Virus record (IMG/VR): IMGVR_UViG_3300042514_000542
Span: 142,591 to 206,590 of that record
Reading direction: 5' to 3' (one strand)
DNA: 64,000 bases
In this document: piece by piece, positions 1 to 64,000 of the stretch
Numbering within the stretch: position 1 is the stretch's first letter
Layout: each line of letters begins with the position of its first letter
Notes under the pieces: generated by a model
Told to the model about the DNA's origin: nothing
Seen by the model: only the letters and a program-made list of their open reading frames with translations
The model's database searches: none
Position numbers and translations under genes: made by a program

Positions 1-2
1 AC

Positions 3-704
3 TCAAATAAGACCATTTATACATTATCTGAAATGCTTCCATATTTATCCAATAAATACTCCTCTGGTGTATTGGATGAATTGAATACTAATGTGATTAG
101 GTTCGATATTGCCAACGATGTAATGTTTTTCGAAACCCCATCATACCTTATAATTGATAGGGTACTTATGAATGATGGAGTGTTTGTAGACCCCAGAACT
201 GCTCCGATAACGATAGTTACGGGTGATGAATATAGTAAAATATCCAATAGATTCAGAGTCAACCAAACAGTCTATTACTGTAATACTAAAACTCAAACAC
301 CCGCCATATCATCTAATAATTTTATAGTATATCCAGAGATATACGCATTCGATCTAGTTAATTTTAGAAATAATAAAATATTCCCACTCGATGAAGCCGA
401 TATAACTACCTTCTTTAGTATATCTGGTGATGGTGTTAGATATACCTATCTGGATAGTCCAATACTGACCTATAGTAGTAAAAACAATATCTTTAACCTC
501 TCATTTTTAATGAAAGACCAAAACGATATGCCTAGATTGCATCAGTTGGATTTCTATCTTAACCCAAACATATCATTTAGTTCCCATACTATTCACAATT
601 TTTCACCCTTCTCAAAGTCATACACCCTATCGTCTATAAACAATCTATCCCTATACTTATCTGGGGGTAATATAACATATGTTGGGGAAGAACTTATACT
701 ATGA
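3..704 (+). CDS. Virion structural protein, 5'-truncated (frame is open from the window edge)
   Basis: Frame is open upstream of ATG 33 to position 3. Beta-rich S/N/Y composition; first gene of a late structural run. Confidence 0.55.
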   Translation, partial: SNKTIYTLSEMLPYLSNKYSSGVLDELNTNVIRFDIANDVMFFETPSYLIIDRVLMNDGVFVDPRTAPITIVTGDEYSKISNRFRVNQTVYYCNTKTQTPAISSNNFIVYPEIYAFDLVNFRNNKIFPLDEADITTFFSISGDGVRYTYLDSPILTYSSKNNIFNLSFLMKDQNDMPRLHQLDFYLNPNISFSSHTIHNFSPFSKSYTLSSINNLSLYLSGGNITYVGEELIL

Positions 705-1195
705 ATACATATACGATAAATTTATCCTCGAATTCATCCAATTATAGTCAAAAACTATCAACCACACATTTTGATGATATTTCGAAACTTGAAATAATCC
801 CCCATAATCTTTTTAGTGGGTCAATTCCACTATATATAGTGATTGATTGGGGTGACGGTGTATCTGAGACTATAAATAATTCTATAGAATCTGATAGATT
901 GGCTGCAACAGTGTCCACCACTCATGATATGTTTTATAAAACATATAGCCATGAATATTATCCATCGACTAATTCACTATACAAACAATTAAGCGCACAA
1001 ATACTGGTCTTCTATATGAATGGTGAGTTTTCTTTTTTTGTAATACCTATTCAAATCAGAACATACGATTATTTCGAATCGATGTATGACATACATCTGA
1101 AACACACGAATATTCTACCCCTTGAATACAATCCAAAGGAACATTATTTCTCAACTGAGAGAGATGGTTACTTAATAGAACTACGAGGTAATTAA
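701..1195 (+). CDS. Putative virion protein with a PKD/Ig-like fold
   Basis: IDWGDG...YSHEY pattern typical of PKD-like domains; ATGA overlap with the upstream gene. Confidence 0.5.
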   Translation: MNTYTINLSSNSSNYSQKLSTTHFDDISKLEIIPHNLFSGSIPLYIVIDWGDGVSETINNSIESDRLAATVSTTHDMFYKTYSHEYYPSTNSLYKQLSAQILVFYMNGEFSFFVIPIQIRTYDYFESMYDIHLKHTNILPLEYNPKEHYFSTERDGYLIELRGN

Positions 1196-1203
1196 ATAAT
1201 ATT

Positions 1204-3573
1204 GTGGTATCTGTAGTCAACATATCTGCGATGAATTCCAATAGTTTAAGTTCTAACTTAAACGGATTTACATTTAAGCAATTTAAAAGAAACTATCCGG
1301 GAAATTATACTATAAATTTTGCCCATAGTTTATCGTCGTTTAATGATTTCCAAATTAAAAACTATACTAATTTCTACCTAACCAACGATTATAAAATTAG
1401 TGATATATTTGATTTCGATACAACTCCCCTAAAAGCATCTTCTATTCACACGCCCATATTATGGGGAAGTGGGTATTTATCATTTTCAGGTATAGACTCG
1501 GAAGCATATGCCTTAGCCAACAGATACCATGAGAGTAAGAATTACGGTGTTGCCATTATCGGTGAAACCGAATCTTCGCTCTCCATAGATATACTTGATA
1601 ATAATATATGTAATATTTATCACACCAAAAATTATCAAAAGTTTTTTCTTGTAGTTGATGATACAAATTCTTTGGTTTTTGTGAAACAGAATTTGTTATC
1701 AACTGACCCAATGGTGGTTAAACCTCAAGATTTTCATTATCTATTTTCTGAAAATGGTAATTTATTCTATCTGTTTAAAAAAACCTCAACTGGGACAAAT
1801 ATTGTGACCGTTGTTGATGGAGAACCGTTAGTCACTCCTGTTCTCAACAATAATACATCCTATATTAATTGGTTTTTTAAAATCGAAAAAAGTATCTACT
1901 CATACCCCACCAAAAATCTAAACACATCATTCATAACCTATGATACGAATAATATGTTGGATAAGGATAAGAGTGATTTCGAATTATCAAATAACCTACT
2001 ATTACATAAAAAAATATCTAGCGATGTTACAGACGTTATCATTCTAAAAAATCAATTATTACAGAATAATATATATTCATCTTCAAACAATCTATTATCT
2101 GGATTTAATAAGAATATATTTGTAAATGAGTTGAGAGAATATACCTCTATTGGAAATTCTATAGATTCAGAGACATCTGAGGCATTAGATTTGAATTATG
2201 TATTTTACAATAAACCTTATAAAATTGTAACTGGTAGTAATATATTTTATAGTTCGTCAAGCATAGAACCATTCACACAGTTGAATATAAATGATACAAA
2301 ATTTATAGAGGCTGGTGCATTTCCATACCTAACACCGGAATTTTCAGATAGAGTCTATCATCTATCAAATGATACCAATAACTATGATAATGGTCAACAT
2401 TTACTATGTACTTGGCTTTCTGGTTCACCCTTCCTCAATAATAGTGTATGGGTTGATAGGTATTATTATCCGAATCTAATCGAGAAATCCGAAGCATTAG
2501 CTGGATCGTCCACTCTATCTATAACGTATGATGATTATATTGAGGTTCTGGTGAATAGTAATTCACAGAAAAAGGAAAATATAAAAATACAGAAATTTTT
2601 TGACAAGAAAAGCGATCTAGTCTTTACCCCAAATCAAAAATACAACTATGAGAGAATCTCACAAATAGGTGTCGAATCGTTGTCGTCAAATTATTCATAT
2701 TGTCAGACAACTTTGAGTGCATACCCAACAAACTATTTCAAAGATATAAACACCAGTGGTGAAGTGAGTGTTGCATTTACGTTCTTTGGCGATGATTCAA
2801 GTTGGACAATTCAAAGTGATAGAGGATATATAGACTCTGGAATATCTATAATCAAAACTAATAACAAGATTACAATAACTTGTAAATTCTATGATGCCAC
2901 AACAAGAGATTTTAGCGGAGAATGGTTTTCCTTTAGTAAGACCCTAGATATCAAGAGCTTAAAGACTAATAATTTATGCGTATCGGTAGATGTTAAGTTG
3001 GGTATTGGATATTTCTTCTTTAATAATGAAATTGTCTACAATTTTACGCTACCCCAATATCAATTACTAGGTAAAGATATCATTCATGGAGACTTTAAAT
3101 ATATTAAAGAACAAACTTATGATTTATTATATGATGAAATAAATGGAATTTCAAATGTTTTTATAAATGATCTATACATAACCCCCGAACGAGCATTTTT
3201 AATTTTTACTCTTAATAGTAACGGGATTGACGATATTTATATAACACTACCATGTGGAATGAGGAACAGTGTTGATGATATAGCATACCTGAACAGTGTA
3301 TGTGGAACATCAACATTTAAATCAAACTATATTGATATTGAACTAAAAAATATTGGTATAACCGATGACTCAATCATAAATGATTTAAAATTAATTATCT
3401 CAGATATTGGTGAGAAGAATCTACCAGCATCAACGACCATCAATGATATAAAATTCAATGATTATAGGAAAATGAAACCCAATGCTGATACTATTACGGT
3501 TCCACCATATGCACTAGTGTATAATGGAAACCTTATTACATATAATGGTATTGTCATTATATCAACACCTTAA
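1204..3573 (+). CDS. Large virion structural protein, possible C-terminal ConA/LamG-like region
   Basis: 789 aa, beta-rich; TAAATA 5 nt before the GTG start. Confidence 0.55.
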   Translation: MVSVVNISAMNSNSLSSNLNGFTFKQFKRNYPGNYTINFAHSLSSFNDFQIKNYTNFYLTNDYKISDIFDFDTTPLKASSIHTPILWGSGYLSFSGIDSEAYALANRYHESKNYGVAIIGETESSLSIDILDNNICNIYHTKNYQKFFLVVDDTNSLVFVKQNLLSTDPMVVKPQDFHYLFSENGNLFYLFKKTSTGTNIVTVVDGEPLVTPVLNNNTSYINWFFKIEKSIYSYPTKNLNTSFITYDTNNMLDKDKSDFELSNNLLLHKKISSDVTDVIILKNQLLQNNIYSSSNNLLSGFNKNIFVNELREYTSIGNSIDSETSEALDLNYVFYNKPYKIVTGSNIFYSSSSIEPFTQLNINDTKFIEAGAFPYLTPEFSDRVYHLSNDTNNYDNGQHLLCTWLSGSPFLNNSVWVDRYYYPNLIEKSEALAGSSTLSITYDDYIEVLVNSNSQKKENIKIQKFFDKKSDLVFTPNQKYNYERISQIGVESLSSNYSYCQTTLSAYPTNYFKDINTSGEVSVAFTFFGDDSSWTIQSDRGYIDSGISIIKTNNKITITCKFYDATTRDFSGEWFSFSKTLDIKSLKTNNLCVSVDVKLGIGYFFFNNEIVYNFTLPQYQLLGKDIIHGDFKYIKEQTYDLLYDEINGISNVFINDLYITPERAFLIFTLNSNGIDDIYITLPCGMRNSVDDIAYLNSVCGTSTFKSNYIDIELKNIGITDDSIINDLKLIISDIGEKNLPASTTINDIKFNDYRKMKPNADTITVPPYALVYNGNLITYNGIVIISTP

Positions 3574-3642
3574 ATAAATAATATCATATCGAATATATCT
3601 AGGTCAGGTAAGCACCGCCAACTAATAATGAAAAGAATTTAA

Positions 3643-5409
3643 ATGAGCTACTTAAAATATACATCAGGTGAGTCTTTCACTCTAAATTCCGAAGATTATT
3701 CTGGTTATTTTAGAGTAGTTGGTGATACTGCATTTTCCGGTAGAATTGGTGGGCTTGAACTAACACCAAAAGATACTTTTATGTCTAAATTATATATTGA
3801 TTTATATAATTTAGATACTACCTATAAAAATATACAAAATCTCAATAATGTATATGCAAATACCCTAGACACTCTAGATAAGTTGGGTATAGATAGAATA
3901 TTAGAATCCCTTCATAATAATAATAAAATTTGTTATAAATCATTAGTATTATCAAATCCAACGGTATTCAAATACGATGAAACTGGGGGATTCTTCTATG
4001 GTTTATCTGCGACTGATGAATATAATGATAAAATATATCCGAAAAGGGGTGTTGTTAATATCAATACGTTGTCTGACTCTGATTATTGGTCGTTTTTAGA
4101 TAAAATTACAACAGGACACCATTTAGTTGATACATATGAAAACTTTAAATATATTTGCACTGATGGATTTGTCACGTATACTCTATCCGGTAATTTTAAT
4201 GGGAATATTCCTCTAACAAAAATTTCAGAATACCCCAACGTTCCATATTACGATAAAATTTACCATATTCATCACGATATCGATGATGGTAGAATGTTTT
4301 TCGTGAAAAATGATTATATTGAAATTTATGACGCATCTAATTTTGAATTATGCGATAATCTAATACTAGTTGATAGAATTAGTCTTATTCCGACAACAAC
4401 AACTGAGCATATTTGGAACACTTTAGACGTTAACTGGAATGATTTCCAACAACTTTGGAATGTTCTATTCGATACTATCAATAATAATACTCCTGAAACT
4501 ATTAAAATCGGTAAAAATCTAAGAACTGGTATAAGTAGTGATCTAACAACACTTAACCTGTATAACAAATACTCGAATAAAATTCATAGGCAAATTAGTT
4601 TAGCTGAATTGGATATACAATCCGTGATTGATGTAGATATCAACTCCAATAGTGACGATATTTTGATTCTATACCAGAATAAAAATTCTGATGTAATGAT
4701 ATGCTTTATTGATATCACCACACCCAATGTGAAAAAACTATCTAAGTTGGAATCACTTTTTGGAACTACTTATAATATTAAATTCACAGAGTTTGATTCC
4801 AATGTATTCTATATTTGGAATAGTAATGGATATCAAACTAGAAATATATCGAATTCTACATACCCATCCGGTAGATTGGAGTTAAATGATTTAAAATATC
4901 CAAAGGATTACATCTGGAACACCACCGATGAAATTTGGAATTTCCTAAATCTTAGATGGGATGTTAATGGATCTCTGGCGAACAGATACAATAATTTAAA
5001 TACATCGGTGACTATATCAAATAATAAAATGTATATGTTACTGCACAATATTGGCAGATTATATGTTATGAATCAAACAATGGATGATAGATTCTACTCC
5101 AATATACCCCTAAATTTACAATCATTCTTCACAGAATCTACATGTTCTGAATCATCCATTGGTATATATCTAAATACAAATATTGCGAATATCGCAAAAG
5201 ATACATTGAACATACTGAGCAAATCTAATGGGAGTTTCGATATATACGAGAGATCCGTATTCTTGAAACAAATTGATGACTTTATTCTGGACACTAATAA
5301 CTTATACCTAAATGGTAATGAAAACATCAATATCACAAGCATTCAAAGGATTTTACTCTCTATCCTAAATATACAGAGTAAAATCTTACCCGTATCTATT
5401 GAAAATTAA
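3643..5409 (+). CDS. Virion structural protein with two Trp-heptad motifs
   Basis: 588 aa; IWNTLDVNWNDFQQLWN and IWNTTDEIWNFLNLRWD; structural context. Confidence 0.5.
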   Translation: MSYLKYTSGESFTLNSEDYSGYFRVVGDTAFSGRIGGLELTPKDTFMSKLYIDLYNLDTTYKNIQNLNNVYANTLDTLDKLGIDRILESLHNNNKICYKSLVLSNPTVFKYDETGGFFYGLSATDEYNDKIYPKRGVVNINTLSDSDYWSFLDKITTGHHLVDTYENFKYICTDGFVTYTLSGNFNGNIPLTKISEYPNVPYYDKIYHIHHDIDDGRMFFVKNDYIEIYDASNFELCDNLILVDRISLIPTTTTEHIWNTLDVNWNDFQQLWNVLFDTINNNTPETIKIGKNLRTGISSDLTTLNLYNKYSNKIHRQISLAELDIQSVIDVDINSNSDDILILYQNKNSDVMICFIDITTPNVKKLSKLESLFGTTYNIKFTEFDSNVFYIWNSNGYQTRNISNSTYPSGRLELNDLKYPKDYIWNTTDEIWNFLNLRWDVNGSLANRYNNLNTSVTISNNKMYMLLHNIGRLYVMNQTMDDRFYSNIPLNLQSFFTESTCSESSIGIYLNTNIANIAKDTLNILSKSNGSFDIYERSVFLKQIDDFILDTNNLYLNGNENINITSIQRILLSILNIQSKILPVSIEN

Positions 5410-5431
5410 ACAATCACGTTAAATAAACATA

Positions 5432-6253
5432 ATGAGTACTTTCACTAATCAATTCATTTTAAACACATACGGTGGTATATTACACTCAGATGGAGAGTTG
5501 AATATTTCCCAGAAATCGATCATGTATGACGGATTCGGTAACGAATCCGCATTAACATTGGGTCGAAAAAATAATGGGGCTAGTGTTAGTGGTAATTTAT
5601 CATCAACATCTTTAAATGTCGGACAATTAACTTTCCCGTCTCTTTCAAGTGATGTCAATAACGTGTTGATACAAAAGGCCGATGGAATTGTGGATTTTTC
5701 TGACACCATACCATCATCTCTACTCGCAGATCTAAACCCAAATCCAGAAAATGTATATAATACTATAAAGTCCATTACTGTAAATTCTAAAGGTCTTACG
5801 ACAAAAGTTGATACTTGGGGGAGTTCAAATAATACCATAACATCCACAACCTATAAAGAAAATGCTGGAACACCATTTTCAGTAGTCACCGTAACTGCCG
5901 ATGTATGGACAAAGGTGTTTTTAACGGACGCTATACCACCAGAAGATGTTTCTAGCGTTAAAGCTGTTATACTATACGTTGAACCTACAGGTAATTTAGC
6001 CGCATATAGAAAATCATATACGCTAGTTGCATCTCCAAATCAAAGTGATGTGTATCCAATATATCAAGTCATTGGTGGTGAAGATGCGGGGGGTGGAAAC
6101 GATACTTACGGTATAGGTGTTCAATGTTCCGTCCGTATTGGAGGAATTGGAACAAATTCAATATACATATACCTTAAAAACCCCATCACAAAAAGTAACT
6201 CCGATAATGCGACTTACTCATTTAATGTTCATTTAATAGCTTATCAACGATAA
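5432..6253 (+). CDS. Fibre-like virion protein
   Basis: SITVNSKGLTTKV fibre-type repeat; TAAATA late promoter 6 nt upstream. Confidence 0.5.
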   Translation: MSTFTNQFILNTYGGILHSDGELNISQKSIMYDGFGNESALTLGRKNNGASVSGNLSSTSLNVGQLTFPSLSSDVNNVLIQKADGIVDFSDTIPSSLLADLNPNPENVYNTIKSITVNSKGLTTKVDTWGSSNNTITSTTYKENAGTPFSVVTVTADVWTKVFLTDAIPPEDVSSVKAVILYVEPTGNLAAYRKSYTLVASPNQSDVYPIYQVIGGEDAGGGNDTYGIGVQCSVRIGGIGTNSIYIYLKNPITKSNSDNATYSFNVHLIAYQR

Positions 6254-6254
6254 T

Positions 6255-7277
6255 ATGCCAAATATAGAAATAGCTAAGTTAAAAACAAGAAGAGGCACGA
6301 ATAATCAAAGAAAACGTGTCATCTTTGACCAAGGGGAAATTGTATCTACCGTTGATACTAATAGATTATTCCTTGGAACCGGAACGTTGAGTGGCGGTGT
6401 TGTGATAGGTTCGAAAGTTCATCAACCTATCACTAATTATTCATCATTATCAAATATCGCAGCCGAAGTTGGTGATTTAGCATATGCTAATAATATATTT
6501 TACCAGTTAACGGCATCACCACCATCAAATATCAACAATTGGATGTCTACTGGAATTAAACTAGACAGTGGATTATTCTCGTATGATTCAGATAATACAC
6601 TTAGATTAAATCTATCCTCTCTATCGGCAGTGCATATCAATCCACTAACCGTATCGAATGGAATTAAGATATCTGGTGGGATTCTTCAAAGCAATTTTAA
6701 TACAAAATCTTTAGAAATTTCATCATATCAATTATCCCTAAAGGCTAATGGTATAGATGAAAGAGAGCTAAACTCGACAACTTTTGGTTACGGAATTAGT
6801 GGGGGATCAGGAACTAAAGTAGTTCTGGACGTAAATCCATCACAGTTTCGTTTCAATGGTGATACCCTAAATCTCACGAATTCTACATCCATATCCGCAG
6901 TAGATAATTCATCATTAATTCTAAGCTCTGGTGTAATATCAGTAAATAATAATGGGGCTTCTGGTAGTTATCAATGGCCAAGAATTGTAGTGGATACTTT
7001 CGGTAGAGTGACTACAGCAGAATCATCAATATTAGATGTTTTAACAGGTAATGCATCTCTATCAAGCTATAACCGTAATAATTCACTCTCCGCAATATAT
7101 AATGGTGATTCTATGGGATTATCATCTATAGCAATAACGAGATTTACTGCACTATCATCCGATGGAACAAGCATTATACATCTTTCATCTGCTGGGTTTA
7201 TAACATTCGAAGGAGGGACCACAACAAGGAGTGGAACTTCCGTTGGAAGATTCGCAATCCCAATTTATAGATATTAA
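6255..7277 (+). CDS. Tail fibre-like protein with an Mtd-N/hyaluronidase-type N-terminal domain
   Basis: RRGT...QGEIVSTVDTNRLFLGTG N-terminus; IVVDTFGRVTTA fibre repeat. Confidence 0.65.
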   Translation: MPNIEIAKLKTRRGTNNQRKRVIFDQGEIVSTVDTNRLFLGTGTLSGGVVIGSKVHQPITNYSSLSNIAAEVGDLAYANNIFYQLTASPPSNINNWMSTGIKLDSGLFSYDSDNTLRLNLSSLSAVHINPLTVSNGIKISGGILQSNFNTKSLEISSYQLSLKANGIDERELNSTTFGYGISGGSGTKVVLDVNPSQFRFNGDTLNLTNSTSISAVDNSSLILSSGVISVNNNGASGSYQWPRIVVDTFGRVTTAESSILDVLTGNASLSSYNRNNSLSAIYNGDSMGLSSIAITRFTALSSDGTSIIHLSSAGFITFEGGTTTRSGTSVGRFAIPIYRY

Positions 7278-7280
7278 TAT

Positions 7281-8141
7281 ATGGAAATTCTCAACAATAC
7301 AATTATTAAATTAATAGTCCGTCAAGGTGCAAATACTGATCGAAAGTATATTCTTTTGAATTCTGGCGAACCCGCATTTACGACAGATACTCATAGATTT
7401 TATGTAGGGACTGGTATATTGAGTGGTGGTGTTGTTGTTGGAAATAAATACCAAGGGTCTTCCACAGATGTTACTGGATTTACATCTGCTGTAAATGGAG
7501 ATGATGCATATGATTCCGATAAACACAAACTTTATAAAGTAATTAATGATACTGACACCACTCAACTCTCGAATTGGGAGTATGTTGGGGGTGTTTACTC
7601 TTCTGGTGATAATTATATTGAAATAAGTAGCGATAATCAGATATCTCTGAATGCGTTATCCGCCAATGCCTTATCTAATGACTTAGTGAAAGGTCCAATT
7701 ATCTTAGATTCTGGAAGAATCTCATTATCTGCGACAATTCCTTATCAATCAGTATCTACAAAAACTATAACTATATCTAATGGTTTAAAAGCCACTATTA
7801 ATGGATTAAGTGTTACTGGAAACGCAGTTAATGTGTTATCATCCAATCTAGTAGTATCAACCAAGCAATTATTTGCGAGATATAATGGTGTAACCCAAAC
7901 ACTGACAAACTATCAGAATATTTCTTCTGTTAACTGGTTATCAGCAGGTCATTATGTGTTCAATTTCGAACCAGTTCTCAGTAATTCCAATTATGTCCCC
8001 TTAACGCAAATAATTGGAATTAACGGTCTAGGATATCATTCTAGAGTTATATCAACAACCATTTCATCATGTCATGTGGTGATATTGAGTACTAATGAGG
8101 CAAAAACCGATGTAGATTTATCTCTATTGATTAATTATTAA
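7281..8141 (+). CDS. Tail fibre-like protein, paralogue of the preceding gene
   Basis: RQG...SGEPAFTTDTHRFYVGTGILSGGVVVGNK aligns by eye with the 6255 N-terminus; C-terminal AGHYVFNF...NYVPL fibre-tip pattern. Confidence 0.65.
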   Translation: MEILNNTIIKLIVRQGANTDRKYILLNSGEPAFTTDTHRFYVGTGILSGGVVVGNKYQGSSTDVTGFTSAVNGDDAYDSDKHKLYKVINDTDTTQLSNWEYVGGVYSSGDNYIEISSDNQISLNALSANALSNDLVKGPIILDSGRISLSATIPYQSVSTKTITISNGLKATINGLSVTGNAVNVLSSNLVVSTKQLFARYNGVTQTLTNYQNISSVNWLSAGHYVFNFEPVLSNSNYVPLTQIIGINGLGYHSRVISTTISSCHVVILSTNEAKTDVDLSLLINY

Positions 8142-8142
8142 T

Positions 8143-8862
8143 ATGTCATTCCCTTCCGATGTTTTATTACCAGTAAATGCGAAATATTTTGGAATTATAG
8201 AACCTGATTACGCATTCAACCCACATTGGGACTTAACTTGGAGTTTTTCATATGCATTGACTGGAACTGAGCATGGTATCTGTACTTTTCTCTGTGATAA
8301 TTCAACTGTAACATCACCACCCGGACACTATATTGGTTATGGTGGGCTAAGTGCGTCTAAATTTGTATTAGGTGTTGCGTTGGATTCAACTGGGCTTTTC
8401 GCATTATCTACTAATTACTCTTCAGGTGTCCCCCGTTCGCAAATAAAAAGAGATAGTCTCATTATAAGAGATCAAACCAATAATGTAATTTTTAATCAGT
8501 CGCTTTCTACACTGGACTCAACCTTTAACATAGCTACATCAGCGAAAGAATATAAGACAATTCGAATTCGCTACTCCAATGTGGGTAGGAAGATCTATAT
8601 AGACTATAAAATTGGCGATACTAAGTATATAAATCTCACTAGTATTAGTCATATTTCACTAGACACATCAACATACGAAAATCTTTATGTTGGTTTATCA
8701 TATTCGTCACCTATTTCAAGTAGTTCCATAACACCATCAAAAATATGGGTCAAGAACTTCCACATTCAAGGTAATATCGAAAACCCTACATATAATACAT
8801 TGGCATACACACCGATTTCATCAAATGTAGTTAATTCATTCTCGTCAATTAACATATTCTAA
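8143..8862 (+). CDS. Legume-lectin/ConA-like virion protein
   Basis: WSFSY...GICTF...LGVALDS...IRIRYS...YVGLSY...NFH pattern of L-type lectins. Confidence 0.55.
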   Translation: MSFPSDVLLPVNAKYFGIIEPDYAFNPHWDLTWSFSYALTGTEHGICTFLCDNSTVTSPPGHYIGYGGLSASKFVLGVALDSTGLFALSTNYSSGVPRSQIKRDSLIIRDQTNNVIFNQSLSTLDSTFNIATSAKEYKTIRIRYSNVGRKIYIDYKIGDTKYINLTSISHISLDTSTYENLYVGLSYSSPISSSSITPSKIWVKNFHIQGNIENPTYNTLAYTPISSNVVNSFSSINIF

Positions 8863-8961
8863 CACTTTCGGGATTTGTTCAAGGTATAACTAGTCAATCA
8901 TTTTATAATAATTTAATTCACTCTGATGCTTTCGTCACTAGACAAGCATTAAATAACAGAA

Positions 8962-9309
8962 ATGTCTTCTTCTTCTTCTTCGTCTTCCAGTTCTTCCACA
9001 CCTCCAGTAACATTACCACCACCGGTAACACCACCACCGGTAAATTTTGAGTGTACTCCGTGTTATCCACCTATTCCATCCACACCAGAATTCCCACCGA
9101 ATTTTACACTACCGACAACCAAAACAGCACAGCCAGAATTTATTATAACAACACCACCCCCACCAGTTAACCCTCTAACTATAAGTATAAACATAACTAC
9201 TACTTCAACTACAACAACTCAAATAGTGACACCACCAGTGACACTACCACCACTGATAACCCCATCAGTGAAAGAATGTAATGATGGTTGCAATGCTCTA
9301 AATTTTTAG
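8962..9309 (+). CDS. Mucin-like Ser/Thr/Pro-rich late protein
   Basis: Poly-Ser start, repeated (T)PPVT(L)PP, Thr runs, two Cys pairs; TAAATA 6 nt upstream. Confidence 0.6.
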   Translation: MSSSSSSSSSSSTPPVTLPPPVTPPPVNFECTPCYPPIPSTPEFPPNFTLPTTKTAQPEFIITTPPPPVNPLTISINITTTSTTTTQIVTPPVTLPPLITPSVKECNDGCNALNF

Positions 9310-9319
9310 TAATTACTCC

Positions 9320-10150
9320 ATGAGGAATCTAACAATTGGAATGGCAACGCATGATGATTTCGATGGGTTGTATTTCACAATTCAAAATATACGTTTGAAT
9401 CATAAAGAAATCTTAGATAAGATAGAATTTGTTATTATTGATAATAATCCAAATAGTAAACATGGTAAGAGTATTCGAAACTTTATGCAATGGATAAAGG
9501 AACCCGTCCAATATCTTCCCTTCACTAAGTTTCAATCCACTACAGTTAAAAACAAAGTATTCGAACTGGCAGATACGCCATATGTTCTATGTATAGATTC
9601 CCATGTTCTATTAGAACAAGGTTCTTTGAAAAAACTCATAAATTTCTACGAAAGTGGTAAAGATTATGGTAATTTACTACAAGGTCCATTAGTATATGAT
9701 GATATGGAAAATATTAGCAGTCACTTCGATCTAACTAAATGGGGTGGCAATATGTGGGGTCAATGGGGGTCAGATGATAGGGCTAAAAATCCAAATAATG
9801 AACCCTTTGAAATCCCAGCACAAGGTATGGGTCTTTTTTCCTGCCGTAAAGATGCTTGGTTAGGTTTTAATAAGGAATTTAGAGGATTTGGTGGTGAAGA
9901 AGGTTATATTCACGAAAAATATCGTAAAAATGGTAAAAAAGTTATATGTTTACCCTTTTTACGATGGGTTCATAGGTTTGATCGACCAAATGGAACCACG
10001 TATCCAAACATTTTGGAGGATAGGTTTCGAAATTATTACATAGGGTTTAAAGAACTTGGTCTTGATACCACAGAACTCTTTGAAAACTTTCCAGAGTTTT
10101 CTAATACCGAAAATCTCAATAAATTAGACTTAGAAATATCCAAATTTTAG
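9320..10150 (+). CDS. GT2-like glycosyltransferase
   Basis: LTIGMAT, VIIDNN, CIDSH (DxD-like), GFNKEFRGFGGEE. Confidence 0.85.
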   Translation: MRNLTIGMATHDDFDGLYFTIQNIRLNHKEILDKIEFVIIDNNPNSKHGKSIRNFMQWIKEPVQYLPFTKFQSTTVKNKVFELADTPYVLCIDSHVLLEQGSLKKLINFYESGKDYGNLLQGPLVYDDMENISSHFDLTKWGGNMWGQWGSDDRAKNPNNEPFEIPAQGMGLFSCRKDAWLGFNKEFRGFGGEEGYIHEKYRKNGKKVICLPFLRWVHRFDRPNGTTYPNILEDRFRNYYIGFKELGLDTTELFENFPEFSNTENLNKLDLEISKF

Positions 10151-10377
10151 ATATTTCCCAAGGAAGCTTCACACTCTACATCGTGTAACATAGCTGGAAA
10201 TCTATCTTTGATGTATGATTCGATGGCTAATGGCTTAATCATATCAATAGGATCGACATTTAGATCCTTCGCCTTCTCTTCAATGAAGTGAAATGCCTCA
10301 ACCAAACACATCCATCTGGTAAATTCACCAGTTGTCATTTCTTCCACTATCCCATCACCTCGTTTTATTGTAATCAT
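10147..10377 (-). CDS. Hypothetical protein
   Basis: 76-aa ORF in a minus-strand gene run. Confidence 0.6.
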   Translation of the reverse strand: MITIKRGDGIVEEMTTGEFTRWMCLVEAFHFIEEKAKDLNVDPIDMIKPLAIESYIKDRFPAMLHDVECEASLGNI

Positions 10378-10403
10378 AAGTCCCTATTGTAGTTCGGTTT
10401 TAA

Positions 10404-10877
10404 TTAATTATTTTTACCAACTAATTCATCAAAGGTCTGCTCAATATTCAATGGTTCCGAAACCAAAACAGTGTTATAGTTGATGTCAACCTTATAATAC
10501 TGTTTACATTTTTCACACTGGACTACGTTATCGGTATTTGGTGAAAATAAGCCTTGGAACGTATTACCACCACATACACAAGGAAGTTCTACTAGCAAAG
10601 AATCGAAAATGTCCTCATAATCGAGGATAACTTTCCTCTGTTCTTCGTCTTTCAGAGAGTGTTCAGCGATAATTAGATCTTGCGTCTTAATAATCTCTTG
10701 AGATTCTAAATCTGGGCTGTTTTTCTTAAGTAAGAAAGCGCAAACACCCCAAGATATAGGCAAAACAATTGATAATGATCTAACGTAATCATCCAGACCA
10801 ATTCCATAAGAGATTAATACCGAAATTGCCGTAGCGATGACAAAATATTGCCAGTTTTGTTTAAGATACTCTGTCAT
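10404..10877 (-). CDS. Membrane protein with a C-terminal Zn-ribbon
   Basis: Two hydrophobic segments near the N-terminus, then CVC...CEKC; start placed at MTEYLK. Confidence 0.6.
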   Translation of the reverse strand: MTEYLKQNWQYFVIATAISVLISYGIGLDDYVRSLSIVLPISWGVCAFLLKKNSPDLESQEIIKTQDLIIAEHSLKDEEQRKVILDYEDIFDSLLVELPCVCGGNTFQGLFSPNTDNVVQCEKCKQYYKVDINYNTVLVSEPLNIEQTFDELVGKNN

Positions 10878-10908
10878 TTGAATGAGTCTATCAGATTTTC
10901 TAAGATTG

Positions 10909-11286
10909 TCAATCCATTTCTTCGAAATCGAGGTCACGATCACCTAAATGTCTCGCTCCAATGGTATATTTTTCCAATGTGGAGTCCACGTTTTGTAAAA
11001 GATATACGACCATCTTCTCTGTATTCTTCTTAAGCTTTAGTAATTGCTTCTTATTCTTAAATTCTTTGGTTTTTAAAGCAACTTCAATGGCCTTACAAGC
11101 CTGAATACCATTATCTACCATATTTCCATAATATTCTGGAATTTCTGCCATTTCATATGGTAAAACATTCGGACCATAATGGGTTTCTTTTTCTTCAGCT
11201 TTCCATTTTCTCATCTGGGTTCTTGGATCGTGATCGTGATCGATCTCTCCAGATGCAAATTTTGTGGAATATGGTGACTCAGGCAT
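10909..11286 (-). CDS. Hypothetical late protein
   Basis: Start reassigned to MPESPY, 5 nt after a minus-strand TAAATA. Confidence 0.65.
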   Translation of the reverse strand: MPESPYSTKFASGEIDHDHDPRTQMRKWKAEEKETHYGPNVLPYEMAEIPEYYGNMVDNGIQACKAIEVALKTKEFKNKKQLLKLKKNTEKMVVYLLQNVDSTLEKYTIGARHLGDRDLDFEEMD

Positions 11287-11288
11287 AC

Positions 11289-11318
11289 ATATATTTAGTT
11301 GCCAATGACTAAATATAT
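11289..11318. promoter_or_regulatory. Back-to-back divergent late promoters
   Basis: 11-bp inverted repeat atatatttagt / actaaatatat, each arm carrying TAAATA just before a start codon. Confidence 0.65.
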
Positions 11319-11323
11319 AAAGT

Positions 11324-11764
11324 ATGAGTAAATTCGCAAAAAACTTCCTTGAAGTATTAAAAGAAGCAGATCTTGATAGAGATCTTGAGAGACAAGCTAT
11401 GGAAGGTTCTCTTGATGACGGTATCGATCCTTCTGAATTCGATACCGATATGGAGATGTCCCCTGAAGAAGCACAAGCCACTGATGAAGTTGCCGATGCT
11501 ATGTCGAAACGTAACCAACAAATCATTTCAGAACTCCAAGGTTGGATTGATCAAGTCGAAGAGTTCCTTAGCTTTCTTAACAGTGAAGATCCTAATAGTG
11601 TCCAATCACGTTTGGCTGCTGCTGAACCAGATACCGTTATGGATAAGATGAAACAGTCTCAACAAACTAAAATTAGTCGTGTTGCATCTGACTTAGCGAG
11701 TTTACATCAAAACTTCCTTGGATTCATGGCTCAAACTTCCAACGCAAGATTTAAATATGTGTGA
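11324..11764 (+). CDS. Acidic late protein, candidate prohead core/internal protein
   Basis: MSKFAKNFLEVLKE leader with an LxE site; acidic; late promoter. Confidence 0.6.
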   Translation: MSKFAKNFLEVLKEADLDRDLERQAMEGSLDDGIDPSEFDTDMEMSPEEAQATDEVADAMSKRNQQIISELQGWIDQVEEFLSFLNSEDPNSVQSRLAAAEPDTVMDKMKQSQQTKISRVASDLASLHQNFLGFMAQTSNARFKYV

Positions 11765-11840
11765 TTTTTGTTGATAATCAACGAGTTATAACTTTCATTA
11801 AGAAAACTTCAACACTTTAGATAAATAATAGTATAATTTT

Positions 11841-12176
11841 ATGAAAAAGAAAGATCAAGAAGCAATTACCAAGTTATATACAGAGGGAGATCATTCCAAT
11901 GACTATAGATGAATGGATGATGATTCTTCGGAGTATGATTCATCCAATTTATATTATCCCTCGGATGAGGAAGAACAATTAAAACGTGGATTGATACCAG
12001 TTGGAGGGATAATTAGAGCTTTGAAAGCTGCGAACTTACCTAACAAAAATATTTTGAATTATTTTATAGATATTACATCCGATGATTATGATGATGGTAT
12101 GATTAATAGAATAGCAGAGGTTATCCTATCAACTGGGAAGTTCAATTTATCCATTGAAGATCTTGAAAATTTTTAA
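11841..12176 (+). pseudogene. Late protein interrupted by an in-frame TGA at 11910-11912
   Basis: MKKKDQEAITKLYTEGDHSNDYR*MDDDSSE reads in one frame; TAAATA upstream. Confidence 0.55.
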
Positions 12177-12177
12177 C

Positions 12178-13254
12178 TCATAACTTTCCAAACAAAATCT
12201 TAAATTTAACAATAGCACCTTTACCACAGGTGCTATTTGCTTTTAGAAACCCATGTTTAATCTCATCAAGTCCACAATGAATACACAATTCATTAAAGTC
12301 TTTAAACTCTTTAAACTTCTCGGGCCAAATAAAGACACACTCTCCCATCTCTAGAAGAACTTGAGTCTTTAATCGAGATGCTTTATCAATCCATTGGTTA
12401 TCTAATACCCAAATCTTATTAAAAAGCTTCAGTTCTTCTAGTTGATCTAACTGAATTGGTGTGAACTTGTGGTGTCCTTCATTGATACCTGCCACAGCCA
12501 CTCCATTTCGCACAAAACAGGCATCTAGGGGGCCTTCAAAGATGAAAACGTCATCTAGTGCTGAATCGATCCTATCTATCCCAAAAATCGATTTGTCGGA
12601 GTTGAATTTAGATATGTAATTGGGTTTCTCATCCCATTCAAACAATCTTCTCGACTGATAGTGAATAAAATTACCGGAAGTGTCTAAAAATGGTATCGTT
12701 AACCTATTCTTATGACTATAATCCTTAAGAGATATGTAAAAATTACATCTATTGATTGCCGTATCTAATCTACGACTCTTAATATAAGTCAAAGCTGTCT
12801 GAACTATGTGATTATCCTTATAAAACTCCCTCTGAGTGGGATCACTAAGGTTAATACTATCGTCAGGTAGAGATGGCTGCTTCTTTCGTTGAATTGGCTC
12901 ATCAAAATTCAATTCAACTGACACTTCATTGTTACCAACGTCCTTACGGATCTGTTCATCTGTCATTCCAGAGACTTTTCGTATCCAATTATAGGGTTTT
13001 AGACTTGAACCGCAGTTATGACAGAAAATATTGTCATCTTTGGGAATATAGAAACATCTTTTCTTATTCCCCCAACTCTTACCCTCTTTACAGATGGGAC
13101 AACAAGAGTTATATACGTTCGTATAGTTATTATAGGATACTTTATACCCCAATTCGTAAAATTTAGCTACAACATAATCATTCGGAAGATCGAACGACTT
13201 CTTTGTTGTGGATGAATTGAGCTTTGGAAGTTTTTTTAACAGGCTTGGGTGCAT
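12178..13254 (-). CDS. gp61: DNA primase (T4 gp61-like)
   Basis: CPIC...CHNC zinc finger, TOPRIM EGPLD and VLDN, KDFNE. Confidence 0.92.
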   Translation of the reverse strand: MHPSLLKKLPKLNSSTTKKSFDLPNDYVVAKFYELGYKVSYNNYTNVYNSCCPICKEGKSWGNKKRCFYIPKDDNIFCHNCGSSLKPYNWIRKVSGMTDEQIRKDVGNNEVSVELNFDEPIQRKKQPSLPDDSINLSDPTQREFYKDNHIVQTALTYIKSRRLDTAINRCNFYISLKDYSHKNRLTIPFLDTSGNFIHYQSRRLFEWDEKPNYISKFNSDKSIFGIDRIDSALDDVFIFEGPLDACFVRNGVAVAGINEGHHKFTPIQLDQLEELKLFNKIWVLDNQWIDKASRLKTQVLLEMGECVFIWPEKFKEFKDFNELCIHCGLDEIKHGFLKANSTCGKGAIVKFKILFGKL

Positions 13255-13456
13255 TTTCTACAAATTCTAAAATATCATTCGTCAATCCAAAGTCAAACTC
13301 ATCTTTCGGAACCCATAAATTCTCCATAACGGGAATAGCTAAAAATCCATGCTGAGAAGAATTGGATTCAATATATACCAACATTTTACCTGCATGTTTT
13401 CCTGTAGTGCAAGCGTATATATTACCAAACTTTATTTTATTCTTGAAAAATAGCAT
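13178..13456 (-). CDS. Hypothetical protein
   Basis: 92-aa ORF within the operon. Confidence 0.6.
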   Translation of the reverse strand: MLFFKNKIKFGNIYACTTGKHAGKMLVYIESNSSQHGFLAIPVMENLWVPKDEFDFGLTNDILEFVENAPKPVKKTSKAQFIHNKEVVRSSE

Positions 13457-13457
13457 A

Positions 13458-13760
13458 TTAATTTATACGTGAATTCATAAAGCGACCAATTTCTTCCATG
13501 AAAGCGTTATCCAGAGCAGATTTTTCAATCTTTTCTTTGTATACTGTCATATTAATCGGATTACCATCTAGATCATAACCTATGAGCTTGAAGCATGATA
13601 GAAATTCTCCTATAGTTCCAATCAAGGCATTGTTCAGTATATTCTTTTTAGGAATCTTTCTTTTATCTTTTAACTGTAAGGATAAAGCTTCCTTAAGAAT
13701 ATTTTTTATCTCGTCATCACTAAACTCTTTAAAGTCTGGTTGTTCTGGAGTATCTTCCAT
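13458..13760 (-). CDS. Hypothetical protein
   Basis: 100 aa; TAAATA 5 nt upstream. Confidence 0.65.
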   Translation of the reverse strand: MEDTPEQPDFKEFSDDEIKNILKEALSLQLKDKRKIPKKNILNNALIGTIGEFLSCFKLIGYDLDGNPINMTVYKEKIEKSALDNAFMEEIGRFMNSRIN

Positions 13761-13768
13761 GAAGATAT

Positions 13769-14275
13769 TTAACTATCAACTTCAACTTTACTAGTGTATT
13801 GATTATCTTCGGTTTTTTGAGGGACACCCTTCTCGATTAGAGTAGTGATAATGATTTCCATTGATTGTGTTTTAAGGGAATAGTTCTTAAACCTGTTACC
13901 ACCATCATTAAATTCAAAGTGAACTTCACCCGGAGATTCTTTATTTACATAACATGTAATAATTAAACAATGACCACCTGGATCTACCATGATAGTCCAT
14001 TTACGTGGATCTGAAATTGGATAATCTTTAAATAAACGAATCGCAATGAATCCACTGTCCCTCAATCTATTTAAAAAATAGCCACCTGTTGTAATCGAAT
14101 TTTTTTTCTTGTTCATTGGTTTAAATTTGTATTGGAAGTAGTCTTTAGTTATTCCCATCTTTTCATAATCTATTGTAAGTGATCTACCGGTGTAATCTGG
14201 TGCAGGTATGTCCACAGATATAAGTTCTGGAAACTCAAATGGTTGTTCTTGGTTTATATTGAATCCACTTAACAT
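13769..14275 (-). CDS. Hypothetical protein
   Basis: 168-aa ORF directly after gp45; start uncertain (alternative internal MNKKKN). Confidence 0.6.
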   Translation of the reverse strand: MLSGFNINQEQPFEFPELISVDIPAPDYTGRSLTIDYEKMGITKDYFQYKFKPMNKKKNSITTGGYFLNRLRDSGFIAIRLFKDYPISDPRKWTIMVDPGGHCLIITCYVNKESPGEVHFEFNDGGNRFKNYSLKTQSMEIIITTLIEKGVPQKTEDNQYTSKVEVDS

Positions 14276-14276
14276 A

Positions 14277-14993
14277 TTACTTACTAAGGCTGCTTAGGAT
14301 ATAATTTAGTTCAACATTACCATTTTTCAAGCTAATGCTACCGATTCCCATCTTATTAATTCTAAGAGTGAATACTTTTGAATCACCGAATGATAATAGA
14401 CGAATGTTATCAAGATTTAAAATGAATTCATCCATTTCAAAATCGACATCATCTCCTTCAATGGTTAGAACATCGGTGTTCATCATTGTTCTATCACCCA
14501 ATGACCAATATAACTTCTCATCTTCTGTAAAGATGTATAATTTATTAGTGTCTTTGAAAATTGAGGACTGTTTAATAACAGTGTCCAGAAAAGATTTACT
14601 TACATCGAATTCATATTCGTATTGCAGACTCTCAATCTTTGAAAGAGTCAATTTAGGGGCGACCAAAATTCCATCACCATAAAGATGGTATTTGAATTTG
14701 ATTTTCTTACCTTTATATTCTAAATTATTTGAATTTAGAATGAACTCTACCTCCTTATCTGGTATAAGATCCAAGGACTTGGATAACTTCTTAACAGATG
14801 GTAGATTTAAAACTTGTGGATCATCATAATCACTGTCTAACGTAGACCATAGAAACATGCTTCGATCTTCGGATGAAGAGATTGCATATATTCTATCTGT
14901 TTCTACATTGAGGATCGAGGAATCACTTACTTTGGACAATCCTTCGAGAAAATTCTTAAAATCGTCCTTATTAAACTTAATTGTTTTTTGCAT
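14277..14993 (-). CDS. gp45: Sliding clamp (gp45/PCNA-like)
   Basis: 238 aa, acidic, two-domain alpha/beta clamp pattern; replication context. Confidence 0.7.
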   Translation of the reverse strand: MQKTIKFNKDDFKNFLEGLSKVSDSSILNVETDRIYAISSSEDRSMFLWSTLDSDYDDPQVLNLPSVKKLSKSLDLIPDKEVEFILNSNNLEYKGKKIKFKYHLYGDGILVAPKLTLSKIESLQYEYEFDVSKSFLDTVIKQSSIFKDTNKLYIFTEDEKLYWSLGDRTMMNTDVLTIEGDDVDFEMDEFILNLDNIRLLSFGDSKVFTLRINKMGIGSISLKNGNVELNYILSSLSK

Positions 14994-15471
14994 TTTGTTT
15001 CAACTTTGGGACAATTGTATCTTCCTTTGTTGATTTTTCAAGCAACGAAATAACTTTTGTCAACTTTTTCGAAATATCTCTCAAAAGGTCATTAGTAATT
15101 GTTTGCTCGGATGTATTGAAAGAAAACTCCAACTGATCACCAGGATCGGGTGTTGGTAATTGCGGGTTATGTTGCGGTTGCACATATGGCGTGTATGACG
15201 CAGTTCCCATAATTGGATCTGGTTGATCCAAGGGTATTGCTGGTGGTACATACATGGGTTGTGGACGAACAACAGAGTTCAGAGCAAGATTTTGCGCTTG
15301 CTCTAAACCCTGTTTAATAGACATACTACCATTATCCTTATGTGTTCCCGGCATGGGATTATTCGAGATAAAAGATTCGACAACTCTCGACTCTTGATAT
15401 AAGGGTCCAGCAAATGCCGCCAAAGCAGCAAAATCATCGGGTGTCATTGGTGGTATGTATCCGTCGTCCAT
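14977..15471 (-). CDS. Hypothetical Pro/Gln-rich protein
   Basis: 164 aa between gp32 and gp45; contains QLEFSF. Confidence 0.6.
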   Translation of the reverse strand: MDDGYIPPMTPDDFAALAAFAGPLYQESRVVESFISNNPMPGTHKDNGSMSIKQGLEQAQNLALNSVVRPQPMYVPPAIPLDQPDPIMGTASYTPYVQPQHNPQLPTPDPGDQLEFSFNTSEQTITNDLLRDISKKLTKVISLLEKSTKEDTIVPKLKQNAKNN

Positions 15472-15496
15472 ATGATTAATTAATCATTGGTTTCGT

Positions 15497-16414
15497 TTAG
15501 TCAATATCTAATTCTTTAAGTAGATCATCTACATCAGTATCAGCACTGCTACGAAGACTATCGGTGTCAAAATCCATAGGAATCTCATCCTCTGGTTCTT
15601 CGCTAACCTTTTTATCAGCCTTTGGTTTGGTTTCCTTCTTAGGAATAGACTTACGTTCTTCCTTTTTAGGTTCAACTACACCATCAGTATCGAAATGTTC
15701 TTCAAGTAGTGCTTGAAGTTCTTCGACTGTCTTCACAGGATAGACTTGGGTAAGATCATGCACGCTCGCATAAACTTCATCGATTTCCTTATCAGTAAGG
15801 TCTAACTTAGTCTTAGAAGAGAATCTTGAAGATTTATAAGTTGTATAAATTCCTTGTTCCTCTGCTTTGATTTTGAAATCGCAACCATCTTTTGATAAAT
15901 CAAAGATAGCAGCACCGAATTCATCGGCATCCTCACCTGTCATTGCAGCATCTACAATCGTCTTAAGTTGTGGACCCATGTTAAGAATCTTAACGGTTCC
16001 ATTATTTTCTGGATTTGCAGGATCATCGATAACATAAACGTTAACGAACCATGCTTCCTTCTCCTTAATCGGATTTTCAAACTTCTCATCCTTAGCGGGT
16101 TCAGTATCTTTCCAACCCTTATAGAGTTTCCAACGGACTTCATTGATAGGATCTCTTTCCCCAAAAGACTTTAGGGAAATTGCATTAACAAATGATCCAT
16201 CTTTCTTAGAAGTCCACTGATTTAAATAGTGATGGAAGAATGTCTTGTCATCACCACTTTCAAGTCCATCAACGTCTGGAATCAACCTAAGTGTATAGGT
16301 ATGTCCTGCTGGGAACTTGATGATATTTGCGAAAGATCCACTAGGGGTTCTTTCCGTCTTTTTAAGAGCATCTTTGATCTTGTCAAACATACTCGCATTG
16401 TATTTTTTTGCCAT
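15497..16414 (-). CDS. gp32: ssDNA-binding protein (gp32-like)
   Basis: LRLIP, NVYVIDDPANPENNGTVKI, FDLSKDGCDFKIK, acidic tail DDLLKELDID. Confidence 0.92.
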   Translation of the reverse strand: MAKKYNASMFDKIKDALKKTERTPSGSFANIIKFPAGHTYTLRLIPDVDGLESGDDKTFFHHYLNQWTSKKDGSFVNAISLKSFGERDPINEVRWKLYKGWKDTEPAKDEKFENPIKEKEAWFVNVYVIDDPANPENNGTVKILNMGPQLKTIVDAAMTGEDADEFGAAIFDLSKDGCDFKIKAEEQGIYTTYKSSRFSSKTKLDLTDKEIDEVYASVHDLTQVYPVKTVEELQALLEEHFDTDGVVEPKKEERKSIPKKETKPKADKKVSEEPEDEIPMDFDTDSLRSSADTDVDDLLKELDID

Positions 16415-16489
16415 ATTCTTATTATTGTTTTAGTTTATTTTCTAGTTTTGTTTGTTTTGTTTGAAGGTTTTCACCTTCAAAAGTATTTA
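16415..16489 (-). promoter_or_regulatory. gp32 leader: late promoter, GAAA-tetraloop hairpin and unstructured A-rich tract (candidate autogenous operator)
   Basis: Minus strand reads TAAATA, then TTTGAAGGT-GAAA-ACCTTCAAA, then CAAAACAAACAAAACTAGAAAATAAACTAAAACAATAATAAGAAT-ATG. Confidence 0.6.
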
Positions 16490-17180
16490 ACGTAAGTTTT
16501 AAATTATTCAATCTCGCTTCTCTCATTTTTTGTTTTGTCTCTTCAGAATGCTTATAACCTAATCTGGCAGTTCTTGCATTTTCTTTATGCTCTTCCGACA
16601 AAGGTTTTCCTATTTTCGATTCTCTAATTTTAATCTTTGTTTCTTCCGACATTTGTTTTCCCATTTTCGAGATTCTCATCTTTTCTTTCGACTCTTCGGT
16701 ATGTTTCCGTCTTCGACACTTTTCTTTGAAAGAATCAGATTTTGGTTTTTTCATTTTATTTTTTGTATATTCCGAATGTTTCTTACCCCTTTGACCTTCA
16801 CTCATTCTTTTCCGAACTTCTTCAGAGCATTTATATCCAGTTCTATCAGTTGAATATTTACAGATATTATATCCTATATTTCTATCGGTGGAATTATAGA
16901 TTCCAATATAATGAGCCTCTCTATCAAAAAGTTTTTCTTTATCTAAATTTTTATTAAAATTTTCAAATATTTCTAGTATATCTATTTCAAAATTTTCCCA
17001 CCCATATTTAATCAATGCATTTTCAAAATGAAATCGTCCAAATTTTCTATTACAACACGATTTATGATACGACAATCTATTATAGATATTTACGGATTTA
17101 CCTATATATATTTTACCACTTACTATACAGACAAGTTTATATATTCCCGCCTTCTTTGGTATTTCCATTGTTTGATTCAT
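16422..17180 (-). mobile_element. Free-standing GIY-YIG homing endonuclease with NUMOD3 repeats (seg-like)
   Basis: GIY...YIG, RE, GYN, repeated HSEETKxKM; same position as T4 segG, upstream of gene 32. Confidence 0.9.
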
Positions 17181-17820
17181 TTATATATTTAATCAAATTA
17201 TTAGAAATTTTTGTTTTTGCTTGTTTTGCAAATTCTTTCATCTTTTTGGATGTGTAGAACTTGTTTTTTGTTTGTTGAAACACCAAGTAAAAATCAGGGA
17301 ATATGAATTCCAATATTTCTGATTCTATCTGGGGTTTTTTGAAAGTCAATGCCTGAAGCGTGTAATAATTGATCTTGTGATCTTTTAAATGTTGCACGAA
17401 ACATGGCATTGTTCCTTCTATATTTAGTTCATAATCAGATAATTGCAAAGACTGCTCCTTACAATATTTCGCTACAAACTTAAGACTTTCTGCCAGTCTT
17501 CTAAGGCTATCGGAAGAGTCTGGATCTTGTAATTCCAGTTGCTTCATATAATCACTATAACACTTAATTGCTTTAGGTTTAGTGTAAAAATCCAGAGGAT
17601 AGTAATCATCATCTGAATAAATTTTGTGGGGGGCTAAAAAGAAATCTTCTTGAATGAGATTGGGATATGAATTGAAAAGTCTGGATAGTTTTTGAAGAAC
17701 CATCACTTGATCTTCATCAAGTTTAGAAAAATCCTTTTTGAGTTTGAATGGTTCATTCTTAGCCTTTCTTGAAGCAACCAAATGGTTGTTATAGATCTGC
17801 TTTTCAAATTCAGTTATCAT
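17137..17820 (-). CDS. Hypothetical protein, possibly a gp59-like helicase loader
   Basis: 227 aa, basic and aromatic; occupies the gene 59 position relative to seg and gene 32 (synteny inference only). Confidence 0.4.
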   Translation of the reverse strand: MITEFEKQIYNNHLVASRKAKNEPFKLKKDFSKLDEDQVMVLQKLSRLFNSYPNLIQEDFFLAPHKIYSDDDYYPLDFYTKPKAIKCYSDYMKQLELQDPDSSDSLRRLAESLKFVAKYCKEQSLQLSDYELNIEGTMPCFVQHLKDHKINYYTLQALTFKKPQIESEILEFIFPDFYLVFQQTKNKFYTSKKMKEFAKQAKTKISNNLIKYINESNNGNTKEGGNI

Positions 17821-18089
17821 TTCTTATTACTATTCAAAAATTTTGTGACGTATTTGCTTTTTGCAATCGTCGGATCGAAATCTAAGAACACCCTAACAAG
17901 CTCATAGTCAGTGTCAAGGTTTAGAATCTCCTTTAAAATTGTTTTTAACTTTTCACTTGAGAGTGTTTGAATGAAAACGTTCTGAATAGAAAGCTTTTTA
18001 CCTTTCAAGTTCATGACGAATGTGCAAAAACATAAGAAAAGGTGAGTTGATTCCTCATCCTCGATATTTTGTGAAGGATCAGTTATCAT
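17817..18089 (-). CDS. Hypothetical protein
   Basis: Start reassigned to MITDPSQ, overlapping the end of the homing endonuclease gene. Confidence 0.6.
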   Translation of the reverse strand: MITDPSQNIEDEESTHLFLCFCTFVMNLKGKKLSIQNVFIQTLSSEKLKTILKEILNLDTDYELVRVFLDFDPTIAKSKYVTKFLNSNKK

Positions 18090-18927
18090 TTTTAATTTCC
18101 AACCTTTCTCTTTTAGATTGTCTAATTTTCTCTTTGGTTTCTTCCGAACATTTTTTTCCAGTATTAGCGATTGAAATCTTCGCCTTTGCTTCCTCTGAAC
18201 ACGGAACACCTTTTTTAAGATTACTCATATTTGATTTCCATTCATCTGTTCTTTTTTTACCTTTATTTTTCATACTAATTTTTTTTCTGGTTTCTTCAGA
18301 ACAAAGTCTACCTAGTCTAGCCGCACTCATTTTTTTCCTAGTTTCTTCGGATACTATATGAGTAGTTATTCTACCTTTTCTCTGTATACTCATTTTTTCC
18401 TTCGAATTTTCTGAATGTTTTTTACCCAATCTATGATTTCTTATTTTTTCCTTTGCATCGTCGGACATTTTCTTACCTAATCTACATTGTCTAAGTTGTT
18501 CTCGTTTCTCGTCGTCAAAAATCCTTATTACTTTTTTCTGTGCTTGACTCATTTTCAGTTTAGATTCTTCTGAACAAATATGTCCAGTTCTATCCGTTGA
18601 ATGTTTACAAATATTATAACCCTTTTCATTATTAGTGGTATCAAACATCTCAATAAATTTGGTTTCCGTGTCGAGAAGTTGTTGATTATGTTCTGGATTT
18701 GATTTAATAAAATTTTCAAAAACATCTAAAATTTCAACGGTAAATGAATCCCATCCATATTTTACAATGGCGTGTGCTATTTTATATTTTTTATTGGGTA
18801 TAATCTTAGATTTTCTATGATCATTTATTCTACGTTTAATGTTGATGGTCTTTCCTATGTATACTTTATTGTTTGTCAAACATGTCAATTTATAAATTCC
18901 TGCCGCTTTTGGATATTCTAATATCAT
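18079..18927 (-). mobile_element. Free-standing GIY-YIG homing endonuclease with NUMOD3 repeats
   Basis: GIY...YIG, GYNICKHSTDRTG, SEETRKKM repeats; own TAAATA 5 nt before MILEYP. Confidence 0.9.
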
Positions 18928-19008
18928 GTATATATTTAGTAATCCGAGTCGTTTCTTCTTCAATTAAATTTGTTAATAGGTCAATAAGATCTGATGACGG
19001 GTCGTAAT

Positions 19009-19233
19009 TCATAAACTAAAAATTTCATCTAACCATAACCCCTCAACATAAAAACATGTTCCTGAATGCATTTGAATCATTGATAAATCATGGTCATTCT
19101 TTCTAATCATAAATGCTATTGACTTTTTATTCACATATAATTTTTCTTTATGTAAATCATATTGAAAATTTTTACCCAAAGTGTAATAATAGTCAAATTC
19201 AATAAGTTTGTTTTTCCATCTATTTGCGCTCAT
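19009..19233 (-). CDS. Hypothetical protein
   Basis: 74 aa; ATGA overlaps at both ends. Confidence 0.55.
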   Translation of the reverse strand: MSANRWKNKLIEFDYYYTLGKNFQYDLHKEKLYVNKKSIAFMIRKNDHDLSMIQMHSGTCFYVEGLWLDEIFSL

Positions 19234-20096
19234 ATCTGTATAAGTTTTTGTGTAAAGTCCAAGAACTTTTGGGATATCTTCCCACCACTAGCCCATTCTC
19301 CACCCCCTCCATTACAAAGATTTTCAGCCATGAATGTGATGTTCGCTATTGATCCTTCGGGTTTTCTAAAGGAAACGAACTGAGTATCTGGATTCACAAC
19401 GATAATGACATCCTTTTTGTGATTGTCAATCAGCTTTTTGGCGATTTCGTTCACGGAGAACTTGGAAAACACCGCTACAACTGACCATTCTTTAAAAGTT
19501 CCTTCGTAAAGTTCTAAATTTTTATATTCTGTATCAATAGCATCGAAGAATGATTCAGCTAATACCATTTCCTTATCAGTAAGACCATCATAACCATTCC
19601 AGAACCTATTAACGAACACTTTGAAACGATTGAAGCGTGTATTCCTGAATAATCCATTCAAATACTCCGATTCTTTGTGTTTTAGAGAGTATACGTTGTA
19701 ATCATCGACATAAAGTATTAGTTTCTTAAGATCGTTTGGTATATCGAACTTATCCTTGAACTTTTTATACAATAACTTACAACAAGATGATGTTTCTTCG
19801 GAAATCATAGTGGAATCAAAGACGTTTAACTTCTCACCACGATCAGAAACGAATACTACCTTATAATCATCGATCTTATTGATCAGAGATTGATCCAAAA
19901 CCATTCCAATTATGAATACTTTGTCATAATTCTCAAGATTATGCTCCCATTCAGCATATTGATTGGCGAAATCACCAAAGAATGCTGATTTATACTCCAT
20001 ATCTGGAAATATATTACCCAAAAGGATGGTGGAACACGCCCCATCTAGATCAGAATTAGCCCATACAAAAATCTTACTCACGTTATAATTACTCAT
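19230..20096 (-). CDS. DHH/DHHA1-fold protein with degenerate catalytic motifs
   Basis: SDLDG, DDY, VSFR and GGGGEWASG are retained; DHH and GGGH are absent. Confidence 0.75.
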   Translation of the reverse strand: MSNYNVSKIFVWANSDLDGACSTILLGNIFPDMEYKSAFFGDFANQYAEWEHNLENYDKVFIIGMVLDQSLINKIDDYKVVFVSDRGEKLNVFDSTMISEETSSCCKLLYKKFKDKFDIPNDLKKLILYVDDYNVYSLKHKESEYLNGLFRNTRFNRFKVFVNRFWNGYDGLTDKEMVLAESFFDAIDTEYKNLELYEGTFKEWSVVAVFSKFSVNEIAKKLIDNHKKDVIIVVNPDTQFVSFRKPEGSIANITFMAENLCNGGGGEWASGGKISQKFLDFTQKLIQI

Positions 20097-21413
20097 TTAC
20101 GATGCTTTTGCAAGTCTTTCTAAAAAGTTTAAATCTTCCTCACCCATACATTCCTCTTCTTCGTCACTCTGGACAATAGTGAGTGTCGTATATGTAATTT
20201 TCATAGCCTGAACGATTTTTTTAGGTCCATATCTATTCTTAGCTAGACCAAATCTAATTATTCCCATCTCTTGATCTTCTTCTTCTTGGAAAAGTGATAT
20301 AATTACATCGGCTACAGCCGCAATTGCTATACTTTCCCCAATACTATCCATTCCGGGGGCTGTTTGCTTACCATAAGCTGAACGTGTAAACTGAACTGCT
20401 GAAATAAATGGAATCTTAAAGACATATGACAATGCCCTCACTTGCTCACAGATGTATTTCCCACGCTCGTAGGAGTTAGTTCCTCTATCAGTGTGTAGAA
20501 GCGTTAGATAATCGATTACAACGGCATCTAAATGGACACCACCATCAATAAGTTTCTTAATAAATGCCGAAATTTGATTCGGAGACATCGTGGAAGGTGG
20601 AAATTCCTTGATATAAATCTTTCCACTTTTCTTTTCTTCCTCTTCTAGAGCAAATCTTAGTGTGTGAACATCTTCCTTGAAATTACTTAAGGGAATTTTG
20701 GTCACATTGGATGCAATTCTCTTAGCATACAACATTTCAGACATTTCCAAGGTAATAACAAGAACATTCTTACCTTGTTCAGCTATATTCTTGGCTGCAT
20801 TTCCAAGAACTATACTTTTACCAATATTTGCCTCGCCACCATAGATATATAAGGCTTTTCCATCTCTTCTATATCCACCACCAAGGTTTTTATCCACCCA
20901 CTCCCATCCAGAAGAGATGTGAATGTCTTCATTTAGAACATCTTCGATGATTTTCTCTTTATCACCAAATAATTCGATACCTCTATCAGAATCTAGGCAA
21001 ATTTTACATATATCCTCAAATGCTTCTAATACTTCAGAAGGATTCTTAACTTTCTTCTCCGAATTCTCTGCAATATCTAGAATATTGCACCAAGTAGCAC
21101 GTTCTTTAAGGAATCTTTCAGTATTTTCATACAATTCATCCTTATCATAGAGCTTATCCATCGTTTTGAATGACTCTACAAGCTTTTTAAAGTCATTTCT
21201 TTGCCCCTCGGTCGTCAAATAGGGCTTTATTTCGGTTATTGTTGGTAATTTTTGACGTTTATCGTAAAAATCCTTAACAATTTGGAAATAATTAGCAATA
21301 TTTGGCTGCTCAAAGTATTCAGGTTTGACATAATCAGCAATAGAAGTCAAATATGTGGAGTCCGTCATAGCTTTATAGGCTATGATTTGCTCATATTCAG
21401 TTAGGTCGATCAT
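20097..21413 (-). CDS. gp41: Replicative DnaB-like helicase (gp41-like)
   Basis: GEANIGKS, TLEMSE, VVIDY, SAVQFTR, KNRYG. Confidence 0.93.
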   Translation of the reverse strand: MIDLTEYEQIIAYKAMTDSTYLTSIADYVKPEYFEQPNIANYFQIVKDFYDKRQKLPTITEIKPYLTTEGQRNDFKKLVESFKTMDKLYDKDELYENTERFLKERATWCNILDIAENSEKKVKNPSEVLEAFEDICKICLDSDRGIELFGDKEKIIEDVLNEDIHISSGWEWVDKNLGGGYRRDGKALYIYGGEANIGKSIVLGNAAKNIAEQGKNVLVITLEMSEMLYAKRIASNVTKIPLSNFKEDVHTLRFALEEEEKKSGKIYIKEFPPSTMSPNQISAFIKKLIDGGVHLDAVVIDYLTLLHTDRGTNSYERGKYICEQVRALSYVFKIPFISAVQFTRSAYGKQTAPGMDSIGESIAIAAVADVIISLFQEEEDQEMGIIRFGLAKNRYGPKKIVQAMKITYTTLTIVQSDEEEECMGEEDLNFLERLAKAS

Positions 21414-21571
21414 TTACGAACAGCTAATATAATTTTACCACCTCTAGTCAACTCAATTGCTATATGTTTTATATCTTTACTATAATAATTAGGATGGATT
21501 AATATCATTTTATCGTTATAAATTACATATTGATAACCCACCTCTTCGATAATCTCATATTCTTTTATCAT
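21410..21571 (-). CDS. Small hypothetical protein
   Basis: ATGA-coupled between the GT and the helicase. Confidence 0.45.
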   Translation of the reverse strand: MIKEYEIIEEVGYQYVIYNDKMILIHPNYYSKDIKHIAIELTRGGKIILAVRK

Positions 21572-22266
21572 TTGTATTTTTCTAAAAAGTATTTTTCTCC
21601 AGCTTTCCACTCATCGGTGAACTCTCGCAACCCCGGAGACTCATGTGTGATCAAAATATCACCAACGCCAACTCTACCACCCTTTAAATGGAAGTCAAGC
21701 GATGCCAGCAAGTCATAAAAATGGAATTTTGATGGACAATCCTCATCAAACCTCATTTCTTCCATAGCCTTTCTATTAAGTGCCATGAAAACACCATCAA
21801 TCATAACAACTTTGTGTGGATATTTTCCAAAAGTTGATGCAGGTTTTACCACTTCTTCATATTGACATCCATAAAAAGCAGTATCGTTTTTAACTAAATG
21901 TTGAACACATCCATGTAAGTGACCACCTTGGAATCCTCCACCCATCAAATGCCACAAAGCAGGACTCTTAAGTTCAATTTTGGATGCTCCAGCAACCCCA
22001 ACCAAATCATAATCATCAAATAACTTCTCAAGTTTTGGAATTGGGTCTTCCTCAAGGATAACATCGTCGTGAACTAGAATTAAACAGTCTCTATTCTCTT
22101 CCAATGCTTCGTCAATAGCCTGATTATATCTTTTAGCTAAGGATTCTGTATTATTTAAATGTGTCTGGCAAAGTAATTCATATCTCCAAATACTTTCATT
22201 CAATGTATAGTCTTTAAATTTGGATTTTTGAGTGCAACACACCACTTTTGCGTTTTTGATCTCCAT
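21568..22266 (-). CDS. GT-A glycosyltransferase (StrF/GT2-like)
   Basis: SLAKRYN, LVHDDV, VGVAG, IDGVFMA, FHFYD, HES; start reassigned to MEIKN. Confidence 0.8.
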   Translation of the reverse strand: MEIKNAKVVCCTQKSKFKDYTLNESIWRYELLCQTHLNNTESLAKRYNQAIDEALEENRDCLILVHDDVILEEDPIPKLEKLFDDYDLVGVAGASKIELKSPALWHLMGGGFQGGHLHGCVQHLVKNDTAFYGCQYEEVVKPASTFGKYPHKVVMIDGVFMALNRKAMEEMRFDEDCPSKFHFYDLLASLDFHLKGGRVGVGDILITHESPGLREFTDEWKAGEKYFLEKYK

Positions 22267-22271
22267 ATCTG

Positions 22272-22299
22272 ACAGTATCACAGATAAATCCACAGTCAA
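22272..22299 (-). promoter_or_regulatory. Sigma70-type promoter for the GT-helicase operon
   Basis: TTGACT-N16-TACTGT with extended TG, 5 nt before ATG. Confidence 0.55.
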
Positions 22300-22314
22300 C
22301 AGATAAATATAGTT

Positions 22315-24306
22315 ATGACTAAATATGGATTTGACTATTTTACCAAACGTGCAGAACTCTTAACAGAGATGGCTAGAACGACTACCCGCTATAATGGGTT
22401 GAATGTTGGAGGTGAATATGATTATGATTTCGTTGCTCTTAGAGCGAAAGTGTTGAATGCTATTAAAAGTGGAATGTCCCCGCATAATGCGTCAGATCCG
22501 TTGGTAGATGAAGACGGGAAAACTGCAACAGGTGTGGTTGATGGATCTCAATATAGATCATTGATATACATGTTTTCTAAAGTGTATAATACGATATTAG
22601 ATAATGAAGAGTTTGATATCGATGCCGATGTTGAATTTGAAAATGCTAAGGGTTTACTATCATCGGACATATCCAAACTGCCAGTTAGCGAAGATGTTCA
22701 CGCGATTATATATGAAATACAAAATCAAATCAAGGAAAATGGTATTAAATTAGATAAACCTACATTAGATAATGTAACTAGAGAAATTATATCAAAATAC
22801 GTTCCAAATATTGCGGAAATTTTAAAGGCTCATGATAGTGGAGATAAGAATTCGGGAATAGAAGAGCTTCCTGTAATTCCCGTTGATATTTATCGAGATC
22901 CCTCAAGGTTCTTATCATCTTTATTTGAAATCCGTAATTCTAAAACCACTAGTGGTAGAAAAGTAGTCGATGACCCCAATAAAAAACCCGGAAAACAACC
23001 CACTCTTATAGAAGAATATACTAAAAAAATGCAATCTTTGGCAAGGAAAATATATAAACAATATGTCGAAAACCCCAAAAAAGCACCAAGCGGTCCAGAA
23101 ATTTTTGAAGCTGCCACTATCGTCCTCATAAAAAAGCATCCGGAATTAATTTTCGATAAATCATTTGTAAATTCCGTATTAGATCCTGTAAATATTGCCA
23201 CTTTTATCAATAAAGGGGAGTCAGGTGAGGGGATTGTCGTACTGGATCATGAAACATCAAAACTGGCAGCAAGAAATATTGGTGAAATGTATGGTATAAA
23301 CGCTAAATCTTATAATGAGTTGATGTCGAAGTCTAGAAAGGTCAGAACACAATTAAGTTATCTATCTCGCGCAGATGCAAAGAGAAAAGTGAAAACTTCC
23401 CCGACTGTAGAAAAAAAATCAAGTCCCGATAAATTAGATAATTTACATACCCAAAACGTAGATAACATTCTTACTATATTACTAGCTTTAAAAGAAGACA
23501 AGATCGACTTGGATGAACAGATTGAAATTAAGAGTGAATTATTTAAGGACCCTTACGATGTGATCCTAACAATACATGACGAAACAGACGTTCCAATAAA
23601 GTGGATAACATCAATGATGAAGCTCAAGGGTACACAAGTTATCGACAGATTATACGATGTTTTTCTTACATTAGAAAATGTAGGAATTGATATTGACACT
23701 TTTAATGAAAATATGGAGGAGTTAAAATCAAAAAAACCAGAATTGGTGGGGTTTATCGATATTTTCACTAAAGACGTTTCACTAAAAATAAAAGCAGATA
23801 CTCCAAAGTCGAATGTCCTTAGTTTTCCGGGATTCGCCCAAGAACATATTGAAAAAGTTCTCGATACTCCAGAAAAGAAAAACATCTTCTCCACTTATTA
23901 TAATTATATCTATGTTAAAGATTTGAAGCGAGCAGCCGCAGAAGTTCAGCAAAAATTAGACGTTGATGCAGGTAAAGAAGTTGTGGGAAAACCAGTTACC
24001 CTATATGCTATGCGTCAAGCTGAAAAGAATTTCCAAAAGAGTAGTGGTAAGTTTGGTAATAGGGGTGAAAATATGGAACGTGAGGCAGAACTAGCTAAAC
24101 GTGAGAAGGACAAAGAATTTAAAAAGGATCAAAATAAACTAAGCAAGGGGATACAAGATATAATCGGTAAACCTCTACGCAACGAATCATATGTTATGAA
24201 TTATATGACAGAACAATTCCAAAAAGATAGGTTCAAAACCAAAGGTGAATTTAAAGATCGTGGATACAAAAAACCAACCAATTACTGGCAAGGTAGAAAC
24301 CTATGA
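22315..24306 (+). CDS. Large late protein, candidate internal (ejected) virion protein
   Basis: Leader ending LLTE-MAR; TAAATA 5 nt upstream. Confidence 0.6.
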   Translation: MTKYGFDYFTKRAELLTEMARTTTRYNGLNVGGEYDYDFVALRAKVLNAIKSGMSPHNASDPLVDEDGKTATGVVDGSQYRSLIYMFSKVYNTILDNEEFDIDADVEFENAKGLLSSDISKLPVSEDVHAIIYEIQNQIKENGIKLDKPTLDNVTREIISKYVPNIAEILKAHDSGDKNSGIEELPVIPVDIYRDPSRFLSSLFEIRNSKTTSGRKVVDDPNKKPGKQPTLIEEYTKKMQSLARKIYKQYVENPKKAPSGPEIFEAATIVLIKKHPELIFDKSFVNSVLDPVNIATFINKGESGEGIVVLDHETSKLAARNIGEMYGINAKSYNELMSKSRKVRTQLSYLSRADAKRKVKTSPTVEKKSSPDKLDNLHTQNVDNILTILLALKEDKIDLDEQIEIKSELFKDPYDVILTIHDETDVPIKWITSMMKLKGTQVIDRLYDVFLTLENVGIDIDTFNENMEELKSKKPELVGFIDIFTKDVSLKIKADTPKSNVLSFPGFAQEHIEKVLDTPEKKNIFSTYYNYIYVKDLKRAAAEVQQKLDVDAGKEVVGKPVTLYAMRQAEKNFQKSSGKFGNRGENMEREAELAKREKDKEFKKDQNKLSKGIQDIIGKPLRNESYVMNYMTEQFQKDRFKTKGEFKDRGYKKPTNYWQGRNL

Positions 24307-25070
24307 ACGAATTCATAAATTTATATAAATCTCTAATGTTGGAGATGGCTAGACCCTCATCACTTGGGCCAAAAATGTTGGGTGATGAATTATTCAAAAA
24401 ATTCAACACATTATTAGCTGAAGTTAATGATAGGTTCAAGTATGGCGTTCACAAATATCCAGAACTAGTAGACTTTAAAGGGGAAGAAGCATATGGTCTA
24501 CACGATAAAGTTTTACAAGAGAGGAAACTTAGATATTTCTTTTTTTGTTTAAACAAAAACTATAAAAATTTAGATTATAAAGAAGAAATTACCATGGATA
24601 ATGAGAGAGCTAGATCCATAGGCGAAATGACACAATACTGTAAACAAAAAGGAATACATTATAGTCTCGGATCAATTAGAATGACCACTTCTGCTATTTT
24701 TGAAAAAATAAAAGACGATGAGAAGTGGTTTTTGTCAAAAAACTTCCAAAAGATATTATTAGATCCTAAACTTATGGCTAGTTATATGAATGCTTCGAGG
24801 GAGACATTTAACCAATCATCTATAAATGCCGCAGCAAAACGTGAGAAAGAGGGTGGAATGGGTATACGAGATCTAGATAAATTCAGGGCAGAATACCGTG
24901 ATGTAGATAAAGCATTAAGTTACAAGGAGAGGGGTACGGGTCTTAAACAAAAAGCCGCAGAAAAAAGAGAAAAGATTGAAACTCTTCGTAAGAAAAAAGA
25001 GATGGCTAATGCGAAGCGTAAACAGACATGGGCTAATAAGAAACTAAACAAAAAAACCCAAGGAATTTAA
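24303..25070 (+). CDS. Basic late protein, partial paralogue of the upstream gene
   Basis: LMLE-MAR leader; FQKILLDPKLMASYMN resembles FVNSVLDPVNIATFIN. Confidence 0.6.
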   Translation: MNEFINLYKSLMLEMARPSSLGPKMLGDELFKKFNTLLAEVNDRFKYGVHKYPELVDFKGEEAYGLHDKVLQERKLRYFFFCLNKNYKNLDYKEEITMDNERARSIGEMTQYCKQKGIHYSLGSIRMTTSAIFEKIKDDEKWFLSKNFQKILLDPKLMASYMNASRETFNQSSINAAAKREKEGGMGIRDLDKFRAEYRDVDKALSYKERGTGLKQKAAEKREKIETLRKKKEMANAKRKQTWANKKLNKKTQGI

Positions 25071-25082
25071 TCCTTGGGTTTT
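25053..25082. terminator. Intrinsic terminator between convergent genes, probably bidirectional
   Basis: aaaacccaagga-atttaa-tccttgggtttt: 12-bp stem with A and T tails. Confidence 0.8.
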
Positions 25083-25096
25083 CTCTATTTTAAAGA

Positions 25097-26305
25097 TTAA
25101 GACTCATCGTCATCTTCTTCCTCGATCTCATCAATCTTCTTAGAAACCTTTTTCTTAAGATTTTTTAAAGCATCCAAAGGGTTGTCACATTGAACTTCTT
25201 CATCAGGGGAATCCTCTTCGTCATCATCTTCGGGTGGTGCTTCCTCATTGGAATACTTCCACTCATCCTGAATACGGTTCTCAAGTTCTGGTAGAAGTTT
25301 TTTCCAGACAGCTTTATCCTTTCTCCAAGACTTATAATATCCAAGAGATTCACCGTTCCAATCCTTATATGTTTTACCATCAAGAACAACAACACCAAGA
25401 CCTCTCATAATCTCAAGAAGACCATAATACTTATCTAGTCCAGTCGCAAAGGATAGGTATAGTTCAGCTTCAAGGAATTGTTTGATGAAGCGATTCTTAA
25501 CAGTTAAGCATCGTAGGATAACACCAGAGAAACTTTTCTGACCAGCAGCAAGAGTATTATCTACTGTTTTACCATCATCATCCTTCATAGGCTTCCTAGC
25601 CAATTGAACAGTTACAGACGGTTTGTAAATTGCAGCACGACCTCCAGGCATGTTCTTCTCAAGAGAAGGATACATCGCACTAGGATCATCATATACCTCA
25701 TTGGTTAGAACAATAGTAGTCTTGGTGATTTTACCCCAGTTAACACATGTCTTAAGGAATGACTTAATAGACTTAGCAAATGTCCCCATGTCGGCAGCAG
25801 TAGAATCTTTTTCCATTCTAGCTTCTCCAAGTTCTGATTCCATTTGCGCCATTGAATCAACCACGATAAGGAATTCACCTTGTCTACCAGTTTCGGCAAC
25901 TTTCTTAAGAAACTTATTGATGGCATTTCGAGTGTTCTCAATAGTGGTTGTTGGAACATACTTAACTTTAGTTGGATCAATTCCAAACCCAATAGCACCT
26001 TCCGCATCAATAGCATTCTCACTATCAAAAACCACAACATACTTACCCATCTTTTGAGCAGATGCGATTATCTTCTGAATAAAGAATGTTTTACCAGTCA
26101 TAGATGGTCCAGCAAATTGAATCACTCGACCACAAGGCACACCCTTATACATAGAACCGGAAATAATAGCATTGAGTGCTAGTGATCCAGTGTCAATCCA
26201 TTCATCAACATTAGAAAATGTTGACTCGCTCAAGTAAGTCGAATAGGGATTGACCGAATCGATCTCATCCATCAGCTTACGCATATCTTTTTCGTTTTTA
26301 TTCAT
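25097..26305 (-). CDS. uvsX: RecA-like recombinase UvsX
   Basis: DTGSLALN, GPSMTGKT, FDSE, VVDS, PGG, KNRF; start placed at MNKNEK. Confidence 0.93.
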   Translation of the reverse strand: MNKNEKDMRKLMDEIDSVNPYSTYLSESTFSNVDEWIDTGSLALNAIISGSMYKGVPCGRVIQFAGPSMTGKTFFIQKIIASAQKMGKYVVVFDSENAIDAEGAIGFGIDPTKVKYVPTTTIENTRNAINKFLKKVAETGRQGEFLIVVDSMAQMESELGEARMEKDSTAADMGTFAKSIKSFLKTCVNWGKITKTTIVLTNEVYDDPSAMYPSLEKNMPGGRAAIYKPSVTVQLARKPMKDDDGKTVDNTLAAGQKSFSGVILRCLTVKNRFIKQFLEAELYLSFATGLDKYYGLLEIMRGLGVVVLDGKTYKDWNGESLGYYKSWRKDKAVWKKLLPELENRIQDEWKYSNEEAPPEDDDEEDSPDEEVQCDNPLDALKNLKKKVSKKIDEIEEEDDDES

Positions 26306-26310
26306 AAATT

Positions 26311-26514
26311 TTAGCAAAGGTATTGTGAGTGTGTTGAAAGTCCTGTGAATTTGGTATCTAGAAATTGCCACCCCAAATCTACATTGGGTGTAACTTTTTT
26401 CATAACTAAGCCAATATGTTGTTTAATAACTATTACCTGTTCTTCCGTTAAAGTATCGCTATGGGTCAGTTCGAAATAGCCTTGTAACCAGTATACAAAA
26501 TTTTCAGGTGTCAT
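26311..26514 (-). CDS. Small conserved phage protein
   Basis: MTPENFVYWLQGYFE motif, common in phage hypothetical proteins. Confidence 0.7.
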   Translation of the reverse strand: MTPENFVYWLQGYFELTHSDTLTEEQVIVIKQHIGLVMKKVTPNVDLGWQFLDTKFTGLSTHSQYLC

Positions 26515-26810
26515 AATACAATTGTTGCAATGATTGTTTCAAGTTTTTGATTACGTCCTATAACTCTATTCTCAATCTCAGACAATGCACCACATAGCTC
26601 GGTTCTATATCCCACTGGTTGGGCTATTTTAGCATTACAATCGGTAGATATAGGTAGGGATTCCAAAATTGGTCCAAGTTTATATTCGAGTTTCGTCAAA
26701 AGATCTTCATTGCGAGCCAATAGCTCATAGATAATTTCAATTTTATAAAAGACTTCGGACTCGGATTTGGGGATGCCTTTCGCACACTCATCATAAGTAT
26801 AATCTTTCAT
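26511..26810 (-). CDS. Hypothetical protein
   Basis: 99 aa within the operon. Confidence 0.55.
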   Translation of the reverse strand: MKDYTYDECAKGIPKSESEVFYKIEIIYELLARNEDLLTKLEYKLGPILESLPISTDCNAKIAQPVGYRTELCGALSEIENRVIGRNQKLETIIATIVL

Positions 26811-26811
26811 A

Positions 26812-27165
26812 TTAAAGGTCGTTGATTGAAATTACTTTAGGGTTGTTTTGAACCTCTACTTTAGGTTCAGGTGGTGTGTTAATAGCAGCATATCTACTAA
26901 GAATATCCGCATTTAGCTCAATATTACTAACCGTGATAGCCGACTTATTATAAGTCCAAGAATTTTTCTCTCTACTACCCTTTTCTAATAGTTCGAAGAA
27001 GAACAGAGGGTATAGTTGTAGTTCCAACTGACCAGTCTGAGAAGGTTGGAAATGGACAATAATTGGATTATCCAATGTGAGTTCGGCTGAAGTGTTGGAG
27101 GTTTCAATTCCAAGAATGGTTCTACCGATTTGATCGATGATTACAGTGTGTTTTACGTCTTGCAT
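26812..27165 (-). CDS. Hypothetical protein, possible Sm-like fold
   Basis: TILG...LTLDNPIIV...LYP pattern; start placed at MQDVKH. Confidence 0.55.
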   Translation of the reverse strand: MQDVKHTVIIDQIGRTILGIETSNTSAELTLDNPIIVHFQPSQTGQLELQLYPLFFFELLEKGSREKNSWTYNKSAITVSNIELNADILSRYAAINTPPEPKVEVQNNPKVISINDL

Positions 27166-27169
27166 ACAG

Positions 27170-27547
27170 TTATAATTTATCATCATATGAGATAATGTCA
27201 ACCTTTAAATTCCTTAAAAATTCCTTAGCCTTCTTTGCAATTCTACTTCTAGCCTTCGCACCAACTAGCCCTTTGTTGAACTCCACTATCTCCAAAATGG
27301 ATTTATCAATTTCTGTCATAGACTCAATATCCACTTCGTCTCCTCTCAAGAAATCTAAAACGAAATCATAATTTCTAGATGTTGTAATTGGTGTCGATTG
27401 AATTGTCAAAATCCTTTGTCTAATTTCTTCCATTGCTGGATTATTAAATGGTGGTGTGTCATTACCATCCAATGCACTGGTTAGTTTTTCGATTGCTTCT
27501 TTCTCCGCAACATCCAACCCTTTAATATAAGCCTCCTGTATATTCAT
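27170..27547 (-). CDS. Hypothetical protein
   Basis: 125 aa, directly after the polymerase. Confidence 0.55.
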   Translation of the reverse strand: MNIQEAYIKGLDVAEKEAIEKLTSALDGNDTPPFNNPAMEEIRQRILTIQSTPITTSRNYDFVLDFLRGDEVDIESMTEIDKSILEIVEFNKGLVGAKARSRIAKKAKEFLRNLKVDIISYDDKL

Positions 27548-27549
27548 AA

Positions 27550-30120
27550 TTAACTAAAAAAATCTTCAAGTTCAATCTTTACATTCTCATTAGGTTTGCG
27601 TAACTTCCAATTAACAGCTTTATAAAAAACCTCAATCGATTTATACAATAGATTACCAAACATTTTCTCATAGTCAATCTCAAATATTTCGGAGAATTCG
27701 TGTGGATATTTACCCTTAAATCCGATAACACTTATCCCATATTTATTTGGCGTTTTCAAATAAAGCCTTTTAACTTTATCACCAGATTTAAATTTTTCAT
27801 ACTTATTAGATATACCCAATTCATCCACTAAGGTATCGTGAAAATGTGCAGCCCCAACATGGTTTGGAACTGATGGTTTACCTTTGGTGAGGACATATCC
27901 ATTCATTCTAGGTTTATGTTTATCATAATCACTCATGGAACAGTTCATATAAATTGAATCAATATCAAGACCTTTGAAAATCTCATAGGCATCCATGAAT
28001 TTAGCATTAGTGGTGGCCATTGATTGAGACATTACCATAGTCTCCATGATCGCTTTGACATATGGTTTAATTGCCTTGGGCATGGTTGTCTTAACAACCG
28101 ACACACCTTTATATTTGAACTTGTTGACTGCCATACCTTCATCATCAAGAATATGTAGCACATAATTCTTACCACTCACGAAAATAACATTATCACAAAT
28201 CGATTCGCGCTTGAATACAAATCGAGAATCCTTACTTAATAAAGATTTCACCGACCACAAATTCATACCATCATTCAGATAATTTTCGAACTTATCACAC
28301 AACTGAAAGAAATCGTCTGATATTTTCTCACCATCCTTTAGGACAATTCCAGCATCCTCAAATAATTTCATAGAGATGTAGATGGAATCAGTATCATTAT
28401 AAATCAATGCATTATCACATTTACCAGATAAATCTGGATAAAATTCCCCAACAAACCTCTCAAATAATTCATTACTCTTTTTGATGACAGCTTGACCCGT
28501 TAATGTTACTGAGCTACCAATTTCATCATCACCCAATGGTGCATACTTATTAGCACAATAGCCATAAGTGGAGTTGAGAGTAATTTTATAGGCATTTTGG
28601 AATGTATCGAACTTCTTAACTTGTGTTTTAAGTTCGGATATTTCTTTTTTGGAAAGCTTAGGATTTTCTAGGGCTTTCTTAGCTTGGAACATTTTACCCT
28701 TCATTTCTTTTCTCTTAGTATATAAGAAATCCAAGAATTCTGGCATAATTCCAACTTTCTTTTGTGAGAATAATACATTGGCTTTGGATAAGGATGCCTT
28801 TTCTTCCTTTAGAAAAGTTACAAAATTCTCCTTCGATAAATCAAAAGTTTTTCCTGATACATGTTTGATACTATAGATATCTCCAATTTTCTCCAAAGAG
28901 CCAAGTTTGGTTTCTGGTGACATGTTTAAAGATATCATAACACTTGGATACAGAGAGTTGGCATCAAAGCTCACTACATTTTGAGAAAATCCCAACTTGG
29001 GTTTAGCAACGTATCCACCGGGAATCTTTCCTTCGGTTTTTGGTCTAACAAAAGTTGGAATCTTCTCATCTCTATGTCTCGCACGTATCGCAACAGCACC
29101 ATTAATAACTGGAACTGTTTTAATGGCATTCTCAAGATTACATAACCCAAGGTATGCAATGAATCGTAATAGATCCAGATACTTCAACTCTTCATCCAAA
29201 TCGACAACTAGTTTAACGTCCTGAATGTTATAATCCACATAAGTTTCCCAATCCTTAACAGATAAATCCCAAAGTGACCCCTCATAAGAAACTTTCTGAT
29301 CATCCAATTCAACTTCACCAATATAATCAAGTTTATATGACTCTTGTGGTTCAAGTGCGAATTTTTTATAAAGAACCATGTAATCGATACATGAAATTCC
29401 TTCAATTACATACTCTGTAGTTGGCATTCCAAACTTTCCCGTAGAATTAACCTTTTCATAAATTCTCTCAATCGGAGATAACTTATCAGCCCACTCTTTT
29501 CCCAATTGAAAAGTAATTCTATTAACTAGATATGGTATATCGAACCCACTCGTATTCCATCCAACCAAACAGTCGGGAAAATCTGAAGAAAAGTGATTAA
29601 TAAATCTCTTTAGAAGATCTTCTTCTGACTTACAGTGATGATATTTTACGTTTTTTTCCTTCGGTTCGTAATTCTTTAACCCAAAAACTGTATATTTTTT
29701 AGATAATGAGTCATAACATGTCAATAAATTTATAACATTTTCTGCAAGTTTGGGTTCTGGAAACGCACCAACACCCGGACACTCAATGTCAAAATACATA
29801 ATCTTGAGAGGATGGGCAGCGAAGTCTTCATCTTCATTACAGTGATAGTAATTATCAATTAGGAATTGTTGGTATGGTGGAAGATTCTCAAAAATTCTTC
29901 TAATACCACTCTCATTAACGAATTTATCACGATCCCACTTAGTATTGAACTCGCGTTTGAGAATTGCGGTTCCATAAATGGATGTAGCATCCCCAACCTT
30001 GCTCTCCAAATACAAATATGGAAGGAAGTCCAACTCTTGAAAGACCCTGTTTCCAGAGGCATCCCAAGTCCAAAGATGCACACTTTTGGTTTTGTTGTTA
30101 TAGACGCAGTTACGATACAT
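27550..30120 (-). CDS. gp43: Family B DNA polymerase (gp43-like)
   Basis: Exo motifs FDIE, GWNTSGFD, YNIQD; Pol motifs SFDANSLYPS, KITLNSTYG, YNDTDS. Confidence 0.97.
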   Translation of the reverse strand: MYRNCVYNNKTKSVHLWTWDASGNRVFQELDFLPYLYLESKVGDATSIYGTAILKREFNTKWDRDKFVNESGIRRIFENLPPYQQFLIDNYYHCNEDEDFAAHPLKIMYFDIECPGVGAFPEPKLAENVINLLTCYDSLSKKYTVFGLKNYEPKEKNVKYHHCKSEEDLLKRFINHFSSDFPDCLVGWNTSGFDIPYLVNRITFQLGKEWADKLSPIERIYEKVNSTGKFGMPTTEYVIEGISCIDYMVLYKKFALEPQESYKLDYIGEVELDDQKVSYEGSLWDLSVKDWETYVDYNIQDVKLVVDLDEELKYLDLLRFIAYLGLCNLENAIKTVPVINGAVAIRARHRDEKIPTFVRPKTEGKIPGGYVAKPKLGFSQNVVSFDANSLYPSVMISLNMSPETKLGSLEKIGDIYSIKHVSGKTFDLSKENFVTFLKEEKASLSKANVLFSQKKVGIMPEFLDFLYTKRKEMKGKMFQAKKALENPKLSKKEISELKTQVKKFDTFQNAYKITLNSTYGYCANKYAPLGDDEIGSSVTLTGQAVIKKSNELFERFVGEFYPDLSGKCDNALIYNDTDSIYISMKLFEDAGIVLKDGEKISDDFFQLCDKFENYLNDGMNLWSVKSLLSKDSRFVFKRESICDNVIFVSGKNYVLHILDDEGMAVNKFKYKGVSVVKTTMPKAIKPYVKAIMETMVMSQSMATTNAKFMDAYEIFKGLDIDSIYMNCSMSDYDKHKPRMNGYVLTKGKPSVPNHVGAAHFHDTLVDELGISNKYEKFKSGDKVKRLYLKTPNKYGISVIGFKGKYPHEFSEIFEIDYEKMFGNLLYKSIEVFYKAVNWKLRKPNENVKIELEDFFS

Positions 30121-30129
30121 TACGAATTG

Positions 30130-30157
30130 AGAATATCACCACCAAGCAGGATGTCAA
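30130..30157 (-). promoter_or_regulatory. Sigma70-type promoter of the polymerase gene
   Basis: TTGACA-N16-TATTCT with extended TG, 9 nt before ATG. Confidence 0.6.
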
Positions 30158-30399
30158 CCAACCTGATCCTGAATATAGCTTAAATGTGCTGTGTCTCCAT
30201 TAACTCTACAGTTTAATTTCATACTACCTCTAATTCCTCGATCAACTTCGGCTACATTTTCACCAATAATTAATTTATACCCACGGTGAGTCGCTATATG
30301 TTCCCCATTCGGTAATACCCCATTAACTATTTTAACTTCCCACTCACCACTATACATTTCAAGTAATAGGTTTTGAATATTCGCAACATCCTTTTTCAT
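30154..30399 (-). CDS. Small late protein
   Basis: MKKDVANIQNLLLE leader; TAAATA 5 nt upstream. Confidence 0.6.
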   Translation of the reverse strand: MKKDVANIQNLLLEMYSGEWEVKIVNGVLPNGEHIATHRGYKLIIGENVAEVDRGIRGSMKLNCRVNGDTAHLSYIQDQVG

Positions 30400-30431
30400 A
30401 ACATTATTTATTCCACTTTTTCAAATAATGT

Positions 30432-30605
30432 TTATTTAATTGTCTGATTTGGTAAAAGCTCGATAATTGCTTTAAAGTCTTCTTTAAAATTTGGCAAATG
30501 TGCATATCCCTTTAATTCTCTATTATCGAATTCTTCATCCATTATACGTTGACCAATCTCAGCACGATCATCCATCTCTTTTAACAATTTCTCTATTTCA
30601 GTCAT
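30432..30605 (-). CDS. Small hypothetical protein
   Basis: TAAATA 5 nt before MTEIEK. Confidence 0.5.
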   Translation of the reverse strand: MTEIEKLLKEMDDRAEIGQRIMDEEFDNRELKGYAHLPNFKEDFKAIIELLPNQTIK

Positions 30606-30616
30606 AATGATATTTA

Positions 30617-31825
30617 TTAAGGGTTCCACTTTTTCAAAAATGGTCGTTTATCAGATCCCCATTCCGTATTGAACGCTTCAAGATAACATCCAATGTTCTG
30701 TGGATGTTCTAGGAATCGTGTTTCTCCAAGTTTTCTAAGTTCTGGAACCAGACTATAATATTTAGAACGGTTTTTCCAATTAGTCATCATCTCGATTTTA
30801 TGTTCTAATTCGTCAGCAGTCTTAAACCTAAGCATATCGGGAGCGGAACTATATGTAACCATGTCTTGGCATAGACATGGGATTCCAAGTTGTGCCGCTT
30901 CGATAAATTTGATGTCGGATTTACTACGATTGAATGGAATATCCATCAATGGGGCAATAAACAGTTGTGCATTTAATGATGCTAGGAAATTAGGATAGTT
31001 TAAGAATGATTGCCATCCATGAACCTCGATTTCCTTGGAATCAACGTAAGGTTTTAGTGCTGGTGGATATGCACCAATAAATACAAACTGGTATTTGTGT
31101 CGATTGTCAATGATAAATTCATTAACGTGGGTAAAATCATCCTGACCACCAGCTAAGTTCTTAACATCAAAGTGTGCGCCAGATCCAGCATAGATAATAC
31201 GAGGCTTTTTCTTGAATGTTTCAAAATTATTACAGATTTTTCTATAATCATATTGATGACCACTCCACCAATGAGGCATAAAGTTAGGAACCACTGTTAT
31301 TTTTTGTTGTCCAGTCTTCTCAATATATAAATCTTTCATATATTGGCATGTAACTGTAACCTCATCAACCATATTGATCATATCGATACAGTTTTGGCGA
31401 ATCTCTTCGGTGTCGAATCCATGTTTTGAAGCATTGTGATCAGGAATTTCCTCGCGAAACACAACGTCATCCACCTCATAAATCAATTTAAATCCCATTT
31501 CTGGTTGAATTGATTTCAGATAAGCAATAAAATCTTTTTGATGGGATGCTGCTTGCCTTTGCAGAGTTACACTTTTAATATTATGGTAGAAACCCTTCTC
31601 TAAGACCATCTTAGTGATGTCAACAGAATCACCATAACCACTCATATTGATGTGATTTGTGATAAAAGATCTACGGAACTGTGCGCAGCCATCCCTTCCT
31701 GCAAGAAAATTGATATAACGATTTTCTAGTTGTGGAGGCATTTCCACTCTAGGTTGCTTTACATAAGTATTGCCACCATAAGGAGATTTTGGAAATGGGC
31801 TTGCGAACGGACTATTCTGAAACAT
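30617..31825 (-). CDS. GT-B fold glycosyltransferase
   Basis: YEVDD, VTVT, VVPN, YAGSGAH, APLMDIPFNRSKSDIKFIE. Confidence 0.85.
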   Translation of the reverse strand: MFQNSPFASPFPKSPYGGNTYVKQPRVEMPPQLENRYINFLAGRDGCAQFRRSFITNHINMSGYGDSVDITKMVLEKGFYHNIKSVTLQRQAASHQKDFIAYLKSIQPEMGFKLIYEVDDVVFREEIPDHNASKHGFDTEEIRQNCIDMINMVDEVTVTCQYMKDLYIEKTGQQKITVVPNFMPHWWSGHQYDYRKICNNFETFKKKPRIIYAGSGAHFDVKNLAGGQDDFTHVNEFIIDNRHKYQFVFIGAYPPALKPYVDSKEIEVHGWQSFLNYPNFLASLNAQLFIAPLMDIPFNRSKSDIKFIEAAQLGIPCLCQDMVTYSSAPDMLRFKTADELEHKIEMMTNWKNRSKYYSLVPELRKLGETRFLEHPQNIGCYLEAFNTEWGSDKRPFLKKWNP

Positions 31826-31852
31826 ACAATAATTAGTATGTTTTTTGACAAG

Positions 31853-33649
31853 TCAACTCACAATTCTTCTAGTAATCTTATTTTCTTTCTCAAGATTAAC
31901 TGTTTCTCCATCAATATGCTTTAATGTCTCCTGTCTATGAGAAATTGCATAACATGATAATGAATGTTTATCAATTCTTTCCTTCAAAACTTCTATCAGT
32001 TTATCAAATCCGACAGGATCGAAGGCCGCATCGAAAATCTCATCAAAAAATTCAACATTGGATGATACCCCAGAAATCTTTCTCTTAATATCCTTGAATG
32101 CCCATGAACAAGCAATATCAACAGTTCTACGTTCCCCACCAGAGAAATTCCAATAAGTAGTAGCCTTTCCTGTATCAGTCGTTATATGTTCATCAAAATA
32201 TTCATCAAACTTACATCTCATGGTCATACCCAAAGAAATAATATATTTCTGAATAGACGCATTCAACATATCCAAAAGTCTCTTAATGATGAATGACTTA
32301 ATACCTTCTTCTCCAAGAATAAACTTACACATCTCCAAATCACTTTGGGACTGTTGTAATTCTTCGACAATTTTTGATTCCTTCTCAAGCCTATCCTGAA
32401 CTTCTTTGATCTTCTCTTCAAAAGAAATATTATCGAGTTCCTCAACAACCATATTTTTTAATATGTCCTTCTGAAGTTCTATCGTTGATAAAATGGTATC
32501 CTTATCATATTCGATTTGTTTCGCATCCTTCAAAATTCTAGAATTCTCCCATATTTTAGTTTGGATCTTGGACTTCTTATCTATCCAACTAACCTCCTCA
32601 TCATTTAATTTTTCGATGTTATTTTCCAATTGGTTTATGATATTCACCATTTCAACCTTCATGGACTTAATATGTTCTATATGAGTTTCTGGAATGTTCT
32701 GTAAACACTTATCACATGTAGATCCATCAACACCATCGGCTTTGGACAACTTACCCTTCTCTACTTTTAATGCAGCAGACTCCTCTGATCTTTTGAAAAC
32801 AATTCTACTAAGTTTACCGTCAATATTTTCCCACACCTTATGTAATTTAACATTTTCTTCTTCTATTCCATCAATTGGAATAGATTTCATGGAATCATAT
32901 CTGACTTGAAGAAGGTCTATCTTATCCTGTAACTCTTTACGGGCTTTCTTTTCACGTTCACCCCTTTCGTCGTTTTTCTTCCTTTGTTCTTCGGATAATC
33001 TAATCAGTGGGTCGATTGAATTGGATATTTCCGAAACTTTAGTCAAACCAATTGTTAATTCAGCCTTATTATCCTTAATCTGTTCCTTCAGATCCTTCAA
33101 CATCTTACCAAAAATTTCCAATGCAAAGATATCCTCAATAAACTTGCGTTTTTCTTCTGGCTTTTTCGCCATGAATGGTGTGTTATCACTCAACGAAAGG
33201 ATGTCACATGATTTACATATGACTGGATTAGATCCAATCAGATCACAAATATATTTGTTGGTATTTGCTATGGAATCTTTGGAAATATCTTCATCTTGAT
33301 CGCCAAGTTTCCACAATTCTACTGTTGATGGCTTTAGTTGTCTAACAACTTTATAAGAACTTGTTCCAGTATCAGTCTGAACATCAAACCATAAAGTAAT
33401 ACAACCCTTACCTTTCGTAACATTATTAACTACGAACTCTTTTTTAATCTCTCTGATGGTAGTTCCAAACAGAGCATAATAGAACGATTCAATGATAACA
33501 GATTTTCCTGCACCATTTCTACGTTCTGGATTATCAATATCGACACCAGTTATGAGATTCAGACCATTCTGAAAATCAATAACCAAAGTATCGTTTCCAA
33601 CACTTAGGAAATTCTGAACAGACAATCTGGAGTATTTAATTTTTCTCAT
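31853..33649 (-). CDS. gp46: Rad50/SbcC-like recombination ATPase (gp46-like)
   Basis: QNFLSVGN, NGAGKS, CDKC hook, FSGGE, FFDE, ISH. Confidence 0.95.
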   Translation of the reverse strand: MRKIKYSRLSVQNFLSVGNDTLVIDFQNGLNLITGVDIDNPERRNGAGKSVIIESFYYALFGTTIREIKKEFVVNNVTKGKGCITLWFDVQTDTGTSSYKVVRQLKPSTVELWKLGDQDEDISKDSIANTNKYICDLIGSNPVICKSCDILSLSDNTPFMAKKPEEKRKFIEDIFALEIFGKMLKDLKEQIKDNKAELTIGLTKVSEISNSIDPLIRLSEEQRKKNDERGEREKKARKELQDKIDLLQVRYDSMKSIPIDGIEEENVKLHKVWENIDGKLSRIVFKRSEESAALKVEKGKLSKADGVDGSTCDKCLQNIPETHIEHIKSMKVEMVNIINQLENNIEKLNDEEVSWIDKKSKIQTKIWENSRILKDAKQIEYDKDTILSTIELQKDILKNMVVEELDNISFEEKIKEVQDRLEKESKIVEELQQSQSDLEMCKFILGEEGIKSFIIKRLLDMLNASIQKYIISLGMTMRCKFDEYFDEHITTDTGKATTYWNFSGGERRTVDIACSWAFKDIKRKISGVSSNVEFFDEIFDAAFDPVGFDKLIEVLKERIDKHSLSCYAISHRQETLKHIDGETVNLEKENKITRRIVS

Positions 33650-33935
33650 TCAAGTCTTCCCTTTCAGTTTTACATATAGCAAAGACACGATCAAGCATCC
33701 TATTGGCATTAGCAAGCATCTTACATGTTTTAAACGCACTTAATAAATCATATAATTTAGACATTCGGATATACTCACCGTCAGATTTTTCATCATTTAA
33801 ACGAATTATGAAATCTTCAACAGATTCCAATTTTCCCCAATCTAATGAGTATGGAATTTGTGTAAATTTGGATTGGTGTCGTATCCAATGTTCAACTCTA
33901 TCCTTTTTAATTACGAAAATTGGCTGTTTTTTCAT
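33636..33935 (-). CDS. Hypothetical protein
   Basis: 99 aa between gp47 and gp46. Confidence 0.5.
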   Translation of the reverse strand: MKKQPIFVIKKDRVEHWIRHQSKFTQIPYSLDWGKLESVEDFIIRLNDEKSDGEYIRMSKLYDLLSAFKTCKMLANANRMLDRVFAICKTEREDLNEKN

Positions 33936-33941
33936 ATAATA

Positions 33942-34109
33942 TTATTGCGCCCATTCCGGTAAGAGTTCACATTGAGATTTAGGAAAAAGGAATCCAAAAG
34001 TCATATTACCTAAATATTCACCGTCTTCGAAATTACATTTGAAGAAACCAATTTTTCCATCTGTGAAAAATACCTTAAAATTTTTACCTATATTATTTGT
34101 GTCGTTCAT
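33942..34109 (-). CDS. Small hypothetical protein (not in the ORF track)
   Basis: 55-aa MNDTNNIGKNFKVFF...PEWAQ fills the gap after gp47. Confidence 0.45.
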   Translation of the reverse strand: MNDTNNIGKNFKVFFTDGKIGFFKCNFEDGEYLGNMTFGFLFPKSQCELLPEWAQ

Positions 34110-35112
34110 ATAATTCTTTCATTATTTTTTCCACACGTTTTTCTTTTTCATCTTCCATTTTCAACTGCTCAATAAACTCATCAATCGAATCCAGAAGATC
34201 CACACTATCAAGTTCTTCAACATCATCAACTGTTTTAGTGGATGTGTTATATTCGGTATGGAATTGAAATGGTTTGTATTTGGAAATGTAGGTTTGAATC
34301 TTTTCAACTTGCTTTTCCGTAGCCTCAACGTCAACAATGAGTTTAACAATGTTATTTTCAAAGTCAACCTTTGTATATGACTTCAATTTCGACAATGTGA
34401 TCTTCTTAAACTTCGGTGAAACCGTATTTTCAAAGAATTCCAATGATCCGTCTTCAATATCCAAAATATGATAACCTTTAATATTACCAGCATCGGCAAA
34501 ATCCATTGGAAACGTGTTACCAATATAATGAATTGAACCCTCATTATACTTCTTGGTGTTTCTATGGTGGAAATGACCAGAGAATACGGTATCGGTTCTT
34601 GATGCTAGAAAGTCCATCGATGATAATCCATGATCACAAACCTTAAAGTTATTCATCTTGAAGTTCTGGATTTCAAAGTGACCAAAAATATAGTCAAATT
34701 TCCCTTCTGGTAATTCACTATTCCATGGAACGAATAACAAATCCTTATCGAATGCGTTTATTTCAATGTTTTGATCAACGATTGTTAGGTTTTTATGACC
34801 ACGTAGTAATCCAAGACTATGAACATCTGCTCTATTCTTGTAAAAAGCATCGTGATTTCCAACAATGATTATCATATTGAATTCTGAGAACATATCTAGA
34901 ATTTCAGATGCAACGTGGATAGTTTGAACACTGATTTCAGAACGATTATGAAAAAAGTCACCAAGGAATAATATATCCTTAATCTTCTTTTTCTTCAATT
35001 CTTTCACCATCCACCTAGCCCACACTTTAGCGACTTCGTGCCAAGATTCAGAGTTTCCATAAAGACCTAAATGTAGGTCAGAAAATAGTGCTACTTTTGA
35101 TTTCTTAATCAT
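34093..35112 (-). CDS. gp47: Mre11/SbcD-like nuclease (gp47-like)
   Basis: DLH, GDFF, GNHD, GHF, SGHFH metallophosphoesterase motifs. Confidence 0.95.
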   Translation of the reverse strand: MIKKSKVALFSDLHLGLYGNSESWHEVAKVWARWMVKELKKKKIKDILFLGDFFHNRSEISVQTIHVASEILDMFSEFNMIIIVGNHDAFYKNRADVHSLGLLRGHKNLTIVDQNIEINAFDKDLLFVPWNSELPEGKFDYIFGHFEIQNFKMNNFKVCDHGLSSMDFLASRTDTVFSGHFHHRNTKKYNEGSIHYIGNTFPMDFADAGNIKGYHILDIEDGSLEFFENTVSPKFKKITLSKLKSYTKVDFENNIVKLIVDVEATEKQVEKIQTYISKYKPFQFHTEYNTSTKTVDDVEELDSVDLLDSIDEFIEQLKMEDEKEKRVEKIMKELYERHK

Positions 35113-35305
35113 GTTTCCAATTTCGATCTAAAAATTTAGACATCTCAGCTAATGCAGGTTTGAATAAATTATTATATGAATAATCCGAGTAGTTAGCGCA
35201 TTTATATTCGAATACATCTTCAGAATATCCATTAAGATGGCATCGGATAATCCACTTACCATCTTCATATCTACCATCTATTTTATCAACTCTCCTATGT
35301 TTCAT
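35105..35305 (-). CDS. Small hypothetical protein
   Basis: Start placed at MKHRRVD, just after the gp55 stop. Confidence 0.5.
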   Translation of the reverse strand: MKHRRVDKIDGRYEDGKWIIRCHLNGYSEDVFEYKCANYSDYSYNNLFKPALAEMSKFLDRNWKHD

Positions 35306-35306
35306 A

Positions 35307-35753
35307 TTAGTCATAACATCCGTCCTCTGAATCATGTTCCAACATCGGTCTAACATAAACCGACCCTTGTGATGCATCGCTCATTTCATTTTCATAAACC
35401 ATCTGTTTATATTCTTCCAGACCTTCGTGTTGTCTATTCTCTTTCTTGATACGATTGGAAAATGCATTCCATGCAATCTGATTGAAGTATGAGAATGGAT
35501 TGAATTCTGATTCAATCTTAAATTTCTTATCTTCCAATGCTGAATACATCTTCAAAATGGCATCACCCACCATCTCATCTTTCCATGTGTAATTGATAAA
35601 CCTATAATTATAACTAAGACCTTCAGCAATCTTAACTATGTTCAAGGCTAGTTCATTCGACATTACATCATCCTCGTAGTATTTCTCCAATTGCTGGCGA
35701 AATAGTTTTGATGACACATAATACTTCTCTTTAACGTCTTTATTTGTTATCAT
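35307..35753 (-). CDS. gp55: Late-transcription sigma factor (gp55-like)
   Basis: KIAEGLS..RFINYTWKDEMVGDA and NPFSYFNQIAWNAF..RIKKE. Confidence 0.93.
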   Translation of the reverse strand: MITNKDVKEKYYVSSKLFRQQLEKYYEDDVMSNELALNIVKIAEGLSYNYRFINYTWKDEMVGDAILKMYSALEDKKFKIESEFNPFSYFNQIAWNAFSNRIKKENRQHEGLEEYKQMVYENEMSDASQGSVYVRPMLEHDSEDGCYD

Positions 35754-36487
35754 AATTCTTTATTCTTTCTTGGTCGTTTACTTCCACTATTTCTTAACCT
35801 GCTCGCCTCACCTATTCTTTTTCTAGTTTCTTCTGAATGGGTGTATGTAGAATTTTTTCTTGATTCTCTCATCTTTTCCTTTGTCTCTTCTGATAGAGGG
35901 ATTCCCACCTTAAGTTGTCTCAATTTTTCTTTAGTTTCTTCACTCGTCTTATACCCCAATCTTACATTTCTCATTTTTTCCTTGGTTTCATCCGATACTT
36001 TCCTCCCCAAATTAGACTTTCTATTTTTTTCATTAGATTCTTTTGAATGGTGTTTACCTATTCTCGAAAGCCTTATTTTTTCTCTAGTTTCTTCGGATTT
36101 TGGTTTCCTCATTTTTTCTTTAGATTCTTCTGAATGATAATATCCGGTTCTATCTCGGGAATATTTGCATATATTATAACCTATATCATTATTTGTAGAA
36201 TCTAGTAGTGATATATAATGAGATTCTAGTTCTAATAGATCCGTATTATCTTTAAATTTATCAAAATTTTCATAGATCTCTAATATCTCAATAGTGAATG
36301 AATTCCATCCATATTTTTTAATAACGTGTTGTAAATAACACTTGCCTTGCTTTTTATTTTCACAATATTTATGAGATATAAATCTATTTTTCAGGTTTAT
36401 CGATTTTCCCACATATATCTTATTTGTCACACCACATGTTAATTTATATACTCCAGCAACATTTTTATATTCAGAATAATTATTCAT
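35750..36487 (-). mobile_element. Free-standing GIY-YIG homing endonuclease with NUMOD3 repeats
   Basis: GVY...YVG, GYNICKYSRDRTG, multiple SEETKEK repeats; own TAAATA. Confidence 0.9.
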
Positions 36488-36491
36488 ATAA

Positions 36492-37940
36492 TTATTTAGA
36501 TGAAAGGTTTAGTTCAGTCTCCTTCCACGGTATCTGTTCGTCGTCATAAAATGTCTTTCTAAGATCTGCATGTTCAGTGGATGATTTCATATTATCATAC
36601 AAATCGAAAATTGTAAGTAAATCTTTACTATGATGTAATCTTAATCCACGACCGATTGACTGAACTATTCGAACGAATGATTTACCATTACCAGCGAACA
36701 TGACATAATGTAAATTCTTAACATTGATACCAGTTGAGAAAATGGATGCCATGGCAACACATACGATATTATCCTGCGATTCCATTCTCTCGATTATAGC
36801 CATTCTCTCTAATACGGGCATCGCACCACTAACAAAATAAAATTCCTTGTCGTCAAATTTTAGATGTTCTGATAAATGCTCACCATGTTCCAGTCTATTG
36901 ACTAGTATAAGAATATTCTTATTCAATTTAGATACTATTTTTCGTATGGTATTATTACGAGTCTCATCAGTATGAATAAATTCCAATTCTTTCTTATATC
37001 CTCTTGGTGGATGTTTATGGATTAGTTTTATAACTCTGATCGTAGCATGGGCTAAAAACTTAGCATCCCTAAGTTCCTTTGAATTTTTCTCGTATATAAT
37101 CGGACCGAATGTTCCTATGATTTTCCACACATCAATTTTCTCTTTCGGTAAAGTTCCAGTAAACCCGAACTTGTTGGGAGTTTTTATCTTGGATAGGATT
37201 TTTGTCATCACATTTCCAAGTTTGGTCTGGTGACACTCATCCCTCAATACCAGATCGACATCCAATAAATTTGTAAAGTTCCCGAATTGGGAACACAAAC
37301 ATTCAGTATTGACTATAATGACTTCCGTATCCGTTAAAGGTAACTTATAATTTCCCTTGGTATCAGTCTCGCCTGTCCATCCAGAGAAAGTAAACGAAAC
37401 TTCGTATTCCTTAAAGTCATTCAACAACTGATGAACCAATCCTGTGCCGGGAACAACGAGTAAACATTTCACATTCCCTTTGATTTTTTTCCAATTCTCG
37501 ATAAGAGATGCTTGAATCAAAGACTTACCACCACCTGTTGCCACCACAACAGTCCCACGACCCACTTTTAGGCAAGTTTCAACTGTTTCCACCTGATAGT
37601 CCCTCAAAGGATACTTAAGCCCGTCAAATAGCTCATAGTCCTTAAAACCGCACATCAGACATTCCTTAAAATTATCTGTATAAGTTATTTCTGATATAGA
37701 TTCGGATATAAGAAATTTTCGAATATCAACAAACAATCCAAAATCAAATAATCCACTGGCTTGAATAGCATACTTTCTATCAGGAATTTTGGATTTCTTA
37801 CCAAGACTCTTAGCTTTATGATTTACAAAAGAGGCAGATGCATCCTTTTCTGAGAAATGGTTACGAACAAACGTCAAGATTGAATCATCACAGATCAATC
37901 TTCCTTTTCTATAGGATTTGTCGTAGTCGAATGTGATCAT
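36492..37940 (-). CDS. uvsW: SF2 helicase UvsW
   Basis: LRDYQ, ATGGGKS, DECH, GFTGT, FSTGIN, QSIGRGLR. Confidence 0.93.
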   Translation of the reverse strand: MITFDYDKSYRKGRLICDDSILTFVRNHFSEKDASASFVNHKAKSLGKKSKIPDRKYAIQASGLFDFGLFVDIRKFLISESISEITYTDNFKECLMCGFKDYELFDGLKYPLRDYQVETVETCLKVGRGTVVVATGGGKSLIQASLIENWKKIKGNVKCLLVVPGTGLVHQLLNDFKEYEVSFTFSGWTGETDTKGNYKLPLTDTEVIIVNTECLCSQFGNFTNLLDVDLVLRDECHQTKLGNVMTKILSKIKTPNKFGFTGTLPKEKIDVWKIIGTFGPIIYEKNSKELRDAKFLAHATIRVIKLIHKHPPRGYKKELEFIHTDETRNNTIRKIVSKLNKNILILVNRLEHGEHLSEHLKFDDKEFYFVSGAMPVLERMAIIERMESQDNIVCVAMASIFSTGINVKNLHYVMFAGNGKSFVRIVQSIGRGLRLHHSKDLLTIFDLYDNMKSSTEHADLRKTFYDDEQIPWKETELNLSSK

Positions 37941-38329
37941 TCCATTTCTAATTTTTTATGATCAATTCGATTTTTCATATCTTGATGAATCCAAGAAATC
38001 ATATTCACTACACGATCCAGATATTCTATCAGGAATTCCAGTTCAGCAAGTCTTTCGTTGATATCTTCCAACTTGGAATCATTCTCAATGCCATCCAATG
38101 TAGTTTTTGATAAGTTGACAACACCTGACGCAACTCGACTTTCGATAAGAGCGTCTTTAATCTTCTTCTTAGCCTTGATAAGTTTTGATTTATCAATCTT
38201 TGCTAAGATCAAACGATAAATCCATGAATGTTTTACCGCTGGAATTCTTCTCAAGCGATCATCCATGTTAAAATCATCAAATTTTAGGAACTCGATTATC
38301 TCCTGTTGGTATTCTTCAAGTTTACTCAT
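37937..38329 (-). CDS. uvsY: Recombination mediator UvsY-like
   Basis: 130 aa helical protein adjacent to uvsW; IPAVKHSW...DMKNRID..KLE. Confidence 0.75.
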   Translation of the reverse strand: MSKLEEYQQEIIEFLKFDDFNMDDRLRRIPAVKHSWIYRLILAKIDKSKLIKAKKKIKDALIESRVASGVVNLSKTTLDGIENDSKLEDINERLAELEFLIEYLDRVVNMISWIHQDMKNRIDHKKLEME

Positions 38330-38357
38330 CTCGTATCTTGATAGTATAAATACATAT

Positions 38358-38606
38358 ATGAGATTGTCAATAGAAGAACAAACAAAACTTGCAAATATTT
38401 ACGAAACTAAGGTGTTAGTTGAAATGGATGTAGCGGGAATTATGGGTGGTGCGCCAACTTCTGGTGGTAGTCTTGAGAATGTTGATGGTTATGCCGCTGG
38501 GGATAATAGGATTCCTAAAATCTTAGGTGGTATTCAGACTCGTAGGGGTCTTGCGAAGAAAAATGGTAAGAAAAAGAGGAAAGTTGGCACGAAATCTGCG
38601 TCCTAA
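38358..38606 (+). CDS. Small late protein with a basic C-terminus
   Basis: Exact TATAAATA 5 nt before MRLSIE; LVE leader; DGYAAGDNRIPK. Confidence 0.65.
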   Translation: MRLSIEEQTKLANIYETKVLVEMDVAGIMGGAPTSGGSLENVDGYAAGDNRIPKILGGIQTRRGLAKKNGKKKRKVGTKSAS

Positions 38607-38848
38607 TAAGTTATTATAATTGTTATAACTACTTTATAACTATTTCTTATTCTTTATTGTACATTAATATATAATAACTATAACTATATTAATAGTACCT
38701 AGCCCGCCCACCACCCCTTAAGTATAACTACAATAACAGAAAGTCAATAGGGTAAATTGAAAATAGTTGAAAAAAGAAAATTTACTACTAATTAGTAGTA
38801 GTTAGTATAGTAAGTTATAGTTATTGTACAATAATAGAAAGAAACAAA
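38607..38848. other. Candidate replication origin or control region
   Basis: Largest intergenic gap; very AT-rich; TAACTA repeats in both orientations; two perfect palindromes; near the switch of the coding strand. Confidence 0.5.
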
Positions 38849-39292
38849 ATGGACAACACAACATGGAAAAACCTACCAGAAGATTACAGTGACATTTTCG
38901 GCTTCGTTTACATAATTAAAAATCATCACCCAGAAGCGATTAAAAAATACTACATAGGTTGTAAACAGTGTCAGAAAAGAGTGAAGAAGAAACCATTAAA
39001 GGGTAAAACAAGGAATAGAATACAGTTCAAGGATAATGATGTTCTAAAGTATTGGGGATCGTCAAAAGAATTACTAGCAGACATTGAGAATTATGGTATA
39101 GAACATTTCACAAGAGAAGTTATACAACTATGTGATTCAAAGTTTGATATGAAGTATTCTGAACTTCATTGGCAGTTACTCACAAATGCTTTATTGGATA
39201 GTAGGTTTTACAATGGGATCATTAACATTCGTCTAGTAGCACCGAAAAATTACGTTGACAAACCAAGAAGTCTCGATACACTCAATTTATGA
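38849..39292 (+). CDS. Short GIY-YIG family nuclease
   Basis: GFVYII...YIGCK...YWGSS...REVI...E...FYNG; no DNA-binding repeats. Confidence 0.8.
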   Translation: MDNTTWKNLPEDYSDIFGFVYIIKNHHPEAIKKYYIGCKQCQKRVKKKPLKGKTRNRIQFKDNDVLKYWGSSKELLADIENYGIEHFTREVIQLCDSKFDMKYSELHWQLLTNALLDSRFYNGIINIRLVAPKNYVDKPRSLDTLNL

Positions 39293-39783
39293 TTTTCATA
39301 AAAGAGTATAACGGTGTTGTTTTTGAAGACTTGGAATCCGTTTTTAAAAAAACCAATATAGATTTTTACAATTATATAACAGAAATGGGTATAGAAATAG
39401 ATCTTTCCAAAAAGGATCAACAAAAAATATATCTACATCATTTTATAATTTATCTATGTAATGTTTTAAAGACCCATAATGATAAAATAATATTCCATAT
39501 TAATTCATTTAATATTTGCGATATTCAGAAAAAAATAATTAAAAAGATTAAGAGAATATTTGGAATACGCATATGGGTGTCTCCCTATACTATTGATACG
39601 TTTTTGGAAAATTTGAAGAATCGTGATGTTACCATAACGGATTCTTTCGAATTATACTTAAACATCAAATCTAAACCAAAATCATTTAGACATATTAAAA
39701 AATATTTAGATAAGGAAGGCTTTACCAGTCTTTCAGATAGTTATTTCCAAGACATAGCAAACAAAATGGTTATTCTTTGTTAA
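39289..39783 (+). CDS. Hypothetical protein
   Basis: 164 aa; TTGACA-N16-TACACT 6 nt upstream. Confidence 0.6.
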   Translation: MIFIKEYNGVVFEDLESVFKKTNIDFYNYITEMGIEIDLSKKDQQKIYLHHFIIYLCNVLKTHNDKIIFHINSFNICDIQKKIIKKIKRIFGIRIWVSPYTIDTFLENLKNRDVTITDSFELYLNIKSKPKSFRHIKKYLDKEGFTSLSDSYFQDIANKMVILC

Positions 39784-39792
39784 ATAATCAAT

Positions 39793-40233
39793 ATGAGTAA
39801 ATTCCTTAATCTTATAGAACAGTTCGATCCACAAAACACTGAAGATCCCAAGTGGAAACTGATTGATTATCTTAAATCCAAAGGTGTTCATGTAGAACTT
39901 GTAAGGGATACCGATATGGTTCATATCCATACAGATGGTGATGTCATTGCGGTTAATGTTTCCATTCCAGAAGAAGAGGCTGAAAGTATTAATGCTGGAA
40001 CTGGAACCTATGAAGTAGATCAAGAGGTTGAAAATCTTGGAAATAAGGCTAATAGCGGATTAAGAGGATTGGCAGCAAAAGCTTGGGGAACTCCAGCACA
40101 AAAAGCTAAAACAGCGGTGAAAGAGCGTCAACAAGTTGCTGGACAAGCTGTAGATGCATATAAAAAAGGAACCGAAAGAATCCAAAAAGGATTACAAGCG
40201 GTTAAAAAATCAGCAATCGGCAGAACATACTAA
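39793..40233 (+). CDS. Late protein, candidate internal protein
   Basis: MSKFLNLIE leader; TAAATA upstream. Confidence 0.6.
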   Translation: MSKFLNLIEQFDPQNTEDPKWKLIDYLKSKGVHVELVRDTDMVHIHTDGDVIAVNVSIPEEEAESINAGTGTYEVDQEVENLGNKANSGLRGLAAKAWGTPAQKAKTAVKERQQVAGQAVDAYKKGTERIQKGLQAVKKSAIGRTY

Positions 40234-40607
40234 TGAAATCTAAAACTTTACAACTAATCAATCGTTATCACCGTCTTATTAGAGAGCAAGGTGAAGACCC
40301 ATCTATGGAACAAGACCCTAATGCTATGGAACAACCACAAGATGCTGTTGATCCAAATGCTGGAGGTGCTGGAGAAGAGGAATTACCATTAACGTCTCAA
40401 GGTGAAGATAAGTATATTGCTGATCTTATTGATGCAGCATTATTCGAGCCATCAGCAGAAGACGCTAGAACACTTTTAAATCTCCAAAACGTAATGCAAA
40501 TGAAGCGTTACAAAAATGCTAGAGAAGAAGTTCTACCATTAGTATTATCTCTTATTAGTTCTGAAACCCAAGGTGGGGATCTTAAAAAGAGCTTGAATTC
40601 AATTTAA
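40233..40607 (+). CDS. Late protein, candidate internal protein
   Basis: RLIREQ leader followed by an acidic EQDP linker. Confidence 0.6.
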   Translation: MKSKTLQLINRYHRLIREQGEDPSMEQDPNAMEQPQDAVDPNAGGAGEEELPLTSQGEDKYIADLIDAALFEPSAEDARTLLNLQNVMQMKRYKNAREEVLPLVLSLISSETQGGDLKKSLNSI

Positions 40608-40632
40608 CCTAAACATTTTAATAAATAATACT

Positions 40633-41031
40633 ATGAAGTTCCGCGATAGAGAAAATGCTTTAATTTGGGAGAGATATGTTGATCCATACACCCAATTAGA
40701 AATGGATGGAGATGAATCATTGAATGATCCTACAGTTGAAGACCCTATGATGGGTGAAGAGGATCTTGAGGTTCTGGCATTTGAACCAGAAATGGATATT
40801 GAAACCGAAGAACATGAAGCGTGTAATGAAGTTATATATTCTGATATCAAAAAACTTGCCGAATATTCAAAAAGAATTCTTGGAATTTGTCAAGAAAAAG
40901 AAATGGAACCTTGGATGCAAGCAAAACTTATAAAAGCTTCTGATTATGTTTCTGAAGTATGGCATAGACTTGATTCGGAAGCAGATTTTGCAAATACTGG
41001 ATTTGAACAGTCCGACAACATTAGTTTCTAA
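40633..41031 (+). CDS. Acidic late protein, candidate internal protein
   Basis: ENALIWE leader; MEPWMQAKLIKASDY; TAAATA upstream. Confidence 0.6.
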   Translation: MKFRDRENALIWERYVDPYTQLEMDGDESLNDPTVEDPMMGEEDLEVLAFEPEMDIETEEHEACNEVIYSDIKKLAEYSKRILGICQEKEMEPWMQAKLIKASDYVSEVWHRLDSEADFANTGFEQSDNISF

Positions 41032-41032
41032 T

Positions 41033-41308
41033 ATGAGTAAGTTTTTGACGAAGAGCGAGGAATATCAATTGATGTGGGAAAAAACCCAAATCAAAGAGTC
41101 CAATGTTCAACCAATAAATGTATTATTGGAATCAAAACATATGTTAGAAAACATAGTAAAAACTATTAATATCAACTCTGGTTCGATGAAACCTATAAAA
41201 GAGAATAAAAATCAACCATCGGTTGATGATGTGGTGAAAGTATATGATACATTACTCAAAATAACCAAACAGATGGGTGTTGATACAACACTTCAACCAG
41301 TGATTTAA
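41033..41308 (+). CDS. Small late protein
   Basis: Start reassigned to MSKFLT; contains IKES and LLES sites. Confidence 0.55.
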   Translation: MSKFLTKSEEYQLMWEKTQIKESNVQPINVLLESKHMLENIVKTININSGSMKPIKENKNQPSVDDVVKVYDTLLKITKQMGVDTTLQPVI

Positions 41309-41311
41309 TGA

Positions 41312-41752
41312 ATGAGAAGTTTCAAGCAATATTTTGTAGAGAAAACCGTTTTAGGTTTGGAAGAAACTATCTACGTTGATGGTGTTGGACAACTACGTGC
41401 GAAATTAGACACGGGAAATGGAGCGTTTAATGTTCTACATGGACAGAAAATTCAAATAGATGGTGATATGGTTAGGTTCACCACTGAAAATGGTGTGGTA
41501 TTAGAGAAACCTATTTCAGATCATATAACAATTAACTTGGGTGCTGGTAATACCGAAGATCGTCCAGTGGTATTATTAAATATAAAAATGGGTGATAAGA
41601 TTTTCAAGGATATCCCATTCTCAATCGGAAACAGATCACAAAATACCCATAAAGTTTTAATTGGTAAGAGCTTCATACAAAATGAATTAGATGCATTAAT
41701 TGATGTGGGTCTTGTAGATGTAGCTAAAAGAAATATAGAAGTTAATATATGA
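41312..41752 (+). CDS. Retropepsin-like aspartic protease (RimK-associated type)
   Basis: LG..E, AKLDTGN, EDRPVV, FSIGNRS, VLIGK. Confidence 0.85.
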   Translation: MRSFKQYFVEKTVLGLEETIYVDGVGQLRAKLDTGNGAFNVLHGQKIQIDGDMVRFTTENGVVLEKPISDHITINLGAGNTEDRPVVLLNIKMGDKIFKDIPFSIGNRSQNTHKVLIGKSFIQNELDALIDVGLVDVAKRNIEVNI

Positions 41753-42249
41753 AAAAGTTTACTCAAAAAGAATTGTTGAATGAGGGGTTTTGGGACAGTT
41801 TTCCAGCTAGAGTTCTTAAGGGTGCTGCTGTTGTTGGTAAATTTGCGACTAAGACACTCGCACCTGAAATATACAACCCTATCTCCAGTGTGGTGTCGGG
41901 AATTAAAGATCTAAATCAACAATTGATTAAAGCTACCACACCAGAGGCTTCATATATAATAAATAAATTGGCGAATCAAGGATATTCAATAGTTGGTGAT
42001 ATTGGTAAGATTAAAATGAGACAAGGGGATGATAAACAATTGTATAAAGTATCAGTTGTAATAAGACAAAATTTTATCAGTTCTGGAGAACCCAATCCTC
42101 AAAAAATATTCTTAGTGGACAAAGATGGTAATATAGTAAGAGATTTAAGTGCTAAAAACGCCGCAAAGGGTGGGAAAAAACCACAAAAACAAAGAGTTTC
42201 ACCAGTTGTAACAAATCCACAAACCAAAAAAGTTCCACCGAAACCTTGA
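41749..42249 (+). CDS. Basic late protein, candidate internal protein
   Basis: QKELLNE-GFWD leader. Confidence 0.6.
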   Translation: MKKFTQKELLNEGFWDSFPARVLKGAAVVGKFATKTLAPEIYNPISSVVSGIKDLNQQLIKATTPEASYIINKLANQGYSIVGDIGKIKMRQGDDKQLYKVSVVIRQNFISSGEPNPQKIFLVDKDGNIVRDLSAKNAAKGGKKPQKQRVSPVVTNPQTKKVPPKP

Positions 42250-42283
42250 CATAATAGACCTGTCTGATATTGTTCTAGTTGTT

Positions 42284-42532
42284 ATGAACAAAATTGAAGC
42301 TAAAAAGTTTGGTGAAGTGTATGTTGCTACCGATGGTGAGAGATCTGCAATTGGTAAGACCGAGGAAGACGCAATTAAAGCTATTGAGGATATGCAAGCA
42401 CTAGCACAGGCCGCTATTGATGAGCAAACATCTAAGAGCAATGCCGCCCCCCTAGAAAATTCTAAGGAGGGACATCCGTTCGATCCATTTGGTGGAACTT
42501 CTTGGTCTGGAAAACGTAATAGTTTTGACTAA
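42284..42532 (+). CDS. Hypothetical protein (early-type promoter)
   Basis: TTGACA at about 42246 and TGaTATTGT upstream. Confidence 0.55.
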   Translation: MNKIEAKKFGEVYVATDGERSAIGKTEEDAIKAIEDMQALAQAAIDEQTSKSNAAPLENSKEGHPFDPFGGTSWSGKRNSFD

Positions 42533-43266
42533 ACGCCCAAAACTTGGGTGATATGTTTGAGCAACGGTGATCTAACAATATCTGTCACATCAAATTCGAC
42601 ACAATGGATGTTATTTTTTCTTGAAAACTCTGTATCGAATAAATCGAAGACATCCGAGAAACCTGAATCTCTAATATCCTTTTGCTTACCATCACCACAA
42701 ATAATATATTTGGTTCCTCTACCAAATCTTGTTAAGATTGTGGTTAATTCAGATCTGGTGGCATTTTGAGCTTCATCAAATATGACAATAGAATTGTTGA
42801 ATGTTAAACCACGGGCAAAGTTAACAGGTATAGCTTTGATATATTCCTGTTCAATCATAGCATTGTAAGATGCTTTATCAGTGGTTTCCAAACATTTTTC
42901 ATTTAGAACCATTGTATATGCTGCAAACTTTTCGTTTTCATCACCCTTTAGATATCCCATAGAACGGGAAGCACTCTCAATGACAGTTCTGATATAAATG
43001 ATCTTATCAGCCTTACGTTCCTTTAACATTTCCAAGGCAGAAAACACGGCACAATATGATTTTGCGGAACCTGCTGGTCCATCTAGAAGAACCATATTCG
43101 TCTTATCATTTTTCACCAAATCTATAAAAGATTTTTGACGATCTGTTAGGGGAAATTGCTTTTTAATAGTTATATTAGAACAATCAAAGTTCTGTTTATA
43201 GTTTTTATTGAATTCATCGGTTATATCCACTTCCTTCCTCTTGCGAGGTGCGCTTTTCTTTTGCAT
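42529..43266 (-). CDS. phoH: PhoH-like ATPase
   Basis: GPAGSAKS, FARGLTF, FDEAQN, LTRFG, GDGKQKD, DIVRS. Confidence 0.93.
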   Translation of the reverse strand: MQKKSAPRKRKEVDITDEFNKNYKQNFDCSNITIKKQFPLTDRQKSFIDLVKNDKTNMVLLDGPAGSAKSYCAVFSALEMLKERKADKIIYIRTVIESASRSMGYLKGDENEKFAAYTMVLNEKCLETTDKASYNAMIEQEYIKAIPVNFARGLTFNNSIVIFDEAQNATRSELTTILTRFGRGTKYIICGDGKQKDIRDSGFSDVFDLFDTEFSRKNNIHCVEFDVTDIVRSPLLKHITQVLGV

Positions 43267-43294
43267 TCATTATTATTTAATATATTTTAGTGAA

Positions 43295-43322
43295 TTGACA
43301 AATTAAAAATAAATGTTAAATT
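43295..43322 (+). promoter_or_regulatory. Sigma70-type promoter heading the kinase/GT operon
   Basis: TTGACA-N16-TAAATT with extended TG, 6 nt before ATG 43329. Confidence 0.55.
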
Positions 43323-43328
43323 ATTAAC

Positions 43329-44057
43329 ATGAGGATAGCAATATCAGGCACGGCAAATTCCGGTAAAACTACATTAATCGATGCATTTAAAAATCGATGG
43401 CCGATGTATACAACACCATCGAAGACATATAGAGATGTAATTAAGGAGAATAATTTAGAACATTCATCCAATACAAATGACGATTCACAATTGTTAATTC
43501 TAAATTGGATGATGGAGGAGCAGAAAAAGTATAATAAAGATTCGTATGTCATCTATGATAGATGTCCATGGGATAATTTAGCATATACATTACAGGGAAA
43601 TGCATTAGATAAAATTTCAGATACAGTTACAGCCGCAACTATTTCCTTTGTTAAGGAATCCATGAAGGATCTTGATATTATTTTCTGGCTGAAGTATAAT
43701 CCAGCTATTAAAGTCGTAGAAGATGGGCTTAGAGATGCTAATGAAGCATATATCAAACAAACAGATCAGGTATTCCAAGGATTATTTGATCAGTATATGG
43801 ATAATCTTGAAGAGGACGTATTCTACCCGAAAGATGACTGCCCTGCAATCGTTTGTATCGATGAACACTTTTCTACAGTTGATGATAGATTAATGTTTAT
43901 TGGTGAATTTTTAGACCGTAAAGGTGATTTGATTGATGGGGAGAGTATGCTATCCGAAGAAAACCTGTCGATCTTAGAAGGAATTTTAGGTGATCAAGGT
44001 CGTGAAAAGGAAAACGAAGATAGAATTAATAAAATCATTAAAGAATTTAAGAAATGA
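43329..44057 (+). CDS. P-loop nucleotide kinase-like protein (AAA_28/NadR type)
   Basis: IAISGTANSGKTT, YDRCPWDNLAYT. Confidence 0.8.
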   Translation: MRIAISGTANSGKTTLIDAFKNRWPMYTTPSKTYRDVIKENNLEHSSNTNDDSQLLILNWMMEEQKKYNKDSYVIYDRCPWDNLAYTLQGNALDKISDTVTAATISFVKESMKDLDIIFWLKYNPAIKVVEDGLRDANEAYIKQTDQVFQGLFDQYMDNLEEDVFYPKDDCPAIVCIDEHFSTVDDRLMFIGEFLDRKGDLIDGESMLSEENLSILEGILGDQGREKENEDRINKIIKEFKK

Positions 44058-44881
44058 TTAACAAAAAAGAAACCATTGGTGTTGGTATTATAACCAAAGA
44101 CCGTCAACACCTTTTAAAAACTCTCATAAAAAGTCTCAAAGAGTGCGATTGGGATGAAATTGTCATTATAAACGATGGAAATAAAATTGAAGTAGATGGG
44201 TGGAATCATTGGTGTTATCATTATATTCAGAGAAATGATACAAATTTGGGGGTTGGTATATCAAAAAATAAAGCATTGAAATATCTTCTAGATATGGGAT
44301 GTGATCATATCTTTTTAATTGAAGATGACATCTTTATTAAAGATGGATCAGTTTTTGAAAAATATATTGAGACATCTAAAAAGACTGGTATTCAACATTT
44401 AAATTTCTCTCAACATGGGAGAATGAACAAAAAATGGCCAAATACAACACCAAATCCAAGAGTAGTCATAGATTATGGTGATGTTAAATTACCACTATAC
44501 CCTCATTGTGTTGGTGCATTCTCATATTATTCTAGAAAATGTTTGGAGATTGCTGGACTTATGGACGAGCGATATTTCAATGCTTGTGAACACGTTGATC
44601 ACACTTTAGAAATTATCAAAGCTGGGATACATCCACCATTTTGGTATTTTGCCGATATTGAAAATTCTTGGGAATATTTGGGTGATGAGGAATGGTCTAT
44701 TGAAAAATCAACCATATCATCTAATCCAAATCATAAACAAATGATGAAAGATGCCGATGTAATTTTTAGAGAGAAACATGGTTGCGTTCCGGGTGAGATT
44801 AAACTACTTGGAATTGATGAGGTTGGTAAAACTTTAAAACGTATTAAAAATGGGTATGGATCTGACAATAGTAACATGTAA
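44054..44881 (+). CDS. GT2 glycosyltransferase
   Basis: IGVGIIT..R, IINDG, NLGVGISKN, LIEDD, EH. Confidence 0.88.
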   Translation: MINKKETIGVGIITKDRQHLLKTLIKSLKECDWDEIVIINDGNKIEVDGWNHWCYHYIQRNDTNLGVGISKNKALKYLLDMGCDHIFLIEDDIFIKDGSVFEKYIETSKKTGIQHLNFSQHGRMNKKWPNTTPNPRVVIDYGDVKLPLYPHCVGAFSYYSRKCLEIAGLMDERYFNACEHVDHTLEIIKAGIHPPFWYFADIENSWEYLGDEEWSIEKSTISSNPNHKQMMKDADVIFREKHGCVPGEIKLLGIDEVGKTLKRIKNGYGSDNSNM

Positions 44882-45557
44882 TTATGATACACCTGATTTA
44901 ATTACCAATTTAATGGTGTCTCTCGCTAATACTTGTGATGATATTCCTTATATGTTGGTTATAAGCACAGGAAAATATCCGCTTTTAAACCCAATGAAAC
45001 CGTTATGGCACAACCATAACATTCCACACACATCTCATGGAGATGCTGTTAATGAGGCTTTCAGTTTAGTAAAAACTAGATATATGTTGTTGGTCGATTC
45101 TGATGTTTTATTTCTCAAGGACTTCTATGAGCCATATGAAAAATTCAAAGAGGGTAGATTTGCATTGATGGGTGAAGTTGTTGGTGATCGTGGCGGAAAG
45201 TTAATATATCCTAGAGTTAATCCATGGTTCTGTTTTATTGATTTGGAGCAACTCAAAGAACACAACATTAAATTCTATGACCATTACCGAACCAAAGAAA
45301 TCAAATCTGAAAAGATATATGATATTGGATCTACAATGTTTGAGGATGTTATAAACGCTGGACTAACAATCGGCAATGCCAATATGGAAAATAAATATTT
45401 TAAACACTATGAGGGTATGTCGTGGAGGGTTCAGAAATACAACCCAAACGATGTGGATACTGACATCGATATCGGAGGAACCCACAATAACAAAGCGTTA
45501 TATGATTATGGTCTGAAAGTCAGAGAACAATATGAAAGGGATGTGGTTAAATTATGA
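44850..45557 (+). CDS. GT2-like glycosyltransferase
   Basis: LTIVTCNY, HGDAVN, LLVDSDV, YDIGS, HYEGMSW. Confidence 0.8.
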   Translation: MGMDLTIVTCNYDTPDLITNLMVSLANTCDDIPYMLVISTGKYPLLNPMKPLWHNHNIPHTSHGDAVNEAFSLVKTRYMLLVDSDVLFLKDFYEPYEKFKEGRFALMGEVVGDRGGKLIYPRVNPWFCFIDLEQLKEHNIKFYDHYRTKEIKSEKIYDIGSTMFEDVINAGLTIGNANMENKYFKHYEGMSWRVQKYNPNDVDTDIDIGGTHNNKALYDYGLKVREQYERDVVKL

Positions 45558-46303
45558 AGAATACAACATTTATTATTCACTTTAGACGAGATTGCGAGGA
45601 TAGAATTTTCAATTTAAAAACTATTTTAAAATATTTATATTCCAATAATCCTCTTGAAATAATTGTCATCAACGATGATAATGTTGTAGACCCAATCATG
45701 AAATGGGTAAAGACCGAGTATCCAACAATAAAATTGTTGTTTTGTGAAAATGAAGATGAATTTAAAAAATCTTATTGTTTTAATATGTCAGCATTACAAT
45801 CAACTGGCGATGTGTTATGTTTTTATGATGTTGATGTTTTAGTATCTCAAGCACAATTAGAAGAATCTCAAAATTTAATTTTGAGTGGACAAGCGGATCA
45901 CGTATACCCATTTAATGGAATTTTTATAGATGTTAAAAAGAAATTTTTTCCTATGTTTATTGACACATTTAATTTTGTCACCCTAAACAATGAGGTAACA
46001 GATACAACTTTAGGATTTTACAATGGAAATATAAATATTATATCTGATAAATCACCAGGAGGATGTAATTTAATATCAAAAAAAGCATTTCAAAAAATTG
46101 GGGGATATGATGAAAATTTCATTGGGTGGGGGTTTGAAGATACCGATTTCAGGGAAAGATCCAAGAAGAAAAATAATGTTCGGTATTTAGAGGGGGATAA
46201 GTATTTATATCATTTAGAACACATAACCCATTGTGATCAAGATAGATCGCAACAACCATATTATGGTAACAATTACAAACAATTTATACTAAATCAAAAA
46301 TGA
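45554..46303 (+). CDS. GT2/GT7-C galactosyltransferase-like protein
   Basis: FYDVD, GGYDENFIGWGFEDTDF, HLEH. Confidence 0.88.
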   Translation: MKNTTFIIHFRRDCEDRIFNLKTILKYLYSNNPLEIIVINDDNVVDPIMKWVKTEYPTIKLLFCENEDEFKKSYCFNMSALQSTGDVLCFYDVDVLVSQAQLEESQNLILSGQADHVYPFNGIFIDVKKKFFPMFIDTFNFVTLNNEVTDTTLGFYNGNINIISDKSPGGCNLISKKAFQKIGGYDENFIGWGFEDTDFRERSKKKNNVRYLEGDKYLYHLEHITHCDQDRSQQPYYGNNYKQFILNQK

Positions 46304-47571
46304 ACACTAAAACATATGTACAAATAGGTGCGAATGTAGGAAACGATGATTTTTATGCGAAAGTTAAAAACTTAACTGAACCATCGATAATACATTTGAT
46401 AGAACCGAACATTACCTTACATTCAGAACTACTTAAATGTTATGAAGAGTTAAGTAAATTGCATAATATTAGTGTTCATGGTTATGGAATTTCAAATAAA
46501 TCGGAACATGTATGTTTAAATCTATATGATAACTCTGGATTATCATCGATTATAAATAGGAAATCATATAGTCATAAAACAACAGCTATCGATATTGTAT
46601 GTAAGTCATTCGATGTTTTTTGCGAGGATAATCAAATATCACATATAGATTATTTATGTATAGATACGGAAGGATTGGATTATGAGATTTTAAATAGTAT
46701 TGACATAAACAGAATCAATATAGATGTTATTGAATTTGAAGAATGGCCGTATGAAAACGATGACGATAATGACAATTATAAGACTGGTGTGACATTTTTA
46801 CAATGTGAAGTTTTACCTAAATATAAAAATTATATCCTCGATAAACTTATTATCGGAGATATGCCAAGTTTTAGGTTAACAAAAAAGAAACTTTCTATTG
46901 CATTTACAACATTTAATAGTAGTCAATTCATTGTAGATGCATTATCTAATATTATATATAATGATATAGTTGATGAAATTATTATATCAGATGATAATTC
47001 GGATGATATAACAACTCTTAAAGAAATAATAAATAATTTCAACTGTCCAAAAATAAAATTATTCACACATGAATATCATTTAAATGCTAGTGTAAATAAA
47101 TATAAAGCTGTAATGTATTGTAAAAACGAATATGTTGCGTTAATAGATAGTGATAATGTTATTGATAATAGATACATTGATTTGATAGATTTTAAATATG
47201 ATGGTATACAAATGCCATCATATGCTAGTCCGAATTTCGATTATAGTAGTTTAGTTGGTGAGTATGACTTAGAGAGTATTAAATGGTTGATGAATAGTCC
47301 AAAACGAGATTTAACTTTACAATGTCTGAATACAGGGAATTATATTTTTCCAAAGTTTAGATATTTAGAAATAGCTAATAATGCATTAGAATTTAAATCA
47401 TATGGGGTTGATGTTTTTTATATATCTTGTTTATGGTTGCATTCTAATTATAATATAAAAATACTCAAGGGGTTAGAATATTTTCATAGATTAAGACCGG
47501 ATAGTTTGTGGATGAAAACCTCGAACGATAGTAATATAGTGATGGGGGAACTGATCAATAAATATTTATGA
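46300..47571 (+). CDS. FkbM methyltransferase-GT2 fusion
   Basis: N-terminal QIGANVG, IEPN, IDTEGLD; C-terminal LSIAFTTFN, ISDDNS, LIDSDN. Confidence 0.85.
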   Translation: MNTKTYVQIGANVGNDDFYAKVKNLTEPSIIHLIEPNITLHSELLKCYEELSKLHNISVHGYGISNKSEHVCLNLYDNSGLSSIINRKSYSHKTTAIDIVCKSFDVFCEDNQISHIDYLCIDTEGLDYEILNSIDINRINIDVIEFEEWPYENDDDNDNYKTGVTFLQCEVLPKYKNYILDKLIIGDMPSFRLTKKKLSIAFTTFNSSQFIVDALSNIIYNDIVDEIIISDDNSDDITTLKEIINNFNCPKIKLFTHEYHLNASVNKYKAVMYCKNEYVALIDSDNVIDNRYIDLIDFKYDGIQMPSYASPNFDYSSLVGEYDLESIKWLMNSPKRDLTLQCLNTGNYIFPKFRYLEIANNALEFKSYGVDVFYISCLWLHSNYNIKILKGLEYFHRLRPDSLWMKTSNDSNIVMGELINKYL

Positions 47572-47622
47572 ATAAACAATTAACCATCGGTACAATATTG
47601 GGTTTTAGAAAGAAAATATAAT

Positions 47623-48237
47623 ATGTTAATAGACTTCAATATATTAAAAGATAAGTATGGTATCACCACACATGGAGTGATACATGTTGGTATGCATAAA
47701 GCAGAGGAATATCCAATTTATAAAAACTGTGGGGTGGAAGAAATTATTTTTGTAGAGGCTAACCGAGATTTGGCGCATGGGTGGGTGAATGATGATCCTC
47801 ATTGTCATGTAGTCCATGCTGCGGTTTCAGATAAAGAAGAAATTATTAAATTCCACATCACCAATAATGGTGAAAGTTCCTCAATTTTAGAGTTGGGTGA
47901 TCATGCTAAGATATATCCACATATTGTAAATGTTGATACTGTTGAAATGAAGACCACCACATTAGATACGATTATTGAAAGGGTTGGTGTTTATAAGTTC
48001 GTATGGAATGTTTTAAATTTGGACATTCAGGGAGCAGAACTCAAGGCTATGAAGGGGCTAACCAATTGGGATAGTATTGAAGCCGTCTTCACTGAAGTAA
48101 ACTATAGAGAGATGTATAAGGGGTGTGGATTGGAACCGGAAGTTACCAAGTTTTTGGAGGATAAGGGATTTGAAAAGGTTGAAGAAGATGATACTGGATG
48201 TGGGTGGGGGGACGCACTATATATTAAAAAGAAATGA
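47623..48237 (+). CDS. FkbM family methyltransferase
   Basis: IHVGMHKAEE, VEAN, SSSIL, LDIQGAEL, WGDALY. Confidence 0.9.
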   Translation: MLIDFNILKDKYGITTHGVIHVGMHKAEEYPIYKNCGVEEIIFVEANRDLAHGWVNDDPHCHVVHAAVSDKEEIIKFHITNNGESSSILELGDHAKIYPHIVNVDTVEMKTTTLDTIIERVGVYKFVWNVLNLDIQGAELKAMKGLTNWDSIEAVFTEVNYREMYKGCGLEPEVTKFLEDKGFEKVEEDDTGCGWGDALYIKKK

Positions 48238-48992
48238 AAAATAAATGTTACGTTGATGTTAGTGGCGGTATTGGAAATCAGCTATTTAAGGTGGCTAATG
48301 GATATGCTTATAGCCAAAGGTATAATTTAGAGTTGGTTATAGATCCAACTAATTGGACAGCATCTCAAGGAACTAGTCCAATTCTATACCAATCCAATAT
48401 ATTTAAAAATTTTAACATTATCCCTAGAGGTGAAACTACAGAAATTCATGAAATATCCTTTAATTTTATGGAACTACCGAAATATGATTGGTCATATGGT
48501 GATATATCTCTACATGGTGGTTTTCAATCTCTGAAATATTTTGAAGATTATAAGGATGAGTTTATCAGTCTACTATGTTTACCGAAGGTAGATACATCAT
48601 TTATATCATCGGATGCTAATATAGCGTTTCATATTAGATTTGGTGATTATCAACATTATCCCAAAATATTTGGAGATATTACTAACTATTTCCATAAACA
48701 ATTTGAGAAGTTTTCTCCAGATTTTCAGATTAATGTATTTTCGGATTCTCCAGAATTAGTATTGAATAAATTCCGAAACTATAAATTTAATCTAATAAAA
48801 ACATCATCCGAGTTGAATGACTTGACTTTACTTTCTCTACATGATAGGATAGTTTGTAGTAACTCGACATTCTCTTGGTGGGCATCATTACTGGGTGCGA
48901 AAAAAGAATTGATTATCGTACCCGATAAATGGTTATTAGATCGAGATTGTAAAGATATATATTACGAAGGAATGATAAAAAATGAGTTTTAA
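48234..48992 (+). CDS. GT11 alpha-1,2-fucosyltransferase-like protein
   Basis: GGIGNQLF, FQSLKYF, HIRFGDY, FSD, NSTFSWW. Confidence 0.9.
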   Translation: MKNKCYVDVSGGIGNQLFKVANGYAYSQRYNLELVIDPTNWTASQGTSPILYQSNIFKNFNIIPRGETTEIHEISFNFMELPKYDWSYGDISLHGGFQSLKYFEDYKDEFISLLCLPKVDTSFISSDANIAFHIRFGDYQHYPKIFGDITNYFHKQFEKFSPDFQINVFSDSPELVLNKFRNYKFNLIKTSSELNDLTLLSLHDRIVCSNSTFSWWASLLGAKKELIIVPDKWLLDRDCKDIYYEGMIKNEF

Positions 48993-49329
48993 AGCATCGA
49001 ACTACCTAATTTTCGACCAGTCTAAAAACGAACTGGATAATGAATTACTTGAGGAATTTAATCCTTGGATGACAACCAAAACATTCTCATTTTATAATGA
49101 TGGGGAATTCATTCATTATATCAATGATTTTTTGAATGGTAATACCAACATCTTCAAAACTAAAGAAGAACAATTTAAATATTATGAGAATGTCATTCCC
49201 AGACAGAAATTTAAAAGAATAACTTATATTAAGAAATCTAAAACCGAAAAAGTCGAAGAGTATCCAATTCCAGAATTTTACTCTAGGCGCGAGATCGACT
49301 TATTTGAAAATATAAATATCATCACATGA
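48982..49329 (+). CDS. gp62: Clamp-loader small subunit (gp62-like)
   Basis: FNPWMTTKTFSF...IN..LN...EQFKYY..VIPRQKFKRITYIKK...YSRRE resembles the gp62 pattern. Confidence 0.6.
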   Translation: MSFKASNYLIFDQSKNELDNELLEEFNPWMTTKTFSFYNDGEFIHYINDFLNGNTNIFKTKEEQFKYYENVIPRQKFKRITYIKKSKTEKVEEYPIPEFYSRREIDLFENINIIT

Positions 49330-50003
49330 TAACTCTAATTACACCAACTGGCGGAAGACCTAAATCATTTGCATTGCTAGAAAAATATATGAGTAGGCAG
49401 TCAATGCCTTTCGATCAATGGATCGTAGTTGACGATTTTGAAACACCAACTCCATGTAATTTAGGACAAATGGTTATTCGTAGGCAACCCTTTTGGAAAC
49501 CTGGTGAAATGACCTTACCTTTAAATATATTAACCGCACTACCATGGGTTAGAGGGGAATATATATTGATCGTTGAGGATGATGACTGGTATAATCCTGA
49601 TTATATTAGAATAATGGTTGACCGATTGCAAAATTATGATCTAGTTGGTGGGGGTATTGCCCACTATTATAATGTGTCAACATTTCGTCATATAATACAC
49701 GGAAATACTCTAAATGCTAGTTTATGTGAAACCGGATTTAGACGAAGTGTTATGGATTCTATCGAGTCATGTATTCAATCTCACATCAATGAAATGTATG
49801 TTGATGGATATATATGGGATTTACCATTGAATAAATTAGTGTTCAATGACTCGGTTAATTGTATTGGTATAAAAGGTATGCCGGGTAGAGGGGGGCTTGG
49901 TCATGGACATCTAATTGATTTTGGATATCTAGACTCAACACCCTTCGATACATTACAAAAATGGATTGGGGATGATGTCAAATATTATAAAGATTTGCGA
50001 TGA
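49326..50003 (+). CDS. GT2-like glycosyltransferase
   Basis: ITLITPTGGRP, WIVVDD, IVEDDDWY. Confidence 0.85.
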   Translation: MITLITPTGGRPKSFALLEKYMSRQSMPFDQWIVVDDFETPTPCNLGQMVIRRQPFWKPGEMTLPLNILTALPWVRGEYILIVEDDDWYNPDYIRIMVDRLQNYDLVGGGIAHYYNVSTFRHIIHGNTLNASLCETGFRRSVMDSIESCIQSHINEMYVDGYIWDLPLNKLVFNDSVNCIGIKGMPGRGGLGHGHLIDFGYLDSTPFDTLQKWIGDDVKYYKDLR

Positions 50004-50018
50004 TAGTTTACGTAACTA

Positions 50019-50774
50019 TTATCTTTTTTGTAAAAAATCTAGTAGTAATTGATTGTAATCAATATTCCATTTCGGAGTTAGTGTAATATCTCCGGTGGGT
50101 ATCTTTCCTTTTATTCTTAGTTCTTCTATATGTCTTGAGTGCCTGACTATAATACTCTCTCTATCTGCTGTGTCTGCACCTTGACCAGACATATGATAAC
50201 TTCTATCAGCCCACAAATACATCCAAGAAACCTCCTCATCTGGAGGCTCTGCGAGAACCACCCTACATTGATATTCATTCTTTAGTTTTACGACAAATGA
50301 CATATCATATCCAGCATTTTCTAATTCATGTTTACCTGATTTTTCCCATATATTTTTAGTATAAACAATACCAGAATTACCCAAACTATGGATCGCATCA
50401 ACCTTTTTATAATTTACGGCTGCACCCTTTTGCCAATGTAATAAATCATATCCAGGAAAATATTTATTGATATTTTCCAAATGGTTTGGTAGTGCGATAT
50501 CATCATCGTCCCAAACCGCTATCGTGTCATATTTACAGTTATCGACCGCAAAATTCTCCTTTTCACCAATAGTTTCGAATGTTCTATTAAGATTAATTAT
50601 TTTAACATTTGGATGGTCGAAATATAATTTTTGCTCTGGGTAATCATTCACGATTACCATCTCTCGCTCACCATCATATTCCTGATTTAAAAAGCTGAAT
50701 AAAGATTCCTCAAGTAAGTCCACTCTACCGTATGTAATACACTTACATGAAATAGGTATTTTATCATTCATCAT
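50019..50774 (-). CDS. GT2 glycosyltransferase (late promoter)
   Basis: CITYGR, FLNQEY, IVND, WDDDD; TAAATA 8 nt before MMNDK. Confidence 0.88.
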   Translation of the reverse strand: MMNDKIPISCKCITYGRVDLLEESLFSFLNQEYDGEREMVIVNDYPEQKLYFDHPNVKIINLNRTFETIGEKENFAVDNCKYDTIAVWDDDDIALPNHLENINKYFPGYDLLHWQKGAAVNYKKVDAIHSLGNSGIVYTKNIWEKSGKHELENAGYDMSFVVKLKNEYQCRVVLAEPPDEEVSWMYLWADRSYHMSGQGADTADRESIIVRHSRHIEELRIKGKIPTGDITLTPKWNIDYNQLLLDFLQKR

Positions 50775-50871
50775 ATCGGAGATATTTACTCGTAACAATA
50801 ATTAATCAATCTAAAATCTCTTTATTAAATCTAGTATATTGACATATAAATAAACCAAATTAAATACCACT

Positions 50872-51306
50872 ATGAGCGAACAAGTTCCAGCATCAATTGA
50901 TATCCTTAAACCATTACATTCACATCTAGATCTTTCGGACCGCAGTTTACCAACAGATTTCGGGTTGGAAAATTATAAATTGGCTAAACTTATGGATGAC
51001 GTTATGTTGGTAGAGTTCTGTGACTTACAGAGTGGTGAAGACGGTGTGGAATATGTTATGCGTGGTGGTATTGCCATCCCAACCACACAAGTCCATAACA
51101 TGTGGAGAAAAGGTCGTGTTATCCTCAAGGGTCCGAACGTTCGATATACCGAAGTTGGTGAGATTGTAGTCTTTCCAGCTAACATGGGGATTCAAGTCAC
51201 AAACATTGATGTTGATGGATATGGCAAGATCTCCAAAGGTCTTTTCCTAAACGAGCAAAGAATGTTTGGTATTTGTGTTGATAAAGATGCGGAAGTGCCT
51301 TTTTAG
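50872..51306 (+). CDS. GroES-like co-chaperonin (gp31 analogue)
   Basis: DDVMLVE, GGIAIP, GRVILKGP, VGEIVVF, LNEQRMFG. Confidence 0.75.
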   Translation: MSEQVPASIDILKPLHSHLDLSDRSLPTDFGLENYKLAKLMDDVMLVEFCDLQSGEDGVEYVMRGGIAIPTTQVHNMWRKGRVILKGPNVRYTEVGEIVVFPANMGIQVTNIDVDGYGKISKGLFLNEQRMFGICVDKDAEVPF

Positions 51307-51321
51307 CATTAAATAATTAAT

Positions 51322-51891
51322 GTGGCATCTGGTAGAGATAGATACGAAAGAATTGCGATGGACTCTAAGGGAAATCTTAGAGATGCATGGAATCGTTTTG
51401 TAAAAGGGTTCCAAGTTATTGATGATTATAAATCAGAAATAACACAATCCGACAGACTTGTATCAAGAGCGGAGTTAAAGGCATTATTACAAAATAATGT
51501 ATGTGAGGTTGTCTTTGTTCGAAGACGACCAGAACGCGCACCAGTCCCGCCAAGATATAGTATTAGAAGAATGTTATGCACTGATTCAAATCAATTATTA
51601 ACATCTTATAACGCGAAAGTATCACTTAATTATAAAGCACCAAAGACTGGTTATAGAGTTGATGAAGTTAAACATGATTTAGTGTGTGCGTGGGATATTT
51701 TTATGCAAGCATATAGAAATATTTCTATATCGACTCCTGAATCACCATTCACTGGTAAGGGATCATCCTATCAGTCTTGCTATTTAAGGCAGACAATCCC
51801 AGCAGATGATACGTTTTGGAAATATTATAATGATGCATTATTGAATATGACACCAGAACAGAAGATGAATTTCATGGATAGTGTCCGTTAA
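51322..51891 (+). CDS. WYL_2/SH3-like (DUF2693-type) protein
   Basis: LQNNVCEVVF.RR, RRMLCT, AWDI....YRNI. Confidence 0.6.
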   Translation: MASGRDRYERIAMDSKGNLRDAWNRFVKGFQVIDDYKSEITQSDRLVSRAELKALLQNNVCEVVFVRRRPERAPVPPRYSIRRMLCTDSNQLLTSYNAKVSLNYKAPKTGYRVDEVKHDLVCAWDIFMQAYRNISISTPESPFTGKGSSYQSCYLRQTIPADDTFWKYYNDALLNMTPEQKMNFMDSVR

Positions 51892-51925
51892 TGTTGATTT
51901 ACACATTCCATGTTGTAATTATATT

Positions 51926-52261
51926 ATGTATCGTCTTGAAAATCAATTAAAACCATTAATGTTAGCTGATGTAGAATTTGTAATTGATGATAAAATTATC
52001 AAACGTGGGAAAATTAGGGTGTTTAATACTAAACAATTTTTCATTAAATTTCGATTAGAGAATTGTAACAATGTAAAAGATTACGAGATACCATATCCAT
52101 TTAGGGTTAAAAATGTGGATGATGGATATTTATTCGATTATTGTCTCTCAGCATTTATTCCTAATACCGAAGAGGTTTTTTGGAAAATGAAAACCATGAA
52201 CAGTGTAGACTCCTCAAAACTCCACGAAAAATATCTATTTGTGCGAAAGTTGTCTGCTTGA
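51926..52261 (+). CDS. Hypothetical protein
   Basis: Start placed at MYRLEN. Confidence 0.6.
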   Translation: MYRLENQLKPLMLADVEFVIDDKIIKRGKIRVFNTKQFFIKFRLENCNNVKDYEIPYPFRVKNVDDGYLFDYCLSAFIPNTEEVFWKMKTMNSVDSSKLHEKYLFVRKLSA

Positions 52262-52286
52262 CAAATGAGATATCCATGAGTATAAT
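52258..52286 (+). promoter_or_regulatory. Perfect sigma70 consensus promoter
   Basis: TTGACA-N17-TATAAT, 7 nt before the helicase ATG. Confidence 0.8.
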
Positions 52287-52293
52287 GGGCTAG

Positions 52294-53907
52294 ATGACAA
52301 ACCTCATACTCAATTTCCCTGATGGATACTCTCCATCTAATCCACAGGTCGAGATATTAAAATCAATAGAGAGACACATCCAAAATGGTGTGAAATATAT
52401 AGTGGTGAATGCCCCCACCGGATCTGGAAAATCATTTATTCCAAAGACCATAGCAAACAGCGTAAATGGTGCATCGGATTATTTCAAACAAGTTGTTGAC
52501 GATTATAGTATTTTTTCTGACACTGGTGAGGATTTGATAGCGGATGAAGACCCATTTGGTGTATATGCTCTAACTATCACCAAAACCCTTCAAGATCAAT
52601 ATAAGAATACTTTTAATGATACTGGTATACTTAAGGGTCAAAGTAATTATCGGTGCGCTATTGACGATAGTATGACTGTCGATATTGCACCATGCATCTA
52701 CGTTAAAGGGTTGAAAAATGATTGTTGGAAGGCTAATAAATGCCCATATTACAACTCTAGAAATGAAATGCTTAAGAGTAATTTCTCATCACTTAACTAT
52801 AGTATGTTTTTCAGTTTACCAGATCATTTAAAGAAGCGAAAGATAATCGTTTGCGATGAAGGATCTGAACTAGAGGAACAACTTGTCGGTCAATTTTCTT
52901 GCGAAATTGACATTCCATTCCTAGTCAAGACTGGAACCAATACCTCTTCATTCCCATCCCAAGAAACACCAACCAAAGTCCTAACATGGTTGAATGAGCT
53001 ACTATTATCTCTGAATTCAAATATAGATGATTATAAACAATATCTAAAGGATCATAAGGGTTCTACGGATTTCTTTAAAAAATCCAGTGAATATACAAGG
53101 TTGCTAAACCTACAAGGAAGTATTCAAATTTTAATATTAACATTCTACGACAGTGAATATATTATAGAACGCGAGGAGAAGAACATAAAATTCACACCTT
53201 TGAAAGTTGATAAACTTTCTCAATATATTTTTAATCACGCTGATCATGTGATCATCATGTCTGCCACAATTATCGACCATAAAAGTTTCTGTAAAGGTCT
53301 GGGTATTCCAAAATATGAATATATTGAGGTTGATACAGAGTTCGATCATAGTAAGGGACCAATCCATATCATGGTTAAACAGAAATTGAATTTTAATAAC
53401 CTTAAAGAAATGTTACCGACATTAGCTAAACAGGTTAGAGGTATTCTTGAAGAACATAAAGACGATAAAGGTATTATTCACACACATACACAATATATTG
53501 CAGATTATATTAGGGATTATGTGAAATCTGATCGTCTTTTATGTAGGGAGACTGGAGTAAAAAATGAGGAAATATTAGACCTACATGAGAGATCTAAAGA
53601 GCCTACAGTATTGGTTTCTCCTAGCATGACTTATGGTGTTGACCTCAAGGGTGATCTAGCTAAGTTCCAAATACTTTTAAAAGCACCTTGGCTACCGACA
53701 AAAGAAAAACGTGTTGAGAAGATGATGAAGCTTGACAAACAATGGTATTCGAATAAGATGCTATGCACACTAGTTCAAGCTTGTGGTAGGGGTCTTAGAT
53801 CGTCCGATGACGAGTGTATCACTTACATTTTAGATGGATCGATATTTGATGTCGTGGTGAGGAACAAAAGTAAATTACCCAAATATTTTATAGACCGCTT
53901 TGAATAA
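52294..53907 (+). CDS. DinG/XPD-family helicase
   Basis: APTGSGKS, LKGQSNYRC, four-Cys cluster, VCDEGS, MSAT, GVD, QACGRGLRSSDD. Confidence 0.88.
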   Translation: MTNLILNFPDGYSPSNPQVEILKSIERHIQNGVKYIVVNAPTGSGKSFIPKTIANSVNGASDYFKQVVDDYSIFSDTGEDLIADEDPFGVYALTITKTLQDQYKNTFNDTGILKGQSNYRCAIDDSMTVDIAPCIYVKGLKNDCWKANKCPYYNSRNEMLKSNFSSLNYSMFFSLPDHLKKRKIIVCDEGSELEEQLVGQFSCEIDIPFLVKTGTNTSSFPSQETPTKVLTWLNELLLSLNSNIDDYKQYLKDHKGSTDFFKKSSEYTRLLNLQGSIQILILTFYDSEYIIEREEKNIKFTPLKVDKLSQYIFNHADHVIIMSATIIDHKSFCKGLGIPKYEYIEVDTEFDHSKGPIHIMVKQKLNFNNLKEMLPTLAKQVRGILEEHKDDKGIIHTHTQYIADYIRDYVKSDRLLCRETGVKNEEILDLHERSKEPTVLVSPSMTYGVDLKGDLAKFQILLKAPWLPTKEKRVEKMMKLDKQWYSNKMLCTLVQACGRGLRSSDDECITYILDGSIFDVVVRNKSKLPKYFIDRFE

Positions 53908-55138
53908 TATGAATTTAAAAAAATATAAACGAATTAGGAAATTAGTTAACGGTTTAATGACTACAACATACGTTCCCAAAAAAGAAAATAGAAATATGAC
54001 AACCTTAAAAAAATATTTAAATCACTTTATGTGGTATGATTTATCTAACGATGATCTTTTAAACATCATTCCATCACCAGTATTCGATATCGAGTATCCT
54101 TCAAATTTTGAAACACATTTTGGTAAAATTCCAACGGTATTTTTAAAAATAGATGATAAAATTCTACCTTTGGAAAACTTCAACAAATTTCAAAAATATC
54201 TATTATCGCAAGGATTTGATTTAATGGAATGCGGGTATGAGACTTTCAAATATATTCATTTTGAAAGAAAAATACTTATTAGTGGTGATGCCACTGATAT
54301 GTCTATCGATCTTGAAGAGGATGAAGAGGATGACTATCCCAGAGGAAATCGATCAATCGAATCCGAAACTATTTATATAAATTTACTCCCAACTCTTGAA
54401 AATAAAGAGTTTATCGAAAAAGTGATGAAAAAAATCCATTCATTTCTTATTGATGTTTCGACTCAAATCGATAAGTTCTACATGATTGCTCAGGGTCAAA
54501 ATGGACTGTTTACACAGAAGACTAAATTTAAATCTATACCTGTGGAAGATGATAGATTCGATTTATTCTATGGTAGAGAATTTCCACATGAAAAAATGCA
54601 AAGGTTTGTATGGGATAAAACCGATAACCTTATGCTACTTCACGGAGATCCCGGCACAGGTAAGTCTAATTATATTAAACATCTTATAACTAGTTCTAAG
54701 AAAAAAGTTATATATATCCCACCATCTATGCTTAGTGTCATCTCCGATCCGGGATTTGTAACATTTATGATGAGTAACAAGGATAGTATTCTTCTGATTG
54801 AAGATGCCGAAGAAGTATTATCAGTGGATAGAAATTCGGCAACCAATAACCTATTAGGATTAACTGACGGATTTTTAAAAGATGCGTTGGGGCTGAAGGT
54901 TATTGCCACATTCAATTGTGATATCGGTAAAATTGACCCTGCTTTGAAAAGAAAAGGTCGTATGTATTTTGAATACAAGTTTGATAAATTAAGTGTTGAT
55001 GAGTGTAGAACATTGGCTACTCACTTAAAACTAGATAAAGAGATTAGAGATCCTATGACACTTGCGGAATTTTTTAGTGTTGAGGAAAACACAATAGAGG
55101 ATTCGTTTAAAGAACGTTTTATAGGGTTTGCGACATGA
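53900..55138 (+). CDS. AAA+ ATPase
   Basis: LLHGDPGTGKS, LLIEDAE, TFN, IDPALKRKGR, IGF tail. Confidence 0.88.
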   Translation: MNNMNLKKYKRIRKLVNGLMTTTYVPKKENRNMTTLKKYLNHFMWYDLSNDDLLNIIPSPVFDIEYPSNFETHFGKIPTVFLKIDDKILPLENFNKFQKYLLSQGFDLMECGYETFKYIHFERKILISGDATDMSIDLEEDEEDDYPRGNRSIESETIYINLLPTLENKEFIEKVMKKIHSFLIDVSTQIDKFYMIAQGQNGLFTQKTKFKSIPVEDDRFDLFYGREFPHEKMQRFVWDKTDNLMLLHGDPGTGKSNYIKHLITSSKKKVIYIPPSMLSVISDPGFVTFMMSNKDSILLIEDAEEVLSVDRNSATNNLLGLTDGFLKDALGLKVIATFNCDIGKIDPALKRKGRMYFEYKFDKLSVDECRTLATHLKLDKEIRDPMTLAEFFSVEENTIEDSFKERFIGFAT

Positions 55139-55157
55139 TATATAGTTAAATAGATAT

Positions 55158-56252
55158 GTGAAAACATATTCCTATTTCCGAGAAACCCTTAACACCCTCA
55201 CACAATTCACCGCAGCGTTCGATGATTGTGTAGTGTGGAGGTATGATAAAAATTTCGAGAAGAAGGAAAAAATCAATGTTCGATATGTATTTGGTCCAAA
55301 AAATAGGGTATTGTACGACATAGTTAATCAGTCTAAGAATATCACTCTTCCTGTTATTTCAATTGAGCAGACTAACGTTAAAAGAGATTCTAGTCGAATC
55401 CAATTTAAGGATCAGAAGATAACCCGAAGAAATCTTAATGATGATAGTATTTCAAGGGTTCCAAGTCCCATACCAGTCACCATGGATCTTAATGTATCCA
55501 TGGTAGCTAATTATAAAGAGGATATTGATCAAATAGCTGCAAATATTCTACAGTGGTTTAATCCATATATAATTATATCTTGTAAGATTCCAGAAGAATT
55601 TGGAATGGATTTTATAGATGAAATCAGAACCGAGGCTACTTGGGGTGGTTCAGTGGATTACGAAAACCCAACGAATATCGCGGCATCGGACAAATATAAA
55701 ATCGTTGGGAATACCACTTTTAATGTTAAGGGTTGGATATTCCCAGCATTAGAAACACCCCAAGCACCTATTTACGTTGTAAATACAAATTTTGTATCGG
55801 TATCGAGCGGTTCCATACTAAATGGATATGATGATTTCTGGTCATTATCCGCTAATAATACGACGGATTCGATCTTAATCTCCGCATTCCCAGAATTTAC
55901 AAATTATTTTATAAATGGTCGCCCATATGATGAGTTAATTTTAAACGATATCAATGATAAAACATTTACATTTTACGGGAAAAGATTTGATTTTAATAAC
56001 ACTTGGTATCTAAGTTCAAATGTAGTAATACCCGAATTAGTATATACCGAAATAGACACCGCTAAATTTCCTACCATATCTGCTTATAAATTACCTGATA
56101 GTGTTATCACCACTGTAAATGATAATATAGTATCAATTAGTTTAAGTTCGGGGTATTTGAATTTGAGTGGCGGATATGTTTTTATCACAGCCAATGATGC
56201 GGGATGGGGTCTGTCAACTGGAATTTTTATAAACTCTGATAATTTATTTTAA
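55158..56252 (+). CDS. gp15: Tail completion/sheath stabiliser (gp15-like) with a C-terminal extension
   Basis: F...FDD, YVFGPK, ITLP.IS, DQI...IL.WFNP, FNVKGWIFP. Confidence 0.8.
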   Translation: MKTYSYFRETLNTLTQFTAAFDDCVVWRYDKNFEKKEKINVRYVFGPKNRVLYDIVNQSKNITLPVISIEQTNVKRDSSRIQFKDQKITRRNLNDDSISRVPSPIPVTMDLNVSMVANYKEDIDQIAANILQWFNPYIIISCKIPEEFGMDFIDEIRTEATWGGSVDYENPTNIAASDKYKIVGNTTFNVKGWIFPALETPQAPIYVVNTNFVSVSSGSILNGYDDFWSLSANNTTDSILISAFPEFTNYFINGRPYDELILNDINDKTFTFYGKRFDFNNTWYLSSNVVIPELVYTEIDTAKFPTISAYKLPDSVITTVNDNIVSISLSSGYLNLSGGYVFITANDAGWGLSTGIFINSDNLF

Positions 56253-56312
56253 ATGGGATTATAATTTTCTACAATGGTCAGAAAATTATATATAATTAAG
56301 TTAAATAATTAT

Positions 56313-57416
56313 ATGGCAATAGATTTAGGCGATAATCCAGTGGGAATCCCCCCCACAGCAGGTGAGGCGACCCAAATTAGAACGGTTTTAGGGTTGGGTA
56401 ATGTTAACAATACATCTGATCTAGATAAACCGATCTCGACAGCCACACTATCGGCACTTAATTTAAAAGAGACTCCCGCTGGAGCAGCCGCGCAAATCGC
56501 AGCATCCGCCCTTACTGACGCACAAGTGGGCAACCAAGTCGGTAACGAGCTTGTGGCTACTTTTTCAGCGTTGGCCGCTGTATCCACACTAAATCCCGGC
56601 TGTCTGGTGTTGGCCACTTCTCGTCCGAATGCTGCTAACGTCATAATCAGGACATCAACTGGCTACGCTCGACCTATTCTCGCTGCCACTGGAGCATTGT
56701 CCACTCAGGTTGGGACAGGGGTTGTTGGCGCACAGTTAACAATCCCCATTGCTGCTGGTGCTGCCATGCGTGCAATGTCGGTAATCAGTGTTGCGAGCGG
56801 TGGCTCTGTCCGTAGTGGTAACATCACTGACATTAATATTTCTGATGTGGGCTTACACAGTATGCCCACATCGCACTTAACAGCTTTGACTGCGCTGACT
56901 GTTATTAACAGTAGGTTGCCCAGCTTTGACGGGTCTGGGCTTACTTCGCTCACAATCCTAGCCTTAAACAGCAACAATCAACTCCGCTCCTTTACCAAGG
57001 GAACAGGATTAGAATCACTGTTGAGCCTAACGTTAAATTCTAATAGACTGACAACGTTTTCGGGAGTGGGACTTAGCGTATTAAGAAATCTCTTTTTAAA
57101 TAATAACCAACTCACAACTTTTGACGCTACTGGATTAGGTGAGCTTAGGACATTAAACGTTTCAAACAACACAACCCTGAATAGCTTTGTTTTGTCCAGT
57201 GTCCCAACCCTAGTTTCTCTTCGTAATGAGGATATTTCGACTTTTGCAGTGGTTGCAAATGGTTGCTCTTTAAGTGCGCAAGCAATCAATGACTTCTTCA
57301 CTGCACTCCCGCCAGCAACAAACGGAGCAGCAACTCTAGTCTTCAACGGAAACCCAGGAAGTGCAACTGCCAATGCATCCATTGCCACCTCCAAAGGTTA
57401 CACTGTATCCCTCTAA
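56313..57416 (+). CDS. Fibre-anchored leucine-rich-repeat protein
   Basis: LGLGNVNNTSDLDKPISTA fibre repeat; at least four LxxLxLxxN repeats; elevated GC; TAAATA 5 nt before MAIDLG. Confidence 0.7.
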   Translation: MAIDLGDNPVGIPPTAGEATQIRTVLGLGNVNNTSDLDKPISTATLSALNLKETPAGAAAQIAASALTDAQVGNQVGNELVATFSALAAVSTLNPGCLVLATSRPNAANVIIRTSTGYARPILAATGALSTQVGTGVVGAQLTIPIAAGAAMRAMSVISVASGGSVRSGNITDINISDVGLHSMPTSHLTALTALTVINSRLPSFDGSGLTSLTILALNSNNQLRSFTKGTGLESLLSLTLNSNRLTTFSGVGLSVLRNLFLNNNQLTTFDATGLGELRTLNVSNNTTLNSFVLSSVPTLVSLRNEDISTFAVVANGCSLSAQAINDFFTALPPATNGAATLVFNGNPGSATANASIATSKGYTVSL

Positions 57417-57427
57417 AATAAATCATC

Positions 57428-58327
57428 ATGCAAACTAAAATCACCATCGCGCTTGGAGCGTCACACGCCGCAGAGGTATCCAGACTCTCCACCTCCATTC
57501 CTGAGTTGCTGATCGTAGATGAGGAAAACCCTCTTTATGAAGAGCGACATGATGATGTCACGGTCAATGCGCTACTCACCAAGTCTGGCTTTGGCAAGTT
57601 CCTACCAGAAGACAGAGATGGAGCAGTTTTCCTTTGCGACACCGACCTCCAGCCTGTGGGTGGCGGAAACCCATTCGACACCTTCCCCGATATGGGTGAT
57701 GCCGACATCGCCTTTGTTGCATATCCCGGACGATTCTTTTTCCCACCTACCGAAAGCTACCAAGCAGCGAGCTACGCTGTCCTTGGGAAAAAGCTCAACT
57801 CAGGAATGGTCTGGTTCAAGAATCACGAAACAGCAAAAGCTATCTCTGCTGCATGGGAGGCAAAATATCTAGAGGATATTTCCGAGGGTGGTGCTATGGC
57901 TGACATGACTCATAAAAATGATGAGGTATCGCTGATGGCGGTGCTTGTTTCTGGCGACTGGAACTACCACTGGCTGGAGCAAGTCTGGAATAACCAATGG
58001 GAACCTAGCGAGAACGACATCATTCGTCACTCGCACGATGTCCCGACTACATCCGCGCCACAAAGCGAACCAACGCCTGTCCCTGAATCCCTCGCCAACT
58101 GGCGCGTTAAGGCGGTTCTTGACATACAGGGACTTACATCAACTGTGGATGCTGCCATAGATGCTATGGTAGACAGTAATGAAAAAATTATTATTTCAAG
58201 AGCATGGAACGGTAATGGTGATGTCCTTCGTCACTCCCCAACCGTTAATTCTTTCATGGCTATTCTCGGCCTCACCGATGCTCAGGTGGATGATATGTTC
58301 CGTTTGGCTGATACTTTCAATCCGTAA
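57428..58327 (+). CDS. GT-A (GT8-like) domain fused to a tail-fibre-assembly-like C-terminal domain
   Basis: FLCDTD, LNSGMVWF, DEVSL, WN, IRH; then VPESLANWRVKAVL...W...LGLTDAQVDDMFRLA. Confidence 0.6.
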   Translation: MQTKITIALGASHAAEVSRLSTSIPELLIVDEENPLYEERHDDVTVNALLTKSGFGKFLPEDRDGAVFLCDTDLQPVGGGNPFDTFPDMGDADIAFVAYPGRFFFPPTESYQAASYAVLGKKLNSGMVWFKNHETAKAISAAWEAKYLEDISEGGAMADMTHKNDEVSLMAVLVSGDWNYHWLEQVWNNQWEPSENDIIRHSHDVPTTSAPQSEPTPVPESLANWRVKAVLDIQGLTSTVDAAIDAMVDSNEKIIISRAWNGNGDVLRHSPTVNSFMAILGLTDAQVDDMFRLADTFNP

Positions 58328-58491
58328 GTTCTTTATCTTTTTTGGCCAAATCATAAGATCCTTTGAGAGTTTTCGACGTAAATGTCGATGGATAGATATT
58401 ATCAACACAATTTATGTATTACCACTAATCAATAATGGGTGAATATATGTAGTATATGGTTGTTATTTGACAATTCATACTAAATACTTAA

Positions 58492-60318
58492 ATGGCAGGT
58501 ATTCAGAATAATCCTAATAATAGGAGTAATTTATCCAGAGACGGTAAATCTGGAATGTATGATAGGTCGATGCAGACTTATCTCAAAAACCGTGTTCCAT
58601 ATAATTATAGTGTTTTAGATTCGGATGAATCCAAAAATACAAAATATAAATATTTCCAAAAAGTTGGAATGCGTAGACCAGAGGCTCTTGCTAAGAACTC
58701 TGTAACTCTCAATAATCCATATAATAACACAGCATTCTCTGCAATCGAAAGAGATAAGACTTTCGGTGATATTATGTATGCAAGCGCATCTGAAGATAAA
58801 CCGGGACGCTTGAGGGATTATAGATCTATGGCAGCATTTTCCGAAATTGCTGATGCTCTAGATGAAATTTGTGATGAGACAATTAATCCAGATGAAAATG
58901 ATGAGATTGTCCTTTTAAAATTTAAAAATACGGATTTGGAGTCGGATAAGAAAAGCGAAATCCAAGAAGAATGGTATAGGTATATTGAATATTACGACTT
59001 ACATAATAATGGATGGCAATACTTTAGACAATTCTTAACTGAGGGTGAATTGTTTTTTGAACAAATAATTCATGATGAATTTACCAATGAGGGTGTTTTA
59101 GGCATTATTAATATGCCAGCAGACCTCATTGATCCGGTATATTCAAATATTCAAAATATGTTGGTTAAGGGATTCCTATATCAAAAACCAATCTTCGATC
59201 CCAATGATCCCAAGAAAGTGGAAAGATATGAACCAATTCCTTTAGAGGAAAACCAAGTAGTTTATATTAATAATTCTGCATATAATGACACAAAGGATTT
59301 CATTATACCATTTATAGAAAATTGTCGTAGAGCTTATAGACAATTATCGATGATCGAAGATGCTGTAGTTATTCATAGAATGGTTCATGCACCTCTAAGG
59401 TTTGTATTTAATGTTGACGTTGGTACACTTCCTGTACCACAAGCAGAATCATACTTGAGAAAATTACAAGCACAGTATTGGTCATCTAAAACATTCGACT
59501 CTGACCAAGGGGATATTGTTAAAAAATATAGCCCACAATCAACATTGGATAGTTATTGGTTCGCCAAGAGACAAGGACAGGAACCGACCACAGTTAGTGA
59601 AATCGGTGGAACTCCGGGTCTTGGAGAGCTTCATGACTTGATGTTCTTCATCAAAAAACTTTACAGATCGCTTAAGGTTCCGACTTCAAGATTAGACCCC
59701 GAAGATTCGTTTCGTGATGGGACTGATATTCTTAGAGAAGAATTAAAGTTTGCCACAATGATCATGAGACAACAGAAGAAATTTGCTTCTGGCCTCAAGA
59801 GAGGATTTATAACACACCTCAAACTTCGTCATATGTTTGAGCAATATGATTTAACAGAACAAAATATTAATGTTGTATTCAATGCACCATCAAATTTCTA
59901 CGATCTTAGAAATAATCAGAAGATGGAACTTAAGGTTAATTCTTATAATAATCTTATGTCAACTCAAAAGGTTTCTGATACATATGCCAAGAAAAAAGTT
60001 CTTGGTTGGAAAGACAAAGATATTCTAGCAGATCGTGAATTGCGTAGAAAAGACGCAGAATTAGATTGGGAATTACAACAGATTATGGCAATGGGTCCAA
60101 GCTGGAAAGAGCAGTTATTACAACAAGCCCAAGGTGGCGCACCCGAAGCTGGTGATGATCTAGGTGGTATGGGCGGCGGAATGGGTGCTGGCGGTGCTGG
60201 AGGTTTACCACCTTCGTTCGGTGGTGGTGAAGCAGCAATTGGTGGTGATGAAACACTTCCACCTAATGCTGGTGTTGCGCCAGAAATGCCTATGGTTCCA
60301 GAAGAACCTCCAGCTTAA
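58492..60318 (+). CDS. gp20: Portal protein (gp20-like)
   Basis: YRSMA, ALDEI, QLSMIEDAVVIHR..APLR.VFNVDVG, LYRSLKVPTSRL, REELKF. Confidence 0.96.
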   Translation: MAGIQNNPNNRSNLSRDGKSGMYDRSMQTYLKNRVPYNYSVLDSDESKNTKYKYFQKVGMRRPEALAKNSVTLNNPYNNTAFSAIERDKTFGDIMYASASEDKPGRLRDYRSMAAFSEIADALDEICDETINPDENDEIVLLKFKNTDLESDKKSEIQEEWYRYIEYYDLHNNGWQYFRQFLTEGELFFEQIIHDEFTNEGVLGIINMPADLIDPVYSNIQNMLVKGFLYQKPIFDPNDPKKVERYEPIPLEENQVVYINNSAYNDTKDFIIPFIENCRRAYRQLSMIEDAVVIHRMVHAPLRFVFNVDVGTLPVPQAESYLRKLQAQYWSSKTFDSDQGDIVKKYSPQSTLDSYWFAKRQGQEPTTVSEIGGTPGLGELHDLMFFIKKLYRSLKVPTSRLDPEDSFRDGTDILREELKFATMIMRQQKKFASGLKRGFITHLKLRHMFEQYDLTEQNINVVFNAPSNFYDLRNNQKMELKVNSYNNLMSTQKVSDTYAKKKVLGWKDKDILADRELRRKDAELDWELQQIMAMGPSWKEQLLQQAQGGAPEAGDDLGGMGGGMGAGGAGGLPPSFGGGEAAIGGDETLPPNAGVAPEMPMVPEEPPA

Positions 60319-60608
60319 TCACAAAAGCTTACACAGTTGAACGCTGAACTATAATAATACTTAGTTCCAGAATTCGATTGTAAATTTAACCCAGAATCAC
60401 TCGGAACATTACATTCTAGAAAATAATATTCAGTCGGTATATTGGTTGTAACTTGGGGATAATTATCTTCTTGTCCCCATAAAATGAATTCATTCGCAGA
60501 TATACGGTAATATCCAGTGGATTTATTGGAGTTTATATTCACCCCTGATGTCGATGGAACACCACACGACAGTTCGTAATAAACGGAGCCAGAATTACTT
60601 TCATACAT
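60315..60608 (-). CDS. Small late protein with an internal Cys-containing repeat
   Basis: YYELSCGVPSTSGVNINSN and YYFLECNVPSDSGLNLQSN; TAAATA 5 nt upstream. Confidence 0.65.
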   Translation of the reverse strand: MYESNSGSVYYELSCGVPSTSGVNINSNKSTGYYRISANEFILWGQEDNYPQVTTNIPTEYYFLECNVPSDSGLNLQSNSGTKYYYSSAFNCVSFCD

Positions 60609-60636
60609 AATATTATTTAATAACTAAATAACTAAT

Positions 60637-61788
60637 ATGAGTTCACTTTGCACAATTACGCCAGTTTCGGCGTTTATGTCTACAAATCTAAGTTCGAAAA
60701 TTGACTGTTTTCAAGAATTGGGTGCTAGAATTCTTAGAATGCTTGGACACCCTATGATCAATGTTGAGCTACATCCTGATCAATTATATGACTCTATTTC
60801 AATGGCGTGTGAGTTTTTCACAAAGTATGCAGGACACACTAAGGAGTATTTGGTATTCAACTCTGATCTCTACGAAAGAGATAAAGGTATTAGATTGGAC
60901 TATTTATATACAGTCTCGAATACTGGGTTTACATTATCTCAAAAACTGAATGATCAAACTATTCCAAATCCAGACTTTGAATTGAAATTTAGAGAGAATT
61001 TATATGTGTCGTTATCAGACATCTCATATAATCATTTTTTAACTTCATCTGCATTATCTGCGTCGATTCCAACTGATGGTATCTCAACAATGCAGATATT
61101 AGATGAAAGTTCTTTTGCTCAATTAACCGCTTTTGATGCTAATTTGAGAAACATGTTTCGCATTTCACCTATGAAACCCTTCAATGTTCAATGTGAACAG
61201 GTGGAAAATGTGAGAACTATTAATAACATGTTTGATTATGATATTATGGATTATCGTAAAGTTATAGATGTTATTGATTTTGAAGAGGGTTCAAGTTCTG
61301 GTATTAGTCAATTATTTTCGATGGAACAGACCTTAGCTCAACAAACTTTCTATAGTTATGCTATGGGTAACTTTGGATTCGATTTGCTGTCTTGGCATAC
61401 TGTTAAAGATTGGCAAGATACCCGTGAGAAACTTTTGGCGACTCGTAGAGATATACATTTTGATAATAGAACGCAGTATTTGAAGTTTTATCCACAACCT
61501 AAAGATACGTCATCATTTGTGGGGGTGTTAGAATGCTATGTGGAAAGACCATTGAGAGATATTATTAAAGAAAAATGGGTTCTAGATTATTCTATCGCAC
61601 TATCTAAAGTTATGTGGGGAAGGATTCTAACAAAAATTAATGGTGTGACTATGCTTGGTGGCGGGACTCTAAATGGTGCTGAAATTTTAGCAGAAGGAAA
61701 TGCTGATAAAGAACGTCTTGAAACGATGCTGATTGAAGGCACGGGTGGGACAGCTTCGTATGAACCTATCATGATGTTCATAAGGTAA
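60637..61788 (+). CDS. gp13: Neck protein (gp13-like)
   Basis: ILRMLGHPMINVEL..DQ; WVLDY..A..K..WG..L.K..G..MLGGGTLNG. Confidence 0.9.
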   Translation: MSSLCTITPVSAFMSTNLSSKIDCFQELGARILRMLGHPMINVELHPDQLYDSISMACEFFTKYAGHTKEYLVFNSDLYERDKGIRLDYLYTVSNTGFTLSQKLNDQTIPNPDFELKFRENLYVSLSDISYNHFLTSSALSASIPTDGISTMQILDESSFAQLTAFDANLRNMFRISPMKPFNVQCEQVENVRTINNMFDYDIMDYRKVIDVIDFEEGSSSGISQLFSMEQTLAQQTFYSYAMGNFGFDLLSWHTVKDWQDTREKLLATRRDIHFDNRTQYLKFYPQPKDTSSFVGVLECYVERPLRDIIKEKWVLDYSIALSKVMWGRILTKINGVTMLGGGTLNGAEILAEGNADKERLETMLIEGTGGTASYEPIMMFIR

Positions 61789-61793
61789 ATTTT

Positions 61794-62309
61794 ATGATAT
61801 ACCCAAAACAAATTCCCAAATTTGTAAAAGATGTTCAATATCAGGAATTACATCCGAAAGTTGGAAAATATTTATATAGATATAAGACATTAGATGATAT
61901 CGAGTTGGTATTTCATAATTCATTAATACCACAAAATCAAACTATAACATTTAGTGATGAACAAGGTCGAATCTGGTTGACCATCACACACAAATCTATA
62001 ATAATATCCAAGAATTATGCTTGGAATGGATGTTCACCAAAAAGATGGTGGCTGGTTTGGTGGGGAACTCCCGATTTTGAGGAAACCCTTATTGCGTCAT
62101 TATTTCATGACGCATTAGTTCAGTTTGTATACACTGAACATTTTCCCTTGTCGAGATATATATGCGACAACATATTCAAAAATATATTATATATGAAAAA
62201 ATTTAAATTTGTAGATATATATTATATTGGAGTTAGAGTAGGTAGTGAAGTATTACCAATCAATAAATATGTTGGGAAATCCAACTTGACAACACTATCT
62301 CAAGACTAA
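61794..62309 (+). CDS. DUF1353-like protein
   Basis: YAWNGCS, ASLFHDAL, YYIGVR. Confidence 0.6.
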   Translation: MIYPKQIPKFVKDVQYQELHPKVGKYLYRYKTLDDIELVFHNSLIPQNQTITFSDEQGRIWLTITHKSIIISKNYAWNGCSPKRWWLVWWGTPDFEETLIASLFHDALVQFVYTEHFPLSRYICDNIFKNILYMKKFKFVDIYYIGVRVGSEVLPINKYVGKSNLTTLSQD

Positions 62310-62319
62310 ATATATTTCA

Positions 62320-64000
62320 ATGAAGTTGTTTAGCGAAAAGGTGAAGCACACCTTAACTAACTCTTCTCAAAACATCTTACAGGTTGAAGCTTTCCAAGAA
62401 ATCTTTTTCGGTGTTTATGAGATAGAGATAAACAAGTCCAAATATCCTGTTGAAAAGATTTCTGAATATGATGGAAATCCAGTGGTGTCTGTGCCTGTTA
62501 CGGTTGAGGGTGTTAAGAGAGAATACCCATTTGTATTGTTGGAGGGTAAATTTGAGTTATTATTCAATGAGGATAATAAGCTAAACGATGAGTATGAGAT
62601 AGTTCAGGACACTATTAAAGATATTCTACTTGCGGAAACTGTCGAGGAAATTGAAGAAGTTATCAGTATTCCAGAGGTTGTCGATAATAGAGGGAAAATT
62701 CTAAAACAAATTCAAAAGGCTAAAAAAGATGCCTACAATGCTTTACAGTTAGAGAAAACCAAGAATCTAAAAGAAATTCAAGTTGAAGCTGCTAAAAAGA
62801 ATAAACTTTTAAAAGAAACCTTGGATGTTGCTAGGGAGAATCTTGTAGAGGAATTTGTATCTGTATCCAAGAAGATACGAGAAGAATTGGTTGATGGAAA
62901 TGATAAACGTTTTGATGAAATTAAAGAGACTATTGATAATAAGATCAATGATCTAGCTTCTAATCTTTCAGAATCTTTGAAGAAAGACTTTAAACAATCT
63001 TCTAAAATCTTTGATGATAGTATTAAGAAATTAGTCAAGGAATCATATAATTCTTTACAACCCAAAATAGATAAAGAACTTAAGGCTATTGCGACGGATA
63101 TTGTCGAGAAAGTAAGTTCTATTGAGAAAGAACTTGATAGAAAACTTGAGGATAAGGCTGATATAACCCTTATTGAAAATGTCGAGGGAGAACTGAACGC
63201 AGTATCCAAAGCTAATATTGAGCTTAATGATAAGATCAACAAAGGTGTCAATAAGGCACTTTCAAGAGTTGGTAATGCCGATAAGAAAATTGATGAACTA
63301 ACCATAGCCTTATCCGAAGAAGTTGAAAGTAAGATTTCAAAGGCTGAAGAGAACATTACGAATTACTATACAGAGAAACTTAAAATGTTGGAAGAAAAAA
63401 CTTTCGACATTACAGAAGAAACTAGAAAATATATAATCGAGTTGGTCACAGAATCGCGTAATAATCTTGTCGAAGAGATACGCAAAATTAAAGATGAAAA
63501 ACCAATCGAATATATTGTCGAATCTAAAGGCAAGAAACAATCAATAAACTCCGATGATTTAGTAAAGGATTTTGATAAAAAGATTAATTCAAAGATTGAT
63601 AACGAGGTTACAAGACTTCGTAAATATATTGCGGTATATTCGGGTGGTGGTTCCGTAGCAATGCAATTTGCAGATGGGGGAACCATGAATGGTGATTTGA
63701 ATGTTAATGGTAACTTAACAGTGGTTGGGTCTATCAGTGCATCCCAATATCTTGGAATTCCTTATCCATCAGAGAATGATACATTAGATGTCGTAACATC
63801 TAGAGGCAATATCACCAATAATTCAATAAAGGTTAATAATCTTTCCGCCAACTCTGCTCATCTCACATCAGTAATAGAGGCATCTGCGTTTGTTACCACA
63901 GGTGGCACATCTTCGGATTTTGTGAAAGGAGATGGATCTCTGGATAGTAATACTTATATAACAGAAGAAGCCTTTTTATCAAATCTTGTTTTATATCCCA
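62320..64000 (+). CDS. Long coiled-coil fibre-like virion protein, 3'-truncated (not in the ORF track)
   Basis: Open frame from MKLFSEKV to the window end; K/E-rich coiled coil, then SGGGSVAMQFADGGTMNGDLNVNGNL; TAAATA 7 nt upstream. Confidence 0.75.
   Translation, partial: MKLFSEKVKHTLTNSSQNILQVEAFQEIFFGVYEIEINKSKYPVEKISEYDGNPVVSVPVTVEGVKREYPFVLLEGKFELLFNEDNKLNDEYEIVQDTIKDILLAETVEEIEEVISIPEVVDNRGKILKQIQKAKKDAYNALQLEKTKNLKEIQVEAAKKNKLLKETLDVARENLVEEFVSVSKKIREELVDGNDKRFDEIKETIDNKINDLASNLSESLKKDFKQSSKIFDDSIKKLVKESYNSLQPKIDKELKAIATDIVEKVSSIEKELDRKLEDKADITLIENVEGELNAVSKANIELNDKINKGVNKALSRVGNADKKIDELTIALSEEVESKISKAEENITNYYTEKLKMLEEKTFDITEETRKYIIELVTESRNNLVEEIRKIKDEKPIEYIVESKGKKQSINSDDLVKDFDKKINSKIDNEVTRLRKYIAVYSGGGSVAMQFADGGTMNGDLNVNGNLTVVGSISASQYLGIPYPSENDTLDVVTSRGNITNNSIKVNNLSANSAHLTSVIEASAFVTTGGTSSDFVKGDGSLDSNTYITEEAFLSNLVLYP

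What the first reader, a model, noticed from the sequence alone, without database searches (positions are those of the whole stretch)
43295..50003. Kinase-GT-methyltransferase operon under an early-type promoter, with a gp62-like gene embedded
Seen: nine tightly coupled ORFs follow a TTGACA/extended -10 promoter, begin with a P-loop kinase and contain a clamp-loader-like subunit between two GTs. Other GTs (50019, probably 9320 and 30617) have late-type promoters. Inference: two temporal classes of GT. The early operon, co-expressed with a replication factor and a nucleotide kinase, could serve DNA hypermodification or host-surface remodelling (superinfection exclusion) rather than virion decoration.
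Basis: partly seen in the sequence, partly recalled or inferred. Interest (0 to 1): 0.65.

Follow-up and report, generated by a model that had tools for sequence, protein, structure and literature searches.

The report
Sugar-chain gene island in lake phage
A large T4-like phage from lakes carries a patchwork island of sugar-chain-building genes between two DNA-metabolism genes; such islands are known in big aquatic phages, and what the sugar chain is attached to is still unknown.

Summary
Nine co-oriented ORFs (43329-50003; seven of eight junctions overlap) follow TTGACA-N16-TGnTAAATT. The promoter match alone is at chance level, but its position is not: the -10 ends 6 nt before the ATG, it is kept in four relatives, and its class (15 genes vs 0.6 expected) also drives DNA polymerase, gp44 and a helicase.

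O1 is a dTMP-/deoxynucleoside-/NR-kinase-fold enzyme. O2-O5, O7 and O9 are glycosyltransferases, and O5 and O6 carry FkbM methyltransferase domains. O8 is a short gp62-type clamp-loader subunit (profile-profile E 1.6e-6; best fold match T4 gp62).

In 12 related loci the kinase and O8 are fixed backbone genes. A mosaic glycan island always lies between them. O2, O3, O4 and O7 recur; O5 and O9 are unique to this genome.

DNA hypermodification is not supported: no ThyA-type hydroxymethylase, TET/JBP or T4 glucosyltransferase, and ThyX is present. All enzymes are soluble, and the genome has no flippase-, polymerase- or priming-transferase-like membrane protein.

Most likely the island builds a methylated oligosaccharide in the cytoplasm. 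I favour a phage protein as acceptor (about 0.4) over a host envelope precursor (about 0.3). Two promoter classes among the glycosyltransferases are real as motifs, but 30617 is not late-type. This is a new member of a known kind.

The parts
43295..43322 (+). Sigma-70-like promoter: -35 TTGACA (43295-43300), 16-nt spacer holding TG (43314-43315), -10 TAAATT (43317-43322). It ends 6 nt before the ATG, which implies a leaderless or near-leaderless mRNA.
   Evidence: The class is enriched at start codons (15 genes vs 0.62 expected). It is conserved before the kinase gene in L011, L012, L013 and L018.
43329..44057 (+). O1: P-loop nucleoside/nucleotide-kinase-fold protein (dTMP kinase / deoxynucleoside kinase / NadR-type NR kinase). 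A backbone gene of the lineage and the left flank of the island.
   Evidence: Pfam AAA_28 2.5e-11 and dNK 8.6e-6. phrog_2107 'thymidylate kinase' 2e-19. AF2 pLDDT 83.9; Foldseek best matches are yeast dTMP kinase 3tmk (E 7e-6) and M. mycoides dAK, with NadR at rank 46. 391 homologs. First gene after PhoH in all 9 loci that reach that far.
44054..44881 (+). O2: GT-A (GT2-like) glycosyltransferase, the conserved first gene of the island.
   Evidence: phrog_2456 1e-24. Pfam GT2 21.3 bits, under the cut-off of 23.3. Present in 10 of 13 loci (window included), one of the two most widely shared island families.
44850..45557 (+). O3: probable GT-A glycosyltransferase (weak match), conserved in the proximal part of the island.
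   Evidence: Pfam GT2 19.9 bits, under the cut-off, over residues 63-136, with a DSD motif at residue 83. Present in 9 loci.
45554..46303 (+). O4: GT-A glycosyltransferase with a galactosyltransferase-type C-terminal part.
   Evidence: Pfam Glyco_tranf_2_2 2.3e-15 and Glyco_transf_7C 1.1e-11. Present in 8 loci. GC 0.281.
46300..47571 (+). O5: fusion of an FkbM-type methyltransferase (N-terminal) and a GT2 glycosyltransferase (C-terminal). Unique to this genome among 13 loci, with the lowest GC of the region.
   Evidence: Pfam Methyltransf_21 1.4e-12 (residues 8-156) and GT2 4.2e-10 (residues 199-291). TIGR01444 above its cut-off. The family occurs in 1 locus only. GC 0.265. No close relative in bacterial genomes.
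47623..48237 (+). O6: FkbM-type methyltransferase.
   Evidence: Pfam Methyltransf_21 8.1e-12. TIGR01444 46.2 bits against a cut-off of 37.7. Present in 6 loci.
48234..48992 (+). O7: GT11 (alpha-1,2-fucosyltransferase-like) glycosyltransferase.
   Evidence: Pfam Glyco_transf_11 1.9e-9, 37.7 bits against a cut-off of 23.9. phrog_2644 4.6e-28. Present in 10 loci.
48982..49329 (+). O8: short gp62-type clamp-loader small subunit (collar domain, residues 1-78, plus an invariant C-terminal IPEFYS+RE motif). A backbone gene and the right flank of the island.
   Evidence: hhalign of the O8 family against 12 short gp62 proteins: probability 90.2%, E 1.6e-6, 73 columns. Structure search of 48,161 chains: rank 1 is T4 gp62 3u5z_A (Z 6.6, rmsd 2.8 over 70 residues), and ranks 2-4 are RFC/Rad24 collar domains. 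No other gp62 candidate in the genome. The gp44 homolog lies about 53 kb away with no gp62 beside it. Present in all 12 loci that cover the site.
49295..49318 (+). Internal promoter-like site inside the 3' end of O8: degenerate -35 TCGACT (49295-49300) and TATAAATA (49311-49318), 7 nt before the O9 ATG. In relatives the same position holds the TTGACA...TAAATA promoter of the next backbone gene.
49326..50003 (+). O9: GT2 glycosyltransferase, an insertion unique to this genome.
   Evidence: Pfam GT2 9.3e-8. The family occurs in 1 locus only.
50019..50774 (-). O10: convergent GT2 glycosyltransferase. The likely start is ATG 50774, with TAAATA at 50788-50783 (8 nt upstream). Members of this family sit at different positions in relatives.
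   Evidence: Pfam GT2 4.6e-8. Sequence. The family occurs in 9 loci, before or after the gp62-like gene.
50839..50866 (+). Promoter of backbone gene c144 (50872-51306): TTGACA-N16-TAAATA, 5 nt before the ATG. It is a second copy of the promoter that in relatives lies inside the gp62-like gene.
42529..43266 (-). PhoH, the divergent left neighbour (backbone gene), with TAAATA (43279-43274) 7 nt before its ATG.
   Evidence: Pfam PhoH 1.4e-49. Sequence. Beside the kinase gene in relatives.

Best explanation
The region is a mosaic glycan-synthesis island at a fixed hot spot of a freshwater T4-like myovirus lineage. It holds GT-A glycosyltransferases O2, O3, O4, O5 and O9, the GT11 fucosyltransferase-like O7, and two FkbM methyltransferase domains in O5 and O6.

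The island lies between two backbone genes of DNA and nucleotide metabolism. On the left is a dTMP-/deoxynucleoside-/NR-kinase-fold P-loop kinase (O1). On the right is a short gp62-type clamp-loader subunit (O8). In this genome two extra glycosyltransferases (O9, O10) were inserted beyond O8.

The island has no promoter of its own. It rides on the kinase gene's conserved sigma-70-like promoter, which belongs to the same class as the promoters of DNA polymerase, gp44 and the helicase. It is therefore probably made before or together with the replication proteins (inferred from motifs, not shown).

The enzymes are all soluble. With host nucleotide-sugars and SAM they would build a methylated oligosaccharide, probably one containing deoxyhexose, at the cytoplasmic side (inferred).

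The least certain step is the acceptor. I favour a phage-encoded, probably virion, protein, for two reasons. The first enzymes of the island (O2, O3) are among its most widely shared while the rest varies. And no lipid-priming transferase, flippase, polymerase or exporter is present in this phage genome, nor in the islands of the relatives whose genes carry precomputed Pfam hits. The kinase and the gp62-like protein take no part in the sugar chemistry.
For: Family assignments.

Promoter: geometry, class enrichment and conservation in relatives are. The class also includes DNA polymerase, gp44, the helicase, a UvsY-like gene and an SDR epimerase.

O8 as gp62: hhalign E 1.6e-6; best fold match T4 gp62 followed by RFC collar domains; no other gp62 candidate in the genome.

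O1 fold.

Synteny in 12 related loci is PhoH | kinase -> island -> gp62-like -> c144 -> c189 -> c126 -> helicase -> gp15 -> portal. Island content runs from largely shared to almost wholly replaced. O5 and O9 are unique, and GC is low in O4, O5 and O7.

No hydrophobic segment in any island protein, and no ORF in the genome with more than 4 such segments.

The stretch is a real contiguous sequence. One contig of an independent lake-water run spans 43301-49300 with a single difference.
Against: No expression, glycan or acceptor data exist, and the phage is uncultured.

The operon's -10 (TAAATT) differs by one base from the late-class hexamer TAAATA at the same distance from the ATG, so late or dual expression cannot be excluded.

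Peripheral O-antigen glycosyltransferases of bacteria are also soluble and could use the host's carrier lipid, flippase and ligase. The absence of membrane components is therefore only weak evidence for a protein acceptor.

The kinase overlaps O2 by 4 nt and precedes the island in every relative, which could also mean a functional link.

O2 and O3 fall below Pfam's GT2 cut-off.

The gp62 assignment rests on remote homology. phrog_225 finds nothing and the complex prediction gave no verdict.
Confidence: 0.55

Rival explanations
1. Host-surface remodelling. The early-made soluble glycosyltransferases extend or rebuild a host envelope glycan (O-antigen, core or capsule precursor on the carrier lipid), using the host's own flippase and ligase. 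The infected cell changes its surface and excludes competing phages.
For: The promoter is sigma-70-like and of the replication class. GT2, GT11 and FkbM enzymes are typical of O-antigen clusters. The same reading has been proposed for glycosyltransferase-rich islands of pelagimyophages (PMC7029224) and of large cyanomyophages (PMC12801897). Island variation could track the glycan diversity of host strains.
Against: No priming transferase, flippase, polymerase, exporter or Gtr-type membrane protein is in the genome, and none shows among the precomputed Pfam hits of the relatives' island genes. A foreign repeat unit would have to pass the host's specific Wzx, Wzy and ligase. The first island enzymes are conserved across relatives, which is not expected if the acceptor is a variable host glycan. 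No experimental case is known to me for a lytic T4-like phage (own knowledge).
Confidence: 0.3
2. DNA hypermodification. The kinase and glycosyltransferases decorate phage DNA bases with sugars, as in T-even phages, to escape restriction.
For: Early-type promoter, co-transcription with a nucleotide-kinase-fold enzyme and a replication factor. Virus glycosyltransferases that put varied glycans on DNA are known (Pyle et al. 2024, as cited in PMC12619734).
Against: The genome (CheckV 100%) has no ThyA/dCMP- or dUMP-hydroxymethylase family, no TET/JBP and no T4 beta- or alpha-glucosyltransferase family. It has ThyX for ordinary dTMP. Six or seven glycosyltransferases plus two O-methyltransferases, and in relatives fucosyltransferase families GT10 and GT11, a sulfotransferase and amino-sugar enzymes, go far beyond any DNA glycan known to me.
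Confidence: 0.04
3. The kinase is part of the glycan pathway. It would supply dTDP/dTTP for dTDP-sugars, or phosphorylate the sugar chain as a terminating step together with the methyltransferases, in the manner of WbdD.
For: The kinase is the first gene before the island in all 9 loci, with a 4-nt overlap with O2. The fold is dTMP-kinase-like. O2 has a weak rhamnosyltransferase-family match.
Against: The kinase family is far larger (391 hits) and much better conserved than the island. Its fold is that of nucleoside and nucleotide kinases, not of the protein-kinase-like glycan kinases. The genome has ThyX and a NadV-type NAPRTase. These offer simpler partners: dTMP to dTDP, or NAD salvage.
Confidence: 0.12
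4. O8 is not a clamp-loader subunit but a small helical accessory protein of the glycan island.
For: There is no Pfam or PHROG hit, and phrog_225 finds nothing. The gene is not next to gp44 or regA. Z 6.6 is modest for a helical domain (note). The complex prediction gave no verdict.
Against: The profile-profile match to gp62 has E 1.6e-6 over 73 columns. The sequence and structure alignments agree in register. O8 stays in place when the whole cassette is exchanged (L010, L017). It heads the conserved block that leads to the helicase. The genome would otherwise have gp44 without a partner.
Confidence: 0.1

Closest known systems
Glycosyltransferase / 'LPS gene' clusters of large aquatic T4-like myophages (P-SSM2, S-SCSM1, S-SCSM2R; pelagimyophage host-recognition cluster)
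   Same: These are lytic T4-like aquatic phages of about 200 kb that carry many GT2, GT11 and GT10 genes, NDP-sugar epimerases and methyltransferases in variable regions between conserved modules. The acceptor has not been tested in any of them (PMC12801897; PMC7029224).
   Different: This is a different lineage: the portal is only about 28% identical to cyanophage portals, and the habitat is lake water. Here the island has a defined hot spot between a kinase and a gp62-like gene inside a replication-class transcription unit. It does not sit in the tail-fibre region.
Virion glycosylation systems: mycobacteriophage capsid and tail-tube O-glycosylation (Freeman et al. 2023, as cited in PMC12619734); chlorovirus and mimivirus capsid or fibril glycans (own knowledge)
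   Same: Virus-encoded soluble glycosyltransferases, with methyltransferases and in relatives rare-sugar enzymes, act in the cytoplasm without lipid carrier or export genes. The gene sets are specific to clade or strain. O5's methyltransferase-glycosyltransferase fusion recalls the multi-domain GT-GT-MT enzyme of PBCV-1 (own knowledge).
   Different: No glycoprotein has been shown here. The island is under a replication-class promoter rather than in the late structural operon, where the mycobacteriophage genes lie. The host and the acceptor are unknown.
T4 gp62 / cyanophage-type short gp62 (clamp-loader small subunit)
   Same: Profile homology (E 1.6e-6) and a collar-domain fold. The length (115 aa) is near the 130-145 aa of the short type.
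   Different: O8 lacks the C-terminal GYSxEKAxQAL...GG segment of the short type. It is about 53 kb from gp44 and is not followed by a recognisable regA. Its C-terminal codons in relatives hold the -35 of the next gene's promoter.
T-even DNA glucosylation (dCMP hydroxymethylase gp42, dNMP kinase gp1, alpha- and beta-glucosyltransferase)
   Same: An early-type promoter, and a nucleotide-kinase-fold enzyme together with glycosyltransferases in a T4-like phage.
   Different: No hydroxymethylase and no alpha- or beta-glucosyltransferase family. ThyX is present. The number and kinds of enzymes do not fit a DNA glycan.

Membership tests
gp62 clamp-loader small subunit | Sequence or profile homology to gp62 proteins | tested here: met
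   hhalign of the O8 family (21 sequences) against 12 short gp62: probability 90.2%, E 1.6e-6, O8 20-101 aligned to gp62 24-97. Against single sequences (T4, one cyanophage) the E-values are only 0.15 and 0.13. The phrog_225 HMM finds nothing in the genome.
gp62 clamp-loader small subunit | Helical collar domain like gp62 / RFC domain III | tested here: met
   AF2 model pLDDT 74.9. Of 48,161 chains, rank 1 is 3u5z_A (T4 gp62) with Z 6.6 and rmsd 2.8 over 70 residues. Ranks 2-4 are Rad24-RFC and P. furiosus RFC collar domains. Foldseek's first hit is also gp62, but E = 2. The Z-score is modest for a helical domain.
gp62 clamp-loader small subunit | Gene next to gp44 (and usually regA) | tested here: not met
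   The gp44 homolog at G000:137830-138732(-) ends its operon with no gp62 beside it. The gene after O8 in relatives (c144) has no RegA match.
gp62 clamp-loader small subunit | Forms a complex with four gp44 subunits | tested here: inconclusive
   Complex prediction with 4 gp44 collar domains plus O8 scored 0.00, 0.83 and 0.00. The verdict was 'no answer'.
Sigma-70-type (early/middle) promoter | -35 and -10 hexamers at 16-18 nt spacing, placed before a gene, conserved in relatives | tested here: met
   TTGACA-N16-TAAATT with TG at -15/-14. 15 genes with this geometry against 0.62 expected. Conserved in 4 relatives.
Sigma-70-type (early/middle) promoter | Transcript start and early timing | not testable with these tools
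   No RNA run holds the sequence. The runs laid were contigs.
GT2 / GT-A glycosyltransferases | Pfam match above the curated cut-off | tested here: met
   O4, O5, O9, O10 and 9320 are above the cut-off. O2 (21.3 bits) and O3 (19.9 bits) are below the cut-off of 23.3, but O2 matches phage glycosyltransferase PHROGs at 1e-24.
GT11 fucosyltransferase family | Pfam PF01531 above the cut-off | tested here: met
   O7: 37.7 bits against 23.9, covering the C-terminal 113 residues only. Donor sugar not tested.
FkbM methyltransferases | PF05050 / TIGR01444 above the cut-off | tested here: met
   O5 N-terminal part 48.5 bits and O6 46.0 bits against 22.7. TIGR01444 58.6 and 46.2 bits against 37.7.
dTMP kinase / deoxynucleoside kinase / NadR-type NR kinase | Family HMM above the cut-off, and the fold | tested here: inconclusive
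   AAA_28 44.5 bits (cut-off 27) is met. dNK 26.1 (cut-off 27) and TIGR00041 20 (cut-off 83) are not met. The fold matches TMPK and dNK at E 7e-6 and NadR at 2e-4. The substrate stays open.
Phage DNA glyco-hypermodification systems | A hydroxymethyl-pyrimidine source (ThyA-type hydroxymethylase or TET/JBP) and a DNA glycosyltransferase | tested here: not met
   PF00303, PF12851, PF09198 and PF11440 are all absent from the complete genome. ThyX is present.
Wzx/Wzy- or ABC-dependent surface polysaccharide clusters | Priming phosphoglycosyl transferase, flippase or ABC exporter, polymerase (polytopic membrane proteins) | tested here: not met
   Hydropathy scan: no island protein has a hydrophobic 19-mer, and no ORF of the genome has more than 4 such segments. 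No such Pfam family shows among the precomputed hits of the relatives' island genes. This is a crude test, and host proteins could serve.
Virion glycosylation systems | Glycan covalently bound to a capsid or tail protein | not testable with these tools
   Needs virions or heterologous expression with mass spectrometry.

The most novel reading that the evidence does not exclude
A T4-like phage lineage of lakes decorates its own virion proteins with strain-specific, methylated, fucose-type glycans. They would be made by an island that is exchanged like an O-antigen locus at a fixed hot spot. This would give phage particles 'serotypes', and it would be the first glycosylated T4-like virion.
Probability: 0.35. 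Interest if true: 0.7.

Novelty: new member of a known kind. Interest (0 to 1): 0.4.

Why it matters
Glycosyltransferase-rich islands are common in the largest aquatic T4-like phages, and nobody has shown what they glycosylate. This lineage offers a clean case. The hot spot has fixed flanks, the first enzymes are among the most widely shared, the distal set is exchangeable, and many natural variants exist. That makes the acceptor question testable by expressing the conserved first enzymes with candidate phage proteins.

The work also gives a remote but supported gp62 assignment for a phage group in which the clamp-loader partner was unannotated. It further gives a three-class, leaderless promoter grammar that can be used to predict timing in uncultured relatives.

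Tried and rejected
- blastn of the region and tblastn of O8 against 50,697 phage records: no match.
- phmmer and profile search of O8 against PDB sequences: nothing.
- phrog_225 (T4 gp62 family) on the whole genome: nothing even at E <= 10.
- Complex prediction of O8 with four gp44 collar domains: 'no answer' (0.00, 0.83, 0.00). This is not evidence either way.
- Paralogy of O8 with the other 115-aa ORF before a glycosyltransferase (8962-9309): none.
- O3 against O9: no significant similarity.
- Search for close relatives of the unique O5 fusion in 185,579 bacterial and archaeal genomes: none, so no donor or host clue.
- RNA evidence: no RNA run holds the stretch. The four runs laid were DNA contigs and show presence only.
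- The Freeman et al. 2023 paper (PMC10527164) is not held. It is cited only through PMC12619734 and from my own knowledge.
- 'Moraphages' (PMC12619734) were considered as the lineage and set aside. They are described as lying outside the T4 group, whereas this genome has the T4 portal, gp15, gp44 and gp46.
- The host was not determined.

Full report
WHAT THE WINDOW IS. The window is bases 142591-206590 of a 206,590-bp virus record that CheckV rates as complete. It carries a T4-type portal (58492-60318), gp15 (55158-56252), PhoH, a family-B DNA polymerase (27550-30120), SbcC/gp46 and UvsW-type helicases. A gp44 clamp-loader gene lies just upstream of the window and is 33% identical to T4 gp44. 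The portal is only about 28% identical to those of cyanophages, so this is a distant T4-like myovirus. The stretch, or near-identical pieces of it, occurs in lake-water metagenomes of several studies. One independent contig spans 43301-49300 with a single difference. Genome GC is 0.35.

THE OBSERVATION. The nine + strand ORFs are as described. Seven of the eight junctions overlap, one is a 51-nt gap, and there is no terminator-like site on the + strand. The family scans give:
- O1: P-loop kinase (AAA_28, dNK-like).
- O2, O3: GT2-like. Both fall under Pfam's cut-off, but O2 matches phage glycosyltransferase PHROGs at 1e-24.
- O4: GT-A with a galactosyltransferase-type C-terminus.
- O5: fusion of an FkbM methyltransferase and a GT2.
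- O6: FkbM methyltransferase.
- O7: GT11.
- O8: no family hit.
- O9: GT2.
- The convergent neighbour (50019-50774): GT2.

All GT2-family matches of the whole genome lie in this window. 30617-31825 is a GT1/GT4-like enzyme.

PROMOTERS. In this AT-rich DNA a plain sigma-70 pattern scan finds no more sites than shuffled sequence does (69 vs 63.7). A match alone therefore means nothing, so I called genes over the whole genome and looked at what precedes start codons. Three classes stand far above chance.

- Class A is TTAATTAAAACCGAAnTAyAAT followed by 6 nt and ATG. About 70 copies lie before small genes at 21-110 kb (40 by a strict pattern against 0.32 expected).
- The late-like class is TAAATA 5 nt (31 genes) or 6 nt (14 genes) before the start codon, without a -35. 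It has 49 genes against 0.87 expected. It precedes the portal, gp15 and a gp13-like gene.
- The sigma-70-like class is TTGAC[AT]-N15-18-TAnnn[TA]-N4-12-start. It has 15 genes against 0.62 expected. It precedes DNA polymerase, gp44, the helicase at 52294 (a perfect TTGACA-N17-TATAAT), a UvsY-like gene, an NDP-sugar epimerase, the glycosyltransferase at 30617, and the kinase at 43329.

The finding's promoter (TTGACA 43295-43300, TG 43314-15, TAAATT 43317-22, then 6 nt to the ATG) belongs to the third class. It is kept before the kinase gene of four diverged relatives while the spacer changes. Shine-Dalgarno-like words are not enriched before start codons (7% against 11% background). All three classes put the -10 a few bases before the ATG, which implies leaderless or near-leaderless first genes. 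'Early' and 'late' are labels by analogy with T4 and by the kinds of genes served. No RNA data exist.

- 9320 sits behind 8962, which has a late-like site.
- The 50019 gene has TAAATA 8 nt before a likelier ATG at 50774.
- 30617 and 21568 are sigma-70-like.
- O9 has its own TATAAATA 7 nt before its ATG, inside the end of O8.

THE gp62-LIKE GENE. O8 (115 aa) has no Pfam, PHROG or PDB sequence match. The T4 gp62 PHROG finds nothing anywhere in the genome. Three independent lines still point to gp62.

1. The gp44 homolog ends its operon with no partner beside it.
2. An AF2 model (pLDDT 74.9) was compared with 48,161 PDB chains without a prefilter. T4 gp62 came first (3u5z_A: Z 6.6, rmsd 2.8 over 70 residues, model 1-78 on chain 38-108). 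RFC and Rad24 collar domains followed at ranks 2-4. Foldseek also ranks gp62 first, though not significantly.
3. A profile of 21 O8 homologs aligns with a profile of 12 short gp62 proteins from cyanophages, a pelagiphage, Ackermannviridae and PhiW-14. The probability is 90.2% and E is 1.6e-6 over 73 columns. The register agrees with the structural alignment and with the weak T4 alignment.

O8 lacks the C-terminal segment of the short gp62 type and has instead an invariant IPEFYS+RE motif. A complex prediction with gp44 collar domains gave no verdict. I put O8 as the phage's gp62 equivalent at about 0.8-0.9.

THE KINASE. The model (pLDDT 83.9) matches yeast dTMP kinase, Mycoplasma deoxyadenosine kinase and other deoxynucleoside kinases at E around 1e-5, and NadR at 2e-4. 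The family has at least 391 members, and the 120 best are 57-88% identical to O1. The genome has ThyX and a NadV-type NAPRTase, but no NMNAT-family match. The substrate may therefore be dTMP, a deoxynucleoside or nicotinamide riboside. It is not a sugar-kinase fold.

SYNTENY. I examined twelve related loci, with kinase identity of 53-74% where the gene is covered. All show the same frame: PhoH | kinase -> glycan genes -> gp62-like -> c144 -> c189 -> c126 -> helicase -> (AAA) -> gp15 -> portal. The kinase is present in all 9 loci that reach that far, and the gp62-like gene in all 12 that cover its site.

Between these flanks the content is mosaic. O2 occurs in 10 loci, O7 in 10, O3 in 9, O4 in 8 and O6 in 6. 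An O10-type GT2 occurs in 9 loci, at changing positions. Many genes are singletons. In L010/L006 almost the whole cassette is replaced by amino-sugar and deoxy-sugar enzymes (DegT, SDR dehydratases, a TPP-dependent E1 pair). Other relatives add GT10, GT25, a sulfotransferase, a cytidylyltransferase-like gene and GIY-YIG homing endonucleases. O5 and O9 are unique to this genome, and O4, O5 and O7 have low GC.

In relatives the promoter of c144 (TTGACA...TAAATA) lies inside the last codons of the gp62-like gene. In this genome O9 sits behind that site, and c144 has a second copy of the promoter at 50839-50866. So O9 and O10 are insertions to the right of the old island border. The kinase and the gp62-like gene are therefore backbone flanks, not island cargo.

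WHAT THE GLYCAN IS FOR. Base glycosylation of DNA needs a hydroxymethyl-pyrimidine source. The complete genome has no ThyA-family enzyme, no TET/JBP and no T4-type DNA glucosyltransferase, and it makes dTMP with ThyX. The enzyme set (six or seven glycosyltransferases and two O-methyltransferases; in relatives fucosyltransferase families, a sulfotransferase and rare-sugar enzymes) is that of a surface-type heteroglycan. I rate the DNA reading at about 0.04.

No island protein has a hydrophobic segment, and no ORF of the genome looks like a flippase, polymerase or priming transferase. No such family shows among the precomputed Pfam hits of the relatives' island genes either. Two NDP-sugar SDR enzymes are encoded elsewhere, one of them under a sigma-70-like promoter next to gp44.

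This leaves assembly at the cytoplasmic side on one of two acceptors: a protein, or a host lipid-linked precursor handled further by host proteins. I favour a phage protein, probably a virion protein. The proximal enzymes (O2, O3) are among the most widely shared island genes while the rest varies, which fits a conserved, phage-encoded acceptor. Such a system also needs nothing that is missing. The argument is indirect. Peripheral O-antigen transferases are soluble too, and the host-surface reading is the one proposed in the literature for similar islands (PMC7029224; PMC12801897). My split is about 0.4 phage protein, 0.3 host envelope, 0.04 DNA, and the rest other or unknown.

COMPARISON AND NOVELTY. 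Islands rich in GT2, GT11 and GT10 genes, epimerases and methyltransferases are described in P-SSM2, S-SCSM1, S-SCSM2R and pelagimyophages. Their acceptor is untested. This is a new member of that kind in a different, freshwater lineage. What is added here:
- the exact hot spot and its flanks;
- the identification of the flank O8 as gp62;
- evidence that the island uses a replication-class promoter;
- the promoter grammar of the genome.

LIMITS. Gene calls outside the region come from a simple longest-ORF script, so some starts are wrong. Two such cases were corrected (50774, 22266). The membrane-protein test is a hydropathy scan. The host is unknown.

Noticed in passing
genome G000:C1 about 21,000-110,000 (outside the window); the one copy in the window is at 10400-10379 (- strand), before ORF 10147-10377: About 70 copies of a 22-nt box, TTAATTAAAACCGAAnTAyAAT, each 6 nt before an ATG of a small gene (40 by a strict pattern against 0.32 expected). 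A few carry TTGACA just upstream. It looks like the phage's own early or middle promoter class, with a conserved spacer or an activator box.
   Followed up: partly
whole genome; examples 43329, 52294, 58492: Shine-Dalgarno-like words are not enriched before start codons (7% against 11% background). In all three promoter classes the -10 element ends 4-12 nt before the start codon, which implies leaderless first genes. Downstream genes mostly overlap by 4 nt.
   Followed up: partly
window 49295-49318 and 50839-50866; L009, L010, L019, L020 at the 3' end of the gp62-like gene: In relatives the -35 TTGACA of the next gene's promoter is encoded by the conserved R-E-I-D-M codons at the end of the gp62-like protein. 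In this genome that site now precedes the inserted glycosyltransferase O9, and the displaced gene c144 has a second copy of the promoter.
   Followed up: yes
The TTG 'start' of the mechanical ORF call is really the -35 of TTGACT-N16-TACTGT-N5-ATG (ATG at 22266).
   Followed up: yes
G000:C1:139463-140371 (-), window -3127..-2219; G000:C1:111092-111832 (-): Two NAD-dependent NDP-sugar epimerase/dehydratase genes lie outside the island. The first is next to gp44 and under a sigma-70-like promoter.
   Followed up: partly
G000:C1:66951-67538 (-) and 75938-76744 (-): ThyX thymidylate synthase and a NadV-type NAPRTase (509-aa frame) are present. No NMNAT-family match was found. Together with the AAA_28 kinase O1 this may hint at partial NAD salvage.
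   Followed up: no
L035:12634-13437, L036:12209-12886: GIY-YIG homing-endonuclease genes sit inside the glycan islands of relatives. They are a possible driver of cassette exchange at this hot spot.
   Followed up: no
window 56001-58000 (ORF 56274-57416): GC rises to 0.454 against about 0.35 elsewhere. The ORF between gp15 and the portal has leucine-rich-repeat matches just under Pfam's cut-offs and is missing at this place in several relatives.
   Followed up: no
window 6255-8141: Two ORFs with weak Mtd_N (major tropism determinant N-terminal) matches lie just upstream of the late-promoter pair 8962/9320, so glycosyltransferase 9320 is next to fibre-like genes.
   Followed up: no
window 53900-55138: A 412-aa AAA protein between the helicase and gp15 is conserved in relatives (52-66% identity). 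It has only a weak match to the clamp-loader PHROG (E 0.0014). Function unknown.
   Followed up: no

Follow-up and report, generated by a model that had tools for sequence, protein, structure and literature searches.

A high-GC gene pair encoding an LRR fibre-like protein and a glycosyltransferase-like partner at the variable gp15-gp20 junction of an uncultured T4-like virus

Introduction

What are two genes of high GC content doing between the gene for the gp15 tail sheath stabiliser and the portal gene of an uncultured T4-like virus, and where did they come from? Tailed phages owe their host range to swappable tips. Pairs consisting of a fibre gene and a downstream assembly or adhesin gene are exchanged between phages, as in lambda stf-tfa, Mu S-U, P2 H-G and T4 gp37-gp38, and T4-type genomes have hyperplastic (variable) regions. 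The LRR solenoid found in one of the two proteins studied here is rare on phages, and we know of none that has been characterised as a receptor-binding protein.

The window analysed here is a stretch of 64,000 nt of IMG/VR record IMGVR_UViG_3300042514_000542 (record positions 142,591 to 206,590), from a genome of 206.6 kb. A preliminary description of this DNA considered the two genes to be a recently acquired, swappable adhesion module and left the second of them unanalysed. In our reading, the pair is probably an occupied allele of a hypervariable gp15-gp20 fibre locus in an uncultured clade of T4-like myoviruses. It would represent a two-gene host-recognition module from a high-GC phage gene pool, in which the second gene is a fibre-tailoring partner.

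Results

The gp15-gp20 locus and its TAAATA motif

As described previously, a two-gene cassette lies between gp15 and the portal gene. It comprises two + strand ORFs (56274/56313-57416 and 57428-58327), and both flanking genes were identified by Pfam matches (Table 1). The reading frames called for no alternative genetic code. The TAAATA hexamer in front of gene 1 favours position 56313 over 56274 as its start. TAAATA was located at −11 to −14 of the ATG in 19 of 76 genes, structural genes included, against about 3% expected, and it also precedes the portal (−11) and gp13 (−12) genes. The hexamer, which had been called a native promoter, is thus a genuine motif of this genome. The canonical T4 late box TATAAATA was not enriched (13 matches against 12.4 expected); identification as a canonical T4 late promoter was therefore dropped, and TAAATA is treated as a putative promoter. 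Sigma-70-like promoters and terminators showed no excess over shuffled sequences. The position of gene 1 behind the genome's own TAAATA suggests that both genes would be expressed alongside the structural genes.

The variable region extends from about 56208 to about 58457. According to the junction comparison, the last 15 or so codons of gp15 (from about 56208, past A-N-D-A-G-W) are unlike those of relatives with an empty site. The right boundary is the conserved pre-portal element, which overlaps the gp15 stop codon in several of the empty-site relatives. Direct or inverted repeats at the flanks, such as would point to mobility, were represented by short, chance-level matches only, and no further copies of the module, the C-domain of gene 2 or the fibre motif of gene 1 were detected elsewhere in the same genome.

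Table 1. Positions in the window of the features at the gp15-gp20 locus.
Feature	Position	Strand	Evidence
gp15 tail sheath stabiliser, left flank	55158..56252	+	PF16724 E 7e-17, phrog_227
TAAATA hexamer, 11 nt before gene 1 ATG 56313	56302..56307	+	genome-wide motif
Gene 1 (P0001), 367 aa, LRR fibre-like protein	56313..57416	+	
Exchange unit, stretch differing between the window and L081	56500..58180 (about)	.	sliding identity
LRR solenoid, gene 1 residues 181-293	56853..57191	+	LRR_4, repeat register, fold matches
Gene 2 (P0081), 299 aa: GT-A domain, Pro/Ser/Thr-rich linker and phrog_6034 C-domain	57428..58327	+	
GT-A (GT8 / Nucleotid_trans-like) domain, residues 1-205, DxD D71-T-D73	57428..58042	+	
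Five-helix conserved C-domain, residues 212-299 (88 residues), phrog_6034 family	58061..58324	+	
Non-coding spacer, low GC, 3' of gene 2, identical in L081	58328..58457	+	
Conserved pre-portal element: T-rich box, then CTAAATA 11 nt before portal ATG	58458..58491	+	
gp20 portal protein (T4-type), right flank	58492..60318	+	PF07230 E 3e-89, phrog_213

The GC island

The region 56313-58327 is the strongest GC island of the genome. Its GC content is 0.483 as against 0.336 across the remaining window, about 7 SD over all other 2-kb windows, and the top 1-kb GC peak genome-wide (206,590 bases) falls in it (0.496). Recounting of the two 60-mers sampled previously gave exactly the same values, 34/60 GC at position 57661 and 18/60 at position 481. 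The rise is real, as had been stated, but its onset is at about 56.31 kb, that is, at the start codon, and not at about 56.45 kb. Third-codon GC was 0.41-0.53 in the cassette genes and 0.27-0.31 in the flanks, which marks the cassette as foreign by this measure.

It is very improbable, and largely refuted, that the island is an artefact, either of chimeric metagenome assembly or of a GC rise caused purely by Ala/Gly-rich protein composition. The record is indeed a metagenome assembly, and gene 1, with 44% of its residues A, G, T or S, has a composition that raises GC in the first two codon positions. The difference in third-codon GC speaks against composition as the sole cause. The junctions are supported by independent contigs: a separately catalogued contig of 4,409 bases, recorded for two samples, carries the same four genes at identical spacing, and both outer junctions are common to the related contig L081 at about 100% identity. 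The 100%-identical blocks common to the window and L081 could partly be strain-level assembly chimeras. Two other relatives bear an island at the same site (see below), and gene 1 stands behind the native TAAATA with an N-terminus common to same-site genes, all of which argues against an artefact.

Relatives, origin and exchange of the module

Among 80 portal relatives fetched from IMG/VR, none carried the two cassette genes. The gp15-portal junction was empty in about half of them, and the others contained different fibre-like genes with two recurring N-terminal types. The cassette is therefore not conserved in this interval, as the preliminary description had led one to expect. The first 35-45 residues or so of gene 1 are common to the same-site genes in L017 and L018 (32-37% identity over 80 residues), and the distal parts of these proteins are unrelated. 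The N-terminal 45 or so residues are thus not foreign to the clade. In L088/L089 the same site is occupied by another high-GC island, consisting of genes for a BspA-type LRR protein, a sulfotransferase and a C-domain protein. In L002-L004, a 129-base gap aligns weakly with the junctions of the window, and a deletion scar is not claimed there.

Neither the cassette nor either of its genes had a match in the cultured-phage database, whether as DNA or as protein, and the portal protein is at most 28% identical to those of cultured phages. The nearest homologous modules were found in phage contigs of 55-58% GC, with 80-82% nucleotide identity and, for gene 2, 81% amino acid identity. Of the two sources of GC content considered earlier, the host or another phage of that host, the best matches point to other phages, which may or may not share the host. 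Synonymous divergence between the cassette and the sampled high-GC homologues is large (dS about 1-2), which indicates old divergence; "recent" fits the swaps among relatives and not the first import. The module genes are under purifying selection (dN/dS 0.06-0.12).

Such a swap was seen by sliding identity against L081. The flanks are about 100% identical on both sides, and the LRR tip and the N-domain of the partner differ. The exchange unit is smaller than the whole cassette, and the crossovers fall within conserved parts of both genes, namely the N-terminal/beta-sandwich part of gene 1 and the C-domain of gene 2, which indicates that the LRR tip and the enzyme domain travel together. Of the earlier idea of a recently acquired, swappable module, the swap, the foreign third-codon GC and the high-GC homologues stand. 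The divergence from the sampled high-GC homologues is old, the unit that moves covers only about 56500-58180, and the N-terminal segment is not foreign to the clade.

Gene 1 encodes an LRR fibre-like protein

The product of gene 1 is made up of an N-terminal segment (residues 1-65), a helix (69-87), a beta-sandwich (98-177), the LRRs and a cap (311-367). The N-terminal segment was modelled as disordered with low confidence. The phage fibre repeat noted previously lies at residues 26-42, and its matches are to tail-fibre and minor-tail PHROGs (E 1e-8 to 2e-4). The match to phrog_13892 (minor tail protein, E 1e-8) covers residues 28-76, and weaker ones were obtained with phrog_35419 and phrog_24919 (tail fiber protein); it is the motif region alone that matches.

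About six LRRs were recognised. Five of them, each 21-23 residues long, are clear and lie at 192-300, and there are partial ones besides. They show the tandem arrangement of 20-30 residues with an LxxLxLxxN core required for the Pfam LRR clan. The LRR_4 score was 31.8 bits against a cut-off of 27 when residues 180-367 were used alone, and 26.7 bits, just below the cut-off, with the whole protein. The solenoid was modelled with a pTM of 0.74 and pLDDT mostly of 83-95 across the repeats. The model had 46 PDB matches at E ≤ 0.001, every listed one being an LRR protein; they include the Nogo receptor, VLR, internalin, and the IpaH and SspH1 LRRs.

The LRRs had been called internalin-like. Their existence is well supported by these data, but LGR4, the Nogo receptor and VLRs were matched at least as well as the internalins. 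InlC, InlB, InlF and InlJ were matched weakly in sequence or fold and through the LRR alone, and InlC (E 3.8e-4) was weaker than LGR4. Like Listeria internalins, gene 1 has LRRs of the bacterial type with a period of about 22 residues. Unlike in internalins, the domain at 98-177 precedes the LRRs instead of following them, no internalin-specific part stood out in the matches, and the N-terminus as read has no signal peptide. Gene 1 is not placed among the internalins.

The single-chain model is a monomeric solenoid with neither a coiled coil nor a beta-helix shaft. The lack of a trimeric shaft is unusual for a fibre and counts against our reading of the locus.

It was also considered that neither protein is structural, the LRR protein being an intracellular binder of host proteins (takeover or anti-defence) and gene 2 a glycosyltransferase acting on a host target, much as bacterial LRR effectors and glucosylating enzymes do. 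The solved LRR folds nearest to that of gene 1 bind proteins, those of IpaH and SspH1 among them, the GT-A neighbours of gene 2 include protein-modifying enzymes, and the monomeric model of gene 1 would fit such a role. We judge this quite improbable, given that the N-terminal motif of gene 1 matches tail-fibre and minor-tail PHROGs, that in relatives this site within the neck/portal module is taken by fibre-like genes sharing that N-terminus, that the partner family sits 3' of annotated tail fibre genes, and that TAAATA is common to gene 1, portal and gp13.

Gene 2 contains a glycosyltransferase-like domain

The N-terminal domain of gene 2 resembles GT-A glycosyltransferases by several comparisons. 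In the Atlas, its features scored 0.98 to PF03407 clusters and its model had a TM of 0.79 over 191 residues to GT8 clusters. VIA-align gave Z of 7.4 to 6.8 to GT6 and PBCV-1 A64R, and its top rows were GT-A transferases and related nucleotidyltransferases. Foldseek returned nothing against the PDB at E ≤ 0.001 with the gene 2 model; its weak rows were all GT-A and were taken as a consistent trend only. The DxD motif directly follows a strand (67-70) and is kept in 5/5 GT-type homologues. The model of this domain is of middling quality (pLDDT about 55-75), and the gene 2 model as a whole has no predicted membrane segment. Pfam had no family at E ≤ 5 for residues 1-205, so the domain is filed as GT-A-like and not as a member of PF03407 or PF01501. 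The PDB sequence search with gene 2 gave nothing above chance. The results suggest that the N-domain is a GT-A-like glycosyltransferase with a putative enzymatic role.

The C-domain belongs to a family that accompanies fibre genes

Residues 205-299 of gene 2 match the HMM of phrog_6034, a family of unknown function (E 1.5e-15, profile positions 75-162 of 164). The C-domain has a mean identity of 87% across 15 proteins, a dN/dS of 0.06-0.08 and a pLDDT of about 80. The right-hand crossover of the swaps falls within it. The family contains at least 1,915 sequence clusters at E ≤ 1e-3, and its genes lie directly 3' of tail-fibre genes in many podo-, sipho- and myovirus-type genomes.

A C-domain gene directly follows an LRR-family gene on seven contig sets, namely the window, L081, L084/L085, L090, L096, L097 and the L082 relative that has the 783-aa gene call. 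In L091, the gene just upstream ends with the same cap as the gene 1 LRR family, and in L087 the C-domain gene lies 3' of a collagen/LamG tail fibre. In Rhizobium phage RHph_I40 and in Caulobacter phage Percy, the gene annotated as tail fiber has a weak homologue of the C-domain behind it. The fibres accompanied in this way (LRR, BspA-LRR, collagen-LamG) have no common domain, which argues against simple fibre-specific docking.

C-domains were found fused to three unrelated types of transferase, GT8-like, Glyco_tranf_2_4 (E 5e-12) and sulfotransferase-like. For the fused form of the last type (P0068) the only Pfam match was sub-threshold (E 0.0018), and its identity as a sulfotransferase was dropped; the separate gene in L088 has a Sulfotransfer_3 match. 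The repeated fusion to unrelated transferases suggests chemical tailoring of fibres or of receptors.

With the C-domain profile, the search of bacterial and archaeal genomes gave one marginal match of 24 residues, the JGI metagenome contigs gave none, IMG/VR gave the single locus L087, and the PDB sequence search gave nothing above chance. Pfam held no family, tail fibre assembly (Tfa / gp38 type) included, for either half of gene 2; with assembly proteins of that type it has in common only its place behind the fibre gene. XkdW-like (PF09636) appeared through one Atlas structural neighbour cluster (TM 0.82), in which XkdW makes up 13% of members, and had no Pfam match. Complex prediction for the LRR protein and the C-domain scored 0.00, which is evidence neither way on binding.

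Discussion

The arrangement of the locus suggests how the module might work. The N-terminus of gene 1 (about 45 residues) would anchor a small fibre-like protein to the virion, and the distal LRR part would bind a ligand on the host surface; the adhesion function and the type of receptor are both putative. Gene 2 would act within the infected cell, as the cytoplasm is where nucleotide-sugar donors are found. There its C-domain may serve as a fibre-directed adaptor or chaperone-like domain while the GT domain glycosylates the fibre tip. We infer these three steps of the partner from domain content and gene position. Homologous recombination would drive the evolution of the module, with the LRR tip and the enzyme domain moving together.

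The main alternative to fibre tailoring is an enzyme directed at the host. Gene 1 would still be a virion adhesin, but the transferase of gene 2 would modify glycans or receptor precursors of the host envelope and so block superinfection or the sticking of progeny to debris; enzyme and LRR tip would travel together because they are aimed at one receptor. The joint exchange of enzyme domain and tip agrees with this, as does the pairing of different tips with different enzymes (GT8-like, sulfotransferase-like or none), and there is ample precedent for phage glycosyltransferases changing the surface antigens of hosts (summarised in PMC12619734). Co-transfer is, however, also accounted for by plain physical linkage. 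The known serotype-converting enzymes are mostly from temperate phages and usually membrane proteins, unlike the gene 2 model, and the conserved C-domain family is tied to fibre genes by position. We regard a host-directed enzyme as unlikely and prefer fibre tailoring.

The module resembles the classical pairs (stf-tfa, S-U, H-G and gp37-gp38) in that a fibre gene with a conserved N-terminal and a variable distal part is followed by a small partner gene, and recombination changes the tip. It differs from them in that the tip is an LRR solenoid and not a trimeric beta-structure, and in that the partner has no Pfam assembly-family match, has its conserved part at the C-terminus and is fused to a glycosyltransferase. 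As in the hyperplastic regions of T4-type genomes, there is an insertion hotspot between core genes, with cargo of foreign composition that varies among relatives. Unlike those regions, this hotspot is inside the neck/portal module and dedicated to fibre-like genes, and the searches around it revealed neither flanking repeats nor a stem-loop cassette.

Virus-encoded GT-A enzymes near structural genes are also found in mycobacteriophages, in which capsid and tail tube are glycosylated by phage glycosyltransferases (Freeman et al. 2023, as cited in PMC12619734), and in PBCV-1 A64R (PDB 2p6w), which ranks among the best structural neighbours of the gene 2 domain (Z 6.8). The enzyme described here differs in being known from its gene alone, in its fusion to a domain family that accompanies fibres and in its location beside a fibre tip instead of a capsid gene.

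Gene 2 offers a testable function for the large phrog_6034 family. Tentatively, and with considerable doubt, the C-domain might be a general adaptor that takes tailoring enzymes to nascent tail fibres; to date it has been seen with glycosyltransferases (GT8-like and GT2-like) and with sulfotransferases. In that case, many phages would add sugars or sulfate to their own receptor-binding tips and exchange tip and enzyme as one recombination unit, even across very different GC contents. If the tailoring model is true, phage-host recognition would include a widespread layer, the glycosylation or sulfation of fibres, that has been overlooked.

The locus is a natural example of tip exchange, in a clade without a cultured member among its close relatives, for which the DNA reveals both breakpoints (about 56500 and 58180) together with conserved homology arms and the high-GC donor pool. 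LRR tips had been called unusual on phage fibres, and they are indeed rare on candidate host-recognition proteins, yet reported. LRR domains of the Goslar DUF7941-LRR proteins were proposed to take part in phage host recognition (10.64898/2026.04.21.720040), and in a Vibrio phage a two-ORF insertion in the tail module includes an LRR-like protein with an HHpred probability of 10% (PMC10945359). In both cases, as in gene 1, a phage-specific attachment module at the N-terminus precedes the LRR domain, and in the Vibrio phage, too, the two-ORF insertion separates close relatives. Our case differs in its N-terminal module and its phage family, its donor pool and breakpoints are traceable, and its LRR assignment, compared with that in the Vibrio phage, is strong.

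Composition and start signal of the module

The window covers the terminal 64 kb of the virus record (206,590 bases, rated complete) of a T4-type myovirus with a GC content of 0.35, whose portal shares no more than 28% identity with that of any cultured phage. Gene 1, encoding an LRR fibre-like protein, and gene 2, its partner, form a module on the plus strand in the order XPD-like helicase, AAA ATPase, gp15, gene 1, gene 2, gp20 and gp13, with a 97-aa minus-strand ORF between the last two.

Features of the module and its neighbourhood, with identity to the related contig L081
Feature	Position	Strand	Remark
gp15, tail sheath stabiliser	55158-56252	+	
Gene 1	56313-57416	+	
Gene 1, N-terminal segment	residues 1-65		low confidence in AlphaFold model
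Gene 1, helix	residues 69-87		AlphaFold model
Gene 1, beta-sandwich	residues 98-177		AlphaFold model
Gene 1, LRR solenoid	residues 181-293		21-23-residue repeats; AlphaFold model
Gene 1, capping domain	residues 311-367		AlphaFold model
Gene 2	57428-58327	+	
Gene 2, GT-A glycosyltransferase-like domain	residues 1-205		
Gene 2, five-helix domain (C-domain)	residues 212-299		phrog_6034; pLDDT ~80
gp20, portal	58492-60318	+	
97-aa ORF	60315-60608	-	also kept in L081
171-aa gene	61794-62309		phrog_1158, tail assembly chaperone-like; missing in L081
Compared with L081	51300-54790		~80% identity
Compared with L081	54795-56500		~100% identity
Compared with L081	56500-57000		identity drops from 87% to 58%
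Compared with L081	~57000-58100		unalignable
Compared with L081	58197-60790		~100% identity
Compared with L081	60800-61790		~80% identity

The GC content of 56313-58327 was 0.483 against 0.336 in the remaining window; all other 2-kb windows had 0.379 or less, and no 1-kb peak in the entire genome was higher in GC than that of the module. The sharp GC rise reported in the preliminary description was thus reproduced, and the two 60-mers sampled there contained exactly 34/60 and 18/60 GC. Third-codon GC was 0.41 in gene 1, 0.50 in gene 2 and 0.53 in the gene 2 enzyme domain, against 0.27-0.31 in the helicase, ATPase, gp15, portal and gp13 genes, so amino-acid composition alone does not account for the excess. 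A local peak of 0.50 at 60050-60318 comes from a Gly/Ala/Pro-rich low-complexity tail of ~70 residues at the portal C-terminus and is not foreign DNA. Four weaker peaks (0.44-0.47) lie outside the window, at 1501-3750 (covering a 1,037-aa ORF), 7001-8250 (a 483-aa ORF), 47751-48750 and 136001-137000 of the whole genome record; no relation of these four to the module was found.

The hexamer TAAATA is located 11 nt upstream of ATG 56313 (56302-56307). It occurs 11-14 nt 5' of the ATG in 19 of the 76 window genes, on both strands, where ~3% was expected, and these genes include portal (58481-58486) and gp13 (before 60637). This places a native signal ahead of gene 1, as had been proposed, and favours 56313 over the upstream ATG 56274 as its start codon. 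The T4 late box in its classical form, TATAAATA, showed no enrichment, being present in the window at chance level. The spacing of TAAATA is too short for a T4-type late promoter plus a Shine-Dalgarno leader; the hexamer may be a mark of late mRNAs that are leaderless or nearly so, or may be a translation signal.

Domain content of the two proteins

The gene 1 protein has 367 aa (AlphaFold model pTM 0.74). Its N-terminal motif matched tail-fibre and minor-tail PHROGs and its LRRs, with the domain scanned alone, scored above the Pfam cut-off, confirming that a fibre motif and LRRs are joined in one gene. The LRRs resemble in fold those of Nogo receptor, VLR, internalin and IpaH. About 28 homologues from metagenomes have in common the beta-sandwich, LRRs in variable number and one of several cap types (the C-terminal part), and their N-termini are unlike one another.

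Residues 1-205 of the gene 2 protein (299 aa) fell among viral Nucleotid_trans and GT8 clusters of a protein atlas (features 0.98; TM 0.79 over 191 residues). GT-A enzymes ranked top in an exhaustive structural scan (Z 7.4 to 6.8), with the capsid-glycosylating A64R of PBCV-1 among the top rows, and the central strand is followed by a DxD motif (D71-T-D73) that all five homologues of GT type retain. No Pfam HMM matched residues 1-205, so the domain is named GT-A-like without a named family.

The C-domain had a mean identity of 87% among 15 proteins with unrelated N-terminal parts and shows strong purifying selection (dN/dS 0.06-0.08 at dS ~2). Its profile matched 1,915 sequence clusters at E<=1e-3; the best 150 were mostly proteins of 125-175 residues with the domain C-terminal. 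A minority of C-domain proteins carry a fused GT8-like, Glyco_tranf_2_4 (P0173, E 5e-12) or sulfotransferase-like domain. On seven contig sets, an LRR-family gene is directly followed by a C-domain gene. The gene upstream of the C-domain gene ends in the same cap as the LRR family on contig L091, and on L087 it is a tail fibre that has collagen repeats and a lectin-like end. In Rhizobium phage RHph_I40 and Caulobacter phage Percy, weak homologues occur immediately 3' of the gene annotated as tail fiber. This repeated position indicates that the C-domain family accompanies fibre genes in phages of different morphotypes.

Occupancy of the gp15-portal site

The window's portal has at least 80 related loci in IMG/VR. 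None of the 80 relatives carried genes 1 and 2, so the cassette is not conserved in the gp15-gp20 interval. Among the 76 loci holding both gp15 and portal, about half had merely 33-130 bases between them, including the closest IMG/VR relatives (portals 82-94% identical). The others had 0.35-5.5 kb, often with large fibre-like ORFs and, in several, raised GC. The gp15-portal site is a hotspot. The variable region extends from the last ~15 gp15 codons (~56208) to ~58457, and its right edge is a T-rich box plus CTAAATA upstream of the portal gene, conserved in all relatives and overlapping the gp15 stop codon in several with an empty site.

The large ORFs at the site start with one of two recurring N-termini. 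That of gene 1 is also found there in L017 and L018, and is thus a start common to genes at the site; from this recurrence in sequence we read it as the part that would attach to the virion. Two further low-GC T4-like phages have similar high-GC islands. One (L088/L089) has three genes at the gp15-portal site, encoding a BspA-type LRR protein, Sulfotransfer_3 and a C-domain protein of 168 aa; the other (L090) has a family LRR protein and a 154-aa C-domain protein near the terminase gene. The L088 island (3099-5507) has a GC of 0.54 vs ~0.40, and L089 is a 172-kb T4-like contig; their BspA-type protein carries the other recurring N-terminus, and enzyme and C-domain are separate genes.

Exchange within the module

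L081, a 210.9-kb contig from a different sample, has the same gene order as the window. The identity steps between them delimit a 6-kb block with gp15, module and portal that is common to two phages otherwise differing by 20%. This block (54795-60790) comprises the end of the AAA ATPase gene, gp15, the module ends, portal, the 97-aa ORF and the start of gp13, at ~100% identity. Within it the LRR tip, its cap and the gene 2 N-domain were replaced; one crossover falls in the beta-sandwich part of gene 1, which is conserved, and the other in the C-domain. In this sense the module is swappable, as first suggested. The L081 cap differs, and the partner there, 142 aa long, joins a small N-domain to the same C-domain (93% identical). 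The block reflects either a recent transfer between diverged phages or strain-chimera assemblies. The sharp steps from 100% to 80% could come partly from assemblers switching between co-occurring strains, which bears on the details of the nested mosaic but leaves the existence of the module unaffected. The junctions are well supported, if indirectly: a 4,409-base contig catalogued on its own (two samples) encodes an LRR protein identical to that of gene 1 and has all four genes with unchanged spacing, and both outer junctions also occur in L081.

Origin of the module

For the distal part of the module, the closest relatives are on phage contigs of 55-58% GC. Window 57276-58323 was 79-82% identical in DNA to L082, L083 and L091, and the gene 2 protein was 81% identical to P0064 of a 192-kb contig; on a near-identical contig, P0064 is preceded by a 783-aa LRR protein within a tail-fibre region. 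A second high-GC phage type (L084/L085) encodes a 427-aa LRR protein, a sulfotransferase-like C-domain protein and then lysis genes. The same phage type (L084 and L085, 1-3250) also encodes a giant ~6,600-aa polyvalent protein with ParB, Zeta-toxin, helicase and ART domains, ~3.7 kb upstream of that LRR pair.

Third-codon GC of the module was intermediate, 0.40-0.53 vs 0.63-0.70 in the high-GC phages, and the synonymous distance to their sampled homologues was large (dS ~1). Of the recent acquisition first proposed, the foreign composition and the homologues in high-GC phages are supported; the large dS means that either import from the sampled donors is not of recent date or the actual donor has not been sampled. 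It had been suggested that the GC may reflect the host or another phage of that host. No real C-domain homologue was found in 185,579 bacterial and archaeal species genomes, which points to other phages and not to host DNA. T4-like phages are often far below their hosts in GC, so the low-GC myoviruses and the high-GC phages could share a high-GC host.

Proposed working of the module

We consider it reasonably probable, on the whole, that the site is occupied by a host-recognition module of an LRR fibre and its partner. Gene 1 would be mounted on the virion through its N-terminus, and its LRR face or cap may bind a host surface ligand. Since gene 1 sits among the neck genes gp15, gp20 and gp13, a collar or whisker position is as plausible as the baseplate. 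The context is a poor fit to both proteins being non-structural effectors, which we regard as unlikely. Gene 2 would work in the cytoplasm, with its supply of nucleotide sugars; the C-domain may steer it to the fibre or aid fibre assembly, and the enzyme domain would glycosylate the fibre tip. The enzyme might instead modify the host receptor; within the module reading, tailoring of the fibre seems about twice as probable as this.

The module follows the same logic of exchange among phages as known pairs of fibre and partner genes, and the same logic as the variable regions of T4-type genomes. Unlike in these, the tip is an LRR solenoid; unlike in known pairs, the partner is a member of an uncharacterised family, conserved in its C-terminal part, and carries a transferase fusion. 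The position between gp15 and the portal gene also sets the locus apart from known T4-type variable regions. LRR domains on phage host-recognition proteins have been proposed earlier (10.64898/2026.04.21.720040; PMC10945359). Work cited in PMC12619734, and PDB 2p6w, concern virion glycosylation known in mycobacteriophages and chloroviruses.

Variation downstream of the portal gene

The portal-gp13 interval also varied among the portal relatives, from ~0.2 to ~4 kb, and in L016 it contained a stretch (5071-5286) resembling the gene 1 cap (46% identity, 74 residues). The 97-aa ORF in this interval consists of two similar Tyr/Ser/Asn-rich halves and has its own TAAATA at -11. The place of the 171-aa gene, just after gp13, is taken in L081 by the start of a 1,333-aa protein with a K1-lyase-like domain, and looks like a second variable fibre locus.

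What the first reader, a model, noticed from the sequence alone, without database searches (positions are those of the whole stretch)
57428..58327. Glycosyltransferase fused to a tail-fibre-assembly-like domain, directly downstream of a fibre gene
Seen: about 200 aa with GT-A/GT8-like motifs (CDTD, NSG, DE, WN, H), then a P/T/S linker, then VPESL..W..KAVL...LGLTDAQVDDMFRLA. From family knowledge, that C-terminal pattern is typical of the small ORFs that follow phage tail fibres. Inference: the chaperone-like module could deliver a GT to its cognate fibre (dedicated fibre glycosylation), or a virion-borne GT fold could bind or modify host glycan. I do not recognise this architecture as described.
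Basis: partly seen in the sequence, partly recalled or inferred. Interest (0 to 1): 0.75.

Follow-up and report, generated by a model that had tools for sequence, protein, structure and literature searches.

The report
Fibre-linked glycosyltransferase with docking module
A freshwater T4-like phage carries an imported two-gene cassette: a leucine-rich-repeat tail-fibre-like protein, then a sugar-transferring enzyme fused to a small helical module that other phages encode right after their tail-fibre genes, which suggests (untested) that the phage decorates its own host-recognition fibre.

Summary
Window 57428-58327 is one intact 299-aa ORF with three parts. Residues 1-203 are a high-confidence retaining GT-A / GT8-like glycosyltransferase fold with DxD, NSG, DE, WN and H..H motifs. 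Residues 204-222 are a P/T/S linker. Residues 223-299 form a compact five-helix module.

The fusion is neither unique nor a chimera. Full-length homologues occur in other contigs. Contigs from independent lake metagenomes bridge the domain joint and both gene borders.

The module is not a canonical tail-fibre-assembly domain: the Caudo_TAP profile comparison gave probability 0.2%, and no solved structure matches. It belongs to an unnamed phage family, phrog_6034/14311. In seven cultured phages its members lie zero to two genes downstream of a tail-fibre or tail gene. Elsewhere the module is fused to GT2/GT92-like and sulfotransferase-like enzymes.

A new point: every GT8-like gene examined, fused or not, directly follows a protein ending in a conserved ~60-aa "cap" (..LP..T..NPG.AT..sIAT.KGYTV). 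The reverse search gave the same pairing.

The fibre gene and the enzyme gene form a 46-51% GC island in a 34% GC phage.

Best reading: an imported cassette of a receptor-binding protein plus a dedicated enzyme that modifies it. The catalysis and its target are inferred, not shown.

The parts
56313..57416 (+). LRR fibre-like protein. The longest ORF starts at 56274 (380 aa); the probable start is ATG 56313 (367 aa). It is the first gene of the imported cassette.
   Evidence: ORF. P0163 is 367 aa and 100% identical. Pfam LRR_4 and LRR_8 score 26.7 and 25 bits against a cut-off of 27. PHROG tail-fibre and minor-tail hits fall on aa 28-76. It is 42% identical (E 7e-52) to the LRR protein upstream of the sulfotransferase fusion in L003.
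56355..56501 (+). N-terminal tail-fibre-type motif (LGLGNVNNTSDLDKPIS...), the presumed virion-anchoring part.
   Evidence: phrog_13892 minor tail protein E 1.2e-8; phrog_35419 and phrog_24919 tail fiber protein.
56826..57215 (+). Leucine-rich repeats.
   Evidence: Pfam LRR_8 and LRR_4 stretches at aa 225-304; alignment with the L003 LRR protein.
57216..57413 (+). Conserved C-terminal 'cap' (..FFTALP..T..NPGSAT..SIATSKGYTV), the element that always precedes the enzyme gene.
   Evidence: The cap HMM matches aa 315-379 (E 1.4e-29) and is the only match in the whole 206-kb genome. Consensus over 17 sequences.
57428..58327 (+). The finding: a 299-aa fusion protein, starting 11 nt after the stop of the fibre-like gene.
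57428..58036 (+). Retaining GT-A / GT8-like glycosyltransferase domain (aa 1-203).
   Evidence: AF2 model; Foldseek PDB; ESM Atlas; hhalign against WaaJ/WaaO; weak PF03407 hits in 5 of 25 homologues.
57638..57646 (+). DxD motif (D71-T-D73), the presumed metal and NDP-sugar binding site.
   Evidence: D71 and D73 are invariant in 25 homologues. They align with D130-A-D132 of WaaJ.
57797..57805 (+). N124-S-G126 motif.
   Evidence: N124 and G126 are conserved in at least 90% of homologues. The motif aligns with NSG 180-182 of WaaJ.
58037..58093 (+). P/T/S-rich flexible linker (aa 204-222), also the recombination joint between modules.
   Evidence: pLDDT falls to 66-81 here. P0001 and P0002 are 95.5% identical before it and 33% identical after it.
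58094..58324 (+). Five-helix C-terminal module (aa 223-299) of family phrog_6034/14311.
56313..58327 (.). GC-rich island (46-51% GC against 34-36% in the flanks) that coincides with the two genes, interpreted as a horizontally acquired cassette.
   Evidence: blastn shows 79% nt identity over 57276-58323 and 78% over 56489-56943 to L001, a ~59% GC phage contig.
55158..56252 (+). Left flank: gp15-like tail sheath stabiliser (native phage backbone).
   Evidence: PF16724 E 6.9e-17.
58492..60318 (+). Right flank: gp20-like portal protein (native phage backbone).
   Evidence: PF07230 E 3.3e-89. The same gp15-[cassette]-portal slot is seen in L006.

Best explanation
The two genes 56313-57416 and 57428-58327 are a horizontally acquired host-recognition cassette. 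It sits between the gp15 and portal genes of a 206.6-kb freshwater T4-like phage.

**Shown**
1. The first gene encodes a fibre-like LRR protein that ends in a conserved ~60-aa cap.
2. The second encodes a cytoplasmic retaining GT-A (GT8-like) enzyme with an intact motif set. A flexible linker joins it to a five-helix module.
3. The GT8-like gene, with or without the module, always directly follows a cap-bearing protein, and cap-bearing proteins are followed by it.
4. The five-helix module is the conserved C-terminal part of small phage proteins encoded just after tail-fibre genes. It is shuffled between different N-terminal domains. These include a second glycosyltransferase family and sulfotransferase-like enzymes.

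**Inferred**
- During late infection the enzyme uses a host or phage nucleotide sugar to glycosylate the fibre protein, most likely on or near its cap. The cap carries an invariant Thr and a near-invariant Tyr.
- The enzyme domain supplies specificity for the cap. It occupies the position that the variable, fibre-binding N-domain holds in modular fibre chaperones.
- The five-helix module supplies a generic function shared with the small post-fibre proteins, either docking to the fibre or assembly machinery, or oligomerisation.
- The large cluster of soluble glycosyltransferases and methyltransferases 5.5 kb upstream could extend the glycan.
For: **Fold and motifs.**

**Cytoplasmic, intact protein.** One open frame without stops.

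**Cap-enzyme pairing.**
- Starting from GT homologues: the window, L001, L014 (twice, cap-GT-cap-GT), L015, L016, L017 and L019 all show it.
- The cap HMM finds exactly one ORF in the whole genome and in each such locus, always the upstream neighbour.
- Starting from cap proteins P0169, P0171 and P0167: each is followed after a 4-nt gap by a 216-217-aa protein with weak PF03407 hits.
- The same cap-LRR protein precedes the sulfotransferase-module fusion P0005.

**Fibre nature of the cap proteins.** PHROG tail-fibre hits; a BppL_N receptor-binding-protein N-domain in L015; an N-terminus shared with a collagen-like fibre in L017.

**The module is fibre-associated.**
- In Palo, Curvibacter P26059A, Pseudomonas HHBS14_1 and phiM9 it lies directly after the tail-fibre or tail-protein gene.
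- In S2B it lies two genes after the fibre gene. In Acica it lies after fibre-like genes and directly before the sheath gene.
- phiM9_137 and phiM9_138 were called predicted tail fiber assembly proteins in PMC4621102.
- BFVD and AFDB structure hits are always C-terminal, a few of them named tail-fiber-assembly-like.

**Module shuffling.**
- P0001 and P0002 are 95.5% identical in the N-domain and 33% in the module.
- The query module is 80-86% identical to that of proteins with unrelated N-domains.
- P0101 combines Glyco_tranf_2_4/GT92 with the module.
- P0005 has a sulfotransferase-2-like N-domain.
- In the syntenic phage L006 the slot holds an LRR_5 protein, a separate Sulfotransfer_3 gene and a 168-aa module protein.

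**Cassette moved as a unit.** GC island plus 78-79% nt identity to L001 across both genes.

**Precedent.**
- Modular fibre chaperones have a variable fibre-binding N-domain and a conserved C-domain (PMC9608196).
- Phage-encoded GTs glycosylate virion proteins in mycobacteriophages (Freeman 2023, known to me only from the reference list of PMC12801897).
- The PBCV-1 capsid GT A64R was among the fold hits.

**Glycan cluster.** Window 44054-50798.
Against: - No direct evidence exists of glycosylation, of enzyme-fibre binding, or that either protein is in the virion.
- Gene adjacency is equally expected if the enzyme acts on the fibre's receptor rather than on the fibre.
- LRR proteins are not classical trimeric fibre tips, and the role of the cap is unknown.
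- The five-helix module has no solved relative and is not homologous to Caudo_TAP, so its docking or assembly role rests on gene position only.
- Module type does not co-vary with fibre type. The same ~80% identical module follows cap-LRR, LRR_5 and collagen/LamG fibres. This fits a generic role but gives no evidence that it binds the fibre.
- The protein itself reaches no Pfam GT threshold.
- One locus (L018) has a truncated GT ORF without a cap neighbour.
- No T4-type late promoter motif lies near the cassette.
Confidence: 0.45

Rival explanations
1. Receptor-editing partner. The enzyme modifies the host surface glycan that the neighbouring LRR fibre recognises, for example by acting on a cytoplasmic LPS, capsule or glycoprotein precursor. 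This would block superinfection or stop progeny from sticking to debris. It travels with the fibre because its specificity must match. The five-helix module only oligomerises or localises it.
For: The strict co-inheritance of fibre cap and enzyme is equally expected here. From my own knowledge, phages do place receptor-masking genes beside receptor-binding genes (T5 llp next to pb5) and carry O-antigen-modifying GTs. Authors usually interpret GT-rich aquatic phages as modifying the host surface (PMC12801897). The phage has many other GTs.
Against: The protein has no membrane segment or signal peptide, unlike the seroconverting Gtr systems (my knowledge). This reading does not explain why the enzyme is fused to a module whose other carriers sit right after fibre genes in phages that have no GT. 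A conserved cap is paired with the enzyme while the rest of the fibre varies from 147 to 783 aa. That points to the cap, not a receptor, as the constant partner.
Confidence: 0.22
2. Virion-borne accessory. The five-helix module anchors the protein to the fibre, and the GT fold is displayed at the fibre as a sugar-binding adhesin or extracellular glycan modifier.
For: Some fibre chaperones remain on the mature fibre tip (phage Mu Tfa; PMC10579305). GT-A folds bind sugars. The protein sits in the gene slot of tip-attached accessory proteins.
Against: NDP-sugar and PAPS donors are not available outside the cell. The module is also fused to sulfotransferase-like and GT2/92-like enzymes. That favours intracellular catalysis. 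The full catalytic motif set is conserved, including in the unfused 200-230-aa homologues that have no anchor.
Confidence: 0.1
3. The enzyme domain acts mainly as the specific, substrate-like binding half of a fibre chaperone, with catalysis secondary or lost. The protein would be a tail-fibre assembly factor that recruited a GT fold.
For: The architecture parallels Tfa/Pam3 gp25, with a variable N-domain that binds the fibre and a conserved C-domain. The gene occupies the chaperone slot.
Against: Invariant DxD, NSG, DE and WN across homologues of 25-80% identity argues for retained catalysis. Unfused GT copies pair with caps without any module.
Confidence: 0.1
4. The C-terminal module is an XRE-like helix-turn-helix DNA-binding domain, so the protein is a regulator-enzyme fusion unrelated to the fibre.
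For: The weak structural matches are mostly HTH proteins: AcrIIA1 at Z 5.3, C.BclI and lambda cI. Two AFDB cluster hits carry automatic 'transcriptional regulator' names.
Against: These scores are below the tool's stated noise level for helical bundles. Foldseek E is 1 or more. Family members sit inside structural gene blocks after fibre genes in seven cultured phages. Pfam HTH models give only scattered hits with E 0.03 or more in 2 of 114 members.
Confidence: 0.03

Closest known systems
Retaining GT-A glycosyltransferases of the GT8 / Nucleotid_trans type (LgtC, WaaJ/WaaO, glycogenin, XXYLT1, LARGE1 xylosyltransferase domain, UGGT catalytic domain, GlyE)
   Same: Fold, order of secondary structure, and the DxD, NSG, DE..L, WN and C-terminal His motifs. 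Several of these enzymes act on proteins or protein-bound glycans.
   Different: Only about 10-14% identity to any solved member. No Pfam threshold hit. It is much shorter (about 200 aa) and carries a C-terminal five-helix phage module. Donor and acceptor are unknown.
Modular tail-fibre assembly chaperones (phage Mu Tfa, PDB 5YVQ; cyanophage Pam3 gp25, PDB 7YPX; Pfam Caudo_TAP PF02413)
   Same: The gene lies immediately downstream of the fibre gene. The architecture is a variable N-terminal part plus a conserved C-terminal helical part. Modules are exchanged between phages together with fibre genes.
   Different: No sequence or profile relationship (hhalign probability 0.2%; no Pfam hit). No structural match to the solved chaperones. 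The module is a compact five-helix globule, not the elongated trimerising helices described for gp25. Here the N-terminal part is an enzyme.
Virus-encoded glycosylation of virion proteins (mycobacteriophage capsid and tail-tube glycosylation, Freeman et al. 2023; chlorovirus PBCV-1 A64R)
   Same: A virus-encoded soluble GT-A enzyme is encoded among structural genes. A64R was a fold hit. The genome has an additional set of GTs and methyltransferases.
   Different: Those systems target the capsid or tail tube, and I know of no dedicated docking module in them. Here the partner would be a receptor-binding fibre, and nothing has been shown experimentally.
phrog_6034 / phrog_14311 small proteins (e.g. 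Sinorhizobium phiM9_137/138, Rhizobium Palo_050, Curvibacter P26059A_0029, Pseudomonas HHBS14_1 CDS0061, Acidovorax Acica_19)
   Same: The same C-terminal module (profile E 1e-13 to 1e-26; TM 0.72-0.87). The same position after a fibre gene.
   Different: Those proteins are 104-166 aa with small non-enzymatic N-terminal parts. All are annotated hypothetical or, by prediction only, as tail fiber assembly proteins.

Membership tests
GT-A fold glycosyltransferase, GT8 / Nucleotid_trans-like | Single Rossmann-like alpha/beta/alpha GT-A fold | tested here: met
   AF2 pLDDT 92.5. Foldseek PDB top hits are all GT-A retaining enzymes, probability 1.00, E 6e-9 to 1e-5. Atlas TM 0.73-0.79 to GT8 clusters.
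GT-A fold glycosyltransferase, GT8 / Nucleotid_trans-like | DxD metal/NDP-sugar motif and the NSG motif in register | tested here: met
   D71 and D73 are invariant; N124 and G126 are at least 90% conserved. They align to DAD130-132 and NSG180-182 of WaaJ.
GT-A fold glycosyltransferase, GT8 / Nucleotid_trans-like | Match to the curated family model (PF01501 or PF03407) above the gathering score | tested here: not met
   No Pfam hit for the protein at E 0.1 or below. Only 5 of 25 homologues hit PF03407, best E 0.0012. hhalign to WaaJ/WaaO gives probability 69% over 84 columns.
GT-A fold glycosyltransferase, GT8 / Nucleotid_trans-like | Transfer of a sugar from a nucleotide sugar with retention of configuration | not testable with these tools
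   Needs an enzyme assay.
Canonical tail fibre assembly protein (Caudo_TAP, PF02413; TfaMu / Pam3 gp25 type) | Sequence or profile similarity to PF02413 | tested here: not met
   hhalign of the module profile A3 against five E. coli K-12 Caudo_TAP domains (A8) gives probability 0.19%. No Pfam hit in the query, in 114 family members or in 8 cultured-phage members.
Canonical tail fibre assembly protein (Caudo_TAP, PF02413; TfaMu / Pam3 gp25 type) | Structural similarity to solved fibre chaperones | tested here: not met
   Foldseek PDB best E is 1.0. VIA-align wide best Z is 5.3, to an HTH protein. The C-domain of TfaMu itself is unsolved, so this test is incomplete.
Canonical tail fibre assembly protein (Caudo_TAP, PF02413; TfaMu / Pam3 gp25 type) | Gene immediately downstream of its cognate fibre gene | tested here: met
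   Window, related loci and seven cultured phages.
Canonical tail fibre assembly protein (Caudo_TAP, PF02413; TfaMu / Pam3 gp25 type) | Variable N-terminal part plus conserved C-terminal part | tested here: met
Canonical tail fibre assembly protein (Caudo_TAP, PF02413; TfaMu / Pam3 gp25 type) | Binds the fibre and is needed for its folding or oligomerisation | not testable with these tools
   No multimer prediction or experiment was available.
phrog_6034 / phrog_14311 (unnamed phage family) | Match to the family profile | tested here: met
   E 8.4e-15 and 3.2e-7 on aa 205-296. 113 of 114 related small proteins also match.
Phage virion-protein glycosylation system | Phage-encoded glycosyltransferase genetically linked to a structural protein gene | tested here: met
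   Conserved cap-protein/GT pair, found from both search directions.
Phage virion-protein glycosylation system | The structural protein carries a glycan added by that enzyme | not testable with these tools
   Needs mass spectrometry or glycan staining.
XRE-type helix-turn-helix domain | Significant structural or profile match to HTH families | tested here: not met
   Z is 5.3 or less, inside the tool's stated noise range for helical domains. Foldseek probability is 0.28 or less. Pfam HTH/sigma-70 region 4 hits have E 0.03 or more in 2 of 114 members.

The most novel reading that the evidence does not exclude
Aquatic phages may have a previously unrecognised class of fibre-directed post-translational modification enzymes. 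In this reading, interchangeable catalytic heads are recruited to receptor-binding proteins through a shared five-helix docking module and/or a conserved C-terminal cap on the fibre. The heads seen here are GT8-like, GT2/GT92-like and sulfotransferase-like. The phage would then write glycan or sulfate marks on its own host-recognition apparatus and trade fibre and enzyme as one cassette.
Probability: 0.3. Interest if true: 0.8.

Novelty: new variant of a known kind. Interest (0 to 1): 0.62.

Why it matters
Host range of phages is usually explained by the amino-acid sequence of receptor-binding proteins. If fibres are also enzymatically decorated by a dedicated, co-transferred enzyme, then host recognition, particle stability or stickiness could depend on a layer that sequence-based host prediction and fibre engineering do not see.

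The work also gives three concrete results:
- It gives a first functional context to a widespread unnamed phage family (phrog_6034/14311; 655 cluster representatives matched the whole query at E 0.001 or below, most of the best 150 through the module alone).
- It defines a simple sequence tag, the cap ending in IAT.KGYTV, that predicts the neighbouring enzyme.
- It suggests an alternative reading for some of the many glycosyltransferases of aquatic phages, which are normally assumed to act on host surfaces or DNA.

The system can be tested directly by co-expressing the two genes.

Tried and rejected
**Searches that found nothing or failed**
- tblastn of the query and of P0010 against 50,697 GenBank phage records found no match.
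- Profile searches of PDB sequences with the GT alignment and with the module alignment found nothing meaningful.
- With narrower alignments, IMG/VR gave only 1 locus for the module and 7 for the GT domain.
- The paper by Freeman et al. 2023 is not held.

**Ideas tested and not supported**
- One of 114 module proteins hits phrog_188 'tail fiber assembly protein'. Scanning the ten longest members did not identify which one.
- The claim in PMC4621102 that phiM9_137/138 resemble pfam02413 was not reproduced with the current Pfam.
- The T4 late-promoter motif TATAAATA is not enriched in the window and does not occur within the cassette or its intergenic borders (nearest: 54370 and 58645).
- psbA is absent, so there is no support for a cyanophage.
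- Swiss-Prot structure search for the module found nothing.

**Readings considered and rejected**
- Assembly chimera: independent contigs and runs contradict it.
- Module as HTH regulator: the scores are at noise level and the gene context is structural.
- My early assumption of a marine origin was wrong. The runs that hold the sequence are lake-water metagenomes.
Full report
**1. What is there**

The window is the last 64 kb of a 206,590-bp virus record rated 100% complete. It is found in lake-water metagenomes.

On the + strand the local gene order is as follows:

| Coordinates | Gene |
|---|---|
| 52294-53907 | helicase |
| 53900-55138 | AAA ATPase |
| 55158-56252 | gp15-like tail sheath stabiliser |
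| 56274/56313-57416 | LRR protein |
| 57428-58327 | the 299-aa target |
| 58492-60318 | gp20-like portal |
| 60637-61788 | neck/head-tail adaptor-like protein (phrog_211) |
| 61794-62309 | DUF1353 protein |

The backbone is 33-36% GC. The LRR gene and the target gene form a 46-51% GC island whose edges coincide with the gene ends.

**2. The N-terminal half is a glycosyltransferase fold**

- Twenty-five homologues keep K52, D71-x-D73, N124-S-G126, W143, D165-E166, W187-N188 and a C-terminal H..H.
- The AlphaFold2 model (mean pLDDT 92.5) shows an alpha/beta domain at residues 1-203, a low-confidence linker at 204-222, and five helices between residues 224 and 295.
- Foldseek against the PDB returns only retaining GT-A enzymes, all at probability 1.00. 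They are LARGE1, XXYLT1, BoGT6a, the UGGT catalytic domain, alpha-1,3-galactosyltransferase, GlyE and the chlorovirus capsid glycosyltransferase A64R.
- ESM Atlas agrees, with a feature score of 0.98 to viral PF03407 clusters and TM 0.73-0.79 to GT8 clusters.
- A profile comparison with E. coli WaaJ/WaaO puts DxD on DAD and NSG on NSG.
- The protein is too divergent for any Pfam model. Five of 25 homologues weakly hit PF03407.

I therefore call it GT8-like by fold and motifs. It is not a certified family member.

**3. The C-terminal module**

Modelled alone, it is a compact five-helix domain with pLDDT 94.

It has no significant relative among solved structures. The Foldseek best E is 1, and the VIA-align best Z of 5.3 is to an HTH protein, which is inside the noise range for helical domains. 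It has none in Swiss-Prot models either.

It is unrelated to the canonical tail-fibre-assembly domain Caudo_TAP, with hhalign probability 0.2%.

It is nevertheless a large phage family:
- It matches phrog_6034 and phrog_14311.
- The whole query found 655 cluster representatives at E 0.001 or below. Most of the best 150 match only the module and are 125-170-aa proteins that carry it at their C-terminus.
- Predicted-structure libraries show the same fold, always C-terminal, in many uncharacterised phage and prophage proteins. A few are labelled tail-fiber-assembly-like or baseplate.

In cultured phages the family members lie zero to two genes after a tail-fibre or tail gene (profile E 1e-13 to 1e-26):

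| Phage | Position of the module gene |
|---|---|
| Rhizobium phage Palo | directly after the tail fiber gene |
| Curvibacter phage P26059A | directly after the tail fiber gene |
| Pseudomonas phage HHBS14_1 | directly after the 'tail protein' gene |
| Sinorhizobium phiM9 | two copies after a gp12-like fibre |
| Caulobacter phage S2B | two genes after the fibre gene |
| Acidovorax phage Acica | after fibre-like genes, directly before the sheath gene |
| Delftia PhiW-14 | in the baseplate/fibre block, but below the profile threshold; structure match only |

The phiM9 proteins were described as predicted tail fiber assembly proteins (PMC4621102). The Pfam similarity claimed there is not reproduced now.

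The homology implied by 'Tfa-like' is not.

**4. The fusion is real and recurrent**

- Full-length homologues exist at 81, 66, 53 and 44% identity, and more at 30-40%. P0001 lies on 187-193-kb contigs from three assemblies and again follows an LRR protein.
- About a third of the GT-family representatives among the best 150 matches carry the module. The rest are stand-alone proteins of 200-230 aa.
- Contigs from independent lake runs of other studies bridge the left island border, the fibre/enzyme boundary, the domain joint and the right border with 0-4 differences.

**5. Module shuffling**

- P0001 and P0002 are 95.5% identical over the enzyme domain but 33% over the module.
- Conversely, the query's module is 80-86% identical to modules attached to unrelated N-terminal parts.
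- Those parts include sulfotransferase-2-like domains (P0005/6/12: weak Pfam hit; Atlas 0.96) and a Glyco_tranf_2_4/GT92 domain (P0101).
- In the syntenic T4-like phage L006 the same gp15-portal slot holds an LRR_5 protein, a separate Sulfotransfer_3 gene and a 168-aa module protein. That is the unfused counterpart of the fusion.

**6. A new regularity: the cap**

The protein directly upstream of every GT8-like gene I could inspect ends in a conserved ~60-aa segment. Its consensus is ..aLp..t....t....npg.at...sIaT.KGytV. The rest of that protein varies from 147 to 783 aa, and it may or may not contain LRRs.

- A cap HMM finds exactly one ORF in the whole 206-kb genome and one per such locus (two in L014, arranged cap-GT-cap-GT), always the upstream neighbour.
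- Starting instead from cap proteins found by a database search, three of three look-ups show a 216-217-aa PF03407-like gene 4 nt downstream.
- The sulfotransferase-module fusion P0005 also follows a cap-LRR protein that is 42% identical to the window's.
- Cap proteins carry fibre-type N-termini: PHROG tail-fibre hits, BppL_N, and an N-terminus shared with a collagen-like fibre.
- The one exception is L018, which has a truncated GT ORF.

**7. Origin**

The cassette is a GC island here, in L006 and in L015. It is not an island in the 56-59% GC contigs L001 and L003.

The window shares 78-79% nucleotide identity with L001 across both genes. The pair was therefore imported as a unit from a higher-GC phage lineage.

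**8. Mechanism**

Sections 2-7 are shown. What follows is inferred.

- The enzyme has an intact catalytic motif set and no export signal, and it needs a nucleotide-sugar donor, so it should act inside the infected cell.
- The constant partner of the enzyme is the cap, not the rest of the fibre.
- The module's other carriers are fibre-adjacent accessory proteins.
- The most economical model is a dedicated fibre-modifying enzyme. The catalytic domain recognises the cap. The five-helix module supplies a generic docking or oligomerisation function shared with the small post-fibre proteins. This mirrors the variable-N / conserved-C logic of fibre chaperones (PMC9608196).
- A cluster of at least seven soluble glycosyltransferases and two FkbM methyltransferases at 44054-50798, plus NDP-sugar epimerases elsewhere in the genome, could build or extend a glycan.

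I put this model at about 0.45.

The main rival (0.22) is that the enzyme edits the host receptor glycan that the fibre recognises. That would explain the co-inheritance equally well but not the module. Display as a virion lectin, a chaperone with vestigial catalysis, and an HTH regulator are less likely.

**9. Novelty**

Each part belongs to a known kind: a GT-A enzyme, a post-fibre accessory protein, and phage-encoded virion glycosylation.

I found no description of the following in the searched literature:
- an enzyme fused to this module;
- the family of alternative enzyme heads;
- the cap-enzyme pairing.

The library is incomplete, so this is a new variant of a known kind, with a moderate chance of being a new class of fibre-directed modification systems.

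Noticed in passing
window 44054-50798: Dense cluster of glycan-building genes: five or six GT2-like glycosyltransferases (one with Glyco_transf_7C), a GT11 (fucosyltransferase family), an FkbM methyltransferase-GT2 fusion and a second FkbM methyltransferase. The whole genome also has 2-3 NDP-sugar epimerases and no psbA.
   Followed up: partly
window 56174-56311: In the probable source run, two short contig variants cover the left border of the GC island. One is identical; the other has 8 substitutions and 2 indels, at similar depth. An independent run shows the divergent version. This suggests strain-level variation exactly at the cassette junction.
   Followed up: no
window 56274-56313: The longest ORF of the LRR gene starts at 56274 inside AT-rich phage-like sequence. 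A database protein identical to it starts at ATG 56313 (367 aa), where the GC island also begins. 56313 is therefore the likely true start.
   Followed up: partly
window 61794-62309: A DUF1353 protein (phrog_1158, 'tail assembly chaperone') lies near the cassette. DUF1353 genes also lie next to module genes in Caulobacter phage S2B (gp007c) and upstream in L001.
   Followed up: no
L014:3163-5660: Tandem duplication of the pair: cap protein (185 aa), GT (230 aa), cap protein (160 aa), GT (219 aa).
   Followed up: partly
L003:1-954 and L004:1-954: The sulfotransferase-module fusion sits in a different phage type. That phage encodes a giant polyvalent protein of about 6,600 aa (ddrB-ParB, Zeta toxin, helicase and ART-PolyVal domains) a few genes upstream.
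   Followed up: no
L019:4643-5065: A 140-aa ORF two genes upstream of the cap protein ends in a threonine-rich tail (seven Thr, AAP, seven Thr). This mucin-like stretch could be an O-glycosylation site.
   Followed up: no
L017:4120-4827 and L017:5905-6822: The cap protein and a downstream collagen-like fibre share about 45 N-terminal residues. This suggests alternative fibres that use one attachment site on the virion.
   Followed up: no
L013:4187-6152: The GT2_4/GT92-module fusion P0101 is preceded by a weak polysaccharide pyruvyl transferase-like protein and a 900-aa protein of unknown type, on a 211-kb contig.
   Followed up: no
L001:5300-5640: The LRR gene upstream of P0001 contains a run of unreadable bases (it translates as X), so its full length (783 aa in a sister contig) could not be read here.
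   Followed up: no
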